Below are positions 1 through 64,000 of a stretch of 64,000 nt of DNA, one piece after another; position 1 is the stretch's first letter; every line of letters starts with the position of its first letter. The DNA lies in NCBI RefSeq assembly GCF_963853765.1, contig NC_088854.1:23932001-23996000 (forward strand), in the 5' to 3' direction. Position numbers and translations under genes: made by a program. The stretch is from Magallana gigas. Its lineage: Eukaryota. The notes under the pieces are model-generated. The model was not told where the DNA came from, did no database searches, and was given only the letters and a program-made list of their open reading frames with translations.

Positions 1-280
1 ATAAAGATTTCTTTAGCAAATTTTCAATTTCGAAATTTATGTCCGCAAACCGAATTCTTTTAAAAGTACTGCCAGTTTTTAAAAGTAAAATCGCGATATT
101 GTTTGGATTGCTATGTAGTAAAGCTGCAAAAATATTTTAAAATGGTCTCTTTATCTGAAACTTACTATAACAATAAAATCAATCCTTCAAAAGATTACAG
201 TAATATGTTACAAAAAATTAGTTAATTGGTATATTATGTCGCTTACATTTGAAAAGTATTTGTTAAAATCCTGAACAGCA

Positions 281-2089
281 ATGTACCCTTGTGATCTATT
301 TTCAACAGATTCTACCTCAACTGATGCTGTGTGTGGGTTCTGCAGCATAAAAACGAACCAACTAAAGAGGTGTAGTGGGTGTAAGGATTTGTCTTATTGC
401 TCTAAGGATTGTCAGAAACAAGATTGGAGTCGGGGACACGGAAGTAACTGTAAATTGGTTGGAAACAAAGAAAGGCCATCTCTTCCAAGGGTGTCTACGG
501 AAGAAAACTCTAGCAAAGGTGAAACGACCCCCGTCATGACAGATTCGGGAAGATGCTCAAAATGTAAAATTGGTGGCGAATTAAAACTTTGCCAGAGATG
601 TAAAAAATAGAAAAACTGTTCTGTCGAGTGTCAGAAAGTGGACTGGAAAAGTCATTAAGTCAATTGTTCAAAGGCACAAGGGAAAAGAATTAGAGAAAAT
701 GAAAAGAGGGTCGGGGATCTGTTACCTATATGTGCTTTTTGAAGAAATAAGAAGACATCTCTCGCTTGCTCGGGCTGTAAATCCGTGTATTATTGTTCCG
801 AGCCGTGTCAGAAACTTGACTTGGTCAGACACAAAACATTTTGTAGATAAAAAAAAATCCAACCAAAAATCAGAGAGACACTTAACAGCGTTCAATGCTT
901 CATGCTTGGTCTTGTCACACCTGAGGAACAGCAGGGGAAGAATCCAAACGATGGGAAACTACAACCTTCAGCGGAACAGATGCGTCTCTTTAGAGTGCTC
1001 ATTGCCGTCAGTGTCAAAGAATGTCAATTGAGGTACCTTTCCCTTACTGCAAGACAGTTATGCATTGCTCAATAGTATGCCGGGATCTTCATGAAACAGT
1101 CCATCAAAAGTCTTGCAGTTTTTTGCAGAACCAATCACACCAAGAAAATGCATCTGAAAAAACAGATAATTTTTCTTCTTTCAGTAAATCTGAAGTAGAT
1201 TTTAATGTTGAATATTAACCACACCATGCTATAATGCCATTTGGAATAAATCCGTTGTTCATTGATGATGGTGCAGATCTAGATTTGATAATAGAAAGAT
1301 CAGAACAATCACGTCTTGCAGCTATGACAAAAACTCGTCACAAGTTTCCGGACCACACTTTAGTAGTCCGCATCAGGGAAATCCCTCTGGAGGCAAAGTT
1401 TGCTTCAAACATTTACACATGTTCGCAACCCTTCCTTGTTCCTTTCCTACATTAGAAGGTATCATCAATACCGAGGACGCCATAATGTTTATTTACAGGT
1501 TTGCTTATTAATCATATGATAATAAGTCATATTGTTAATCTGTATTCATCTCATTTCAAAATGTACAATAACACATTGTTGCACATAGTAAATATTAAGA
1601 AAAACAGCTTTAGCAGAAAAGGTAAACAGTTAAATATTCATGAAAGAAATGTCAGATTAGGAGGGACTATTGAAAGTAAGAGCCAGTCGGCGTTGGAGTG
1701 TGATTGGTTCTAGTTTTCCATTCTAGTTAAGAGATAATTTTGTGTAATCATTCGAAGTTAAAATTTACTCTCTGACGTATATCTGAAGAAATCTTTGAAA
1801 GTTGCCTTTCTATCGATATTTGTATTTTTGTTCAAGTCCCATTGTAGAGCTGTGGATTTGTAGCTCTATTATTTTTCGCCTCTATTTTAAGGACTCTGAA
1901 CGGCGGGAGATTTACGCTAGTTTCTACCTCCCAAATGATGACCCTTCACCATACTTCCGATGGAGTGACGTAGTTCCTGGGAATTTCATCGCCATTTTGT
2001 CACCTTGCATACATTTTTTCAATGACGGAACGGTCGGTTTACGAGTGGATAAAGCCAGTTATGTTTACTGCTTTGGTGTAAAGAACTAA
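281..2089 (+). pseudogene. Multi-MYND zinc-finger protein gene with an uncharacterised C-terminal domain, disrupted
   Basis: Four MYND-type Cys/His arrays read across frames: CGFC..CSGCKDLSYCSKDCQKQDWSRGHGSNC; CSKC..CQRCKK*KNCSVECQKVDWKSH*VNC (in-frame TAG 608-610 and a further TAA); CSGCKSVYYCSEPCQKLDLVRHKTFC (~765-845); CRQCQR..YCKTVMHCSIVCRDLHETVHQKSC. In-frame TAA at 1216-1218 splits ORFs 1021-1218 and 1234-1455. C-terminal piece 1802-2089 (..YASFYLP..GNFIAILSPCIHFFNDGTVGLRVD). Splice acceptor (aacag) immediately before the ATG. Confidence 0.75.
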
Positions 2090-3419
2090 CGACGATAATG
2101 TTTGGAAAAATACATCTACGAGTGTCAGTAATTGTATAGCTATCAAAAATAATATTTTCAATGTAAGACGATGAGAATTTGTAATATAAATACATGAAGT
2201 TAATGTTTGTGAAATGATTTCGGATTGAATTGAAGTTTTATTTATTTGATGCCAATATATGATGTGTCAGACATTACAGGATTGCTAAAGTCAGTTTGCT
2301 CATTCAGATACTATTTTGTCATTGTAGATTTCGGTTTTCTTACTCCCTGTTGATGACTTATTCCGCCTTTATTTATGACCAAACTTTCCTTACTTATTTA
2401 CTTACTTGTAAAATCTAGATAATAACTGTACATCTTGTACAAAGAAATCAAGTTACAATGTAATCTGATTAACATACCATTCAATACTTTGGTACAGTGT
2501 GATGTTATTATTATTCAATCAATCAATCACATAATTATTTTCAGCTTGTTTATAGTATCGATAAAATCTTAAAACAATAAAATTGTAGTTGTCTAAAATT
2601 GTATAACGTTTTAAACAATTTTTTACAAATACCTTATAAAGTATTTTTTTTAATAATCACAATGGTAACACGAAAGCAAAATGTACAGAAATTTAATGTT
2701 ATTAAACATTTTAGATCGAAAAAAATGTCCTTATACATAAGGAACGGGAAATAACTAAACAATATAACAACATTAACTGGGAAAGAAATTTCGAAGGACG
2801 TAAGATCGTTTAATTTGTAATATTATAAAAATATATTTTCAAATCATATTGAAAAATAAACATTGGTAAACAAAGGTAAACAAAAGGCTTTTTCATGATA
2901 AGGACGTTAACATATTTAATACTTTATAATAAATGATTGCAATTTGTTTTCAACAGACATTTATCATTACTCTTGTTTGAACAGACCACAAATTTAAAAC
3001 TATATTGGTTTTACACCGCAGAAAATTTGGCGTGTAAAAACCTCAAAAAGGACACACAACAGAAAATAGTGGAAAGAAGTTTCACATACAGAAAAATCCA
3101 GGTAACTTTGTCTTTTTTGAGTTTTTAATATATCGAAGAGAGAATATACGTTGTTACTCTCATTCGATCGTTTTAAACAGTAATTTTGTTGTCTTGTGAG
3201 ACAGTGAAGATTCCTTCCCCGAGAGTTAAATATACAAAATTAAACATCAAATTCATAAGATTAAAATCAAAGTATTATGATTTTTTTTCTATATGAAATG
3301 ATGTGGCATTGATATTCCTAGACTCCTTTTTTCTATCTTTCGACATTTTATTTCTTTACACCATCGTAGGATATCATAAGAATGCGTTATATTCGTTTCT
3401 TTTAGTTTTATTAAGTGGT

Positions 3420-5375
3420 TGAATTTCAACAAACAACTGTGCGGTGGACTTTAATCCTTTGGCCAGTATAATGATCTGGCTGACAAAAGAGGTCCAATCA
3501 TTGCCGAATTCTCTTTGTGTGACTGATGTTTACATCAGTTGTTCAGATTGTGAATTTAAGTTTCAACGAGCTTGAACAAAGTCCAGTTCAAGGTTCTCTC
3601 CCAGCCATCCTTCAAGTTCTTGATCTGTCCCATAATAAAATCAAAATGTTCCCCCAAAACACATTCAATTGATGGTTTGTCATCTCTTCGAATATTAAAC
3701 ATTAATTAAAATCATTTGTTACTGGACGATAATATTTTCTACAAAGGCGTTTAAAGCAATTTGAAAGCTTTATGGCACTTGGATATGCACAACAACTCTC
3801 GCAATTTTTGTGGAAAATGTAACATGTACCCTGGAACAGCCTTACAAGATATAGTCTCTCTACGCTCATTGCATTGCAAACAACCAATTTGATCAACTTC
3901 CTAGAAAAATCTTCCAAGGTTTTGTCAATCTTAGAGCTCTAAACCTTAACAATAACGCTATAAATGATGTTGATTTTGATATACATCACATGAACAACAT
4001 AAACATGTTAAATCTCTCACACAATTTTATTCGGTATTTTGACGAAAAGTTTACATCGCAGATAGATCTTATACCGTATTCACTTGCTATAAGTCTATAG
4101 TCTGTCCCAAGATATTTTTGCCGCATATTTTCTTAAATTATTCAATATCTATAAATACCTCTTGGTTCAGACGATGTTCATTCAATAGTATGAAAAAATC
4201 CCAAGATTTCCCCTTTGAAACGCCCCCTCTAGCTTGTCGGGTATCAGTACACGGCTAAAAATAAAAAGTCTACGAGGTTTTTCCATTGCCAAGGAGATGA
4301 AGACGCCCGGATGATAACGTTGAAAAATTGCGCGAGGGGTCCCGAGTATTTCCGAATGGAGAAAAGATGTCAACATTCCCCATTATAAATCTCCGTAGGA
4401 AATCTGTTTTCGTTCCTGTGAATTTTTACGAGGGAAAAATGATAATGTGTGAATGAAGTTATATTGGGAATTTTCCCTTCCATCGATTTTAATTGCACTT
4501 CAGTCACAGGTATGTGTATTTTTATTAAAAATCGTTCAAATATGCAGCAAAAATAACTTGGGACAGACTATAGAAAGCAATCCAGTAGAATGCTCCTGTC
4601 GCTGTCTGTCGCTCTTAAAATGGTTTCAACAAAAAACGAACTCGCATTCTGTAACGTTCATAAATTATCATCTATATAACTGTTCGGATGCGAAAGGGTC
4701 TCCTATAAACGATGGTTTTGCTACAACTGATACCATTATTCATAAACTTGATATCAAATGTAGAAACGCTGAATGGTATGTTCTTGTCAATGTATCATTT
4801 TGACTGTGTTTTCTTTGCTTCTGATATGCATTTTTACCAGCTAGAAGCACAAATGGAAAATAATTCAATATTTTGTTTATTTGGCTAAACGCCAAATGTT
4901 TAAGAAAGGTTACGAACGTGTGGGAGATAAAACTAATTTCAAATATGACGTTTTCGTCTCTTACGCTGAAGGAAACAGGTCTTTTGCCACAAAAGAGGTC
5001 GTCAAACGACTGGAGGTAGAAGCAGGATTCAACGTGTGTCTCCATGACAGGGACTTTGTTCCTGGTACGGACATATCTGATAACATCATTGGCGCCATTT
5101 GGCATAGCAGAAAGATCATATTTGCAGTATCCTCTCACTTCATAAAGTCTGATTGGTGCATGTATGAATTCCATATGGCAAGGTATGAGGAAACAGTAGT
5201 GCGTAAACGTAACTGTTTTGTACAATGTATTTCTGGGGGACATTAATATTCCTGTGAAAGAACTACCTTATAAAATCGCATAGGTTCGAGATCACACTGT
5301 GTTTGCTGACTACCCACGAAACGGTAAGAATGAGACCAATTTGTGGAGTGTTCTTATTGATGCTGTACAAGAATA
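3420..5375 (+). pseudogene. Toll-like receptor pseudogene, paralogue of the two intact TLRs
   Basis: Aligns by eye to the TLR at 7452: VVQIVNLSFNELEQSPVQGSLPAILQVLDLSHNKIK (~3540-3650), then a ~1.1 kb internal deletion at ~3865, LRRs, a MITE at 4098-4570, LRRCT (NPVECSCRC..), a frameshifted TM segment and a TIR (ORF 4881-5246, YDVFVSY..RDFVPG..SDWCMYEF) with a further frameshift near the C-terminus. Confidence 0.9.
4098..4570. mobile_element. 473-bp non-autonomous DNA transposon (MITE), TA target-site duplication
   Basis: 33-bp TIRs with 2 mismatches (TAGTCTGTCCCAAGATATTTTTGCCGCATATTT / ..CTTGGGACAGACTA); TA at 4096-4097 and 4571-4572. Removing the element restores the paralogue sequence ATAAGTCTAGAAA (I-S-L-E). 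Confidence 0.9.
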
Positions 5376-7451
5376 ATGTCAACCGAATGATATTTATTGT
5401 TCTTGTGAGAAATGAGTTAAACCGAACCATACACTTTTGAATTTTGTGTAAACTTTTGCACATCTGTTATCTATAATGTTATTTTGAAAAAAATTGTTTA
5501 TGTATGTTATTCTTAAATAATCACAGAGAAAAAAACCATGTACTAACTATTCAATTTAAAATAATTCGATATTTTAAAAAAAATTATACTGAGTGAGAAA
5601 TATTTATATTATGCCCTGATGCCCCCCCCCCCCCCCCCAATAAACCATTGGCAGATCTCACTACAACAATATTGTAATGTAATGGCGTTAAATTGTTACC
5701 CTTTCAGCCTAATAATTTTACCCAATGAAATAAAGGAATACATCTACGTCAAAACAGCATACTGAAAACATCTTAATTGACGAATCTGGGGAGAGAACTA
5801 GTCATATCTTTTAGAATTGAATGAAGAGCTATTCGCCTCATTTTATTTTCGTCCCTTTTCTCTTGTTGTCAGTGGGAGAGTTAAAGACTTAAATTAGTAT
5901 TTTTTGATTTTCAACTTTAGATACAGACAACACGTAAAATGTTAAAACTTGTGAAGAAGAAAAATGATAATTCAGCCTACTAAATACAGGAAGCGTAGCT
6001 TTGAAAAAATGCGCAGATTATGCAAACAATAATAAAGAAAAGAAGTCAACAAATAACTAACAAAATCATTCTTCAAACTGTTGGAGACGTTTTGTGTGGA
6101 ATTCTTTTCTTGTTTAACAAATACAACGCTTCAAATTGACATTTATCCTAATTGTGTGAGTAAAATTTGACATATAGAATAAACCTATACCACAAAGAGG
6201 CTAAAATTGCGATAGCATAGTTAAAAATTTGCACAGGAAATACAATGTAGTAACATGATAGATTGATTTGAAAAGAACTGATTTGAGTTTAATTCCTTCT
6301 TACTTACGTTGGAATATTATGAAGCATGAAATTATCAATGTCGTTGTTTTTTTTTTATATTTGAGCGTATCTTCCAATAAAATACTTTTTCAACTGATTT
6401 ATTTAGACCGATTTTTATTATCTTACTTTTTTTCTCTTCAAATATCCCTTGATAATTCTGTTAACGAAACAAAGAAATCTATAGTTTTGAAAAAATACAT
6501 TTAAAATGGCCACGTACATATGTTGTTTTCAATATCCTCATTAAAAATTGAAATATCCAAAATAAACCATGTCAGAAACGTTGACTCAGTCGTAATAGAA
6601 AAGACATAAATCTTTACACTACTGAGAATTTTTTGATAAAGTAATAGAATTTAAAGAGCATTTGTGCGTTTTAAAGGTCTTACACAGTCCATCAAAGATA
6701 CTTTGTTCCACCATGGGGTTTTTAAGTGCGTCTGCAAATTGTTGATATCAATGCACATGCTTATTTAACTTTTAAGCGCACTGGATATGACATCGGTTAA
6801 CATTCTCACCGATCCCAATTTTTAAATACGGTAGGGACTTTTGTATAATTAGATGTAACAAGTACTTGTCTATGTTTTTTTCGCAAATTGCAGTTTTTAT
6901 TGTCATTTTTACATCGTAAACATGCTAGAATATCGTACATTTCAAATTACAACCAGTTTGTGATTGTCTGAGAAACTTTTTCAAAAGGTATGGAGAACCA
7001 TATGATGTCACATGTTTCTCTCTTTCTTTCTGCCATGTCTCTTTTCTTTTTCGTAGAGTTTTTAATTATTTATACCATCCGAATATTTTTTCCATTACAT
7101 TTTGAAAAAAGATTTACGAAAACGTTATATTCAAAAAGTCCATCGGCGGTACGTATTTCTACCGGTTTGATCGATCTGGATTTAAACCTGACAGAAAAAA
7201 AAATAGGTTAAACAAATTTGCTTAGTTCAATTTGTGCTGTTTGGTACAGTTTTGTTGTTGCCATTGAATTTTGTGGAACAGTGATATGAAATAACGATAC
7301 TGCAATACCTCTCTCTACCTCTCTCTCTCTCTCTTTCTTTCTCTCTCTCTTTTGTCTATTACTGTTTCTATACAATGTTTTTCTTTTGTTCCAGTGCTTA
7401 CCAAACTACTCCTTATTGATGATGACACTATACGAACATCAGAATGGAAGA

Positions 7452-10100
7452 ATGGAGTTGAAAAAAATTCTTCACGTCGTTGTTATCATCTGGCTAAGTA
7501 ACGAGGCTCAGGTGGTGTATAGCTCTATTTGTGTGGCTGATCCGGTATATTCTAATTGTTCATGTACCATTGCAAATAGAACAGTTATAGCTGACTGTTC
7601 ACATCTTGAGTTGAAAAAATCCCCAAAATTTACTTCAGTTGTGCAAATTGTAAATCTTAGCTTCAACGAGATGGAGCAAACACCAGTCCCTGGATCCCTT
7701 CCTGCTGGCCTGCAAGTTCTTGATCTTTCCCGTAACAAAATCAAGATTTTTCTCAAATCAACTTTTAATGGTTTATACTCTCTTCAAATTTTGAACATAA
7801 GCTCTAATCTCTTGACATTAGACGACATTACTTTCTACAAAGGCGTATTTGGAGATTTAAAAGCTTTGTGGCACTTAGAGATGCAGAACAACTCTTGCAA
7901 TTCCTCAAACCCAAAGGCCGTGTACCCAGGAACCGCATTACAGGATTTAATTTCTCTACGAGTATTAGAAATTGATGGATTACCAACATATAATTTTGGT
8001 CAAGAATTTTCAAAGCTTCGAAATTTGTCGGAATTAAACTTATCCCGTGGTTATTGCAATCTGAGTTTATATGGGCTCACTGAAACATACTTTCAATACC
8101 TCCAAGACCTAAAGGTTCTGGTTGTAAGAAATTGTTCAATAGCAAGCATACATAATAATACTTTCTTACTTCTTCGAAGTCTCAACTACTTGGATATATC
8201 GGATAATAATTTGTTAACCTTTTGTGGTTTCAAGAATGCTTCAGATGCTCTTATAGGATCCTTAATCAAAATATTCAAAGCAAATCGGATATACTGTGCA
8301 ATAGGGAGATCGACATTTGTGATCGGAAAGTTTTTTCAATCTCTTCGCAAAACAACCTTGGAGGAACTGTATCTCGATGACAACAAGATTGATTATGCTG
8401 AAGCTCAAATTGCTGCAGAGTTGCCTGTGACGCTCAGAAAGCTCTCTCTTAGCGGAAATAAACTTTCACTAGGGCGCTACATATTTATAAATGTTTCCCA
8501 TCTAACCGGCTTGAAAGAATTGGATATAAGCTATCAGAATAAGCATCTTAAAGCACCATATGTTGGCCAATATGCATGTCATGATTATCAAGTATCTATT
8601 AACTGTGATTGTGCAAATGTGGGTGATTATCTGACATATTCAAATCCTGAGATGAATGGGCTATCACAATCAGGCCAAAGACAATCGAGGACTTCATTAC
8701 ATGTTGAAGATAAGTCATGCGATCAGCCGGTAGAAATGATAACTATATTGCCACCAAACCTGACCTCAATAAATTTCGAATATTCGAAAGTTGGAGACAC
8801 CATTCCATTCATGCATTTAATGTATGATCATCTATATAAACTTAATTTGCGCGGAAACAGGTTTACAAGATGGGTAGGTCCCGTGTGCAATGCCACAAGT
8901 ATGCAGTATCTTGATCTTTCGGAAAACCTCTGCTCCGAAGTTTCAAAATCTTTTTTTAAAGAACTATCAGGACTGGAAACTTTAATTCTTGATAAAAATT
9001 ATTTAGTGTATCCACTTCGAAATGATCAGAACGGTGACATATTCCGACGTTTAAGAAATCTTCAAAATATAAGCATTGCAAACAATCAACTAGATCACCT
9101 TCCTAGAAAAATCTTCCATGGTCTTGTCAATTTAAAAGCTCTGAACCTAAGCACCAACGCCATTAATGTTGTCGATTTTGATATACAGCACATGTATAAT
9201 CTGAGCGTCTTAGATCTTTCAAATAATTTCATTAGATTTCTTGACGAAAACTTTACATCGCAGATAGATCTCATACCCTCGAATTCACTTGTGATAAGTC
9301 TAGAAAACAATCCATTAGAATGTTCTTGTCGCTCATTTTCTTTCTTGAAATGGTTTCAGAAGAAAAAGAACTCCCATTCCGTAACATTTGTAAATAATCA
9401 GCTATATAACTGTTCAGATGACAATGGGTACCCTTTAAACTCTGGTTTTGCTCAAATAGACGTCATCATACATAATCTTGAAGAAAAATGTAGAAAAACT
9501 GAATGGTATGTGTTGGTCATAATAATTATTTTGACAACTTTCGTTTTGTTGCTTCTTTGCATTTTCATCATTTATAGACATAAATGGAAAATTCGATATT
9601 TCGTTTATTTGGCTAAACGTGAAATGTTCAAGAAAGGCTATGAACGTCTTGGAGACGATAATAATTTCAAATATGACGTTTTCGTCTCTTACGCTGAAGG
9701 AAACAGGTCTTTTGCCACAAAAGAGGTCGTCAAACGACTTGAGGGAGAAGCAGGACTCAAAGTTTGTCTCCATGACAGGGACTTTGTTCCTGGTTCAGAT
9801 ATATCTGATAACATAATTGGCGCCATTCGCCATAGCAGAAAGATCATTTTTATTGTATCCTCTCATTTCATCAAATCGGATTGGTGCATGTATGAATTCC
9901 ATATGGCAAGGTATGAGGAAACAGTAGTGCGTAAACGAAACTGCACAATATTCGTATTTCTTGGAGACATTCCTTTGGCAGATTTGCCCTACAAAATCGC
10001 GCAAGTACGAGATCAAACTGTGTTTGCCGATTTTCCGCGAGATGCCAAAGAAGAGACTAATTTTTGGAATGTTCTCATCGACGCTGTCCACGAGCCTTGA
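7452..10100 (+). CDS. Toll-like receptor (signal peptide, LRRNT, LRRs, LRRCT, TM, TIR), single coding exon
   Basis: Uninterrupted ORF. Signal peptide MELKKILHVVVIIWLSNEAQ (alternative in-frame ATG at 7419; the track start 7386 is TTG); LxxLxLxxN repeats; NPLECSC LRRCT; TM WYVLVIIIILTTFVLLLLCIFIIY; TIR box1 YDVFVSY, BB loop RDFVPG, box3 FW. Polypyrimidine tract and AG acceptor at 7393-7394. Confidence 0.95.
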   Translation: MELKKILHVVVIIWLSNEAQVVYSSICVADPVYSNCSCTIANRTVIADCSHLELKKSPKFTSVVQIVNLSFNEMEQTPVPGSLPAGLQVLDLSRNKIKIFLKSTFNGLYSLQILNISSNLLTLDDITFYKGVFGDLKALWHLEMQNNSCNSSNPKAVYPGTALQDLISLRVLEIDGLPTYNFGQEFSKLRNLSELNLSRGYCNLSLYGLTETYFQYLQDLKVLVVRNCSIASIHNNTFLLLRSLNYLDISDNNLLTFCGFKNASDALIGSLIKIFKANRIYCAIGRSTFVIGKFFQSLRKTTLEELYLDDNKIDYAEAQIAAELPVTLRKLSLSGNKLSLGRYIFINVSHLTGLKELDISYQNKHLKAPYVGQYACHDYQVSINCDCANVGDYLTYSNPEMNGLSQSGQRQSRTSLHVEDKSCDQPVEMITILPPNLTSINFEYSKVGDTIPFMHLMYDHLYKLNLRGNRFTRWVGPVCNATSMQYLDLSENLCSEVSKSFFKELSGLETLILDKNYLVYPLRNDQNGDIFRRLRNLQNISIANNQLDHLPRKIFHGLVNLKALNLSTNAINVVDFDIQHMYNLSVLDLSNNFIRFLDENFTSQIDLIPSNSLVISLENNPLECSCRSFSFLKWFQKKKNSHSVTFVNNQLYNCSDDNGYPLNSGFAQIDVIIHNLEEKCRKTEWYVLVIIIILTTFVLLLLCIFIIYRHKWKIRYFVYLAKREMFKKGYERLGDDNNFKYDVFVSYAEGNRSFATKEVVKRLEGEAGLKVCLHDRDFVPGSDISDNIIGAIRHSRKIIFIVSSHFIKSDWCMYEFHMARYEETVVRKRNCTIFVFLGDIPLADLPYKIAQVRDQTVFADFPRDAKEETNFWNVLIDAVHEP

Positions 10101-10963
10101 ATTTACAACTATGTTTATAAGAGTATTACGAAAAGACGTGCTTCATCTATCAATGCAAAGTATCTAAGATCCATCGTAGAACTGCATCATGTACCGGTTC
10201 CTAATTAAAGTAGATCCAGTGTTCTTTAAAGTCATACTTTTTTGTAAAACTTTGAGTTCTTTACAGTTTGTGCAAAATAGTTTTATTTATTTTATGGGAA
10301 TATAATCACATGTATATAATTAGAAATACTGTTAAGTTCAAGATATTTTCGCAGGTTATTTTTACCCTAAATTTCCAATAATTTTTTTTACATTTTTTAG
10401 ATGCTAAGGGGAAATAACCCTTTTTTTTTACTTTTTTATTTCAGTTGTATGTCTAAATGCTATAGTTTTTCTTATCCCAACGATAAATTCAAAAATATTT
10501 TTGTAGTTTTAGTTTTCTGATAAAGTTGACAATGAAATTAAACAAGATAAACGAATTTCTGAATGCAAAAATTTTTACCTTTAACCAAAAGAATACGGTT
10601 TTCTGATGTTAAAATATGCTTTAGTTTATATTTATCGGGCACCTCAAAGAGTGTGATGACATGTATATTTTTTCTAGCAATTGATGAAATTTAATTCTAT
10701 TAAGTTGAAATCAGTTCGGTTTTTCAACTTTCATCAGAGAACTTTACGAGTATGGAGTTACCTTAACTGTCAATATCATGGTGAGAGACTACATATTATA
10801 AAAGTTGTTTTATCTTTTCTTGAATAATGTGTTTTTCTTATTCCTTTGCTTTTGATTAAAGTTATGTTGTCTATTACCGTTGTCTTTGTTTATACAATTG
10901 ATAAACACACATTAGAAATATATCTATAAAATTAAAAAAGTCAAAGTTAACAAGAAGAAGAAT

Positions 10964-13568
10964 AACTAGATACAATCTCGTTACGAGTAACGAGTAGGTC
11001 TTCCATTCAATTTTTAAACGATACGATTAAGATATCAATGACATTTCAGAATTCCCCCTTCAATCACTCCCTTTCAGATAATGCATACGATTGTCAATAT
11101 CCCTTGAAATGTAACATGTAACAAAGAGTTTTGCTTTTTCACATACAGCACATTAAAGATGTAAGATTTTAGTCCCCTAAAATCTATATTTACGTCATCA
11201 ATTGGTTTGGCAATGAGTTTTACAAACTAATATTGTAAGGACCAACAACTTTGTTTCTGTAATGCGCATGCATTACAAAATCTGTATCGTTTTTAAGGTA
11301 TGTGAAATAGACTTTACGAGTGTCTTGGCCCCTTATTTAAGGAGCCATCCCTTTTTTCATGAGTTCATTCAAAAGGTCCCACGAATACTAACATTTATTG
11401 TTCTTACACTTATCTAGAATATTTTTCTTACACTTATCTAGAATTGTTGTTCATTTTTGAGATACAAATGATTGATATTTTAGGGGCCAGCCCTCTAGAT
11501 CCTTAATGGGGACAGTCTTTGGTGTTTTGATTAATGGAATCGATTAGAGTCATCAATGCAAACATTTTCTCTTCTACAATGCTTATCAAAATATGAATCC
11601 TTTTCAAGATGTATTGCGTCAAACTTTAAGTACTTTGGCCCCTTAAAATCCCTAATTACGTAATAAATGGGCGTGGCAATGATTTTACCTGATAGATATT
11701 GTTACGATCAACACCTTTTGATTCTATAATGCAATACAAAATTTTTATCGTTTTTAAGGTATGTGTTATGGAGTTTACGAGTGTCTTTGCCCTAATTTTA
11801 GGGGCCAGACCCTTTTTCTTGAGTTCATTCGAATGGTCTCACGAATACTAACATGTTTTGTTCCTACACCTATTTAGAATTGTTGTTTATTTTTGAGATA
11901 CAAATGATTGATTATTTTAGGGGCCAGCCCTCTCGATCCTTAATGGGGACAGACTTTGGTGTTTTGATTAATGGAATCGATTAGAGTCATCATTGCAAAC
12001 ATTTTCTCTTCTACAATGCCTAACAAAATATGTCTCCTTTTCAAGATAAATTGCGTCAAAGTTTAAGTACTTTGGCCCCTTAAAATCCCTAATTACGTGA
12101 TAAATGGGTGTGACAATGATTTTACCTGATAGATAATATTACGATCCACAACTTTGCTTCTATAATGCATTACAAAATCTTTATCGTTTTAAGGTATGTG
12201 TAATAGTGTTTTAGAGTGTCTTGGCCCCTAATTTAAGGAGCCAGCCCCTTTTTCATGAGTTCATTCGAAAGGCCCACAAATACTAACATTTTTTGTTCTT
12301 ACACCTATCTAGAATTGTTGTTCATTTTTTAGATACAAATGATTGAATATTTTAGGGGCCAGCCCTCTAGACCCTAAGGGGGACATTCCTTTGTGTTTTG
12401 ATTAATGGAATCGATTAGAGTCATCAATGCAAACATTTTCTCTTCTACAATGCTTAACAAAATATGAATCCTTTTCAAGATATATTGCGTCAAACTTTAA
12501 GTACTTTGGCCCCTTAAAATCCCTAATTACGTAATAAATGGGTGAGGAAATGATTTTACCTGATAGATATTGTTACGATCAACAACTTTGCTTCTATAAT
12601 GCATTACAACATCTTTATCGTTTTAAAGGTATGTGTAATAGAGTTTACATGTACGAGTGTCTTAGCCCCTAATGTTAGAGGCCAGCCCCTTTTTCTTGAG
12701 TTCATTCGAATGGTCTCACAAAAACTAACATTTTTTGTTCTTACACCTATCTAGAATTGTTGTTCATTTTTTAGATACAAATGATTGAATATTTTAGGGG
12801 CCAGCCCTCTAGATCCTTAATGGGGACATACTTTGGTGTTTTGATTAATGGGATCAATTAGAGTCATCAATGCAAACATTTTCTCTTCTACAATGCCTAA
12901 CAAAATATGTCCCCTTTTCTAGATATATTGCGTCAAACTTTAAGTACTTTGGCCCCTAAAAATCCCTAATTTCGTAATGATTTTTTCTGATAGATATTGT
13001 TACGATCAACAACTTTGCTTCTATAATGCATTACAAAATCTTTATCGGTTTTAAGTTATTTATAATAGAGTTTTTGAGTGCCTTGGCTCCTAAATAAAGG
13101 GGCTAGCCCCTTTTTCTTGATTTCGTTGAAAAGAACTTTTAATTCTCTACCACTTTTGTTATATATGTTTTAACAAAATATCAACTGATAAAGAGATATA
13201 AATCAAAACGTGTGAAAATTTTGAACAAAAATTCGTACCCAATTTTCAAGCTCCAAGAAATGGCGCCACTGGCGTAAAACAACATAATAGTGCACAACTT
13301 CAAACTATAGACTACATATTCTGAAAATTTCATAGTCATATCTCTGATAGTTTCTGAGATCAGCTCTGCACAAAATAGGTCGTAAAAATATACAAAATGG
13401 CCGATAAATCGGTACCGGAAGAGACGATAACAAAAATTTCAAAAACATATAAAATTCAGATTACATCGCATCATCTGTAAAAAAAATGATTGAAATCGGT
13501 CCAATAGTTTTTCGAGAAATCGCGTGCACAAAATTTGGAGAAAAAAAATAATAAAAAGAAACAGTACG

Positions 13569-13609
<41 letters not shown>
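10964..13609 (+). mobile_element. Helentron/HINE-like non-autonomous element carrying a tandem-repeat array
   Basis: 5' AACTAGA plus hairpin CTCGTTAC-ga-GTAACGAG (10977-10994) and sub-terminal TAGGTCTTCC; 3' 14-bp stem TAAGGTCTTCCGTT-gga-AACGGAAGACCTTA (13576-13606); central tandem array. Class assigned from the established HINE architecture (subTIR, 3' inverted repeat, internal tandem repeats). Confidence 0.75.
11170..13130. repeat. Satellite-like tandem array, ~437-bp unit, ~4.5 copies
   Basis: Marker GAGTGTC/GAGTG recurs at 11318, 11779, 12214, 12655, 13076 (spacings 461, 435, 441, 421; the first unit has a ~24-bp internal duplication). Confidence 0.9.
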
Positions 13610-13610
<1 letters not shown>

Positions 13611-14499
13611 AGTTAGATAACTTTAAATAGGAAGTTTTAGTGTTCATTCCAAATAAATGGATATTTTTTTAAGTGACCCAGGTACATAAGAATAGTTTAT
13701 ACTTTGTAGAAAAGATAACCTGAATTTTTTTCAACTGTGTCGCTTTTTTTCGCCCTATTGATAGTATTCATCTTTGACTTCAAATTTTAACAGAATAATA
13801 CAAATAGTTTTCTTGACGTTTAACCGATTGGACACAGAACCAAGCTTAGGATAAGCAGGTTTCTCCTGCAAAAATGACTTCGAAATATGCTAGAAAATTA
13901 ACAATATTGCAACATTAAACTTTTTAAAAGCAAATTTTTAAAATTATCATCAAATTAAATATAATGAAAAAACCATTTGTCTGCAAATGTAAATCTGAAC
14001 AAAATAAACATTTATCAGTAAAATTAAATTTAATATGAAGTATTTCATTAAAAAACATATTATCTTATCGGCGTCTTTTCCTAAGTAATTGGTCTCAAAC
14101 TGCAATGCAATTGTATATCATACACGTCCAATACATTCACAGTTTAATGCTAAAAAAAACTAAGTTTCCTCAACTAATAAAAAACGATTAATAAAGAAAA
14201 CCTACGTAAATGAGATTTCATTTCATACTTTTGTTGCCTGACGTCATGACATGAATTTCTCAATATTTATAAATAGACCATGGTTTAAACGATATTCATT
14301 CAAAGGTATAAAAAAAAATCCTACATTTTGTTGTTGTTGAAATGTCCCTTCTGGCTTATCAGGTTTCAACACACTGCTAAATAATAGGAAGTCTACGGTA
14401 AATTAATATTGTATTGTAAAAGAAATCAAAACTAACCAGATAATTATAACGTTAAGTACTTTTGCTAGGTATTCTGCGTGACGTTCGAATGAAGAAAGA

Positions 14500-14705
14500 A
14501 AAAAATAAATCTCCACAAGAAATAAGTTTTCGATCTAGTGATTTTTTTCGACTGAAAAATGATAATGTGTCTATGAAGATATCTTGGATATTTTCCCCTT
14601 CAACAATTTCAATGATGTATTTCTTTCACATGTACATATGTACATGTACGTGCATTTTAATTAAAAACTGTCCAAATGTGACAGTACAAAACTTGGGACA
14701 GAATA
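14500..14705 (+). mobile_element. Diverged partial copy (right end) of the 4098-4570 MITE family
   Basis: TAAATCTCC..GTTTTCG..GAAAAATGATAATGTGT..ATGAAG..ATTTTCCC..TTC and terminal ACTTGGGACAGAATA match 4385-4570; no left TIR found. Confidence 0.65.
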
Positions 14706-17156
14706 TAGGTGTTCCTTCTCTGTTATGAGAAAAGGTAAGACATGCCGTTGATTTTTGTTATCTCAATATAACAAATACAACTTAAAACTTGACTGTTTTC
14801 TCTTCCATTTTCACGCTTACAATATAATGATACTTTCCTGAAATAATTTTGATGTCAGTAATATTTATGCACTAAAGTGAAAGAAAAGGACATAACTTCC
14901 TGAATATGCGCATTCTGATTAAAGTGGAAACGAAAATTTTATTTGTATTAATGAAATGAATTGATACATGCTTCCAGTAGAATAATTTAGACAGGCATTC
15001 TTTTTGGGAAGATTTTACTTGCCATACTTAAGAACAATGCCGTAGTAGACTATCCATAACAAATTAATATTAACAGAGATATTTTCTGAAAGTTTTCGAA
15101 GAGCTCCATAACAAAGTAACGAATCAGTATCATAATTTGGTCCCCTTTTAAAGAGTAATCAGCAAACCAAAAGTACATTACTGTACGCCTATGTTCTTTG
15201 TGTGTGGTAGGTAATATCTGAATAACCTTTTCAGAAATTGTATATTTAATTAATTTGTAATCTTGATAATCCTAATCTATCAAGTGAAACAATCATAAAT
15301 ACAAGTGAATTTATAATAATTAAATATGATTTATTGGAAACAAGAGCTCTTGGCAAACAATTAGAAATACGAAATCATCCTCATTTCTTCACCATCACGT
15401 CTTAGAAATACGATTTTGTTGAGATATCTTTTAAATCAGGCAAAAATGTTCGACAAGGAGAGTGCAATGAGGGGAAAATACGTCCTATCATAAAGTATGT
15501 CGATTTAAGAAAACTCAAAAATAATTTTTATTTTGTTTTGTCTTTACTTCAATGTGGATAATGTTTAGGAGCCTTCAGTAGCACATCTGCAGATGCGATC
15601 TTTTTTATCCACATTACGTAAAAGGGCTGGACGACTGTGGCAATTTTTAAATTGTATTAGTTTCCTTAATAAAAAGAGCTCTCTATAGAAATATTTTTAA
15701 AAATACCCATTCAAAATGTAGTGTAGGAATGTTTTCTTTATTAATTGATCGTTTAAAGGTAAACAAATACATGTAATATCTGAAAGTTTTTGGTATATCT
15801 GATGGTTACTTTGTTGTCCAATGAGCCTCCTTAACATTGATTTATGTAACAAAGCCTAAAACACTTCCGAATAAAAAACTCTTCTAGATCTTGTGTTCAA
15901 CAGTTCATGAATACTAGAATTGTAGCAAGAAACTGTATGCATGTTGTGTGCATTATAGATGAAATTGTGAATATTATAAAAGATTGACAATTAAAGGCGA
16001 TCAGGTCTCTTTTTACCAACAGATTATAATTTTTGGTCCCTTAAGCAATGGTACATGTATAAATAATCCTAGAATTTTCGACTCTTACAGTCTCGGATTA
16101 GAATTAACAGTCCAACATGAAGCTTAATGCAAACATGAGACTCCCTGGCAGTTCCATCTAACGGCTATGGTACTCAGGTGACCTCCTAGGCCTTTGCCCT
16201 TCTTGTTTTAATTGCTAGTCAAATAATAATATATATTTGCATCGAACTTTTAGAGAACAATTACTATTATATCAAGAAAATATCGGTATTTACACTTTTA
16301 ATAATGAACAGGAATGGTTGACAATAAAGTAAAGAAAGAAAAAAACCGCTGAAATCTTCAATTTTTTGGCAATTAAAAACATTTGACTTGAAAAACTCTA
16401 CGATTGCCAAAAATGTTTGAAGATGATAATCTCCGTGTGAGTCCATTAATCTCGAAAAATAAGCCATTTTCTCGCCTTTGTCTCTCAATTATAATGTAGT
16501 AAGGTGTAGATTCTGTATGAATGACTCTGGATCAACATGTTTATACCAGTAAACCAACCTCAAATGTACCTGGTTTGGGATTTTATCTTCTTGATTTTGA
16601 AGAAATCTTCCTTTTCAAATTCAAAAGGGAAATAAAATATATTGAACTTAATGAGAGATAATATATGACAAAGACAAGCAACACTGTATTGAAAGTGCAA
16701 ATCGAATTGCGCCTGATCTAGGTCGTTGGCTATACATTTGTCGGTTATTTCGAATTTACTGTTTAAGACAAAAATGCCATGTAACATTTCTTGTAATTAT
16801 TAACTTTTATTAAAACTGCATCAACTTATTGAAGCAGTACTGTTGTGATTTTCTTTTGCTTTAATTTTTCAAACTCTTACGACATGCGTTTATTAAGTGT
16901 CAAATGATTAATGTTTGACATTTTAACAATTTAAGTGAACTTGTCACGGAAAGATGCTTATTATATTGCTATATTTACATGTATAACAAATATTTCCCAT
17001 ATATTTACAATTAAATTCGATCAAAGTTTTTACTCCATGCCTTAAGAATTACAAGTATATCAAATTTTAATGACCTTGTTTTGAAGTGTAATTTAGGTTT
17101 GCTCATATCAAGACATCACTGTGGAAATGTGATGTGATGTGGAACAATGTGATTTT

Positions 17157-17520
17157 ATTATACTTTCATGTTAAATGCTGAAATCTGATTGTTTTAGACG
17201 CAGTTGGTAATCCATTCTATTACCCTCAGCGTTAGCAACACACTTGGCAACGGGTAACACAACGAATTGTTACATGCGCGTAAATTATGCGCGTACTGTT
17301 CGCCGTTGAATTCACTTCATTTCTATATAAAAGCAGTAAAATTGTCTTTAAAATTAAGACATTCAGTATAATAAAATAAATAGTGCCTGTTTGGGATGGT
17401 AACTGTTGAAATTGACACCCCTCGAAAAACATTATCAACCATTGACGCTTCGCGTCGTTTGACAATGGTTGTCTCGGGGTGTCAATTTCAGCAGTTACCC
17501 TCCCAAACAGGCACTATTTA
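17157..17520. mobile_element. ~365-bp hairpin-ended dispersed element (family HP-1)
   Basis: Homologous copies at 51424-51449+53878-54147, 57706-58072 and 61957-62323. The right ~145 bp is a long inverted repeat (AAATAGTGCCTGTTTGGGA..GACACCCC / GGGGTGTC..TCCCAAACAGGCACTATTT) with a GCTTCGCGTC apex. No real ORF. Confidence 0.85.
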
Positions 17521-19499
17521 TATGGTACCGCGTTTTTTAAACATGTGGGGGGATGCAGCGGCTACAAAAAAATTCATGACAAGTAAAAATATGTAAATAT
17601 CAACTTCAAATAACATTACACTGAAAATAACTTTTGATTCCAATCAAAATGTCTATGATAATAAACTTTCAAATAAGAAATTGTTCTTAATTGAAATAAT
17701 TTATATACCCATATCAAGCATAACATTTTTATTCTACCTGATTCAACAAAAACACAAATCAAGCATCTCATGGACACCAACAACCATAATTCATAAAATC
17801 AAAAACTACTGTTTTATACACTGTTTTAATATTATTTTCTACACATAGATATCTCGCTATTGATCAGCAATACCGATATAGTTTAAAATATCATTATACG
17901 TGTATCATAAGAAAAAGATAAAATTTCATCCATTGTTTATTTTTAGAACGGGGGTAAAAAAATGGAAAAAAAAAAGGTTCCAAAACAATATTGCATGAAG
18001 AGTAGCTCGTTTTTGTGAGACGATTCTGTTAATTCTAGATTGGTTACGCTTTTCGTGAAAAATTGTAACAAGATGTTTCATATCAATTCAAAACTAACTT
18101 TTCTGAGAGTACCCAAAATAAATATAGCCAGTGATCCAACTCCAGATCGAATAGATTTACAGTAAGCGGCCTTCAATAGTTCAAAAGGTTGTTTAATATT
18201 CAATTACGTAAGCTGGTATTCCTCTTTATGTTTATAATTGATAGGGGCCTGATTTAGTACACATCGTGGTATTATTCTTTTTTACAATGTTTTCAGGAAC
18301 AATAAAGAACTATTTTGTTCGTTATGCAGAGTAAACGTTGTTAGTCTTTCATTTTCAACTAATTGAAAATTGAATTCAAGTTTTGCGTTTTCATTGAAAG
18401 TCTATAATTCACATATCATATTTTGCTTAGGAACAATGCATTTTTATCGTATGTCGTTAAAAATCATAAATGTTTGTCCACACAAATTATTTATTATCTT
18501 AATTTAAAGTGACTTGGTGTTCCAGAAATATCTCATCCTTTTTTACAAATATATACATGCAGCTATAGCTTTGAAAATGCAGTTTAAATATTTACCTTTA
18601 TTCCTATCCTGGGAGATAAATAGATCTAAAGTTCTTTTTGAAAAGCTTTTACAAGCGTTATATGAAAAATCAAGGTTTCAAATGTTATGAAGTACACAGA
18701 TATACGGATATGTAAAAAAAAAAACCCATAAAAGTGATAAAAAAACCTCCTTCTGATGTGTTAATAGGCATTAGTTTTACACGATACTATGATGGAAAAA
18801 ACCCGGAAGGCTTGTACAGTGAATTGGCAGCGCTGACGTTCCAGGAAGTGCAACTACAAATGCATTACACAGATGTTTCAATTTTAAATATAACAATTAA
18901 ACTTGCAAATTCACTATTTCGTAATTGCCTAAGGAAAAGATAGCATATTGATACATAACTGACGAAAAACAAATATATTTAAAAGATGATGCATGTGTGC
19001 TCTTTTCTTTTTGAACCTAAGGACACTTGTCAAAGTTTAATACATTCACTAAAAGCATTTCATATGCAAAGATAAATAACTAGTTTACATATATAGTTTT
19101 CTACAATTTAAAATTATTTAGGAATTATTACGATAACTTTAACCCCCCCCCCCCCCCCCCGCCAAAATAAAAGTAAAAAAAAAAACAGAACAAAAAACCC
19201 CTGTGGTTTCATTAATATTCGTGCCCATAATTATTCGTTTATTTAATGACAATCAAAAGATACATACGTAAATTTGTTGCCAGTGATTCTTTCAATACAA
19301 TAACTTGTTGTAATTCGAAATAGCACTTCGATGAACATTTCATTTTCCGAATCAACTCAACAATTATATCACCGAAAATTGGTATTTGGCGAATATTGAT
19401 GAAACAAAAGTACCTAAAAAAATCAGTGTAAATGTTTGTTAGATTTCTTATATATACATGTACTACTATTGATATTTTACAACATTCACTTATCAACAT

Positions 19500-19648
19500 A
19501 TACTATGAATAAATGACAATAACAAACCGTCAACCATCTCAAAAATCCATAAAACGAAATACAAATTCAAAGCAGAGCAACACGGACCTCCAAAAAGAGA
19601 GAGGTAGGATCAGGTGCCTAGGAAGAGTGAGCATCCTCTGCTGACCGG
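19500..19648. repeat. Left half of a dispersed repeat split by the Ginger element; continues at 25760-25970
   Basis: ..GGATCAGGTGCCTAGGAAGAGTGAGCATCCTCTGCTGACCGG joins TCACACCCTCCGTG.. after removing 19649-25759; the GAGGTAGGATCAGGTGCC..GAGTGAGCATCCT motif recurs at ~25930-25968. Class not determined. Confidence 0.6.
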
Positions 19649-19993
19649 TGTCGTATAATTAAAGGTCCGCCCCGTTAAAGGGTCCGGCCGGACCTTTAAT
19701 TTTAACATTTAAGGTCCGCCTTTGCTATAAAAGGGTCCGGCCCGTATAAGAAGAGGTCTGCCTAACATAAAAGGTCCGGGGTATACATTTCATTCCTATC
19801 TTTTTAATTTCGAAGGTTTTAATTTCAATTCAATTCTGAGTCCCAAAGTGAAGGATACCAATCAATTTATCTTTTTAATTATCCATGTATACATGTATTT
19901 TAATAATTTCTGTTACTTTGATTATCATATTAACATATTAGAATCAGCACCCATAATCAACCCAACTACCCAGCCCGAATCATTACATGATAT

Positions 19994-19994
<1 letters not shown>

Positions 19995-20071
<77 letters not shown>
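19995..20071. repeat. (CT)n microsatellite
   Basis: ~38 CT units. Confidence 0.95.
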
Positions 20072-20073
<2 letters not shown>

Positions 20074-20139
20074 GGTGTTTCCATAATAATGATGTGTCTC
20101 TCTCCATAACTAAATATTCATGTGTAATATTTGATTACA

Positions 20140-20437
20140 TGTAATTTGAGCACTAAAAAGCAACTTTACGGGATAAGTATAGCTTATTCTATCTTCTTTA
20201 TATTCGTTTTAACAAAAAAAAAGTTTCTAATATTTAACACATTCTTTTAAGGTCTTCGACATTAAGATTGTAAACAAAATATTTGTTTACATAGCAAAGA
20301 ATTGTAAGCTCAGTAAATCGCTGATAACTTAACGGATGGCACTCGAATTTTTGCTGCCTATCAAAATTGTCTTAATGAAGTATTGTACATACGTTAGAAT
20401 CGGAAAAATTATTGACCAAAATCGTGACCATGCCCCT
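20140..20437 (+). mobile_element. 5'-truncated copy of the Kolobok-like MITE at 30228-30719
   Basis: Ends GACCAAAATCGTGACCATGCCCCT followed by TTAA (20438-20441); internal similarity to 30310-30719. Confidence 0.7.
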
Positions 20438-21552
20438 TTAAACTTTAAAAAGAATAACATACGGAATTTGACATATGTACAGAAAAAAAATACTAGCTAG
20501 TTAAATTTTGGTTTAAAATATTTGTACATGTAAATTGCATTAACTTTCTCGAATCACTCAGATATCCCCTAAACATTAGTTTTCATTTTAATATTGTCAA
20601 AATAATTGAGAGAGAAGTTAAGATATACAAGTGTAGATAAAAAAAAACCCATAAATAGATCTTATAAATTATTGTTGTTTAAAGAAATATCTTCTCAAGG
20701 GAATTCAATGCATTTCTATCTCTTACATTAGGATTTGATAAAAAGGCAAAACATTTGTTTTGTATGTCGTTTGTTTTATAGATTACTTTTCATTAATATG
20801 AGCAAAATAAAAACGATATCCTTAATTTTGAAAATATTTTAAGTTTTTCAATTAAGTCATTTCATATTTTTATCTAATCTTTCTTATGAAAATTTGTTTG
20901 CTTCTAATACAAACATTTAGGAAATTTTGGAGTAGGTATCTATTTTTTTGTATGTAGCATATACTATTTGATTAATAAGTCAATAAGTTAATTTAACATA
21001 CATAATGCTCTTAACAAGGAGAGTAACATCTTAGTTTAAGAAATCGTGTTCATTCCTTTTAACTTTTTACAATGAAATAAAATGAATTCAAAATATGACG
21101 AAAGTGATAATGAATAATCAACTCTTGTTTTTTTCAGGTGAACATAGGTATACTCTATACCTGTGCCCCTTAGAGGACCCCTTAATTATCTAATTGTCTA
21201 ATCTTCTACACTCACATATACGTGTATCATTAATTTTTTTCCCCACAAATATCAAAGCATGCATTTCTTGCCGGCCCCTCCATTATAAAAAAGATAAGAA
21301 GGTCATTAGATGAAAATTAAAACCGTCACACAAATTTACCTTATTTTAAGAGTATTTCAAGGAGACGGACAATCGTTTGAAAATTGATTCCAGGGGTTTG
21401 TCTCAATTTAAAAAAACCGTCGGATGAACTTAGTTACAAAATTGTTTTACTATTTTTTTTTAAAATAAAATAACACTAATTTTACTGTATTTTTGGGGAT
21501 ACAATGCATGTACTTGCAATGGGCCCCACTTCTATAACTGAAAAGTAAATAT

Positions 21553-22770
21553 AACTAGATGCGATCTCGTTGCGAGCAACGAATAGGTCTTCCATAGACG
21601 AATTTTAAAACTACAAAAGTTGTCATTAAACACTTCGTTGCATTTGCAATTGCAAAGCGGAAAATCATAGTAAAAAAAGAAAACGTGTTCCTCTGTTGAT
21701 ACTCTAACATTTCATCATTTCATGAAACATGAAAATAACAAAAAAAAAGAGACATCTAAATGATATATCCGAGATATCTCAACATAAGAAACGCAATAAT
21801 CATCATGATGATTTACCGTGAGATTATAATCCTGGGTTGAATTTTTGAAAAAATCTAGAATATACTATCATTGATTAGAAAGTTTTAAAAAATATAATTT
21901 TGTTTGGTTCCGGTGACGACTGGACATGCCGGATAAATCATTGATACCTTTGCTGCACATCTACATGTTTAGGTTTATCATATAGCAAATCTTGGTTACT
22001 CAATCACTTTCCGTTATTGAGTCTTGCACAGACAAAATCAGAAAAGATTCTGAAAATATCTGAGATACCTCAGTAGAAAAAAGCAATACTCATGTATTTA
22101 CCATTACAATAGTGCGCTGAAATTTAAAAAAATGTCTGGAAAATTCTATCGAAAATTATAAAAGTAAAAAGTACAATTTTGCTTGCTTCTGGTTACGACC
22201 AGAACTGACAGACAAGTTATTGATACGTATTCTGCACATATTCATGAAAAGGTCTATCATAAAGCAAAGATTGGTTGTTCAAACACTTACTGTTTTTGAG
22301 ATATCGCACGTACAAAATCAGAAAAGAAACATATCAAATAGATATCTGAAATATCTCAAATGAGGATAACGTATATTTCATTCGAAGGGATCTAAAATAG
22401 ATAGAATTTTTCATTAGAAAAGCAAAAACTTTTAAAAGCCGATTTTTGGTGTCACCTTCGGTGATTGCTGAAGTGATGGACTAATAACTAAAACGCTGTA
22501 TCTATTCTGTACATTAACATGTTAAGGTCTATTTGATGGCAATGATTGGTTGTTCAGTCACTAGACTTTATTGAGATATCGCGCGGACAATCTCAGAAAA
22601 TTAACATCTCAATAAGATCTGAAATATCTCAACAGAAGAAATGCACTTTTCAAGTATTTGCCATTTCAATACTGTGTAATATTTCAAAAACAATCTGGAA
22701 AATTCTATTGAAAATATCAATAATAGAATATAGAATCTTGTTTGGTACCGTCGCGACCGGATGTTACAGA
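21553..22770 (+). mobile_element. Second HINE-like element, 3'-truncated, with ~280-bp degenerate tandem repeats
   Basis: 5' end AACTAGATGCGATCTCGTTGCGAGCAACGAATAGGTCTTCCAT matches 10964-11006; TTGGTT..TCA..CACT at 21992, 22271, 22546 and GA.ATA.CTCA at ~21772, 22061, 22349, 22621; no 3' hairpin found. Confidence 0.65.
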
Positions 22771-23511
22771 TAAAATACAATGTATTGATATTTACATGTA
22801 ATAGAAAAAATTACAATAAAGTGTGGATTTAGCATCCCAACCATTTCTCTGTAAAGCACAGAAGTATGAGTTTAAAACAAAACGTCAAAAATACATAACC
22901 AACGTCGCAGGCGTGCGGCGACTGTCCTTACCTAACGCTCTATATATGTTGTCTTCGGAAACAAACATTGTTTTGCACTAAAATTTTCAGATCTAAATAA
23001 ACATATGTAAATATAATACAGTTCGAAATTTTGTCATTAAAGCGAGTTTTCATGATTTTATTGCAACTGTGACACTACTTTTGGAGCAACCCTCGTATCA
23101 ATCCCACAGTGTTGTGTATTTAGTGATCTGGAAAGTGTAAATGTCTCCGAATGCTATTCATGTGAAAGTCTCATTTAACGTCAAGCTCGAATGATGTAAA
23201 GATTATTTGACTGATAAAATTATTTTTTTTCATTTATCACTAGCTCCCATTAAAGAATGTCATAATTTTTCTCCACTTTTCCCTTTAAACTAAATCATTC
23301 TTTAATTTTTTATGTAAAGAAATGCATCTAATTTTGTGAGGTTTTGAAATGTGAAGTAGTAAAACAAATTAAAATGGTGCCTTAAAGGCGCTCAGACAGC
23401 AATCTAAAGATAATTGCTAGGCAGTGTACAAATATATTTCTGCATCAAAACGCTTTGTATCATAGCACTTTATCACAAATTATATACCGTCTATCTTTTT
23501 TTGAAACCTTT

Positions 23512-23513
<2 letters not shown>

Positions 23514-23580
<67 letters not shown>
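23514..23580. repeat. (GA)n microsatellite
   Basis: ~33 GA units. Confidence 0.95.
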
Positions 23581-26500
23581 AAGCATATCATTGGTTGTGC
23601 AGTTTATGGAAATAGAATGGACACAAATCCCGTGGCTTGAGACGATGAACACTACAGTGGAGCCTTTATTCTCTCTCAGATTAGGTTATATTGCAGTCTC
23701 CCCAAAATGTCTAGCATTATCTCCTCCCAGAAGCCCCCGAAGGAACTCAGACGCAGATATGAAAGGAGGTGTATATACATGTGAAAATAAATAAAGACAT
23801 GTACTTAGTTGTCACCGTTAGGTATCCATACATGTTATACTATACCTGGGCAATCGCGTACACTGTTCAAAATTAAACTTTTCCCAAAAGTATGATTAAG
23901 TTGAAAATACATGAATTCATTTAAAAAAACCATTATCATTACATACTTATATAGATATTTACCAAAGAACAGTGTACAAAATTGCGCATCCTGAACGATG
24001 ATATTATAAGTTTTATTCATATATTTTTATTACTTGAACAAACGCCTAATAAATAAGACAATGCGATGAATAATACACGCAAAACCCATTTTTAAAATGA
24101 AGCGCGTTTTACATTTGTAGAGAAAAATGTAATCTTAAATAGATACAAATTTAATTATGAGACGATAATAGCAATATGAATATGTATTTTTGTATGATCG
24201 CTCATGCAAAAATTACTTACTTAACCAATGAAAAAAATATATTCTGCCTTACGACAGATCAAAATAAACAATGTACATCTTCGCTCCAATCATCTTTGTG
24301 AATTATAATTTTGAGAAGAAAATTGCAAAAGATGCAGTGACCAATCGCTGGAGACTATCTTCATCTAGATCAAATTTGATAATTGTTTCTTATTATGTTT
24401 TTAAAGGTTTTTGAAAATTTGCTTTCTCGATAGTATTAAAGTAAAAATTGCCGCTTTATAACAACTGGTTATAATTATTTCAATTCATAGTTGAGTGGCT
24501 GAATTACCATAATTATCAGTGAGATCAATATACTAGCTATTAGGTCTAAAATATAAATCAATATGATATTTTAGATATTTTTGTCAATATATACATGTAT
24601 TAAATAATGTTTAGTTTTATATTTATATGAATTTATAAAATCCTCTTTATGGATGAGAAAATCTTACACATGTACTTATATCGGTTAACTTTTTAATGCA
24701 AACCAACATTCATTATTAAGTTTAATACTAATAACACCTTCGAACATTCGGATGAACAATATATGCAGTAAACTATGCCTTTCGTACAGAGCATATTTTG
24801 TCTTCATGATGAATACGCTATTAGCATGATCATATCTCCGATCAGGGCATCAGGTCATTGTATCGACAAATCAGGACATTATACACAGTTACTTTTTATA
24901 TGGTCTATAAAATCTAATCGAACGCATATTTTCATTTTTTTTCTCTTGATTATAGTATTAATAATCAATATGCATAGCCCCAATTACAAAATTATATTTG
25001 AAGTCATTATTTTGACTGTTTATGTATCATCAGGTCATCAGGTCATTATATATAAAAATCAGGACATTATACACATCTATTTTTTAAATGACGAATAAAA
25101 ACATACTGAAAATATGTTTTATTGTTTTGTAATTTTTTTTATAGTAATAAAAACTATTTACAATCATAATCAATAACAAAGAACAAAAATTATTCATAAT
25201 AACAATCTTTATTTTTCATTTTATGGCCCATCAGGTCATCGGGACATTATACACATCAGGTCATTATACAGTTCCCAGATTAGGGGTGTATTCTGATTAG
25301 GTAAGGTGTGAATGCCTGCAGGGCTTCATTTACCCGTGTGTACGTGAAATCCTCCGCTAATCCGTATACACCGAAAGAGATTTAAAAAAACAAATCGACG
25401 AAATAGGGTGTTCAAATTATTGTAAAAATACTCATGTTTTTATTTTCTTTTTTTACTCAGATTCGTAAACAATTTGTAAAAATCTAATCCGCTATCAATA
25501 TTTAATATTCCACAAAGTAATTAGTGATACGGCTATACTGTGATGTACCATACGCTAATGGCCGACAGGTTTATATAAACAAAGACATATTTCAGATACA
25601 TTTAAATGCACATGAGCAAAAAAAATAATGACTCTGAGATAAATTGCAATAAGTGACTACGGGTAGGACCTTTTCTTATAGAGGAAAGCCGGACCTTAAA
25701 TGTTAACATTAAAGGTCCGGCCGGACCATTTTACGAACCGGACCTGATATTATACGACACCGGTCACACCCTCCGTGTGATCCTTGTCACAATTGGGCAT
25801 GTCATAATCGAGGTAAGTGTCAAAATTGGGAAGATGTCTTAATAGGGAAAAACGAAACGTTGATGATTTGATTTGTTTGTGATGGTCAAAATACAAACCT
25901 TGAGCCAACATATGGACCTCCATTACACGTGAGGTAGGATCAGGTGCCTTGGAGGAGTGAGCATCCTGATTGTGCATCAAGATACGTTACTTAACGGTAT
26001 TTTGATGGAAAACAACATGTGTAAATCTCCATTTGTGGAGATGTAAAATCGTGAGAAAATGTGATACACAGCATTTTCAAAGTTACCATTGACCGGCGAT
26101 GAAAAAAGATATTAAGACGATAGACATTTATTTTGACGATATACATTTATTTAACAATAATACAATGTAACGTTTGCTTTCATTGTTAATTCGCTGTTTT
26201 TGTTTTTGTTGTTTTCAAGTTTTGTTATACAACTATTTATTGTATTTTATCTAAAAACCACTGTAGAATAAAATAGAACAAAAATAATTCACTGCATCGT
26301 TTTCTCTCTTTCTCTCTTATTCCCCTGTTTTTGAGGTTTGGTTTTTTTTAATTTAAGACTGCTGCAATTTTGAATTGGAAATCGTTCTTGTATGGATCCG
26401 TCATCGAAAATCCAGGAAGAACATTAGGTGCAAGCGTATCAAAAACTTTACAGTTCAGTACTAAGAAATTATTGCATTAAGGTGTCCTACCCATCTTAAA

Positions 26501-27355
26501 TCTGACTAAAGGCAGGCGTTTAGACATCCAAAAAGATAAATCTTAGTAAAACTTTGAATGCAGGATATCCGGGGAAAAAATTACTTGGTTTTTACTTGGA
26601 CATTGAAAAGATGTCCATATTTCATTTCAATATCGACAACTAAAAAGTTCGGGTTTTCTGTAAAATTTAATAATATGCTTTGATTTCCTTTTGACTGCTT
26701 CAGAGGAGTATAATGCAGGATATTCTAGAATAGATGCAAAGATTAGCCATTATTGTGCGCTTTACCTAATCCACCGAAACAGACAATTCAGTATATTTAC
26801 AGACTTTTTAGATCATATCTTGTAAAATAATAAATGATCGACACATTAAAAAAATTAATTTTTTTTTTAAATTCAGCTGTAGTTAAATGTATTTGTATCA
26901 TTTAAGGTTTGTGTGGTTTTGGAAGTTTCATGGATATTAGATGGAACCAAAAAAGTTTATGTGTTGATGCAAAATAGAAAGATATTAAAAGGGAATGGAT
27001 TTCGAAAACTGATATGTATTTTTTTTTTCCTTGAATATCCAGCATATAAAATGCATTATTTAAAATAATCAGCAAAACCACATAGTATATAAATTTCCCT
27101 CATTTGCAAGTAAGAATATTTATGGAGTAAAATGCAGTTGACATTTTAAAGTATCTTCTTTGGCGTTGGATACGTGTAAACAAATCCGATTGGAGTACTA
27201 GACAATTTTATTCAGGTTTAGGGCCTGTCAGTCCTCACATTGTATATCACTCCCCCTCATAAAACGCCAGGAAGATGATAAAAATAACGTTGTTAAGTAT
27301 TTAACCTATATAGAATCTCTTGTTTTAGCAAATATATGAGAACACGTGTTGTGAA

Positions 27356-30010
27356 ATGGTGAAGGTAAATTTTCTTCTGTGTTGCGTGAATACCTTGCTA
27401 ATGTCAGAGGCAATTTTTTTGCCACGTTCGACTTGTGTAACTGATCCAGTATTTTCAAATTGTTTGTGTATCAAGTCGAGTGATCAGATAGTAGCTGACT
27501 GTTCTCACTTGAGAATACACGTTTCACCTATATTTACACCAGTTGTACAGACAGTGAATCTAAGTTTCAACGAGTTGGAGTACGGCCCAGTTCCAGGATC
27601 CCTACCTGCTGGTCTTCAACGTTTAGATCTATCCCATAACAAAATCAAGTTCTTTCCTTCATCAGCGTTCGATGGTTTATACTTGCTTCAAATCTTAAAC
27701 ATTAGCTCCAATCACCTGGCATTAGACGACAGTACTTTCTTCAAAGATGTATTTGCAGATTTAAAATCCTTGCGGCATTTGGAGATGCAAAACAACTCTC
27801 GCATTTTTTCGAATCATTCGACTGATATGTACCCAGGACATGCGTTACAAGCCTTAATGTCTCTCCGTTCACTATCAATTGACGGGTTGCCAAGTTATAA
27901 ATTTGGTAAGGAGTTTTCAAAGCTTCAAAATTTGTCGCAACTGAATTTATCCAGTGGTTATTGTAATTTGAGTGTATATGGACTAACTGAAACTTACTTT
28001 AAAAATCTACCACATTTGCAAGTTTTGAATTTAAAGAGTTGTCATATCAAAAACATCCATAACGATACGTTTTCTCTTTTACAAAATCTTACATACTTGG
28101 ATATTTCCAATAATAACTTATTAACTTTCTGTGGGTTCAAGAATGCTTCAGATGGACTTATAGGATCCCCAATCAAAATATTCAAAGCAAATCGAATATA
28201 CTGTGCAGTAGGCAAATCGACATTCGTAAGTCGAAAATTTTTCAAATCTCTCCGTAAAACTTCCTTGGAGGAACTATACCTTGATGACAATAAGATTGAC
28301 TACGGAGAATTTAAGATTGCTGCCGAGCTACCAGTGACGCTCAGAAAATTATCTCTAAATGGCAATAAACTGTCTCTAGGTCGCTACATCTTCCAAAACG
28401 TCTCAGACCTGATAGGTCTGAGGGAGGTGGATATCAGTTATCAGAACAGGCACATTACAGGACCATTTGTGGATCAATATAATTGCCATGATTATAGAGA
28501 GTCCAAAAAATGTGAGTGCGAAACAAATACAGATTTCTTAACTGATACAACTTTTATTATGAATTTGATGTCACCAAATATCCATTCAAAGCCTACGGAC
28601 GTGTATAACATGCAAGAGAAATCATGCGACCAACCAATAGAAATGATTACTATATTGCCACCGTATTTGACCTCAATAAATTTTGAATATTCAAAAGTTG
28701 GAGACACCATTCCATTCATGCATTTGATGTACGATCACTTGTATAGACTGAACTTGCGAGGAAATGCGTTAACTAGATGGATTGGTCCTGTATGCAATGC
28801 CACAAGTATGCGCTATCTTGATCTTTCAGAAAATCTCTGCTCTTATGTGTCGAAAGCCTTTTTTAAAGAATTAATTGGTCTTGAGACTTTGCTTCTTGAC
28901 AAAAATTATTTGGTATATTCACTAAGGAACGATCAAAACGGTGACATTTTCCGCTGTTTAAGAAATCTCCAAAATATTAGCATTGCAAACAACCAACTAG
29001 ATGACCTCCCTAGAAAAATCTTTAATGGACTTATTAATCTCAAAGTGTTGAACCTCAGCACCAACGCTATAAGTGATGTCAAGATTGACATTCATCACAT
29101 GGAGAAACTTAGCGTCTTGGATCTCTCTCATAACTATATTCGCTTCTTTGACGGAAGTTTAACGTCACAGATAGATCTAGTACCCTATAGTTCATTGTCT
29201 ATAAGTCTAGAAAACAATCCATTAGAATGTTCCTGTCGCTCTCTGTCATTCTTGAAATGGTTTCAGCAAAAAACGAACTCGCATTCTGTAACGTTTATAA
29301 ATTATCATCTGTATAACTGTTCGGATGAAAATGGACACCTTCTAAACAATGGGTTTGCTCAATTAGATGTCGTGGTACAAAAACTTGAAGTTCAATGTAG
29401 AAAAATTGAGTGGTATGTGTTATTAATTGTTATATTTTTGACCTGCTTCGTTTTGTTTATTCTTAGTATTTTCATCATTTATAGACACAAATGGAAAATT
29501 CGATATTTTATTTATTTGGCTAAGCGCGAAATGTTCAAGAAAGGTTACGAACGTCTGGGAGACAATACTGACTTCAAATATGACGTTTTCGTCTCTTACG
29601 CAGAGAGAAACAGGTCTTTTGCTACAAAAGATGTCGTCACACGACTGGAGGAAGAAGCAGGATTCAAAGTTTGTCTCCACGACAGGGACTTCGTTCCTGG
29701 TACGGACATATCTGATAACATCATTGGCGCCATTCGTCATAGCAGAAAGATCATCTTTATAGTATCTTCCCATTTCATCAAGTCTGATTGGTGTATGTAT
29801 GAATTCCATATGGCAAGGTATGAAGAAACAGTAGTGCGTAAACGAAACTGCACAATATTCATATTCCTTGGAGATATTCCTTTGGCAGATTTGCCTTACA
29901 AAATTGCGCAAGTGAGAGATCAAACTGTTTTCGCTGATTTTCCACGAGATGCCGAAGAAGAATCCAAATTTTGGAATGTTCTTTACGACGCTGTAAATGC
30001 AGAAGCTTAG
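27356..30010 (+). CDS. Toll-like receptor, paralogue of 7452-10100, single coding exon
   Basis: 884-aa ORF: signal peptide, LRRs, NPLECSC LRRCT, TM WYVLLIVIFLTCFVLFILSIFIIY, TIR (YDVFVSY, RDFVPG, FW). Candidate acceptor TTGTTTTAG at 27327-27328. Confidence 0.95.
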   Translation: MVKVNFLLCCVNTLLMSEAIFLPRSTCVTDPVFSNCLCIKSSDQIVADCSHLRIHVSPIFTPVVQTVNLSFNELEYGPVPGSLPAGLQRLDLSHNKIKFFPSSAFDGLYLLQILNISSNHLALDDSTFFKDVFADLKSLRHLEMQNNSRIFSNHSTDMYPGHALQALMSLRSLSIDGLPSYKFGKEFSKLQNLSQLNLSSGYCNLSVYGLTETYFKNLPHLQVLNLKSCHIKNIHNDTFSLLQNLTYLDISNNNLLTFCGFKNASDGLIGSPIKIFKANRIYCAVGKSTFVSRKFFKSLRKTSLEELYLDDNKIDYGEFKIAAELPVTLRKLSLNGNKLSLGRYIFQNVSDLIGLREVDISYQNRHITGPFVDQYNCHDYRESKKCECETNTDFLTDTTFIMNLMSPNIHSKPTDVYNMQEKSCDQPIEMITILPPYLTSINFEYSKVGDTIPFMHLMYDHLYRLNLRGNALTRWIGPVCNATSMRYLDLSENLCSYVSKAFFKELIGLETLLLDKNYLVYSLRNDQNGDIFRCLRNLQNISIANNQLDDLPRKIFNGLINLKVLNLSTNAISDVKIDIHHMEKLSVLDLSHNYIRFFDGSLTSQIDLVPYSSLSISLENNPLECSCRSLSFLKWFQQKTNSHSVTFINYHLYNCSDENGHLLNNGFAQLDVVVQKLEVQCRKIEWYVLLIVIFLTCFVLFILSIFIIYRHKWKIRYFIYLAKREMFKKGYERLGDNTDFKYDVFVSYAERNRSFATKDVVTRLEEEAGFKVCLHDRDFVPGTDISDNIIGAIRHSRKIIFIVSSHFIKSDWCMYEFHMARYEETVVRKRNCTIFIFLGDIPLADLPYKIAQVRDQTVFADFPRDAEEESKFWNVLYDAVNAEA

Positions 30011-30227
30011 ATTATGTTGTAAATTATATTAAAGATTGAGTTTTTGAAACAACTATGATGAATAAGTTGATAAGTCGATCAATTGAACGCTTCTTACCAA
30101 AGTTTCAATGTATATCCTTACCACATGCAATGAAATACAGACCATTAAAGACAATTGAAACAATTTTCATGAAAGCATAACAAATTTAATGGTTTTACAT
30201 TTACATGTACATGCATTTGCCTTTTAA

Positions 30228-30719
30228 AGAGGCATAGTCACGGTTTTGGTCAAACTCTATTTTTATGTTTTTATTATTTACAATGCTTTAGAAATGCATT
30301 TCTAATGATCAAATAAAATTTGAGAGTCATTCGTAGAGTTATAAGCAAGATATGGGGCTCACAATTCTTTGTCATGTAAACAAGGCTCGTGTCCTGTTTT
30401 TTTATACATAGGTTCAATATACCAGTAAAAAGTCTTTTTCCAGCTTATTTGTCTATCTTATTATTTATTTCAAGCATAGATAAGCAGTTTCTAACGCTTA
30501 ACACATTAGTTTTAGGTTTCAAACTGAAATTTTTACTTCAACGTTCAAAATGTAAACAAACGCTATGTAAACAAAGCAAGGAATTTTAAGCTGTGTGACT
30601 CGCTTATAACTCAACAAATGACACTCAAATTCCGGTTGCCTATTAAAATGCCTTTCTGAAGCATTGTAAATATAAAAACCGGAAAAATAATTTTTGACCG
30701 AAATCGTGACCATGCCCCT
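30228..30719. mobile_element. Kolobok-like MITE, TTAA TSD
   Basis: TTAA at 30224-30227 and 30720-30723; TIR AGAGGCATAGTCACGGTTTTGGTC vs reverse complement of the right end AGGGGCATGGTCACGATTTCGGTC; purine-purine termini with a TTAA TSD. Confidence 0.8.
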
Positions 30720-31689
30720 TTAAAAGATTTTACTGCATTTGTTATATTGCTATGTGGAGGTTGAATTACCTGTGCATGCAAGTTAGTGGTTGGGGGTTTT
30801 TTCTCTCAAAATTTACTTTCTTAAATTTTACATATAACTTTTGGGAAACAGGGGCTTAAAAATGCAACAAAATAAGCACTGTTTATTGGACTCAGGGAGT
30901 TGTCTACTCGATGATTATAAGGTTACAGGTTTTGGTTTTTCAACTGCGACAAAGAATTAATTAGAATCAAATATGTAAAATAACTTTTTATGTTTTGAAA
31001 TTTAGAAAAGAAGTCATTTAACTCTAGTTATTATTACATGTTATAAAATTACACAAGTCACTTCAAATGCATTTGAGGGATTTAACAAACTTTTATCGTT
31101 AACTTTTGAAACGAACGACTGGATATAAGGTAGACAGATTAAAGGGGTGTTGCAGATAATCTTATTTAATTTACTAAATCATTTATTACATTTAAATGAC
31201 GCCAGGGTCAGTTATCTACTGTGACCAGTAGATTATAAAAGTGTCAGTAAACATTTTATTTGCCATAATATAGTTAAACTGTGTCCTTGTAATTGTATCA
31301 TTTAAGGATATAATGAATTCATCAATTGTGTGTGCAATGTCCTTGTGCATTTTAAAAGGCTACTTAGAAGGTTTTGAATCAACAGCATTATATCCATGAC
31401 TCCCATTTAAAAAAGCTGTAAAATTGTTTATTTATGAGCCAGCAAAAGCATTTAACATTCTTATAAGAAAATAAAACACATTCCAGAAACAAGTAGTTTA
31501 GGTTATTTTATTCATAATTTGTACACTCTTACACATAGTGTATACAATTATAAAAACATAAAATGATTTTAATATCATTGATTTAATATACAACTCAGTA
31601 ATATTTTTTTTATTTTTTTTTTAATTTAAAAAACATGTCTACAACTATTGGCCGTACAAGTAATAATCTAGGTTATACTATTTTAGCTA

Positions 31690-33657
31690 TTAATTGTTAT
31701 GCTCAACCCTTCTGGCGTATTTGAATACCCAGACCGTTGATTTTGTGTCCCCTACCCATAAGTGTCCTTCTTTGTCTAGTGCTAATGCGTTTGGTCCACG
31801 AATTCCGTAGTTTTCGGTAATTAAAAACCCGATGAACTGTCCGCTTAAATCCAAGAGATGTATCGCATGATTGCTCCAGTCTGCAACTAGGACATGACCA
31901 TGTTTGTCCGACACGATGCCAAATGGATTAAAGGGCTTCTTCATCCGATAATCCCTTTGTCCAACATATTTGTTCTTTACGAAACCATCGAGGGTAATTG
32001 TGGTCGTATGAACCTCAGCTTCCTCTCGGTCTGACACCACGATATCTCCCAGCATATTTTCGTGGAGACGATAAGGGGCGGTAAAAATGGCGCTGAATCC
32101 ATCGTCTTCCAGCATGTCTATAATTTTCCCCGCCTCATTGATGCGAATGATCATGCGTCTTGAGTTTGAGTTCCTTGTGGTTACGTAGCTGTCGACTGCG
32201 CAGACGAGGAGCTCATTTCGTTTAGTGTATGTCATCCCACCAGGGTACAAATCGAGTTTTACAAAGTCTGTTTGCTTCAGGTCACCATCTAACTTTATAA
32301 TTTTCTTGTCGTCGTAACTAGAGACTAAAATGTCGCCGTTTGGTTTGGTAATGATATCATCGATCTGGATGTCTAGTTTAACCGTTCTGAGTTTCTCTCC
32401 TTCTCTTGTGTAAAGATGCATTTCCTGAGTACCCCATCCGTTGCATATCCAGGCTTCTCTCTCTGAAAGTGGTGCTATAGCGTGTATTGTGTCGATGTGA
32501 TTTGCAACCTTGAAGCTGTACATGAGTTGCACGTCAAAGTTCAATGCTATCCTCAGCCCCCATGGAATTGGCAACATGGGCAGCTTTATATCTGTTGTGT
32601 CGCATGATCCAAACATCTCTTCTAGATTGGAACCGTGTGATTCTCCAACGTGGAAGTTACTGCTGACAGCGGGTGTCAGCCCTACCTGTGGAATCTCCTT
32701 ATCAGCGTGTTTGAACCTGTTCTGTAGCTTCTGACACATCAGTACCACCTCGCTGTCACTCCCGAGGTTTATTGCTTCTTCTGCTGACTTTGTAATGGTG
32801 GATACGGAACGAAGTGTATTTTCGATGGTTTTAGTGTGGGTGTCTATTCTGTTGAATTCGTTCTTTGCCTTTCCTTCCACTCCTTCTACCAAAGCATTGC
32901 AGATTTTTTGAAGTTCTTCTTGTATGTACTTATAGCGAGTTTTGATTTCTTGAACGGTTTGTTCGGCATAGTCGCCCAAAAGCTTTTTGGTTGAGTTGAG
33001 TTCATGGAGGTAGTCTTGCAAGCAAGGGAGGTATTCGTGCATACTCTGAATCATTGGCTTTACTTTATTTCTCTTCTCTTTTGCCCCCTCTACAATGTTC
33101 TTGTAACGATGTCCCTTGTGTTCTGAAACTTTTGTGACGCAGTCTTTGCAAATCGGAGTTTCGCACAAAATACAGTAGTATATCGTTTCTTCGTTGTGTT
33201 TTTCACAGAAATGCCTATGTGTAAGTTTTGTAACGCTTTTCGAATCTGGTGCCGAAAGCTCTACCACGTGATGATCACGTGTCTCATTAGCTTTTGAATG
33301 GCGGGAAATGCAAGGCTTACACATATTACTATTACATTCCAGACATCTTGAGTGAGCCTGCTTTTCGCTTTCTTTACAGGAGTCGCACTTACTGTTTGTT
33401 GAGAACACTGCACTAGCTTGAATAGCCCTGACGTAGAAATTCTGGTGAAGTCCCTTGACCCCTGCCTTGGGGATATGGATGTCCATATGACACAACGGGC
33501 ATGGGAAGGATACTTTAGAGTGGGTGCTGTGTACGTGTCTCTCCAAACACTCGCAGCAGTAAGTGTGGAAACAGTCCAGAATACGTGGATCATTGTATCG
33601 TTTGTGGCACAGTCCACACATCAAGGGGTCAGAGTTGGAGTCTGGAGGGTCCGCCAT
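31690..33657 (-). CDS. TRIM-NHL E3 ubiquitin ligase (RING, two B-boxes, coiled coil, NHL repeats; TRIM2/3/71-like, no filamin domain seen), intronless CDS
   Basis: C3HC4 RING CGLC..CFHTYCCEC..CPLC; B-box1 CDSC..CLEC..CKPC..H; B-box2 CEKH..CILC..CKDC..H; helical coiled-coil region; NHL-like repeats (PFGIVSDKHGHVLVADWSNHAIHLL, PNALALDKEGHLWVGD). Confidence 0.92.
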   Translation of the reverse strand: MADPPDSNSDPLMCGLCHKRYNDPRILDCFHTYCCECLERHVHSTHSKVSFPCPLCHMDIHIPKAGVKGLHQNFYVRAIQASAVFSTNSKCDSCKESEKQAHSRCLECNSNMCKPCISRHSKANETRDHHVVELSAPDSKSVTKLTHRHFCEKHNEETIYYCILCETPICKDCVTKVSEHKGHRYKNIVEGAKEKRNKVKPMIQSMHEYLPCLQDYLHELNSTKKLLGDYAEQTVQEIKTRYKYIQEELQKICNALVEGVEGKAKNEFNRIDTHTKTIENTLRSVSTITKSAEEAINLGSDSEVVLMCQKLQNRFKHADKEIPQVGLTPAVSSNFHVGESHGSNLEEMFGSCDTTDIKLPMLPIPWGLRIALNFDVQLMYSFKVANHIDTIHAIAPLSEREAWICNGWGTQEMHLYTREGEKLRTVKLDIQIDDIITKPNGDILVSSYDDKKIIKLDGDLKQTDFVKLDLYPGGMTYTKRNELLVCAVDSYVTTRNSNSRRMIIRINEAGKIIDMLEDDGFSAIFTAPYRLHENMLGDIVVSDREEAEVHTTTITLDGFVKNKYVGQRDYRMKKPFNPFGIVSDKHGHVLVADWSNHAIHLLDLSGQFIGFLITENYGIRGPNALALDKEGHLWVGDTKSTVWVFKYARRVEHNN

Positions 33658-35886
33658 GACGGTACGTCCGTCCGTCCGATTCCTGTTTTAATCCTCTACA
33701 CGAGCGGCGTTCTACACAGTCTTGAGTAACGCAAACACTGCAGGAATGTATCGATTAAATTAATCACAGCTCAAATGATTTTGCATTTTAAACACTGGAC
33801 GTGATAAAAACCAAAGGGCCCGTTTAGGGTGAAGAAAACTCAGCACTTTAAACTCGGTGTAACGAATACCTATTCTAAAAATGATTTTTAAATCAGTGTG
33901 TACTTATTTCCATGGCTGTATCTGTTTAAATGATCAAAAAGCATAAAAAACAATCCAAGGGATAGAATATTCTGAAACATTAAAGAACATCGCCCCGCCG
34001 TGTGTCGTCTGTACATGTATAGCTTTAAAGACCCTGATCGGTACGAGTCAAAACGCGATGAAAGAATCCCGCAGATCTCTAGTCTGCATTTCAAGTCATT
34101 GATTTTTTTTTTTAAATTCAATATACATTGGGCTTCCCTAAGTAAATAAGCTGAAGTCAGGTGTTTTATCTTGCTGAAGATCTATCAAAAAGCTATTGCG
34201 CAGTTTATAATACGAGACAGCAATTGAAAAATTAAATTTTTTAGAAGTTTAAAAATTGTCAAAATTTACTTTTAATTATTATTTTCTTTTTTTTATATTT
34301 ACATAAGCTTGTGATCACTGGTGCATATATTCTGAAACAAGGTAAAATGGTGGATTTAGTTAATTCACTGAATTTATTGATTCGGATTAAAAAATGGAAA
34401 GGTTTCCGGTTTAATTCATTGGCCTTTATCAGGGGTCAATTTGCGAACGCAGGGCTAAAGCTGTTCTTATTTTGCAAGTTGATACAATGAACTAAAACTG
34501 TTGAATTGGAATTGTTCCAATACACAGCCATCTATTACATGAACAGTGAATATTAATTCTCAAAGAAATATATGTAAAACTTGAAAAAAGATTATACTAA
34601 GAAACTTCTAAAATAACTTTACTCAGTAACTGGGTAAATAATCCATTAGATCTGGCATGTATTTCAACAAATAATTTAAATATTCAGCTGTAGATTTCAA
34701 ACTTTGTTTTTACTTCACGGCAAATATAAAACAACAGGCACATACATAGCAAGGGGGGGGGGGGGGTGCGCTGGCATCCTCACTTTAACTGTTTAATCCA
34801 TATAAAACATATTTGAAAGAAACTGATTAACTTTTACCCCTCTCCCCGTTTACTAGGACAGTGTTAAAAATTAGAGTATAACATTGATCAAAATTTTAAG
34901 ATGTGACCACGCCCCCACGGATTAGGATTTTGATGTTAGGGTATGTACCCCCCATATAGGAACTCTCCAATCTGGAGGTTATTTTGGTGTAACTTCCGCT
35001 TCGAGATATTCGACAACAAAATTTGTCAATTTGAGTTATCAACCACTTTAGATTGTTTTGTGGAATATTCTGTGAATACAGCTTAACATATATAGGGTAT
35101 GCTGAACGCAAGGATGTCTTTCTCCTGGAGCATATAATAGAAGAAGATATAGATATATGAATCCGGTAAACTATATCTTTTAGATTAAACTCTAAATTTG
35201 AATAAAGCATAGTCTTATGGATAATGAATAAAATTATATTACATTATAATTATTTTTTAAATTTTTAATTGAATGAACAGAATGAATGTTATCATTATTC
35301 TGTGCAAAATAATGGAGTGAAAGAAAAAATTCTCCAAATCACGGATATGAAATTCAGCACTGTCAATATCAATATGAGGTTTTCATACAGGAAACGTGAG
35401 TCACATGATGAAGGATTGTGTATTGATAAGCTCCTCTTTATTAAAGTGATAGGATGATGTTCAATTTGTTTACAAATGTACAATGAAAACCCACAAACCT
35501 CCTGAACCTTACATTGTCTTATTGGAAAAAAATTATAATCAAACTTTCCCCAGAAGGCAGAACAGCAGAAGTGATTCTTTTAAGTACACAAATTTATCAG
35601 TGTTTAAGTACTAGATGACATGATTTCATTGTGATCTGGAAATATGCTTTCAATAACTTTTTCTTCAATGTTTGAATTAGAGCATATTTAAGATGTTGGT
35701 TAAATAGTGGAATTTATGAAGGATCTGTATAGGTCCTTGTTCCTGCTTATTGAGATACACAATATTACTATAATTAGTTCATATAAAATCAATGATATGC
35801 GAGTCAGTAGCATGAATTTACACAAACAATGAGCAGATGTCTTTTTATATTACTTCTTAAGGGTTTGACAGATGAACTGGTAAACA

Positions 35887-38800
35887 ATGACATCCCGAAG
35901 TGTACTGACAGTGTCTGAGAGTGTTGAGCAGTCAGAAGGGGAGGGAACCATCATCAAAAGATGCCTGGGTGAAGATGTGGTAAATAACTGTTATTATAGA
36001 TTTACAAATCTGAAGTCAAAGCAGGGTTTCTTAAAGTTTTTACTGTAGTATATGTATTTTTAAAAAGAAAATTAATTAGCGTAATTTTTCCATAAGGTGC
36101 TCTTAAATGTAGGAAAGGTTCTTTTGTTTACAACCTAAAATGTAGGTTTATATTTTCAAAGTCACAACTAAATGAATACAAAGCGTCTTGTCTTCACTAA
36201 ACCTAGCATATTATAACACTTTCTTGTGTTTTTAGACTGATACAGTTGACCCATTTCTAATGTTGGATGAGTTTATAGTTAACCCACCAACAGGATTTCC
36301 AGATCACCCTCATAGAGGATTTGAGCTGGTGAGTATAATGCCCTCTCATCTCAAATACTACTTCATAAGTGATTTAAATGAATTATAAACTAATGGCAAC
36401 TAGAGCTCGAAATGATTAATGCCCAAGTGGTCTTGGACCAGTTATCTGAATATTAAAATTATTTTCTTGAGCAAGAGAAAATTCTCATGGACCAGTAAAA
36501 AAAAGATTATTTTTAGCCCAGTTTTAGAGCACTTGTTGTACAGATATATATATAGATACAGATTTTTTTTATTATTTTTATTAAAGGTGTCATATATCTT
36601 ACAAGGCACTGGTCAGCATGAGGATTTTATGGGACACAAAGGAAAACTGAAGACTGGAGATGTTCAGGTGATTTATACTTATACGTGTACTAGCGATAAA
36701 CATTTACTACAAATCAATGGTATCCATAGGGAAAAAATTTCATAGAGCAACATCTGTTTTCAAATTCGGTCACTATTTAGGTATGTTTTGAAAATAGGTA
36801 GTATTTTGCAAGAGAGCTGTGATTATTCTCAGTGGAAATGTCACCTGATGATAGATTAATATACAGTAGGGTACGTTCTGTTTTACCTCCTGAAGTTTTT
36901 TTCAACATAGTGGTTGACTGCTGGACGAGGCATCATACACTGCGAGTGGTCACATGGTGAGGAGAAAGCCCATGGCCTGCAACTGTGGATTAATCTTGCC
37001 AAGAAAGAGAAAATGCAAGAACCGTCAATCCAAGAGATAGTTGCAGAAAACATCCCTGTTTCATCTAAAGAAGGAATAGAGGTCAAGGTCATCGCTGGAG
37101 AGGCATTTGGTGTCAAGGTTCCCTTCTTTTTTTTATGAAATTCAGGATAGAAGCTAATACTGTTATAAATAACTGCCCTTATGACAGATGTAACATTATT
37201 TTGAGTCCTGTTATTTAATTCCTTTCAAATTGGCAGTCAAATGGCACTTTATTTTATTATTATAATGCCATAATATTAAATGGTAAGCTGATTTGATATG
37301 ACTAATTCCGATTACCGTTAAGTTGTATCAAAAGTCCAATTTTGGCTTAACCAGGCATCCATTATAAGTACATGTATTCATAGTAAACTAATATAAATAA
37401 AAAACATAATGAGGAAGTGCGAAGTTTTCAAAATCAGATTATCTACCTTTGTTGCAGTCCAAGATTCGTACTAGAACTCCTACCCTGTACCTACATTTTA
37501 CAATGAACGAGGGAACCACATTGAATCACCCCATCCCCCAGGGCTGGAACAGTTTTGTCCATGTGCTGTCTGGAAAGGCATTATTTGGTAGGCAAAAGAT
37601 TTTTTAACCTGCAATATCATATATCATAAGTACCCACATGTAACAGAATTTGAAAATGCACTGGTGAACATTTTGCCATAAAATTAGTTTAATGCACAGT
37701 GGTCCTTTCTTTTTAATTTTTTCCATAGGTATCTATATTCTATTTTTTAAGAATCATGTATGAAACAAAGAATTATTCTCCAACTAAATCACTAGTAATG
37801 GATTTTTTTTAACATTTTAGCTATTTAAGAATCAAATTTGAATGAAAAACATTATTTTTTGCTCATACATATTTCAGGCCCTGAAAACAAAGAGAAACTA
37901 GTAAAATCAACTCAAACCGCTATTTTAAGCTCAGAGGGAGAATGTGTGAAAGTACAGAACCAGGTATATACATATATTCATTCGATTATTTATCTGCATC
38001 TGAAATTCTGAATCTTGAAATTTTCTGTATTATACATGTATATATAGCAAGTATATGTTATGTCTTTATTTGCAGTGGTCTGATCCCTGTAGCTTCATTC
38101 TCTTGGCTGGGCAGCCATTAAATGAGCCCGTGGCACAACAAGGTAAATGAGTGATACTGTAGAATTCTTTATTATTTAGTGATATCAAAGTATGAAAACA
38201 TAATATATATTGCTATATAAATGTTATTTTAGAAAGAAGTTTCAACATTAACATTCATTTGAATTTCAAACATATTCCTGCATTATTCATTTTAATCATT
38301 GCAATTTTTTCTGTGTCACAAGCATACAATATACTCTGACTAATACAGTCAAACTTCGTTATCTCGAACTAGATGGGACTGTATAAAAACTTCAAGATAT
38401 CCGAGTATTTGAGATATTGAGAGTAAAATACTTAAAAAATAAGTTGTTGGGACTTACAAATCACTTCGACATATCTATTGTATTCGAGATATCAGTGTTT
38501 GAAATATCGAAGTTCAACTGTATTTCAAAGGATGGATAATTTGTTAGTTTGCATGTGCAATGTGTAGATTCTGACTATTTTGCAATTTGTTTTAAAAAAA
38601 AATAGGCCAAGTGATCAACAAATTACCCATCAGATGTACCTTAAAATATAAAATATGATATTTTTAGCCATAAACATTTTTTTGGAAGTAAAAAATTGAT
38701 ATTTATTTTATGTGAAGAAAAAGTCCAAATATTTTAGTTTTAATATTTGAAAATTTTTCTATTTCTTCATACAGGACTTTTTTTATTTTAAGGAGATTAA

Positions 38801-39589
38801 AGTAGTCTAAAAATGGCCAAGACCATTTAGCCAAAGGACTATATATGATATGGGCCTAAAATGGCCCCCTAAAATGAATGTCATCATTTTACTGTAATTC
38901 TTTGATTTTTTAGTTTAGATATATACGGTATGTAATGTGTTAACATAATATTCATTTTGATTCAAATTAATGCCCACGATATAGAAATATGACATCGTAA
39001 AGACAACCTTTTCCCGCCATTTTTTGCATTTTTAGCATAAAACAGCTTGTTTTCAAGCAGTTTTTCTTTCAGAAAACATAGAGCGCATACTTGAACAAAC
39101 AAAATATTTTAATCCGAGATGTATCTAGCCAAAACTAATAAGTGACAAAAAAATATATCTTGTTCAAGCATGTGCTCTATGTTTCCCATTCGTAAAAAGA
39201 TAAGAAAAATGTCAATTTTAGACTGATTTTGATTGAATTCTAAAAATAGCGTCACTTCTGACGTCGTATACTGCCAGTAAGTGCAAAGAAATCAAATAAA
39301 TATATGAAAAATATATTTTATATCAACTCTTCTAAAAAATAAGTTAACTTTTTATTGTACCCGAAACACTTAAAAAATGGCGAATTATGGGGGCCAAATT
39401 TAACTCATATCATATATTGTTCTTTAATGAATTTTTTTTTCAATTTTATTTTTTTGGTTTTTTTAAGGTCCATTTGTGATGAATACTGAAGAGGAGCTCT
39501 TCCAGGCGATGGATGACTACAAGTCATGCGCCAATGGATTTGAGCGGGGGCGATCCTGGCAATCTTCCTTCCTACAAAGCAGTAGCTGA
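35887..39589 (+). CDS. PIR: Pirin paralogue 1 (bicupin, iron-binding), 8 exons, 292 aa
   Basis: Exons 35887-35979, 36236-36328, 36587-36667, 36911-37117, 37458-37587, 37878-37963, 38076-38142, 39468-39589; all GT-AG and in phase. Motifs [44 protein letters not shown]. Confidence 0.93.
38346..38520. mobile_element. Tc1/pogo(Tigger)-like MITE, TA TSD, in pirin-1 intron 7
   Basis: TA-CAGTCAAACTTCGTTATCTCGAAC..GAAATATCGAAGTTCAACTG-TA; second copy at 51207-51384. Confidence 0.85.
38835..39423. mobile_element. Second Kolobok-like MITE family, in pirin-1 intron 7
   Basis: AGGACTATATATGATATGGG..TGGCCCCC vs reverse complement of the right end AGAACAATATATGATATGAG..TGGCCCCC; TTAA on the right (39424-39427), degenerate CCAA on the left. 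Confidence 0.65.
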
Positions 39590-40530
39590 TTCCCGACTAG
39601 TCCCAATATTACATTTTAATTTTTTTTAAATATCCAGTTTGATTATTCCTTTTTTAATGAAACATTCCAATATAATCAATAAGAACTGATTAAAAGTCTG
39701 TAGATGTTTTAGTGAAAAATATTAGGTAGTCCAAGTGTGTTTGAAAAAAAAATTAAAGTGGAATAGGTCCCATTACAAGAGAAAGTATTTTTAGATTCAA
39801 AAAGTTAATAACACATGCATGTTCAGTTATAACAATAATTTAGAAAACTTTGCACGTCAGATTTAAGAAGAGCATGAATGAAATTTTGTGCCAATTAACT
39901 TTTTTCATCATTTATATATTATCCTTTTTTTCTTAGACCTGAATTATTTGAGATAATTTTATGCAGTTGTAATGAATACTCTGACTTGTAATCATTTAAA
40001 GCAAGCCAAATTTAAAAGCAAATGAACTGTGGTTTTTTTAATAATTATGGGTATCGATTTTCTTAGAGTAAGTGAAAATTACAGTTGCAAGGATAAGTGA
40101 ATTCGTGGTCAATGATCTTGTCAATACAATGTTATTTGAATTGCAACTTGATGAACATCTAATTTTATAGATCAACTGAACATCGAAATGCATGAAAAAT
40201 GGTGTTCAACAAATGTTGATGAAACCTCAGTCATTGATTTTATTAGTATAAAAAAAAATTCTTGTTAAAATTGTTTTGTTTATTAAGTTATTCAGTTAAT
40301 TTATTTTGGCTGAATCTTTGCTAACTGGTTCTCATAAGATATGATCTGTAAGAGAATGTATTCCTCTATCAATGATAAATGTTAATGCCCTATTAGAGAA
40401 GAAAACAGAAATCCAAATGTTAAATAATTCTATATTTTTTATACAATCCTTTACTATATTGTTAGGCTTGTTGGCTTATTATTTGCAATCATAATTCCTT
40501 ATTGGAACTAATTTATTTTGGAAGTACTAA

Positions 40531-40615
40531 CAGCTTCGCTAGCCAAGGTTTTGTGATCCGTACCGCTTCTTTATGAGAAGCGGTGCGGATCAGAAAACCT
40601 TGGCTAGCGAAGATG
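40531..40615. mobile_element. 85-bp fully palindromic mini-element with a 9-bp TSD (Mutator-like by TSD length)
   Basis: 40-bp arms with 3 mismatches; AAGTACTAA at 40522-40530 and 40616-40624. Confidence 0.8.
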
Positions 40616-42220
40616 AAGTACTAATAGAAATTTTTAAAAATTTAACAAGCCAGCTGTAGATCGATCAATACCTGTAGGTGTTCACATGTTGGTGAGGTGC
40701 TCTATCTAATGAATAACATTTAATTCAATGTCCCTTAAGAAATTTTTTTTGAATAATAATCATAATAGTCATGACTTTCATGTATTAGGATTCAAGTTAA
40801 TCAACTTACTCAACTTTATTTTGTTTTGTCCTTTAATTTTGCCTTTTAATTAAATGCTAGAATGATATAAAGAAATTTTGGATGTTTTTTTTTTTAAATA
40901 TAAAGCAAAACAAGTTGCATTAAGAAAACCAACAGTTACAAATATTCTACTGTTATTTACTGTTACTTTTGTTATGAATTTGATGTTTTAACATTCTCTG
41001 GAAAAATTAGTATACACACAGATACAGATGGTCCCAATATACAGCCATATACTTAAAATTTTTATTTTTGTATTTCAAATGTACATTTTGAAGAACTGCT
41101 GCTAAAAGACCATTCTCTCTTGGTTTTACGAGGATGAAAAGACCTTATTGAATTAGGACCAAGCGGATTAATTTACTATTTACTAATATTTAGTTTTTAT
41201 TTATTGCTGATTTATTTTTGTGTACATGTACTTCTTTTCGCTTGTGTTCCTATGTGGTGCTGCCACTTCGACAATACTGTTTCTTAGTTTTTCTTTACTA
41301 TATATTCCAAGCATAATCATGCTGTTCCAGGCCCTGCCTTATCAATCTGTTGCAAGGTCTGGGAATTATATATCAGATTAGAAGCTTTTTTTCTGATTTA
41401 TACAAGAAGCTTCTTTTTTTCTTAATTTATTTTGCACGCGTGTTCCAGCACATTTTGGTACAGTTTAAAATGGTCTTATGTTTATGCTTTTCATCTTTAC
41501 AATTTTTTGTCTTCTTTTATATATATATTTTTCTTGAAATCTGATTGCTACTGTATAATTAAGTTATATGCATATATCATATTATTGCAATCTTTATTGA
41601 TATTAATTCTTTTTTTGTTTTTATTTCTTTTTTCTTAGCTCACAATTTTTTTAGTAGAATGTCCCTAGTCAATGAAATTTCAAAAGTTTGATGTTTAGTG
41701 AACTTATAAGTTAAATTGTATATTTTCTCTAAATTGGTAAATGATATGCATGCCATTAAAAAACAGACAAAAAGCTATTATGGAATGTATCAGTAATGAT
41801 AAGCTTTTTACCCAACCTCTATGAAAGTCTTAATATATTTTGCATTATTTCATATTTGCAGAAAAAGTTAACAAGAATCTATATCACTTCAATTCTAAAA
41901 TTCTAAATGCAGATTTTTATAAGCGCTTACTATAACAATGAATTTTATTTTTATTTCTTATTGCTGTCCTAAGGTTATCTACTTTTTTTTAAAAGTTTAA
42001 GTTTAGATTTAAGTCTAAAAATAAGTGGGTGTAGATTTACATGTAGTTCATGCAGATGAGGAATGTTATGATTTTTACACACTATTGTTTTGTTGATTCA
42101 TGTATTTATTGGATCTTGCATAGCACTGCGATTTTGAGATATTAAGGATACTAATGATTATGAGGAATAAATTTGAAAACAAATACCGGTACTATGGAAA
42201 TTCATTTATTGTTGTGAAGA

Positions 42221-42304
42221 GTTATCACCTGTAATAACTATAGTTTATGGACTGTTAACTAAATAGTTAACAGTCCATAAACTATAGTTTTTACAGATGA
42301 TAAA
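42221..42304. repeat. Near-perfect palindrome, ~40-bp arms, 4-nt loop
   Basis: AACTATAGTTTATGGACTGTTAACT-aaat-AGTTAACAGTCCATAAACTATAGTT, with imperfect extension to TTATCACCTGTAA / TTACAGATGATAA. Confidence 0.85.
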
Positions 42305-43778
42305 CCAGGGACATATATGTATACATGTACATGTACGACCCTGCATGGAGAAACCTATATAGGTTATTAATAAATAAACCTAGTTGAAAAAATATATGCA
42401 TATATTTTTAATTTGGCGCGCTATACATAATAGATGTATGAATATGTCAAAAATTCAATGCATTTTAAAAATGACAAAAGTCATTTGGCAAATTACAAAT
42501 TATAATTTGAACACTTGTCTTTAATAATTGAAAATTTTTAATTGTCAATGAGTCCATGACTAAAAATATAATTTTAGTTAATTTGAAAACAAGTTTTCCT
42601 CACGACACATGCCTGCAAAACAGTACTCAAGATTCATAAAAAAAATTATGCTAAGTTCATAGATGCTGTCTTATTACCAACATATTTACCAAATATTTTG
42701 TAGGCAAAAAACATTAACAATGTATTAATTAACAAAGACCCAACATATGCGGAACAGATGTATATAACACATCAGTATAAAAGATACACACTATTCATAT
42801 TAATTAAAAAAGATTCTGACATTCAAGATGTAACGTTAGTGCATGAATTGTTTTCGTATGATGTACATTTTAAAATTGTTGATGAATGAGTTATTTATTT
42901 TGAACACTGTTGTTGATTTACCATTGAAACGATCGAAGCGTAGCCTTCAGAGTATTTGACTTTGTAAAAATAATTTCTTTGAAAACATGTACAAAAGTCA
43001 TGCATAAGAGTAGTTATTTTTAAAGAGTAAAAGTTATTGACGCACCCTTGGATCCGCCCTTTCATTTAGGCTAGGTGGGAGCTCTCTTGTGTTAGGAAAT
43101 AAAATGTGTCGAATGGTTTCGTTTTCAGTTGAAAATAATCTTTTGGTAGTGTCATTAGCGTTAAAAAAGTATTTTCAGTTCTTTCTATGACCCGATTATG
43201 ATATATACATCAGAAGTAGACGGATATAAATAGATACGGCCTATACGGTGAGTGTTATTTACAGTAAAGTGCTGTGTCACTGTGCAATGTTCCAAATTTT
43301 AACATGTTAGCTGTTGATTTGGCTTATATCTAGAACATACAGAAGCTATTTACACGGAATGCATGTACTTTACAATTCAAAAGTTGTCGGTAAGTATGAA
43401 TCTATAGACACTACAGTAGAGTAAGTGAGTAGCTTAAAAACCCTGGACCGAAGGCGCTTTGCCTTAACAAAGAGAAAGTAGAAATTCTTTAACGTTACTG
43501 AATGAGATGTAAATAAAAAGTACTGATGCCTTACTTTACAAATAAAACTCATAGCATTCATTTCAAAAACACATATATCTATGTATCTTCTTAAATTTCT
43601 TAATTTTAGTATGGTGTCTAGATACAGCCCACCTTTGATAACATTTGCCCTCTCTGCCATACTTGGAAGTTGTAAAACAACTACTGGTGGTCTTAGAAGA
43701 CACAGCTGCCTGCTCATAAATCCACTTCTTCATCATACTAACCAGACGTGTTGGATTGGAACACAATTTCTATCCACC

Positions 43779-46700
43779 ATGAAGGCTAAGACCGTTTTGA
43801 AGGCTGTTCTCTCCGTGGAGCAGGATGAGGGTGTTGGAGCTCGAGTCAGGCGGAGTGTAGGAAGGCCAGAGGTAGGACATATTTTACGAGATATTGGAAA
43901 CTACTTAAGAGATGAGTGGAAAACATAACTTTTTAGGGATTTAAATGCTGACCCCCTGAATCTTCAAGTCCTCTACCTATTTCTGAATTGTAGTCTTACT
44001 CTGTCTATTCTGACATATTTGTTAACATAGTATGAAGTTGCATTAATGTGCAGCTTATTTTCTGGTATTTTTAACATGTCGTTCGAAGTATGTCATTATT
44101 ATTTTTAGCTCAAAAACTTTGATCCATTCCTGATGCTAGATGAGTTTAAGGGTAAAGCTCCAGGAGGTTTTCCGGATCACCCACACAGAGGCTTTGAAAC
44201 GGTTGGTTTAATCAGCCTAAGTGATTCTAAATAAAACTGTAGTAAAGTAAATGTACTTGGGTATTGTTTACATTTCAAATACAACGAAATTGACCAATCG
44301 TTTTCTTTTCTTCAGAATTTATAATTAAGGAATTTTAAATTTTAACGCAGCATTTTAACACAGCTAATTTCTATCTCAATTTGAGATGTATATAGATTAT
44401 TACATGGCAATTTTTATATCGCATCCTACATATGTATATTAGCCCAAGGTTGCTGTATATCAGCCCTATAGAGCCGTTAATTGTGTAAATTAGGAATCTA
44501 CAGTATGTGAGGAAATCTTATCTCTGAATAATTTTTATTATCAGGTACTTAATACATTTATCAAAAAAGAAAGATAATTTAAAAATTTCCAGTGTACTTT
44601 AATTAAAGCATGAAAGGTTTCTTTTACATGTATATAGGTCACATATATCATAAAGGGAAGTATTCGTCATGAGGATTTCTGTGGACACAAAGGCATAATT
44701 GGAGCTGGAGACCTACAAGTGAGTACATGTACTGGATACTAGGCTTATGTTGTATGCAACTTCAAGTAATTAAAAGCTTTACAGATGAACTAGTAAATAC
44801 TGGATTGGTTTTATAACTGGTGTTAATTGATTAAGAATGATTTTTTAAAAAAAAAAAAAAAAGGCAAGTTTTTTATACAGTGGCTTAATACTCCTGTCTA
44901 ACATTTGACAGTGGATGACCGCTGGCCGAGGAATAGTCCACTGTGAGATGCCACACGGGGAGGGGGAGGTTCATGGCCTTCAGTTGTGGGTCAACCTAGC
45001 TAAGAAATACAAGATGATTGAGCCAGCGTACCAAGAACTTCTAGACAAGGACATCCCAAGGGCAACTAAAGATGGAGTCACAGTCAAGGTCATTGCTGGG
45101 GAAGCATTTGGTATAAAGGTAATAGTTTGTATGTAATGTGGAAAGCTATCTGCAAATATTATAAGTACATACAGTGTTGGTGTTTTATGTTCTTTATTAA
45201 GGTTTGTGTGTCTTTTTAGTCCAAGGTGTACACTCGCACTCCTACAATGTATCTGGATTTTAAGTTGACACCTGGATCTCAACTGGAGCAGCCCATTCCA
45301 GTTGGCTGGAGGTCTTTTCTGTACATTCTCTCTGGAAAGGCGAAGTTTGGTAAGGGTGTGCATATGCAAACTTAAAAATGTCAACAATTGCATTATAGTC
45401 ACATTGCTCATGTGTAACAAATAGTTATCTAAAATATATGCATCTAAATGAATTAGATTGCCATTTAATGTAGTTTGATTATTATTATTTGGTGAATAAT
45501 TGTTTATTTCAAAGTTGAATTGAGCTAGAAATAAAATATTAAAAAGGAATAAACAATGTGATATGAATTTTACTACATAGTATTTGCCAAATTACTGTCC
45601 AAATTAATATTTACATATCTTTTGCAACTGAAATTATATTATCCACAGAACCCAGAGTACTTGTATCTGAATTTTCAACACAATTAAGACATTTTCTTAA
45701 ATTTCAATGACTGTTTCCAGTTATTCTAATTGAGTTACATGTAAATGATGTAATGATTGGATTGATTTCATCTGTTAATGTGGTATTGAAAAGTGTTGGA
45801 CTTGAATTTTTGTCTGTTATTGGTGTTTTTCTGGTTTCAGGACCAACAGGAAACCAGAAGGAGATAGAGGCCCACCACACAGTGACCTTCAACGACGATG
45901 GCGACTCCATAAGTGTGGACAATTCAGTAAGTGGCTATTCCCAAGACAATTCAATGTTGTTTCCTTTAAGTTATTCACAAAACTCTCACTGTATTCATTT
46001 ATTCAAAGATTGCATAAATTATGTTCATGAAAAATGATGTTCAGAACAATTTACTTTATCATAAATTATCACAAAGATGAACTTGTTTTAAAAAAATGAA
46101 ATTGAAATAAAACAGACACATCTTATTGTTCTCTCTTGGATTGAAATGTCAAACTTACATTGGTTTAAACATGAAATGAGACTGCCAGACTTATATTTCT
46201 CTGTCCGAGTGGTGGGATGGTATTCGGAAATATGGCCGATGCTTTGCCTATCTATCTCAACATTTTATCTTTATTTATTACATAGACTATATTCTGTATA
46301 ATTTTTTTTTTTTTGGAATAGTTGCCTTTTGAAATTACTTTTGAATTAGAGTATTGCCCTTTGAAATGACGTCACTTTGTTGTGTCTGGAGTAAAATAAA
46401 ATGGCAGTGTCTAGATTTTTTCAAACCTCCATGGAGGAAAGGGAGAAAACAATTTAATTTAAATAGCAATAAAACATTGAAAGTTAAAAAGGGTGCAGCA
46501 AAAATTTTCAAAGAGTATCTGAAAAGTGAGAATGTTTATTTTGAAGAGTTCTGCTATGTAAATTGGACAAGATGTAAGGCCGCTTTTACATGGATTTGGG
46601 TAGAACATCATTTTTTTTTAATATAGTTTGTCTTACTTGATAGTCCTCTGGAAAACAAAACACTTATTAGGTTGTTACCAACAGCCTACAGATATCAGAT

Positions 46701-48151
46701 TGATCAATCTCATAGATGGCGAGGCTAAAAAGAGCTGTAAGAACCTGAGATGATCAACCTAATATATATGTCTCTAATCAGTCAGTAACAAACCTAATAA
46801 GTAATAGAATTCATTCTTATTTTTTATTCTATTTAGATAACTGTGAATTTTGTGAAAAGTTTGCAGAATAAATGCAAATGTAAATTGATTTTATGCATCA
46901 TAAAATTTGATTTGTCTTTCAGTTGAAAGGTTTACATTTATCTCGTATTAAATTGTTTACTAGTACATGTATTTGGTCTTTCAGGGGTCAACAGAGTGTC
47001 ATCTGGTGATGATTGCTGGAGAACCAATCAAAGAGCCTATCGTCCAATATGGTTAGTCATGTGATTGTTTGTAAATCAATTAATCTAAAGTACACGCCCC
47101 TTTGTGAATGTTCGGGTTAATATGCCATAGAGCTGTGTCACATAAAAACTTGCGCTAGTGTTGGACTTATCAACCTAATTTCTCAACACATTCTGTTGAT
47201 TACTAGATACCCCATTTTACTAGCCACAGACTTTCCTATAAATATGCTCACCAACCTCAAAAAGGGAAAGAAGATAGATTCATGTACTTGTGCAAATAGA
47301 GAGTTCTCATTTTATTTTTTGAAAAGAATTTTAAGATTATTTGAACTACATATAAATTCAGCAGCATTATACATGTGATGAATTTTGCATACATGTCTGA
47401 TGATTTTTTTTTAAATATATTCATGAATAGAATGTGTTTGGAAATCAAATTTATAATTGGTCCAAAAATAGCACAAGTTTTTGTATGCTATAAGTTGTAA
47501 GTTTTTTGTATCTAAGGAATTGATGAATTTCATATCAACCTGAATTCTCCAATAGAAGCATAGATCTGCAAAGAGTAACTACTCTGTACAAGTATTAATA
47601 ATTTCTAATGAAAATTTTTCTTATATAAAATTAAGCAGAAAAAAATATTCAAGGTTGTCTGACTTACAGTCCACTAAATAAAACAATATGTTATCATCAT
47701 AATAAATCATTGTTATCATCTACTGTCTTCTAGATATATTCTTTTTTTAATCTATCTAAAGATGTTGACTGTTCATTGGTACATATTAGAAAAAAACTAT
47801 TAGAAATAAATGAAATTTTACTGTGCATCCAGGTCTTTTATAAATTTGGCCCTGCTGAAGGTTGAAGGGGGGGGGGGACACACTTCTTAAAATTTTATAA
47901 TGGAGATCATTTCAGACTCCTACACATTTTCTGCTATAAAAAATACAAATCTTGCTGATGGAAGCTAAGACATGCAACCTTAACTTGTATCTGAAGAAAA
48001 CGTTATCTTGGATAATTTTACGTTGTCAGGACCTTTTGTAATGAACACTCAAGAGGATATACAGAAGACTTTTCGCGACTATCAGTTGGGAAAAAATGGT
48101 TTTGAGAATGCTCCTAAATGGCAGTCGGATTATGTGAAGAATCGTGAATAA
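43779..48151 (+). CDS. PIR: Pirin paralogue 2 (canonical-type), isoform ending in exon 8a
   Basis: CCACCATG start; exons 43779-43871, 44109-44201, 44638-44718, 44912-45118, 45220-45349, 45841-45926, 46985-47051, 48030-48151. Exon lengths are identical to paralogue 1. Motifs [40 protein letters not shown]. Confidence 0.93.
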
Positions 48152-48206
48152 GTGCCAGCCTCTGTCACTCCAGTAACCATGGTAACCTCATTTATCATTT
48201 GTGTAG

Positions 48207-48346
48207 GACCTTTTGTCATGACTTCTGAAGAGGAAATCCTGGAGGCAAGAAAAGACTACCAGTTTGCCAGAAATGGGTTTGAGAAGGCCCACACATGGAA
48301 TTCCTTCATTGTAACAGAAGATGAATCTGAACAAACATTTTCTTGA
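48207..48346 (+). CDS. PIR: Alternative terminal exon 8b of pirin paralogue 2
   Basis: Own acceptor TTTGTGTAG (48205-48206), same phase as 8a, open frame (G)PFVMTSEEEILEARKDYQFARNGFEKAHTWNSFIVTEDESEQTFS*. Confidence 0.8.
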
Positions 48347-49898
48347 TTGTGAGGAAAAATTGTTTTGTTGTTTAGTCTTATGAACTAACATATACTAATG
48401 TCTTTCATATGCAAACACTATGTTGGTGTATCTGTATTTATTTGTTTGGTATACACATATTTTTGTTGTTGTTAATGCATACCGGTATTTAAAGTTGCAT
48501 TGCATCTTTGAGTGTGTTAAGGTGATGATTAATATATTTATTATACATGTATTGCACATGTATTGTGTCTATGATCATTATCATAGTCTTTAGATTTATA
48601 AACTTTAAGACTTTAAGAGAAGGGGGGGTCTTAACATAAATTACTGATTGTTACTTTTTTGGTAATTTCAAAATTATTCTATTTATTAGGGTAAACACTT
48701 AGAAGTTTTGTTGAATGTATGTTTCTGAAATTTTGTTTGGCAAAATAAATAGCTAAATACTTTTCCTCCATAGGTTGAATCTCACAATAGACCAACTACC
48801 GTTGTTGGCTTAATTTTTTGCATTGATTTTCTAGTAACTGTTGTAAAAACTTTTGTAAATACTATACTACATGTATGTATAATGATAATTAATCTAACTA
48901 AAGATTTATTGCAAAACGAGAAATCTTGAAATAAAATCATACGTAAAAAATTTAATGCTCGCCGTGTGTTTTGTCTTCCGAGACCGAAAACAATCTCTCC
49001 TAAGTAACTGTACATTTTGAACAAAAATGCACCGAATATTGATTTTTCCAAAAAAATCTGAAGATCAGTTATTGCACTTCAGATGATTATAATTTGTTTA
49101 ATCGACCAAAATGACCACTTGATTACCATGAATTTAAAATCGGCCAAATAGTTTCAAAGCGTTTAAGGCGACTAGACGCATAGAACACTCGAACCAATGT
49201 TTGACTAAAGCTGTCTCTCGTGCAGTAAACATTGTTTCGGAAAGACTTGGTTTTGCTATAAACAAACACAAAAAAAGCGCGAAATTTTTCCAGTCGCAGA
49301 AGCAAAGACAGTTAACTTCCCCATACGTCTGACGTGATCCCTCATGCATTAATTTTGGTGACCCCTAGGGGCTGTATGTTATGAAAATATACACAATGTA
49401 TACGTATACGTTCTTAGTTATTGTTTATAATTATACCTTAAACTTTAAAAGAAACAGTGATATTATCATTATCGCCTAGAATTAAAAGCTTCATTTTATT
49501 TGGGGGGGGGGGGGGCAAAATCTGTTATGGCATATTCAGTGTATATATGCAGTTATTATATTATAGAAATCGAAAATGTTGTGGATTAACGGTTTTATAT
49601 AAAAAAAATTTATTAAAGATCAATCTATAAGACTAAAGATATTTACGACTTTGTCGTAAGTTCTTTTGTAAAACGCAGATTCAAATGATTAGCCTAGAAT
49701 CTTCAGTCAGGTACTCTACAAACTTAGCCCAATGGGACCAAAGTTAGAATTGCATGGTTTTGATCACTATTCTCAATTCATTTTGACATAATCTTAAATT
49801 GTTTACTGCTTACTTTGTAGTTTGTCTCACTTAGTTCTGAATAGGAAATACTACTGAATTGTGTTAATTGGTATGCAGTCTGTTTTCTTGGATTTTTA

Positions 49899-51040
49899 TT
49901 ATCATTTAATATTTATTCGTTTGATGAGATATCGGCGCTTCTGATTGGTTGAAAAATTTCTTTGATACCTGCATCAATAAAATTTTCGCCGGATCTACTT
50001 TTCTCAACTGCTCTGATCTAACACTATTTATAGAACGGGAATTTCCAAGATAAACACTGTCAACAAAATGTAAAGTTGTGTCTGTTTTATTGTCAGCAAA
50101 CAAAATGCAAACTTGTGAATATAAAAACTTGAAAGTTTAATCTTCAAAAATAAACAAAACACTTTGTTTGATTCACGAAATAGAAAATTAAGCGTCTTCT
50201 CACGATTTCGTCTGCTTGATATCAATCAACATTTACAGCGAGGCTGGCTGTTCCTTTTAAGGATTTCAATATTATAACGAACATATAGGCATATAAACTT
50301 TCACGGTAACACTGCTGTTCAAATTTGGTAACGATAATTTTTAAATTTACACACGTAGATGATCGGTCATCAAAATAAGCGTCGTAAAGAAAAGCTATGA
50401 GTAATATATACATCAACTCCTTCGGTGAATTCCAAGCGGCAGATTTATACCATTTAGGTACATCACTGGCTATCTAGTTACCACAAAGTTTACAAAAGCG
50501 CTTATACATGCTATTCTTTGTCGACATATCAGCTATTTTCGTCCACGATCGCTTTTCCTTGGATCATTGGATGGTTATGTCCAGTTGCATATTCCAGCGA
50601 TCTCACATGAAAACTAGTTTTAATACGAGTTTTTCTGCACAGTGAATGATATCACAAGTTATCGCATGTACTTTCCTTTCGTTTTCAATTCAGCCGGTTC
50701 AGATTTTAACTCACTATTTGTGTTTAATCCATTAAATTCAGCCCAGTAGCTCTGCATCAGCTGAAGGCGAATCCATTTTGAATATTGTTGCTGTTGTTGT
50801 TTTGTATTCATGCGCGCCGCTTCATTTACATTATTTACATTTTTTATCAATGACACATCACATTTTTTTAGTTGAAAATGTTTTATTAAATGATAAGAAA
50901 TGAAGTTAATAATTTTTCTATTGATCGACGTATCAAAGAAAAAATTGACCGGAAAACTTTTTCACGCATTGATGAAGTTTTCCGGTCAATTTTTTCTTTG
51001 ATACGTCGATCAATAGAAAAATTATTATCTTCATTTCTTA
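49899..51040. mobile_element. ~1.1 kb hairpin-ended element (family HP-2), non-coding
   Basis: 13-bp inverted repeats TTATCATTTAATA (49899-49911) / TATTAAATGATAA (50884-50896); CTGATTGG near the left end; ~66-bp-arm hairpin at 50894-51040. Confidence 0.7.
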
Positions 51041-51206
51041 AATGCTTTTAGGGGAATTACTTTGATCCATTCCTTTGGATGGATGAGTTTAAGGATACAG
51101 TTCCTGACCACGTACATGCAGGATATGACGTAGTTAGTTAAAAAATTAGTTTTCATCCTGAATGATTATAAGTTAAGATGTACAGTATAAAGATTGATAT
51201 AAAGTA

Positions 51207-51384
51207 CAGTCAAACTTCGCTATCTCAAACTAGATGGGACTGTTTTAAAACTTTGAGGTATCCGATTATTTGAGATATCGAAGGTAAAATACTTGAAAAG
51301 TAAGTGGTTAGGACTTACTACTAATCACTTCGACATATCCATTGTATTCGAGATATCAGTGCTTGAGATATCGAAGTTTAACTG
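51207..51384. mobile_element. Tc1/pogo-like MITE, second copy
   Basis: TA-CAGTCAAACTTCGCTATCTCAAAC..GAGATATCGAAGTTTAACTG-TA. Confidence 0.85.
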
Positions 51385-51850
51385 TATACTTAAAAAAATC
51401 AATTAAAGAACTGTTAATACATATTATTATACTTTCATGTTAAATACTGTTGTACCATAGCTGTCGCTATATACACCACGTTTTCTTTGTTTAAAAACGT
51501 GGTGTATATATGGCAAACCCACAGTTCTCTATAGCGGGTATATACACCTATAAGAGAGCTTGAAGCTCCGCCCTCTTATATAGTTTAGGGAAAAAACCAC
51601 AGTCATGAATAATTACTCTTTATTAGTGTACAGACAGAAATAAGAATAATTGAGAATTAATAAAGATTGAATCAATAATTCAATACTCTCTCTGTCTCTC
51701 TCAACCGTTTTTACGGCACAAGAACAAAACTCAAAATTAATGATATTTCCCCCTCTATCTCCCCCTCTTTCTCTCTCCCTTTCTCTAAGTATAACAAATC
51801 GTTCACAATGTAATTATTATGAGCACATATTTACTTGAATAACCCTCATC

Positions 51851-53384
51851 TTAAAATCCACCGAAGTTAAATGTGCAATTGGTGAAGATAGGTCCAGAGA
51901 CTGAGTTGTCAACATCCATGGAGCGTGCTGAATCAAGGGAAGCTGTAGTAATCGTAGAGGTAGGCTCATCACTTTTCCTGAAGCGCTTAGGTTCTAACAC
52001 GGTGGATACTTCCTTCATCATGTCGTCTGACGCTCTTTGGTTCGATGGAACGGTGAACCGTGCGGGTCATAATCTCCTGCTCCTCTACCCCCGCCTGATA
52101 CAAAGCCGTCGCACAGGTTCGCTTCCCGGAGTGATTGGTAAAGTTACCACTCAACCCGCCCTCTTCACACATGGATTTCATCATGGTTGACAATTTATTT
52201 ACACCAATACATTGTTTGCTGAATTTTCTACCCTCTAACGCTCTTCTGTAGAACGGTCCAGCCGAATCCCCGTCGTCGGATACACTGAGAACAAGGCAAA
52301 TGTACTCTTTATAAATATTGTACAACTCAATGTCCGAGAATATGTGTTTGATGACTTTTGGCGAAACGTTGCGCTGGTTAAGGCCACCTGCAATTCACAA
52401 AAATTTTAATTGAAATTATCAATGAATACTAGCATTCTGATGCAATTTCCTAATTAATTCTCTTTATTTTAATATTGGAAATGATTTTTATTTACTCAGC
52501 AAATTATCGCTACTTTATTGTTTAACTTTTGCAAATAATAAAAATTTTACCTTTACATGTTTTATTGGTCCGCCCTTTAAAAATGATCAACGGGCGATCA
52601 TTATCATTCTCATCATGCAGTTCAAATTGATTTATCGCCAGATTTCGGTGTTCGTCAATTCCTCGTAGGCCGAACAACTTACAGTTGTAGAAGAAGACCG
52701 AATATAACATCGACTTGGAAGTGGAATTTCCTAAAATGTTCTTCTCCCAAAGGCATTTTTCGTCGTTTTCTGACAACGGCTCGGCTTGTCTTTTGACGAT
52801 TCCAATGCCTTGAGACGTCAGTTCAGACATTTTGGCGCTCAAAGCCTGACGAAAACCTTGGAAACAAATATTTTTTTCATCCAAAAAGTACTTCCCATTT
52901 TCACGCAGATGCCTTAACAGACCCACGCACAGCTGGTAAAGGGATCTGGGTGGATATGGGTTTCCATCCTTTCGTCTGACTTCCAAGACAAATCTCGTCA
53001 TTAAGTTATTCATCTCAGTTTCGTTCGTTATCTTTTCCAAGTCAGGAATAAAGGCCCCAGTAATTTCCATTCGATATTTTCTCCATTCTAGAAAAGTACT
53101 CAGACTCCAATTAGTGTTTTTACGCGTGTTCTTGCTTTCAAACGACTTTTTAATAGAATATATATCTCCTCCTCTTCAACCAATGGCCCAAACCGATTTT
53201 TGTCTTCTTCATTGGTATCAAACAAATCATCCAGCCCTTCAAACATCTCAAAATCTGCAAATTCAGCTTCCTCCACTTTGTAAACTTCTACTGTTTGTGT
53301 AAGTGACATTTCATTTAAGGATTCCCAAGCTTCGGCAATATCCAAAGCCTGAGACAACGCAAAATCCAGTCCGTCTTCCTCCAT
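51851..53384 (-). pseudogene. Tyrosine recombinase of the CryptonA/ZMYM/QRICH1/KCTD1 (DUF3504) type, 2 exons, inactivated
   Basis: Motifs NTRKNTNWS..EW, FVLEVRRKDGNPYPPRSLY, FGLRGIDEH, KT.KG|GLNQR across a GT-AG intron (52388-52550), PFYRR, IGVNKL, FTNHSGKRTCATALY, RTVHRS, C-terminal FTNCTFNF. One frameshift near 53140; a frameshifting deletion after HRSIE removes the segment expected to hold the catalytic Tyr. Confidence 0.85.
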
Positions 53385-53609
53385 GTTTTACCCGGAATAA
53401 CCACCCGAACACGTGTCTTTTTGTGCGATACCTTATGCCAGTTCAATCGTGCGTGACAAATCGATTGACAATAGTAAACATTGGCTTCTGTGTCTTATTT
53501 GTTATTTAGGTCAGAAAAATAATAGTAACTAATGTGAATGTCTTGAGAAAATTAAAAAAGAAATTGATTGTATCTATAATACGTTAAATAATAGAATTGC
53601 ACATATTCT

Positions 53610-53625
53610 CTCCCTCTCACTCACT

Positions 53626-53681
<56 letters not shown>
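53610..53681. repeat. (CT)n microsatellite inside the Crypton-type element
   Basis: Direct reading. Confidence 0.9.
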
Positions 53682-53684
<3 letters not shown>

Positions 53685-55039
53685 CGCTATATTTAGTAAC
53701 AACATTTTGGTGTAGCTATGGTACAAGCAAGTTACCGATATGCTTTTCTATTGGTTTGCTTTAGATACCCGATGACATTTTGAAACGCCCACTCGGGGCG
53801 TTGCCCCTCGTGGGCGTTTCAAAATTGTCATCGGGTATCTAAAGCAAACCAATAGAAAAGTATACGGTAACTATAACAAATCTGATTGGTTTAGACGCAG
53901 TTGATAATCCGTTCTATTACCCTCAGCCTTAGCAACACACTTGGCAACGGGTAACACAACGAATTGTTACATGCGCGTAAATTATGCGCGTACGGTTCGC
54001 CGTAAAATTAACATCATTTCTATATAAAGGCAGTAAAATTTTCTCTAAAATTAAGACATTCAGTATTAATAAAAATTCGCGTCGGTTGACAATGGTTTTC
54101 TCGGGGTGTCAATTTCAACAGTTACCCTCCCAAGCAGACACTATTTATATAATGTATTGTGCAAGTGTGTGTGATATACTGAGTACTGCATAATGTTAGT
54201 CAAGGCGTATTAACTCCTTAGTTCAGTTGGAAGAGCGTAGATTTAGCATTGTTGCACATGGTCATACCCTTAATTTGAAACAGAAAAATTGTATTTATAG
54301 GTCACATACGTCATCAAAGGAAGTATACACTATGAAGATATATGTGGTTACAAAGGCATATTTCAGCTGGAGATGTACATATAAATATTCAATTCTTAGA
54401 CTAGAAATATGGGCTAATTCATCTTGGGTGATCAAGTATTTTTATCATTTATCAGATCGATAGAAAATTTTGCTCAGGTAATGTAGGTGAAATAAATGTG
54501 ATCAAGTACAGTCATGTTCCACCTTGCACATAATGTATCATAGGATGNNNNNNNNNNNNNNNNNNNNNNNNNNNNNNNNNNNNNNNNNNNNNNNNNNNNN
54601 NNNNNNNNNNNNNNNNNNNNNNNNNNNNNNNNNNNNNNNNNNNNNNNNNNNNNNNNNNNNNNNNNNNNNNNNNNNAAACAGATATTTAGCAATATATATA
54701 TATCCATGATGCAGTGTATATAAATATATTCACAATTAAAGACACCATAACGTAAAATAAGGCTTTTAATATACTGTAGTTCCCAACAAATGTAGATCAG
54801 CACAAAGAGAAATTCAACAACAAAAACAATATAGTGCTGAAAAGCCCATTTGACGTCAACATGAAACAGTTCATTGAGATTTGAGTAACTTGTTGTAGTA
54901 AGCCAAAACTAAACCGCATTCCCCACAGCGGCGGATGATTCTAACCAAATGTATACAATCTGTTTGCATTTTATTTCGTGATTCCGTTATTTCTAATCCT
55001 TGTCATATTTGTCGGATAAAGATACCATTCGCAGATGGC

Positions 55040-56731
55040 CTACGTTTTAGGAAGACACATATTTTTGACAGCTTTCCGATCAGACTTGCCCGTAGATGTT
55101 CTTGGTAGATCATTAAGAAACACAATATGCCTGGGTACGTAGACATTTTCCGTAAACTTTGCATCTTCTGTGATGTTCAGTTCTCGTTTGATAAACTCAC
55201 GCAGGGATTCTTCGGTCAAGGTCGATCCGTCCACTCTGACAACTGCAGCACATGGAACATCATCCGCGTGACTTTGGTCCTTGATGGCGAAGACCACCAC
55301 CTCCATAACATCCGGGTGCCTTTTTACGTATGCCTCAATGAAAGACGGTGTAATTTTGTTTCCTGAAATTTGCATCACATCAGACACTCTACCCAATACC
55401 TCCAGATGTCCCGCTGAATTGATTTTACAGAAGTCGTCTGCTTTATACCAACCAGAAGAGTCAAGGACTATCGCTGTTTTCTCAGGGTCATTTAGATATC
55501 CCTTAAATTGAGGGGACGAGCGTATGTAAAGCTCTCCTTTCGAACCTCGAGGAACAACGAAGCCATCCTTTCCAACCACCTTTAATTCCATACCTGCTAG
55601 AGGTAACATGCCCATAATTTCATCCCCCCGCGGTTCAGATGAACGATAAATCTTTCCTGCAATCATACCAGCTTCTGTGCTACCATAAAGGGCTGAAAAG
55701 GCATCATATACCTTACCTTTGCCCTCGAAACAAATTGGCGGAATAGGTTGGCCTGATACAATAACTGATTGAAATTTCCAAAGAAAGTCTTCTGATCCCG
55801 TCATTTCTAGGTAGAAAGGAACTACAAAAAATCCACAGTCAGGTTTTTCCTTATGAATGATGGTCTTGGTGAATTGTACAATCTCTGAATATGATGACAA
55901 CGCCAGCGTGGTTTTCTGAGTAACTCTTGTTCCGCCAACTACCATTACAAATCCTGGGTACCCGCCTTGCCAGAAGAAGGGTCGATCATTGTAATAAATG
56001 GTACCACTGTCTTTCTTTATATCCACATCTAAAAGAAAGGCATAATCTTCACCATATTTGACAAATTCGTAATGGCTTTTTTCGACCACTTTCGGAAATC
56101 CCGTACTTCCAGAGGTTTGAAGCACAGCTGCTTTATCTTCAGGGTCAATTTCAGGCAGTTCAGTGTTGTCATCACAAAAAATACTGGCTATTGTTGGAAA
56201 TCCTTCATGTGATCCTATCGGAGAAAGTGCTATCAGCCATTTCAAAGCAGGGATATCAGATTGCAATACACCTCCAGTGTTTTGATCAACTTGAGCTATT
56301 CGTTGCATTACTTCCCAATGAGAATCTCTGAGTCCCGGATCAAAGAGGATTGCCTTGCATCCGCCGACTTTGGTCAGAGTTCTTTTGATACCATCTCCAC
56401 TTTTGTCGTGGAACGGAAAGTATACCGGGCAAGCCTTGGCAAATAGAACCCCATAGGTACCGACCATCCATTCAGACGTGTTGTTTCCTCCGATTCCGAC
56501 ATAGTCCCCTCCCTTTACACCAATACGAGTAAGCCCCTTTGCCAACTTGACGGCATCGTTGTAGAATTTACCGTAAGTTATCGAGGTTCTGGTCCCGTCG
56601 TGGCTGTAACAAACAATGGCTTCTCTATCTGGTTGAATGGTTCCCCATTTCTCCAAAAGTTTAGTAAGCGTAGTATACGGTGCAGCGGAGATCCTCTCGG
56701 ACCGTAGATAACTGCCTATGTCCATATCCAT
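55040..56731 (-). CDS. AMP-binding (ANL superfamily) acyl-CoA synthetase-like enzyme, intronless, copy 1
   Basis: P-loop LQTSGSTGFPK, YGSTEAG, GWYKADD (atypical for TGD), hinge GRVSDVMQISGNK, PRTSTGK. First ATG at 56731 (the track start 56752 is TTG and overlaps a likely TTTTGCAG acceptor). Confidence 0.92.
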   Translation of the reverse strand: MDMDIGSYLRSERISAAPYTTLTKLLEKWGTIQPDREAIVCYSHDGTRTSITYGKFYNDAVKLAKGLTRIGVKGGDYVGIGGNNTSEWMVGTYGVLFAKACPVYFPFHDKSGDGIKRTLTKVGGCKAILFDPGLRDSHWEVMQRIAQVDQNTGGVLQSDIPALKWLIALSPIGSHEGFPTIASIFCDDNTELPEIDPEDKAAVLQTSGSTGFPKVVEKSHYEFVKYGEDYAFLLDVDIKKDSGTIYYNDRPFFWQGGYPGFVMVVGGTRVTQKTTLALSSYSEIVQFTKTIIHKEKPDCGFFVVPFYLEMTGSEDFLWKFQSVIVSGQPIPPICFEGKGKVYDAFSALYGSTEAGMIAGKIYRSSEPRGDEIMGMLPLAGMELKVVGKDGFVVPRGSKGELYIRSSPQFKGYLNDPEKTAIVLDSSGWYKADDFCKINSAGHLEVLGRVSDVMQISGNKITPSFIEAYVKRHPDVMEVVVFAIKDQSHADDVPCAAVVRVDGSTLTEESLREFIKRELNITEDAKFTENVYVPRHIVFLNDLPRTSTGKSDRKAVKNMCLPKT

Positions 56732-57705
56732 CTGCTCTGCAAAATTCACCAAATAGTATTTAGGTTTTCAAAACAGGTCAAGACTATAGCCAGTTCGAGT
56801 AATGACTGTTTTTTAGAGCAGTGTCGCTTAAAATTGTGTCATTTCAGCGTGCACTGATTAGCATGCGTTAGTTCAAGCATGAAGGCAAAATGAAACACAC
56901 AATTAAATGATATATGTATATATATAATTACATTACGAACGTTTTGCATTTAGCACCGCCCATTCTCAACCTAGAAAATGGACAAGTTCGTGTTTATCTG
57001 TATTCACTGACTATAACCCAAGACCAAAGTAGTTTACATGATAGCAAAGTTTACATGATACATAAATATTCTTACCTCCTGCTAGATTGTAAGAAAATCA
57101 CTGGCTTACAGCAGTCACATGGAGACAATGTATAATCCATACATAGTAAAAAAATATTGGCCCCTTTGCTTTCTCCGATTAAAACTTGTAATATTATTTC
57201 CATTGTTATATTTACTTTTTATCATTAAAAAAAGGCAGTTGGTAAGATATAATCGCTACACGACTTGTAGTTGACCTAATATGGTGTATACATGGTCAGT
57301 AAATTTACTGACCATGTATATGTATAAACCATATTAGGTCAACTACAAACCATGTACATGTATCTCCAAGTGCCTATCAAGGTTACAATCAAGAGGCCCT
57401 TGGACCTTAATGGTCACCTGATCAGTAATACCGAAATATTAGTTTAAAAAGGGGGCATCTCATGGGAGAAAGCGGTTTAAGTTTTGAAACGTGTGCCCAA
57501 TCCAAATTGTATTCATGTGCAATAAAAATATTTTCAAATCAAATTAATTATTTTGAAAATTTTAAGCTAACATTTTTAAGAATTATGCTTAATGTTATTA
57601 CACCAGCTACTGGGCATACTGTTGCTATCCCAACACTTTTGTCTAGAAATCAACAATATAACAAAGTTGCAAGCACCCAGTTCAAATTATTTTATAAACT
57701 ACATT

Positions 57706-58072
57706 GTTATACTTTCATGTTGAATACTGAAATCTGATTGGTTAAGACGCAGTTAATAATATTTACTATTACCCTCAGCGTTAGCAACGCACTTGGCAAC
57801 GGGTAACATTAAAAAATGTTACATGCGCGAAAATTATGCGCGTACGGTTCGCTGTAGAATTCACGTTATTCCTATATAAAAGCAGTAAAATTTTCTTAAA
57901 ATTTTTAAAAAAGACATTCAGTATAACAAAATAAATAGTGCCTGTTTGGGAGGATAACAGTTGAAATTGACACCCCTCGAAAACCATTGTCAACCTCCGC
58001 TTCGCGTCGGTTGACAATGGTTTTCTCGGGGTGTCAATTTCAACTGTTACCCTCCCAAACAGGCACTATTTA
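57706..58072. mobile_element. HP-1 hairpin-ended element copy
   Basis: Homologous to 17157-17520, hairpin intact. Confidence 0.85.
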
Positions 58073-59290
58073 TATAATATGACATGTTTAATATCCAAAA
58101 TTGTGCGCTCCTAACAATTTGAACACTTTTTCCATTACTTTCAGCCACATTAATCTGGTCTTTAGAAATAAAATAGTAATTTTAAATACATTACATTGTC
58201 AGAATTTTGTGAGAGGGGAAGAAGTATTGTTACATTTTAAACATCTTACCGTTAATGTATCGCTCTGTAGCAATAAAACACTACAAAGGACTAACGACGC
58301 GTTTAGACTGAGTGAAGGCCGGTCATCTACCCATGAATCCGGACAGAGGAGTAACAACCGGAAAATGGAAACTGACAAATTGGTTTAAAAAAAATACCAG
58401 GGTCCTTGACAATAAATACATGACTGTGCATGTGTTTATTTACATGACATATCAGTATACACAAACATCGTGATGAGAAAAATACAATGCATTGTAAATT
58501 AATTTAATAAAAAAAAAACAACAACGGTCGGTTGTTCTTCTTATGATTTTTTGACGTGTTCTTGTGTAAATTTTCCGGTGTACAAGTATGTGTATGTGTC
58601 TGTGGTTAAGCACTGAATATTCTCATTCTCACTTGATTGAATAAGATATGAGCCAACTTTGCACTGTTTAGTTTGTTTGAAAGTAAAGCAAGATAAGTGA
58701 AAATAAATATGTTTATAATGACAGCTTGTGCAGNNNNNNNNNNNNNNNNNNNNNNNNNNNNNNNNNNNNNNNNNNNNNNNNNNNNNNNNNNNNNNNNNNN
58801 NNNNNNNNNNNNNNNNNNNNNNNNNNNNNNNNNNNNNNNNNNNNNNNNNNNNNNNNNNNNNNNNNNNNNNNNNNNNNNNNNNNNNNNNNNNAATATTGAA
58901 CAGACAACAGATATTGTTTAGCAATATATTTATCCATTATGCAGTGTATATAAACATATTCACAATTAATGACACCATAACGTAAAATAAGGCTTTTACT
59001 ATACTGTAATTCCCAACAAATGTATAATTCAAACATGACAAACAGATCAGCACAAAGAGAAATTCAACAACAAAAAACAATATAGTGCTGAAAAGCCCAT
59101 TTGACGTCAACATGAAACAGTTCATTGAGATTTGAGTAACTTGTTGTAGTAAGCCAAAACTAAACCGCATTCCCCACAGCGGCGGATGATTCTAACCAAA
59201 TTTATACAATCTGTTTGCATTTTATTTCGTGATTCCGTTATTTCTAATCCTTGTCATATTTGTCGGATAAAGATACCATTCGCAGATGGC

Positions 59291-60982
59291 CTACGTTTTA
59301 GGAAGACACATATTTTTGACAGCTTTCCGATCAGACTTGCCCGTAGATGTTCTTGGTAGATCATTAAGAAACACAATATGCCTGGGTACGTAGACATTTT
59401 CCGTAAACTTTGCATCTTCTGTGATGTTCAGTTCTCGTTTGATAAACTCACGCAGGGATTCTTCGGTCAACGTCGATCCGTCCACTCTGACAACTGCAGC
59501 ACATGGAACATCATCCGCGTGACTTTGGTCCTTGATGGCGAAGACCACCACCTCCATAACATCCGGGTGCCTTTTTACGTATGCCTCAATGAAAGACGGT
59601 GTAATTTTGTTTCCTGAAATTTGCATCACATCAGACACTCTACCCAATACCTCCAGATGTCCCGCTGAATTGATTTTACAGAAGTCGTCTGCTTTATACC
59701 AACCAGAAGAGTCTAGGACTATCGCTGTTTTCTCAGGGTCATTTAGATATCCCTTAAATTGAGGGGACGAGCGTATGTAAAGCTCACCTTTCGAACCTCG
59801 AGGAACAACGAAGCCATCCTTTCCAACCACCTTTAATTCCATACCTGCTAGAGGTAACATGCCCATAATTTCATCCCCCCGCGGTTCAGATGAACGATAA
59901 ATCTTTCCTGCAATCATACCAGCTTCTGTGCTACCATAAAGGGCTGAAAAGGCATCATATACCTTACCTTTGCCCTCGAAACAAATTGGCGGAATAGGTT
60001 GGCCTGATACAATAACTGATTGAAATTTCCAAAGAAAGTCTTCTGATCCCGTCATTTCTAGGTAGAAAGGAACTACAAAAAATCCACAGTCAGGTTTTTC
60101 CTTATGAATGATGGTCTTGGTGAATTGTACAATCTCTGAATATGATGACAACGCCAGCGTGGTTTTCTGAGTAACTCTTGTTCCGCCAACTACCATTACA
60201 AATCCTGGGTACCCGCCTTGCCAGAAGAAGGGTCGATCATTGTAATAGATGGTACCACTGTCTTTCTTTATATCCACATCTAAAAGAAAGGCATAATCTT
60301 CACCATATTTGACAAATTCGTAATGGGTTTTTTCGACCACTTTCGGAAATCCCGTACTTCCAGAGGTTTGAAGCACAGCTGCTTTATCTTCAGGGTCAAT
60401 TTCAGGCAGTTCAGTGTTGTCATCGCAAAAAATACTGGCTATTGTTGGAAATCCTTCATGTGATCCTATCGGAGAAAGTGCTATAAGCCATTTCAAAGCA
60501 GGGATATCAGATTGCAATACACCTCCAGTGTTTTGATCAACTTGAGCTATTCGTTGCATTACTTCCCAATGAGAATCTCCGAGTCCCGGATCAAAGAGGA
60601 TTGCCTTGCATCCGCCGACTTTGGTCAGGGTTCTTTTGATACCATCTCCACTTTTGTCGTGGAACGGAAAGTATACCGGGCAAGCCTTGGCAAATAGAAC
60701 CCCATAGGTACCGACCATCCATTCAGGCGTGTTGTTTCCTCCGATTCCGACAAAATCCCCTTCCTTTACACCTATACGAATAAGTCCCTTTGCCAACTTG
60801 ACGGCATTGTTGTAGAATTTACCGTAAGTTATCGAGGTTCTGGTCCCGTCGTGGCTGTAACAAACAATGGCTTCTCTATCTGGTTGAATGGTTCCCCATT
60901 TCTCCAAAAGTTTAGTAAGCGTAGTATACGGTGCAGCGGAGATCCTTTCGGACCGTAGATAACTGCCTATGTCCATATCCAT
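59291..60982 (-). CDS. AMP-binding acyl-CoA synthetase-like enzyme, copy 2
   Basis: Same motifs; 7 amino-acid differences from copy 1 in the provided translations. Confidence 0.92.
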   Translation of the reverse strand: MDMDIGSYLRSERISAAPYTTLTKLLEKWGTIQPDREAIVCYSHDGTRTSITYGKFYNNAVKLAKGLIRIGVKEGDFVGIGGNNTPEWMVGTYGVLFAKACPVYFPFHDKSGDGIKRTLTKVGGCKAILFDPGLGDSHWEVMQRIAQVDQNTGGVLQSDIPALKWLIALSPIGSHEGFPTIASIFCDDNTELPEIDPEDKAAVLQTSGSTGFPKVVEKTHYEFVKYGEDYAFLLDVDIKKDSGTIYYNDRPFFWQGGYPGFVMVVGGTRVTQKTTLALSSYSEIVQFTKTIIHKEKPDCGFFVVPFYLEMTGSEDFLWKFQSVIVSGQPIPPICFEGKGKVYDAFSALYGSTEAGMIAGKIYRSSEPRGDEIMGMLPLAGMELKVVGKDGFVVPRGSKGELYIRSSPQFKGYLNDPEKTAIVLDSSGWYKADDFCKINSAGHLEVLGRVSDVMQISGNKITPSFIEAYVKRHPDVMEVVVFAIKDQSHADDVPCAAVVRVDGSTLTEESLREFIKRELNITEDAKFTENVYVPRHIVFLNDLPRTSTGKSDRKAVKNMCLPKT

Positions 60983-61956
60983 CTGCTCTGCAAAATTCAC
61001 CAAATAGTATTTAGGTTTTTAAAACAGGTCAAGACTATAGCCAGTTCGAGTAATGACTGTTTTTTAGAGCAGTGTCGCTTAAAATTGTGTCATTTCAGCG
61101 TGCACTGATTAGCATGCGTTAGTTCAAGCATGAAGGCAAAATGAAACACACAATTAGATGATATATGTATCTATGTAATTACATTACGAACGTTTTGCAT
61201 TTAGCTCCGCCCATTCTCAACCTAGAAAATGGACAAGTTTGTGTTTATCTGTATTCACTGACTATAACCCAAGACCAAAGTAGTTTACGTGATAGCAAAG
61301 TTTACATGATATATAAATATTCTTACCTCCTGCTAGATTGTAAGAAAATCACTGGCTTACAGCAGTCATGTGCAGACAATGTATAATCCATACATAGTAA
61401 AAAAATATTGGCCCCTTTGCTTTCTCCGATTAAAACTTGTAATATTATTTCCATTGTTATATTTACTTTTTATCATTAAAAAAAGGCAGTTGGTAAGATA
61501 TAATCGCTACACGACTGTAGTTGACCTAATATGGTTTATACATGGTCAGTAAATTTACTGACCATGTATATGTATAAACCATATTAGGTCAACTACAAAC
61601 CATGTACATGTATCTCCAAGTGCCTATCAAGGTTACAATCAAGAGGCCCTTGGACCTTAATGGTCACCTGATCCGTAATACCGAAATATTAGTTTAAAAA
61701 GGGGGCATCTCATGGGAGAAAGCGGTTTAAGTTTTGAAACTTGTGCCCAATCCCAATTGTATTCATGTGCAATAAAAATATTTTCAAATCAAATTAATTA
61801 TTTTGAAAATTTTAAGCTAACATTTTTAAGAATTATGCTTAATGTTATTACACCAGCTACTGGGCATACTGTTGCTATCCCAACACTTTTGTCTAGAAAT
61901 CAACAATATAACAAAGTTGCAAGCACCCCAGTTCAAATTATTTTATAAACTACATT

Positions 61957-62323
61957 GTTATACTTTCATGTTGAATACTGAAATCTGATTGGTTAAGACG
62001 CAGTTAATAATATTTACTATTACCCTCAGCGTTAGCAACGCACTTGGCAACGGGTAACATTAAAACATGTTACATGCGCGAAAATTATGCGCGTACGGTT
62101 CGCTGTAGAATTCACGTTATTCCTATATAAAAGCAGTAAAATTTTCTTAAAATTTTTATAAAAGACATTCAGTATAACAAAATAAATAGTGCCTGTTTGG
62201 GAGGATAACAGTTGAAATTGACACCCCTCGAAAACCATTGTCAACCTCCGCTTCGCGTCGGTTGACAATGGTTTTCTCGGGGTGTCAATTTCAACTGTTA
62301 CCCTCCCAAACAGGCACTATTTA
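61957..62323. mobile_element. HP-1 hairpin-ended element copy
   Basis: Duplicate of 57706-58072. Confidence 0.85.
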
Positions 62324-63003
62324 TATAATATGACATGTTTAATATCCAAAATTGTGCGCTCCTAACAATTTGAACACTTTTTCCATTACTTTCAGCCACA
62401 TGAATCTGGTCTTTAGAAATAAAATAGTAATTTTAAATACATTACATTGTCAGAATTTTGTGAGAGGGGAAGAAGTATTGTTACATTTTAAACATCTTAC
62501 CGTTAATGTGTCGCTCTTTAGCAATAAAACACTACAAAGGACTAACGACGCGTTTAGACCGAGTGAAGGCCGGTCATCTACCCATGAATCCGGACAGAGG
62601 AGTAACAACCGGAAAATGGAAACTGACAAATTGGTTTAAAAAAAAATACCAGGGTCCTTGACAATAAATACATGACTGTGCATGTGTTTATTTACATGAC
62701 ATATCAGTATACACAAACATCGTGATGAGAAAAATACAATGCATTGTAAATTAATTTAATAAAAAAACAACAACAGTCGGTTGTTTTTCTTATGATTTTT
62801 GACGTGTTCTTGTGTAAATTTTCCGGTGTACAAGTATGTGTATGTGTCTGTGGTTAAGCACTGAATATTCTCATTCTCACTTGATTGAATAAGATATGAG
62901 CCAACTTTGTCTTTGCACTGTTTAGTTTGTTTGAAAGTAAAGCAAGATAAGTGAAAATAAATATGTTTATAATGACAGCTTGTGCAGCCACACGTTCAGT
63001 CCA

Positions 63004-63007
<4 letters not shown>

Positions 63008-63075
<68 letters not shown>

Positions 63076-63080
63076 ATATA
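63008..63080. repeat. (TA)n / (TAGATA)n microsatellite at a duplication-unit junction
   Basis: Direct reading; occupies the position equivalent to the N gap at 58734-58891. Confidence 0.9.
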
Positions 63081-63500
63081 GATATATTCCTGTTTGTAAA
63101 GAATATTGAACAAACAACAACAATTGTTTAGCAATATATTTATCCATTATGCAGTGTATATAAACATATTCACAATTAATGACACCATAACGTAAAATAA
63201 GGCTTTCACTATACTGTAATTCCCAACAAATGTATAATTCAAACATGACAAACAGATCAGCACAAAGAGAAATTCAACAACAAAAAACAATATCGTGCTG
63301 AAAAGCCCATTTGACGTCAACATGAAACAGTTCATTGAGATTTGAGTAACTTGTTGTAGTAAGCCAAAACTAAACCGCATTCCCCACAGCGGCGGATGAT
63401 TCTAACCAAATTTATACAATCTGTTTGCATTTTATTTCGTGATTCCGTTATTTCTGATCCTTGTCATATTTGTCGGATAAAGATACCATTCGCAGATGGC

Positions 63501-64000
63501 CTACGTTTTAGGAAGACACATATTTTTGACAGCTTTCCGATCAGACTTGCCCGTAGATGTTCTTGGTAGATCATTAAGAAACACAATATGCCTGGGTACG
63601 TAGACATTTTCCGTAAACTTTGCATCTTCTGTGATGTTCAGCTCTCGTTTGATAAACTCACGCAGGGATTCTTCGGTTAAGGTCGATCCGTCCACTCTGA
63701 CAACTGCAGCACATGGAACATCATCCGCGTGACTTTGGTCTTTGATTGCGAAGACCACCACCTCCATAACATCCGGGTGCCTTTTTACGTATGCCTCAAT
63801 GAAAGAAGGAGTAATTTTGTTTCCTGAAATTTGCATCACATCAGACACTCTACCCAATACCTCCAGATGTCCCGCTGAATTGATTTTACAGAAGTCGTCT
63901 GCTTTATACCAACCAGAAGAGTCTAGGACTATCGCTGTTTTCTCAGGGTCATTTAGATATCCCTTAAATTGAGGGGACGAGCGTATGTAAAGCTCACCTT
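63501..64000 (-). CDS. AMP-binding acyl-CoA synthetase-like enzyme, copy 3 (3' part; runs off the window)
   Basis: C-terminal sequence matches copies 1 and 2 (GRVSDVMQISGNK..PRTSTGKSDRKAVKNMCLPKT*). Confidence 0.9.
   Translation of the reverse strand, partial: GELYIRSSPQFKGYLNDPEKTAIVLDSSGWYKADDFCKINSAGHLEVLGRVSDVMQISGNKITPSFIEAYVKRHPDVMEVVVFAIKDQSHADDVPCAAVVRVDGSTLTEESLREFIKRELNITEDAKFTENVYVPRHIVFLNDLPRTSTGKSDRKAVKNMCLPKT

Follow-up and report, generated by a model that had tools for sequence, protein, structure and literature searches.

Nested hairpin-ended elements in the oyster genome and the probable end structure of a large clade of Crypton-type tyrosine-recombinase transposons

A 64,000-nucleotide stretch of the Magallana gigas genome (hereafter, the window; RefSeq assembly GCF_963853765.1, contig NC_088854.1, positions 23,932,001 to 23,996,000) contains a nest of three transposable elements at 49901-54151: a non-coding element (HP-2), an old copy of a second non-coding family (HP-1), and a tyrosine-recombinase (YR) element (family A) that splits the HP-1 copy in two. 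The features of these elements, together with the three other HP-1 copies in the window, are as follows (window coordinates).

49901-51041 (+), HP-2, non-coding, 1141 bp, with 5′ repeat 49901-49911, 3′ repeat 50884-50894, hairpin 50894-51040, a 1-nt tail, and a 2-bp (AT) boundary ambiguity
51424-51449 (+), 5′ piece of the old HP-1 copy, cut off by the YR element; its terminal TTGT reads TTAT here
51450-53877 (+), dead copy of a DUF3504/CryptonA-type YR transposon (family A), 2428 bp
51450-51462 (+), 5′ terminal inverted repeat of family A, with small hairpins nested just inside it (ATAGC/GCTAT, and 17-nt arms at 51468-51510)
51851-52387 (-), YR exon 2, the catalytic C-terminal half, with a 14-bp deletion near 52028/52029 that removes the catalytic Tyr
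52388-52550, the intron
52551-53384 (-), YR exon 1 (acidic N-terminus, QRICH1/SAM-like domain, start of DUF3504), with a 2-bp insertion (about 53162) and a 7-bp deletion (52889)
53620-53681 (+), (CT)n microsatellite, variable in length between copies
53714-53726 (+), 3′ partner of the terminal inverted repeat, ending in ACAA
53730-53872 (+), long hairpin with base AGTTAC../..GTAACT and cap C-TC-G, 5-bp GC stem, triloop, C-TC-G
53873-53877 (+), 5-nt tail ATAAC, the 3′ end of the element, directly after which lies the crossover point
53878-54151 (+), 3′ piece of the old HP-1 copy, from which the left hairpin arm is deleted
57704-58076 (+), intact young HP-1 copy, 373 bp, with 5′ repeat 57704-57713, 3′ repeat 57910-57919, hairpin 57921-58073, and tail ATA
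61955-62327 (+), HP-1 copy produced by a 4.25-kb tandem segmental duplication of the copy at 57704, so that these two are not independent insertions
17155-17524 (+), older, diverged HP-1 copy

All three elements share one build, in which a short inverted repeat sits at the extreme 5′ end and its partner lies just before a 140-150-nt hairpin that is followed by a 1-5-nt A/T-rich tail. The original prediction, that three elements of unrelated sequence share such an asymmetric design and that the recombinase-coding one is inserted into another without a target-site duplication (TSD), was confirmed. The 13-bp inverted repeats of family A are 100% complementary, and its hairpin, present on one side only, folds at -74 kcal/mol (z = -20.9); the HP-2 hairpin has z = -22.1. 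None of 200 shuffles folds as well as any of the three hairpins, and all three families are multi-copy with constant ends and unrelated flanks, which excludes chance. Two details were revised. The terminal repeat of HP-2 is 11 bp rather than the 13 bp first proposed, as the longer repeat includes two flank T that pair by chance in this copy; and while the 8-bp core proposed for HP-1 is real, its true terminal repeat is 10 bp at the very 5′ end.

Element boundaries were established from copy alignments and from sequence reads and contigs. At least 40 genomic copies of HP-2 were found at 92-98% identity, from 969 first-look candidates, and its ends are constant in 11 copies. Contigs from two other oysters, in two studies, join 49900 directly to 51042, representing the empty-site allele. 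HP-1 has at least 40 genomic copies at 99-100% identity. The 5′ piece of the split HP-1 copy was delimited by eye in alignment with intact copies, while the loss of its hairpin arm is reflected in a joint on opposite strands at 54076/54084 and in loose ends that carry the missing arm. The YR element sits exactly between 51449 and 53878, with no duplication and no loss: more than 1300 reads in each of two raw-read runs, coming from other HP-1 copies, join these two bases with zero ambiguous letters. Four full-length and at least seven internally deleted copies of family A share constant ends (TTGTACC... to ...CTATAAC) and have unrelated flanks; the deleted copies (e.g., joint 52101|53396) keep the last part of the YR coding sequence, indicating that they derive from the coding element. 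No TSD was observed in 9 family A, 4 family B (described below), 38 HP-1, and 11 HP-2 junction pairs.

The encoded protein was assigned by searching the two exons separately, which returned Pfam matches to DUF3504 (3e-14), QRICH1 (1e-11), and Phage_integrase (5e-5). A profile search hit the recombinase XerA (E = 0.0024) with the His, His, and Tyr positions aligned. Tyr and Arg I are invariant in 14 relatives, but the family carries Lys where recombinases have the second catalytic Arg. The YR exons are the only ORFs in the 2428-bp element with a family match; no reverse transcriptase, DDE transposase, or Rep was found in it. The copy in the window is dead, a point absent from the original prediction: other copies read ..TGHRS..VRQY.. 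where the 14-bp deletion removes the Tyr, and carry 7 letters behind 52889. No copy of family A is fully intact.

Other YR loci were also sampled, using upstream pieces only. Long palindromes were found upstream of the YR gene at 23 of the 32 other YR loci sampled; they are concentrated in the closer relatives and mostly follow the same rule (..ACAA, 2-3 nt, hairpin with a C-TC-G cap, ATAAC tail). All 10 further YR loci in the first batch have a 100-145-nt palindrome at this position, as do 11 of 20 in the second batch. Family B, whose YR is 41% identical, comprises four copies at 99.4-99.7% identity with open reading frames; it shows the same layout and the identical 3′ terminus GTAACTATAAC, although its hairpin sequence is unrelated. 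The cap (C-TC-G on both arms, read as tandem G.A plus a GNA-type loop on the gene-sense strand) is present in the families inspected and, with the same strand polarity, in HP-1, whereas HP-2 lacks both the cap and the TTGT/ACAA ends. Two related hairpins (L067 and L071) differ at 7 of 44 pairs, of which five changes are compensatory and none is one-sided, although compensatory changes in a palindrome can also arise by arm-to-arm conversion. Within family A there is too little variation to detect covariation, and the changes seen are single and uncompensated. The joined ends fold into one continuous hairpin with a small internal loop at the junction.

Target sites were compared for each family. 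At 38 HP-1 junctions, the flanks read R-T-A-A-Y-A at -12..-7 (A at -7 in 32 of 38) and A-T-R-T at +1..+4 (T at +2 in 38 of 38), mirroring the half-sites of HP-1 itself; the consensus of flanks from hundreds of reads shows the same motif. At 11 HP-2 junctions, T-R-A at -10..-8 (A at -8 in 10 of 11) and ATCA at +1..+4 are again inverted copies of the terminal repeat. Microhomology was seen only for HP-2 (ATCA) and HP-1 (TGTTA). HP-1 also forms head-to-tail tandems and inserts, in both orientations, into a perfect palindrome inside other HP-1 copies. In contrast, no clear palindromic target was apparent for families A and B, for which only 8 and 4 sites were compared.

These results are best explained, with a probability of roughly 0.7, by a nest of three DNA transposons of one mechanistic class, in which the coding member is a dead Crypton-type (DUF3504/CryptonA-like) element whose asymmetric ends are the native end structure of a large clade of such transposons: a terminal repeat starting TTGT at the very 5′ end, its partner ending ACAA, 2-3 nt, a 100-150-nt hairpin with a conserved cap, and a 3-5-nt tail, usually ATAAC. 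In this view, when the two ends are joined, in an excised circle or in a folded single strand, the repeats would become inverted recombinase half-sites flanking a short spacer (8 nt in families A and B) from which the long palindrome protrudes, and strand exchange would take place at the boundary between the spacer and the 5′ repeat. Because the hairpin is always on the same side and no target bases are duplicated or replaced, the reaction is most likely a single strand exchange resolved by replication, as with integron attC sites or the CTX phage. HP-1 and HP-2 would be non-autonomous elements that use the same kind of enzyme and choose pseudo-palindromic targets imitating their own half-sites, a geometry that fits a recombinase rather than a Helitron. 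The anatomy, the exact ends, the absence of a TSD, the recurrence of the design across YR families, the target logos, and the polymorphism of HP-2 were demonstrated directly, whereas the role of the YR as the transposase, the joined or folded intermediate, the one-strand exchange, and the dependence of HP-1 and HP-2 on a YR are inferences. No circle or single-strand intermediate was observed, and reads joining the 3′ end to the 5′ end cannot be told apart from the head-to-tail tandem copies that exist in the genome. The signs of a folded single-strand substrate are only indirect: the strand-specific cap, the fixed side of the hairpin, and the single crossover point. No coding master with HP-1 or HP-2 ends was found when both were compared by BLAST to the 33 sampled YR loci and their upstream regions, and DNA searches of the genome are saturated by the short copies. 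A match of RSINSVR in HP-2 to the catalytic motif lies at the expected place and strand but is not significant, as 44 of 300 shuffles reach its score.

The interpretation offered in the original prediction was partly supported. Its assignment of the coding element to Crypton-type YR transposons and its inference of TSD-free integration held, as did the view that the hairpin belongs to the element, and HP-1 and HP-2 most likely belong to the same mechanistic system, given the same build and recombinase-type palindromic targets. No evidence was found for self-priming by the hairpin, and the suggestion that these elements target each other's recombination sites was not supported and is very unlikely. 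Although one nested case occurs here, and HP-1 does insert repeatedly into its own palindrome, the family A insertion lies 26 nt inside HP-1, outside both its true terminal repeat and its palindromic hot spot, at a site that does not resemble family A half-sites; moreover, no HP-1 or HP-2 sequence was found in the about 1.5-kb flanks of 12 other family A loci. That the hairpins are separate foldback elements or MITEs, adjacent by chance in a region that is a pile-up of repeats (an unrelated TA-flanked MITE lies at 51208-51387), had been named beforehand as a refuting outcome and is itself refuted: in every copy of each family the hairpin stands at the same distance from the same ends, the flanks diverge only beyond the short tail, and the HP-2 empty site removes repeat, body, and hairpin as one unit.

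The more serious alternative, overlooked in the original prediction but considered unlikely here, is that HP-1 and HP-2, and possibly the vehicles of the YR genes too, are Helitron2/Helentron-type rolling-circle elements (HINEs) moved by a Rep/helicase supplied in trans, with the YR gene as a captured passenger or accessory. The end layout is practically identical to the published Helitron2/Helentron design (Bao and Jurka 2013, PMC3627910; Thomas et al. 2014, PMC4067079): a T at the 5′ end, asymmetric terminal inverted repeats with the 5′ repeat 0-2 nt from the end and a nested small hairpin, an internal microsatellite, a 3′ repeat just upstream of a 3′ palindrome, no TSD, and tandem head-to-tail copies. 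Hairpins are, in addition, a general feature of HUH transposons (preprint 10.1101/2022.12.15.520654), and oyster HINEs (Cg_HINE) are abundant and have no identified autonomous partner (PMC7492417). This rival therefore stays open for HP-1 and HP-2, whose coding masters were not found. However, YR genes 36-51% identical keep open frames and the same position and orientation relative to the hairpin across many families, which a passenger would not; the elements are 2.0-2.4 kb, with no room for Rep/helicase, and none is present in the elements described here. The HP-1 and HP-2 targets are two inverted half-sites around a 5-7-nt spacer rather than a TT or AT dinucleotide, the insertion at this locus is between G and A, and family A junction bases are variable, although about half of the 3′ flanks of YR families do begin with TT. 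The hairpin arms are 45-73 nt, as compared to the 5-20-nt palindromes described for Helentrons (whole palindromes of 100-150 nt rather than 10-40 nt), and HP-1 shares TTGT/ACAA and the strand-specific cap with the YR families.

Among characterized systems, the family A element resembles CryptonA transposons (Goodwin 2003; Kojima and Jurka 2011, PMC3212892) in its single YR gene, here with one intron, its DUF3504 and QRICH1 domains, its lack of a TSD, and its abundant non-autonomous derivatives, while HP-2 shows a 2-4-bp identity between the element's end and the target, the "short direct repeat" hallmark. The published description, however, states that animal Cryptons have no terminal repeats, direct or inverted, but only 4-6-bp direct repeats from microhomology, and the 2026 Glomhopper paper repeats the absence of terminal repeats; here, asymmetric 10-13-bp terminal inverted repeats, a long capped hairpin, and a conserved tail sharply define the ends, a difference in the description of the ends and not in the enzyme. 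The resemblance to integron attC sites with IntI and to CTX phage attP with XerCD, in which bacterial tyrosine recombinases act on folded single strands, is an analogy only: an imperfect hairpin presents two paired boxes separated by an unpaired spacer, crossover is at one fixed point beside a paired box without duplication, strand-specific structural features are present, and one-strand exchange would explain the fixed side of the hairpin, but the profile match to IntI4 is weak (E = 0.17), the hosts are animals, and the hairpins are much longer. IS200/IS605 elements (HUH Y1 transposases) likewise have subterminal hairpins, no TSD, and insertion next to a short specific sequence, but with hairpins at both ends, a different enzyme class, and a one-sided tetranucleotide target, as opposed to one hairpin and a two-sided inverted target here.

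Cryptons are the least understood class of eukaryotic DNA transposons, with ends described as featureless and no defined recombination site or intermediate. The exact ends, conserved end grammar, target logos, and young family B reported here provide a defined mini-element and recombinase that can be taken straight to a transposition or in vitro cleavage assay. The coincidence with Helitron2/Helentron ends implies either convergence of two unrelated enzyme classes on hairpin-based end recognition or mis-assignment of some bivalve "Helitron-like" non-autonomous repeats, either of which affects repeat annotation in molluscs. A more far-reaching possibility, which remains tentative and is somewhat less likely than not, is that a large clade of animal Cryptons recombines through a core site split in two by a long, strand-specifically capped hairpin, such that the two half-sites come together only when the ends are joined or folded and only one strand is exchanged, as at attC sites; many abundant hairpin-ended non-coding repeats of bivalves that look like Helitron2/Helentron derivatives would then really be Crypton-dependent. 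A eukaryotic recombinase acting on folded DNA could also interest tool builders.

Relatives of the YR protein occur in scallop, mussel, pearl oyster, and amphioxus. In a scan of metagenome sequences, only part of the loci carry a hairpin, and capped hairpins stand upstream of distant YR genes in two contigs (L097 and L099).

Between 49901 and 54151 of the window lie three mobile elements of the Pacific oyster, as follows.

49901-51041: HP-2, a non-coding element
51424-51449 plus 53878-54151: an old HP-1 copy, split by the following element
51450-53877: a 2428-bp element (family A) carrying, on the minus strand, a two-exon gene for a tyrosine recombinase (YR)

When searched exon by exon rather than as a joined protein, the YR gene matches DUF3504, QRICH1 and Phage_integrase. 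To determine whether the original prediction, which described short inverted repeats together with one long terminal hairpin in all three elements, reflected the actual sequence, each of its items was re-examined, and every one was found to be present, so that the observation is confirmed. The 13-bp repeats of the coding element are perfect, and the three hairpins fold at -71 to -74 kcal/mol with z-scores of -21 to -22. The coding element sits exactly between G 51449 and A 53878, as had been proposed; in each of two raw-read runs, more than 1300 reads from other HP-1 copies join these two bases with no ambiguous letter. Four refinements were nevertheless required. Two of the four HP-1 copies in the window are products of a 4.25-kb segmental duplication, of which at least three tandem units (98-100% identity), each carrying an HP-1 copy, occupy 54694-63582. 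The split HP-1 copy lacks its left hairpin arm. The true terminal repeat of HP-1 is 10 bp at the extreme 5′ end (57704-57713), paired with 57910-57919, while the 8-bp core originally assigned as its inverted repeat is a second, internal partial copy. Finally, HP-2 starts at 49901, so its terminal repeat is 11 bp rather than the 13 bp first reported.

All three elements are real mobile units. In the 564-Mb, 29-contig oyster assembly, family A has 4 full-length and at least 7 internally deleted copies, which share constant ends (TTGTACC... to ...CTATAAC), have unrelated flanks and lack target-site duplications (TSDs). The deleted copies keep the last part of the YR coding sequence, indicating that they derive from the coding element and not the other way round. 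HP-1 has at least 40 copies at 99-100% identity, from 357 first-look candidates, and HP-2 has at least 40 copies at 92-98% identity, from 969 candidates. For HP-2 at this very locus, contigs of two oysters from two studies join 49900 directly to 51042, which represents an empty allele; the insertion is therefore polymorphic, precise and free of a TSD. HP-2 is inserted about 10 nt upstream of an exon-like segment (..TTTTAG|GGG.., 51042-51104) that recurs twice more in the window (36217-36288 and 44090-44161), which places it in the pyrimidine tract and 3′ splice region of a host gene with repeated exons. Because the insertion is polymorphic, it could affect splicing in carriers. The recombinase gene of the family A copy in the window is dead, having a 2-bp insertion, a 7-bp deletion and a 14-bp deletion that removes the catalytic Tyr. 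The other three full-length copies also carry defects; one has both exons open, but with Tyr in place of the His of the HxxR-like box and with a damaged hairpin.

The genome holds well over 100 paralogous YR loci, and comparison among them showed that the build belongs to the recombinase elements. A family only 41% identical in protein (family B) has four copies at 99.4-99.7% identity with open frames and the same layout, and its last 11 bases, GTAACTATAAC, are identical to those of family A, although its hairpin sequence is unrelated. Among further YR loci, sampled as short pieces upstream of the gene, all 10 regions in a first batch carry a 100-145-nt palindrome, as do 11 of 20 in a second batch. 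In the tally made here, the palindromes concentrate in loci at least about 36% identical to family A and are mostly absent from the distant (25-32%) group. The grammar is constant: a repeat ending ACAA, 2-3 nt, the hairpin, and then a tail reading ATAAC, ATTAC or AATAC; the 5′ end therefore starts with TTGT. At locus L130 (genome G000, contig C8:37753570-37754180), the 3′ tail of a YR element is followed by 7 nt identical to the predicted 5′ end of that family (TTGTATC), so that the palindrome runs across the junction, suggesting either a target that mimics the half-site or a remnant of a tandem junction.

The hairpin tip carries C-TC-G on both arms around a short GC stem and a small loop, which on the gene-sense strand reads as tandem G.A pairs, often with a GNA loop. 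HP-1 has the same cap with the same strand polarity, including the GCGAAGC motif, which is known as an unusually stable DNA mini-hairpin, and its hairpin (57921-58073) carries a second C-TC-G / C-TC-G mismatch module in mid-stem in addition to the one at its tip. Two related hairpins differ at 7 of 44 pairs; five of the changes are compensatory and none is one-sided, although arm-to-arm conversion in palindromes could contribute to this pattern. Two metagenome contigs also carry capped palindromes (L097, 51-164; L099, 2158-2302), with a C-GA-G cap, GC stem and GAA or GCA loop, upstream of distant YR genes only 35-38% identical to the oyster protein, while other contigs do not.

These anatomical features suggest a model for the recombination site. 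Joining the 3′ end to the 5′ end gives one continuous hairpin in which the terminal repeats pair and are followed by a small internal loop (3 nt on one side, the ATAAC tail on the other) and then by the long stem, whose base is conserved. Read as duplex DNA with the palindrome extruded, the same site consists of two inverted half-sites separated by an 8-nt spacer, with GGTACAA and TTGTACC as the half-sites of family A. This is the canonical form of a YR core site, with the hairpin sitting inside the spacer, and in this view the crossover lies at the boundary between the spacer and the right half-site. The hairpin is always at the same end, and no target bases are duplicated or replaced, from which a single strand exchange resolved by replication is inferred, as at integron attC sites or with the CTX phage. 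While the ends, the hairpins, the absence of TSDs and the target patterns were observed directly in the sequences, the joined or extruded site is a model built on them, and the one-strand exchange is inference only. The model predicts that mobility would depend on the catalytic Tyr, the hairpin and the cap strand, and that cleavage would be directly 5′ of the TTGT repeat.

To examine target choice, the sequences flanking the insertions were compared with the ends of the elements themselves. For HP-1, 38 junctions show R-T-A-A-Y-A at -12 to -7 and A-T-R-T at +1 to +4; the target is thus an inverted repeat (about GTAACA, spacer, TGTTAC) that mirrors the half-sites of HP-1 in the same register as its own junction. 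The consensus of read ends from hundreds of copies shows the same motif. HP-1 also inserts in both orientations into a perfect palindrome of this kind inside other HP-1 copies (GTAACATT-AAAAAA-TGTTAC), and it forms head-to-tail tandems (..TATATA|TTGTTATAC..), as seen at the genomic loci L039 (G000 C5:53685663-53689030) and L044. Likewise, 11 HP-2 junctions show T-R-A at -10 to -8 and ATCA at +1 to +4, again inverted copies of its own terminal repeat. A two-sided inverted target with a 5-7-nt spacer is what a dimeric site-specific recombinase needs, whereas Helitrons and Helentrons are described with AT or TT dinucleotide targets. Families A and B show no clear motif with the few sites available.

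The layout is, however, exactly the one published for Helitron2 and Helentron elements and their non-autonomous HINEs, and oyster HINEs still lack a known autonomous partner. For the coding families, this alternative is considered unlikely, since YR genes 36-51% identical keep open frames, position and orientation relative to the hairpin, and the elements have no room for Rep/helicase. For HP-1 and HP-2 it cannot be excluded, because no coding master was found among the sampled loci. A YR-like remnant in HP-2 is not significant. HP-1 shares TTGT/ACAA and the cap with the YR families, while HP-2 shares only the layout and the target geometry. The original interpretation, in which HP-1 and HP-2 were non-autonomous members of the system of the recombinase element, the hairpin end was functional and the elements might target each other's recombination sites, is supported only in part. 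The proposed mutual targeting is not supported: the insertion is 26 nt inside HP-1, away from its repeat and its hot spot, the site does not resemble family A half-sites, and the flanks of 12 other family A loci hold no HP sequence. Nor does anything speak for self-priming, which had been suggested as one role of the hairpin.

The encoded protein is a CryptonA/DUF3504-type YR. Its profile matches QRICH1 (2.7e-16) and the recombinase XerA (0.0024), with His, His and Tyr aligned. In the alignment of this YR family, around HSGK(R)TCAT, the position of the second catalytic Arg (aligned to the R of the XerA HxLR) is a nearly invariant Lys, and the next residue is Arg in some members and Val in others. 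Relatives occur in scallops, mussels, pearl oysters and amphioxus. The literature examined states that animal Cryptons have no terminal repeats (PMC3212892, PMC13465315), and full-text searches, which did not extend to the Repbase and Dfam libraries, found no paper describing hairpin ends in Cryptons. The coding elements characterized here are Crypton transposons that differ from that description in having a defined, hairpin-bearing end structure, for which the proposed mechanism is testable.

The window also holds other repeats. An unrelated small element with about 23-bp terminal inverted repeats (CAGTCAAACTTCG..), flanked by TA, lies between HP-2 and HP-1 at 51208-51387; its read depth is about 17-21x against 1-3x for unique sequence, and it looks like a Tc1/mariner-type MITE. 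A tandem array of about 5 units with a period near 436 bp (60-93% identity) is located at 11268-13133. In addition, dispersed duplicated blocks (71-90% identity), two of them 19.9 kb apart, are shared between 3529-9889 and 27533-29796.
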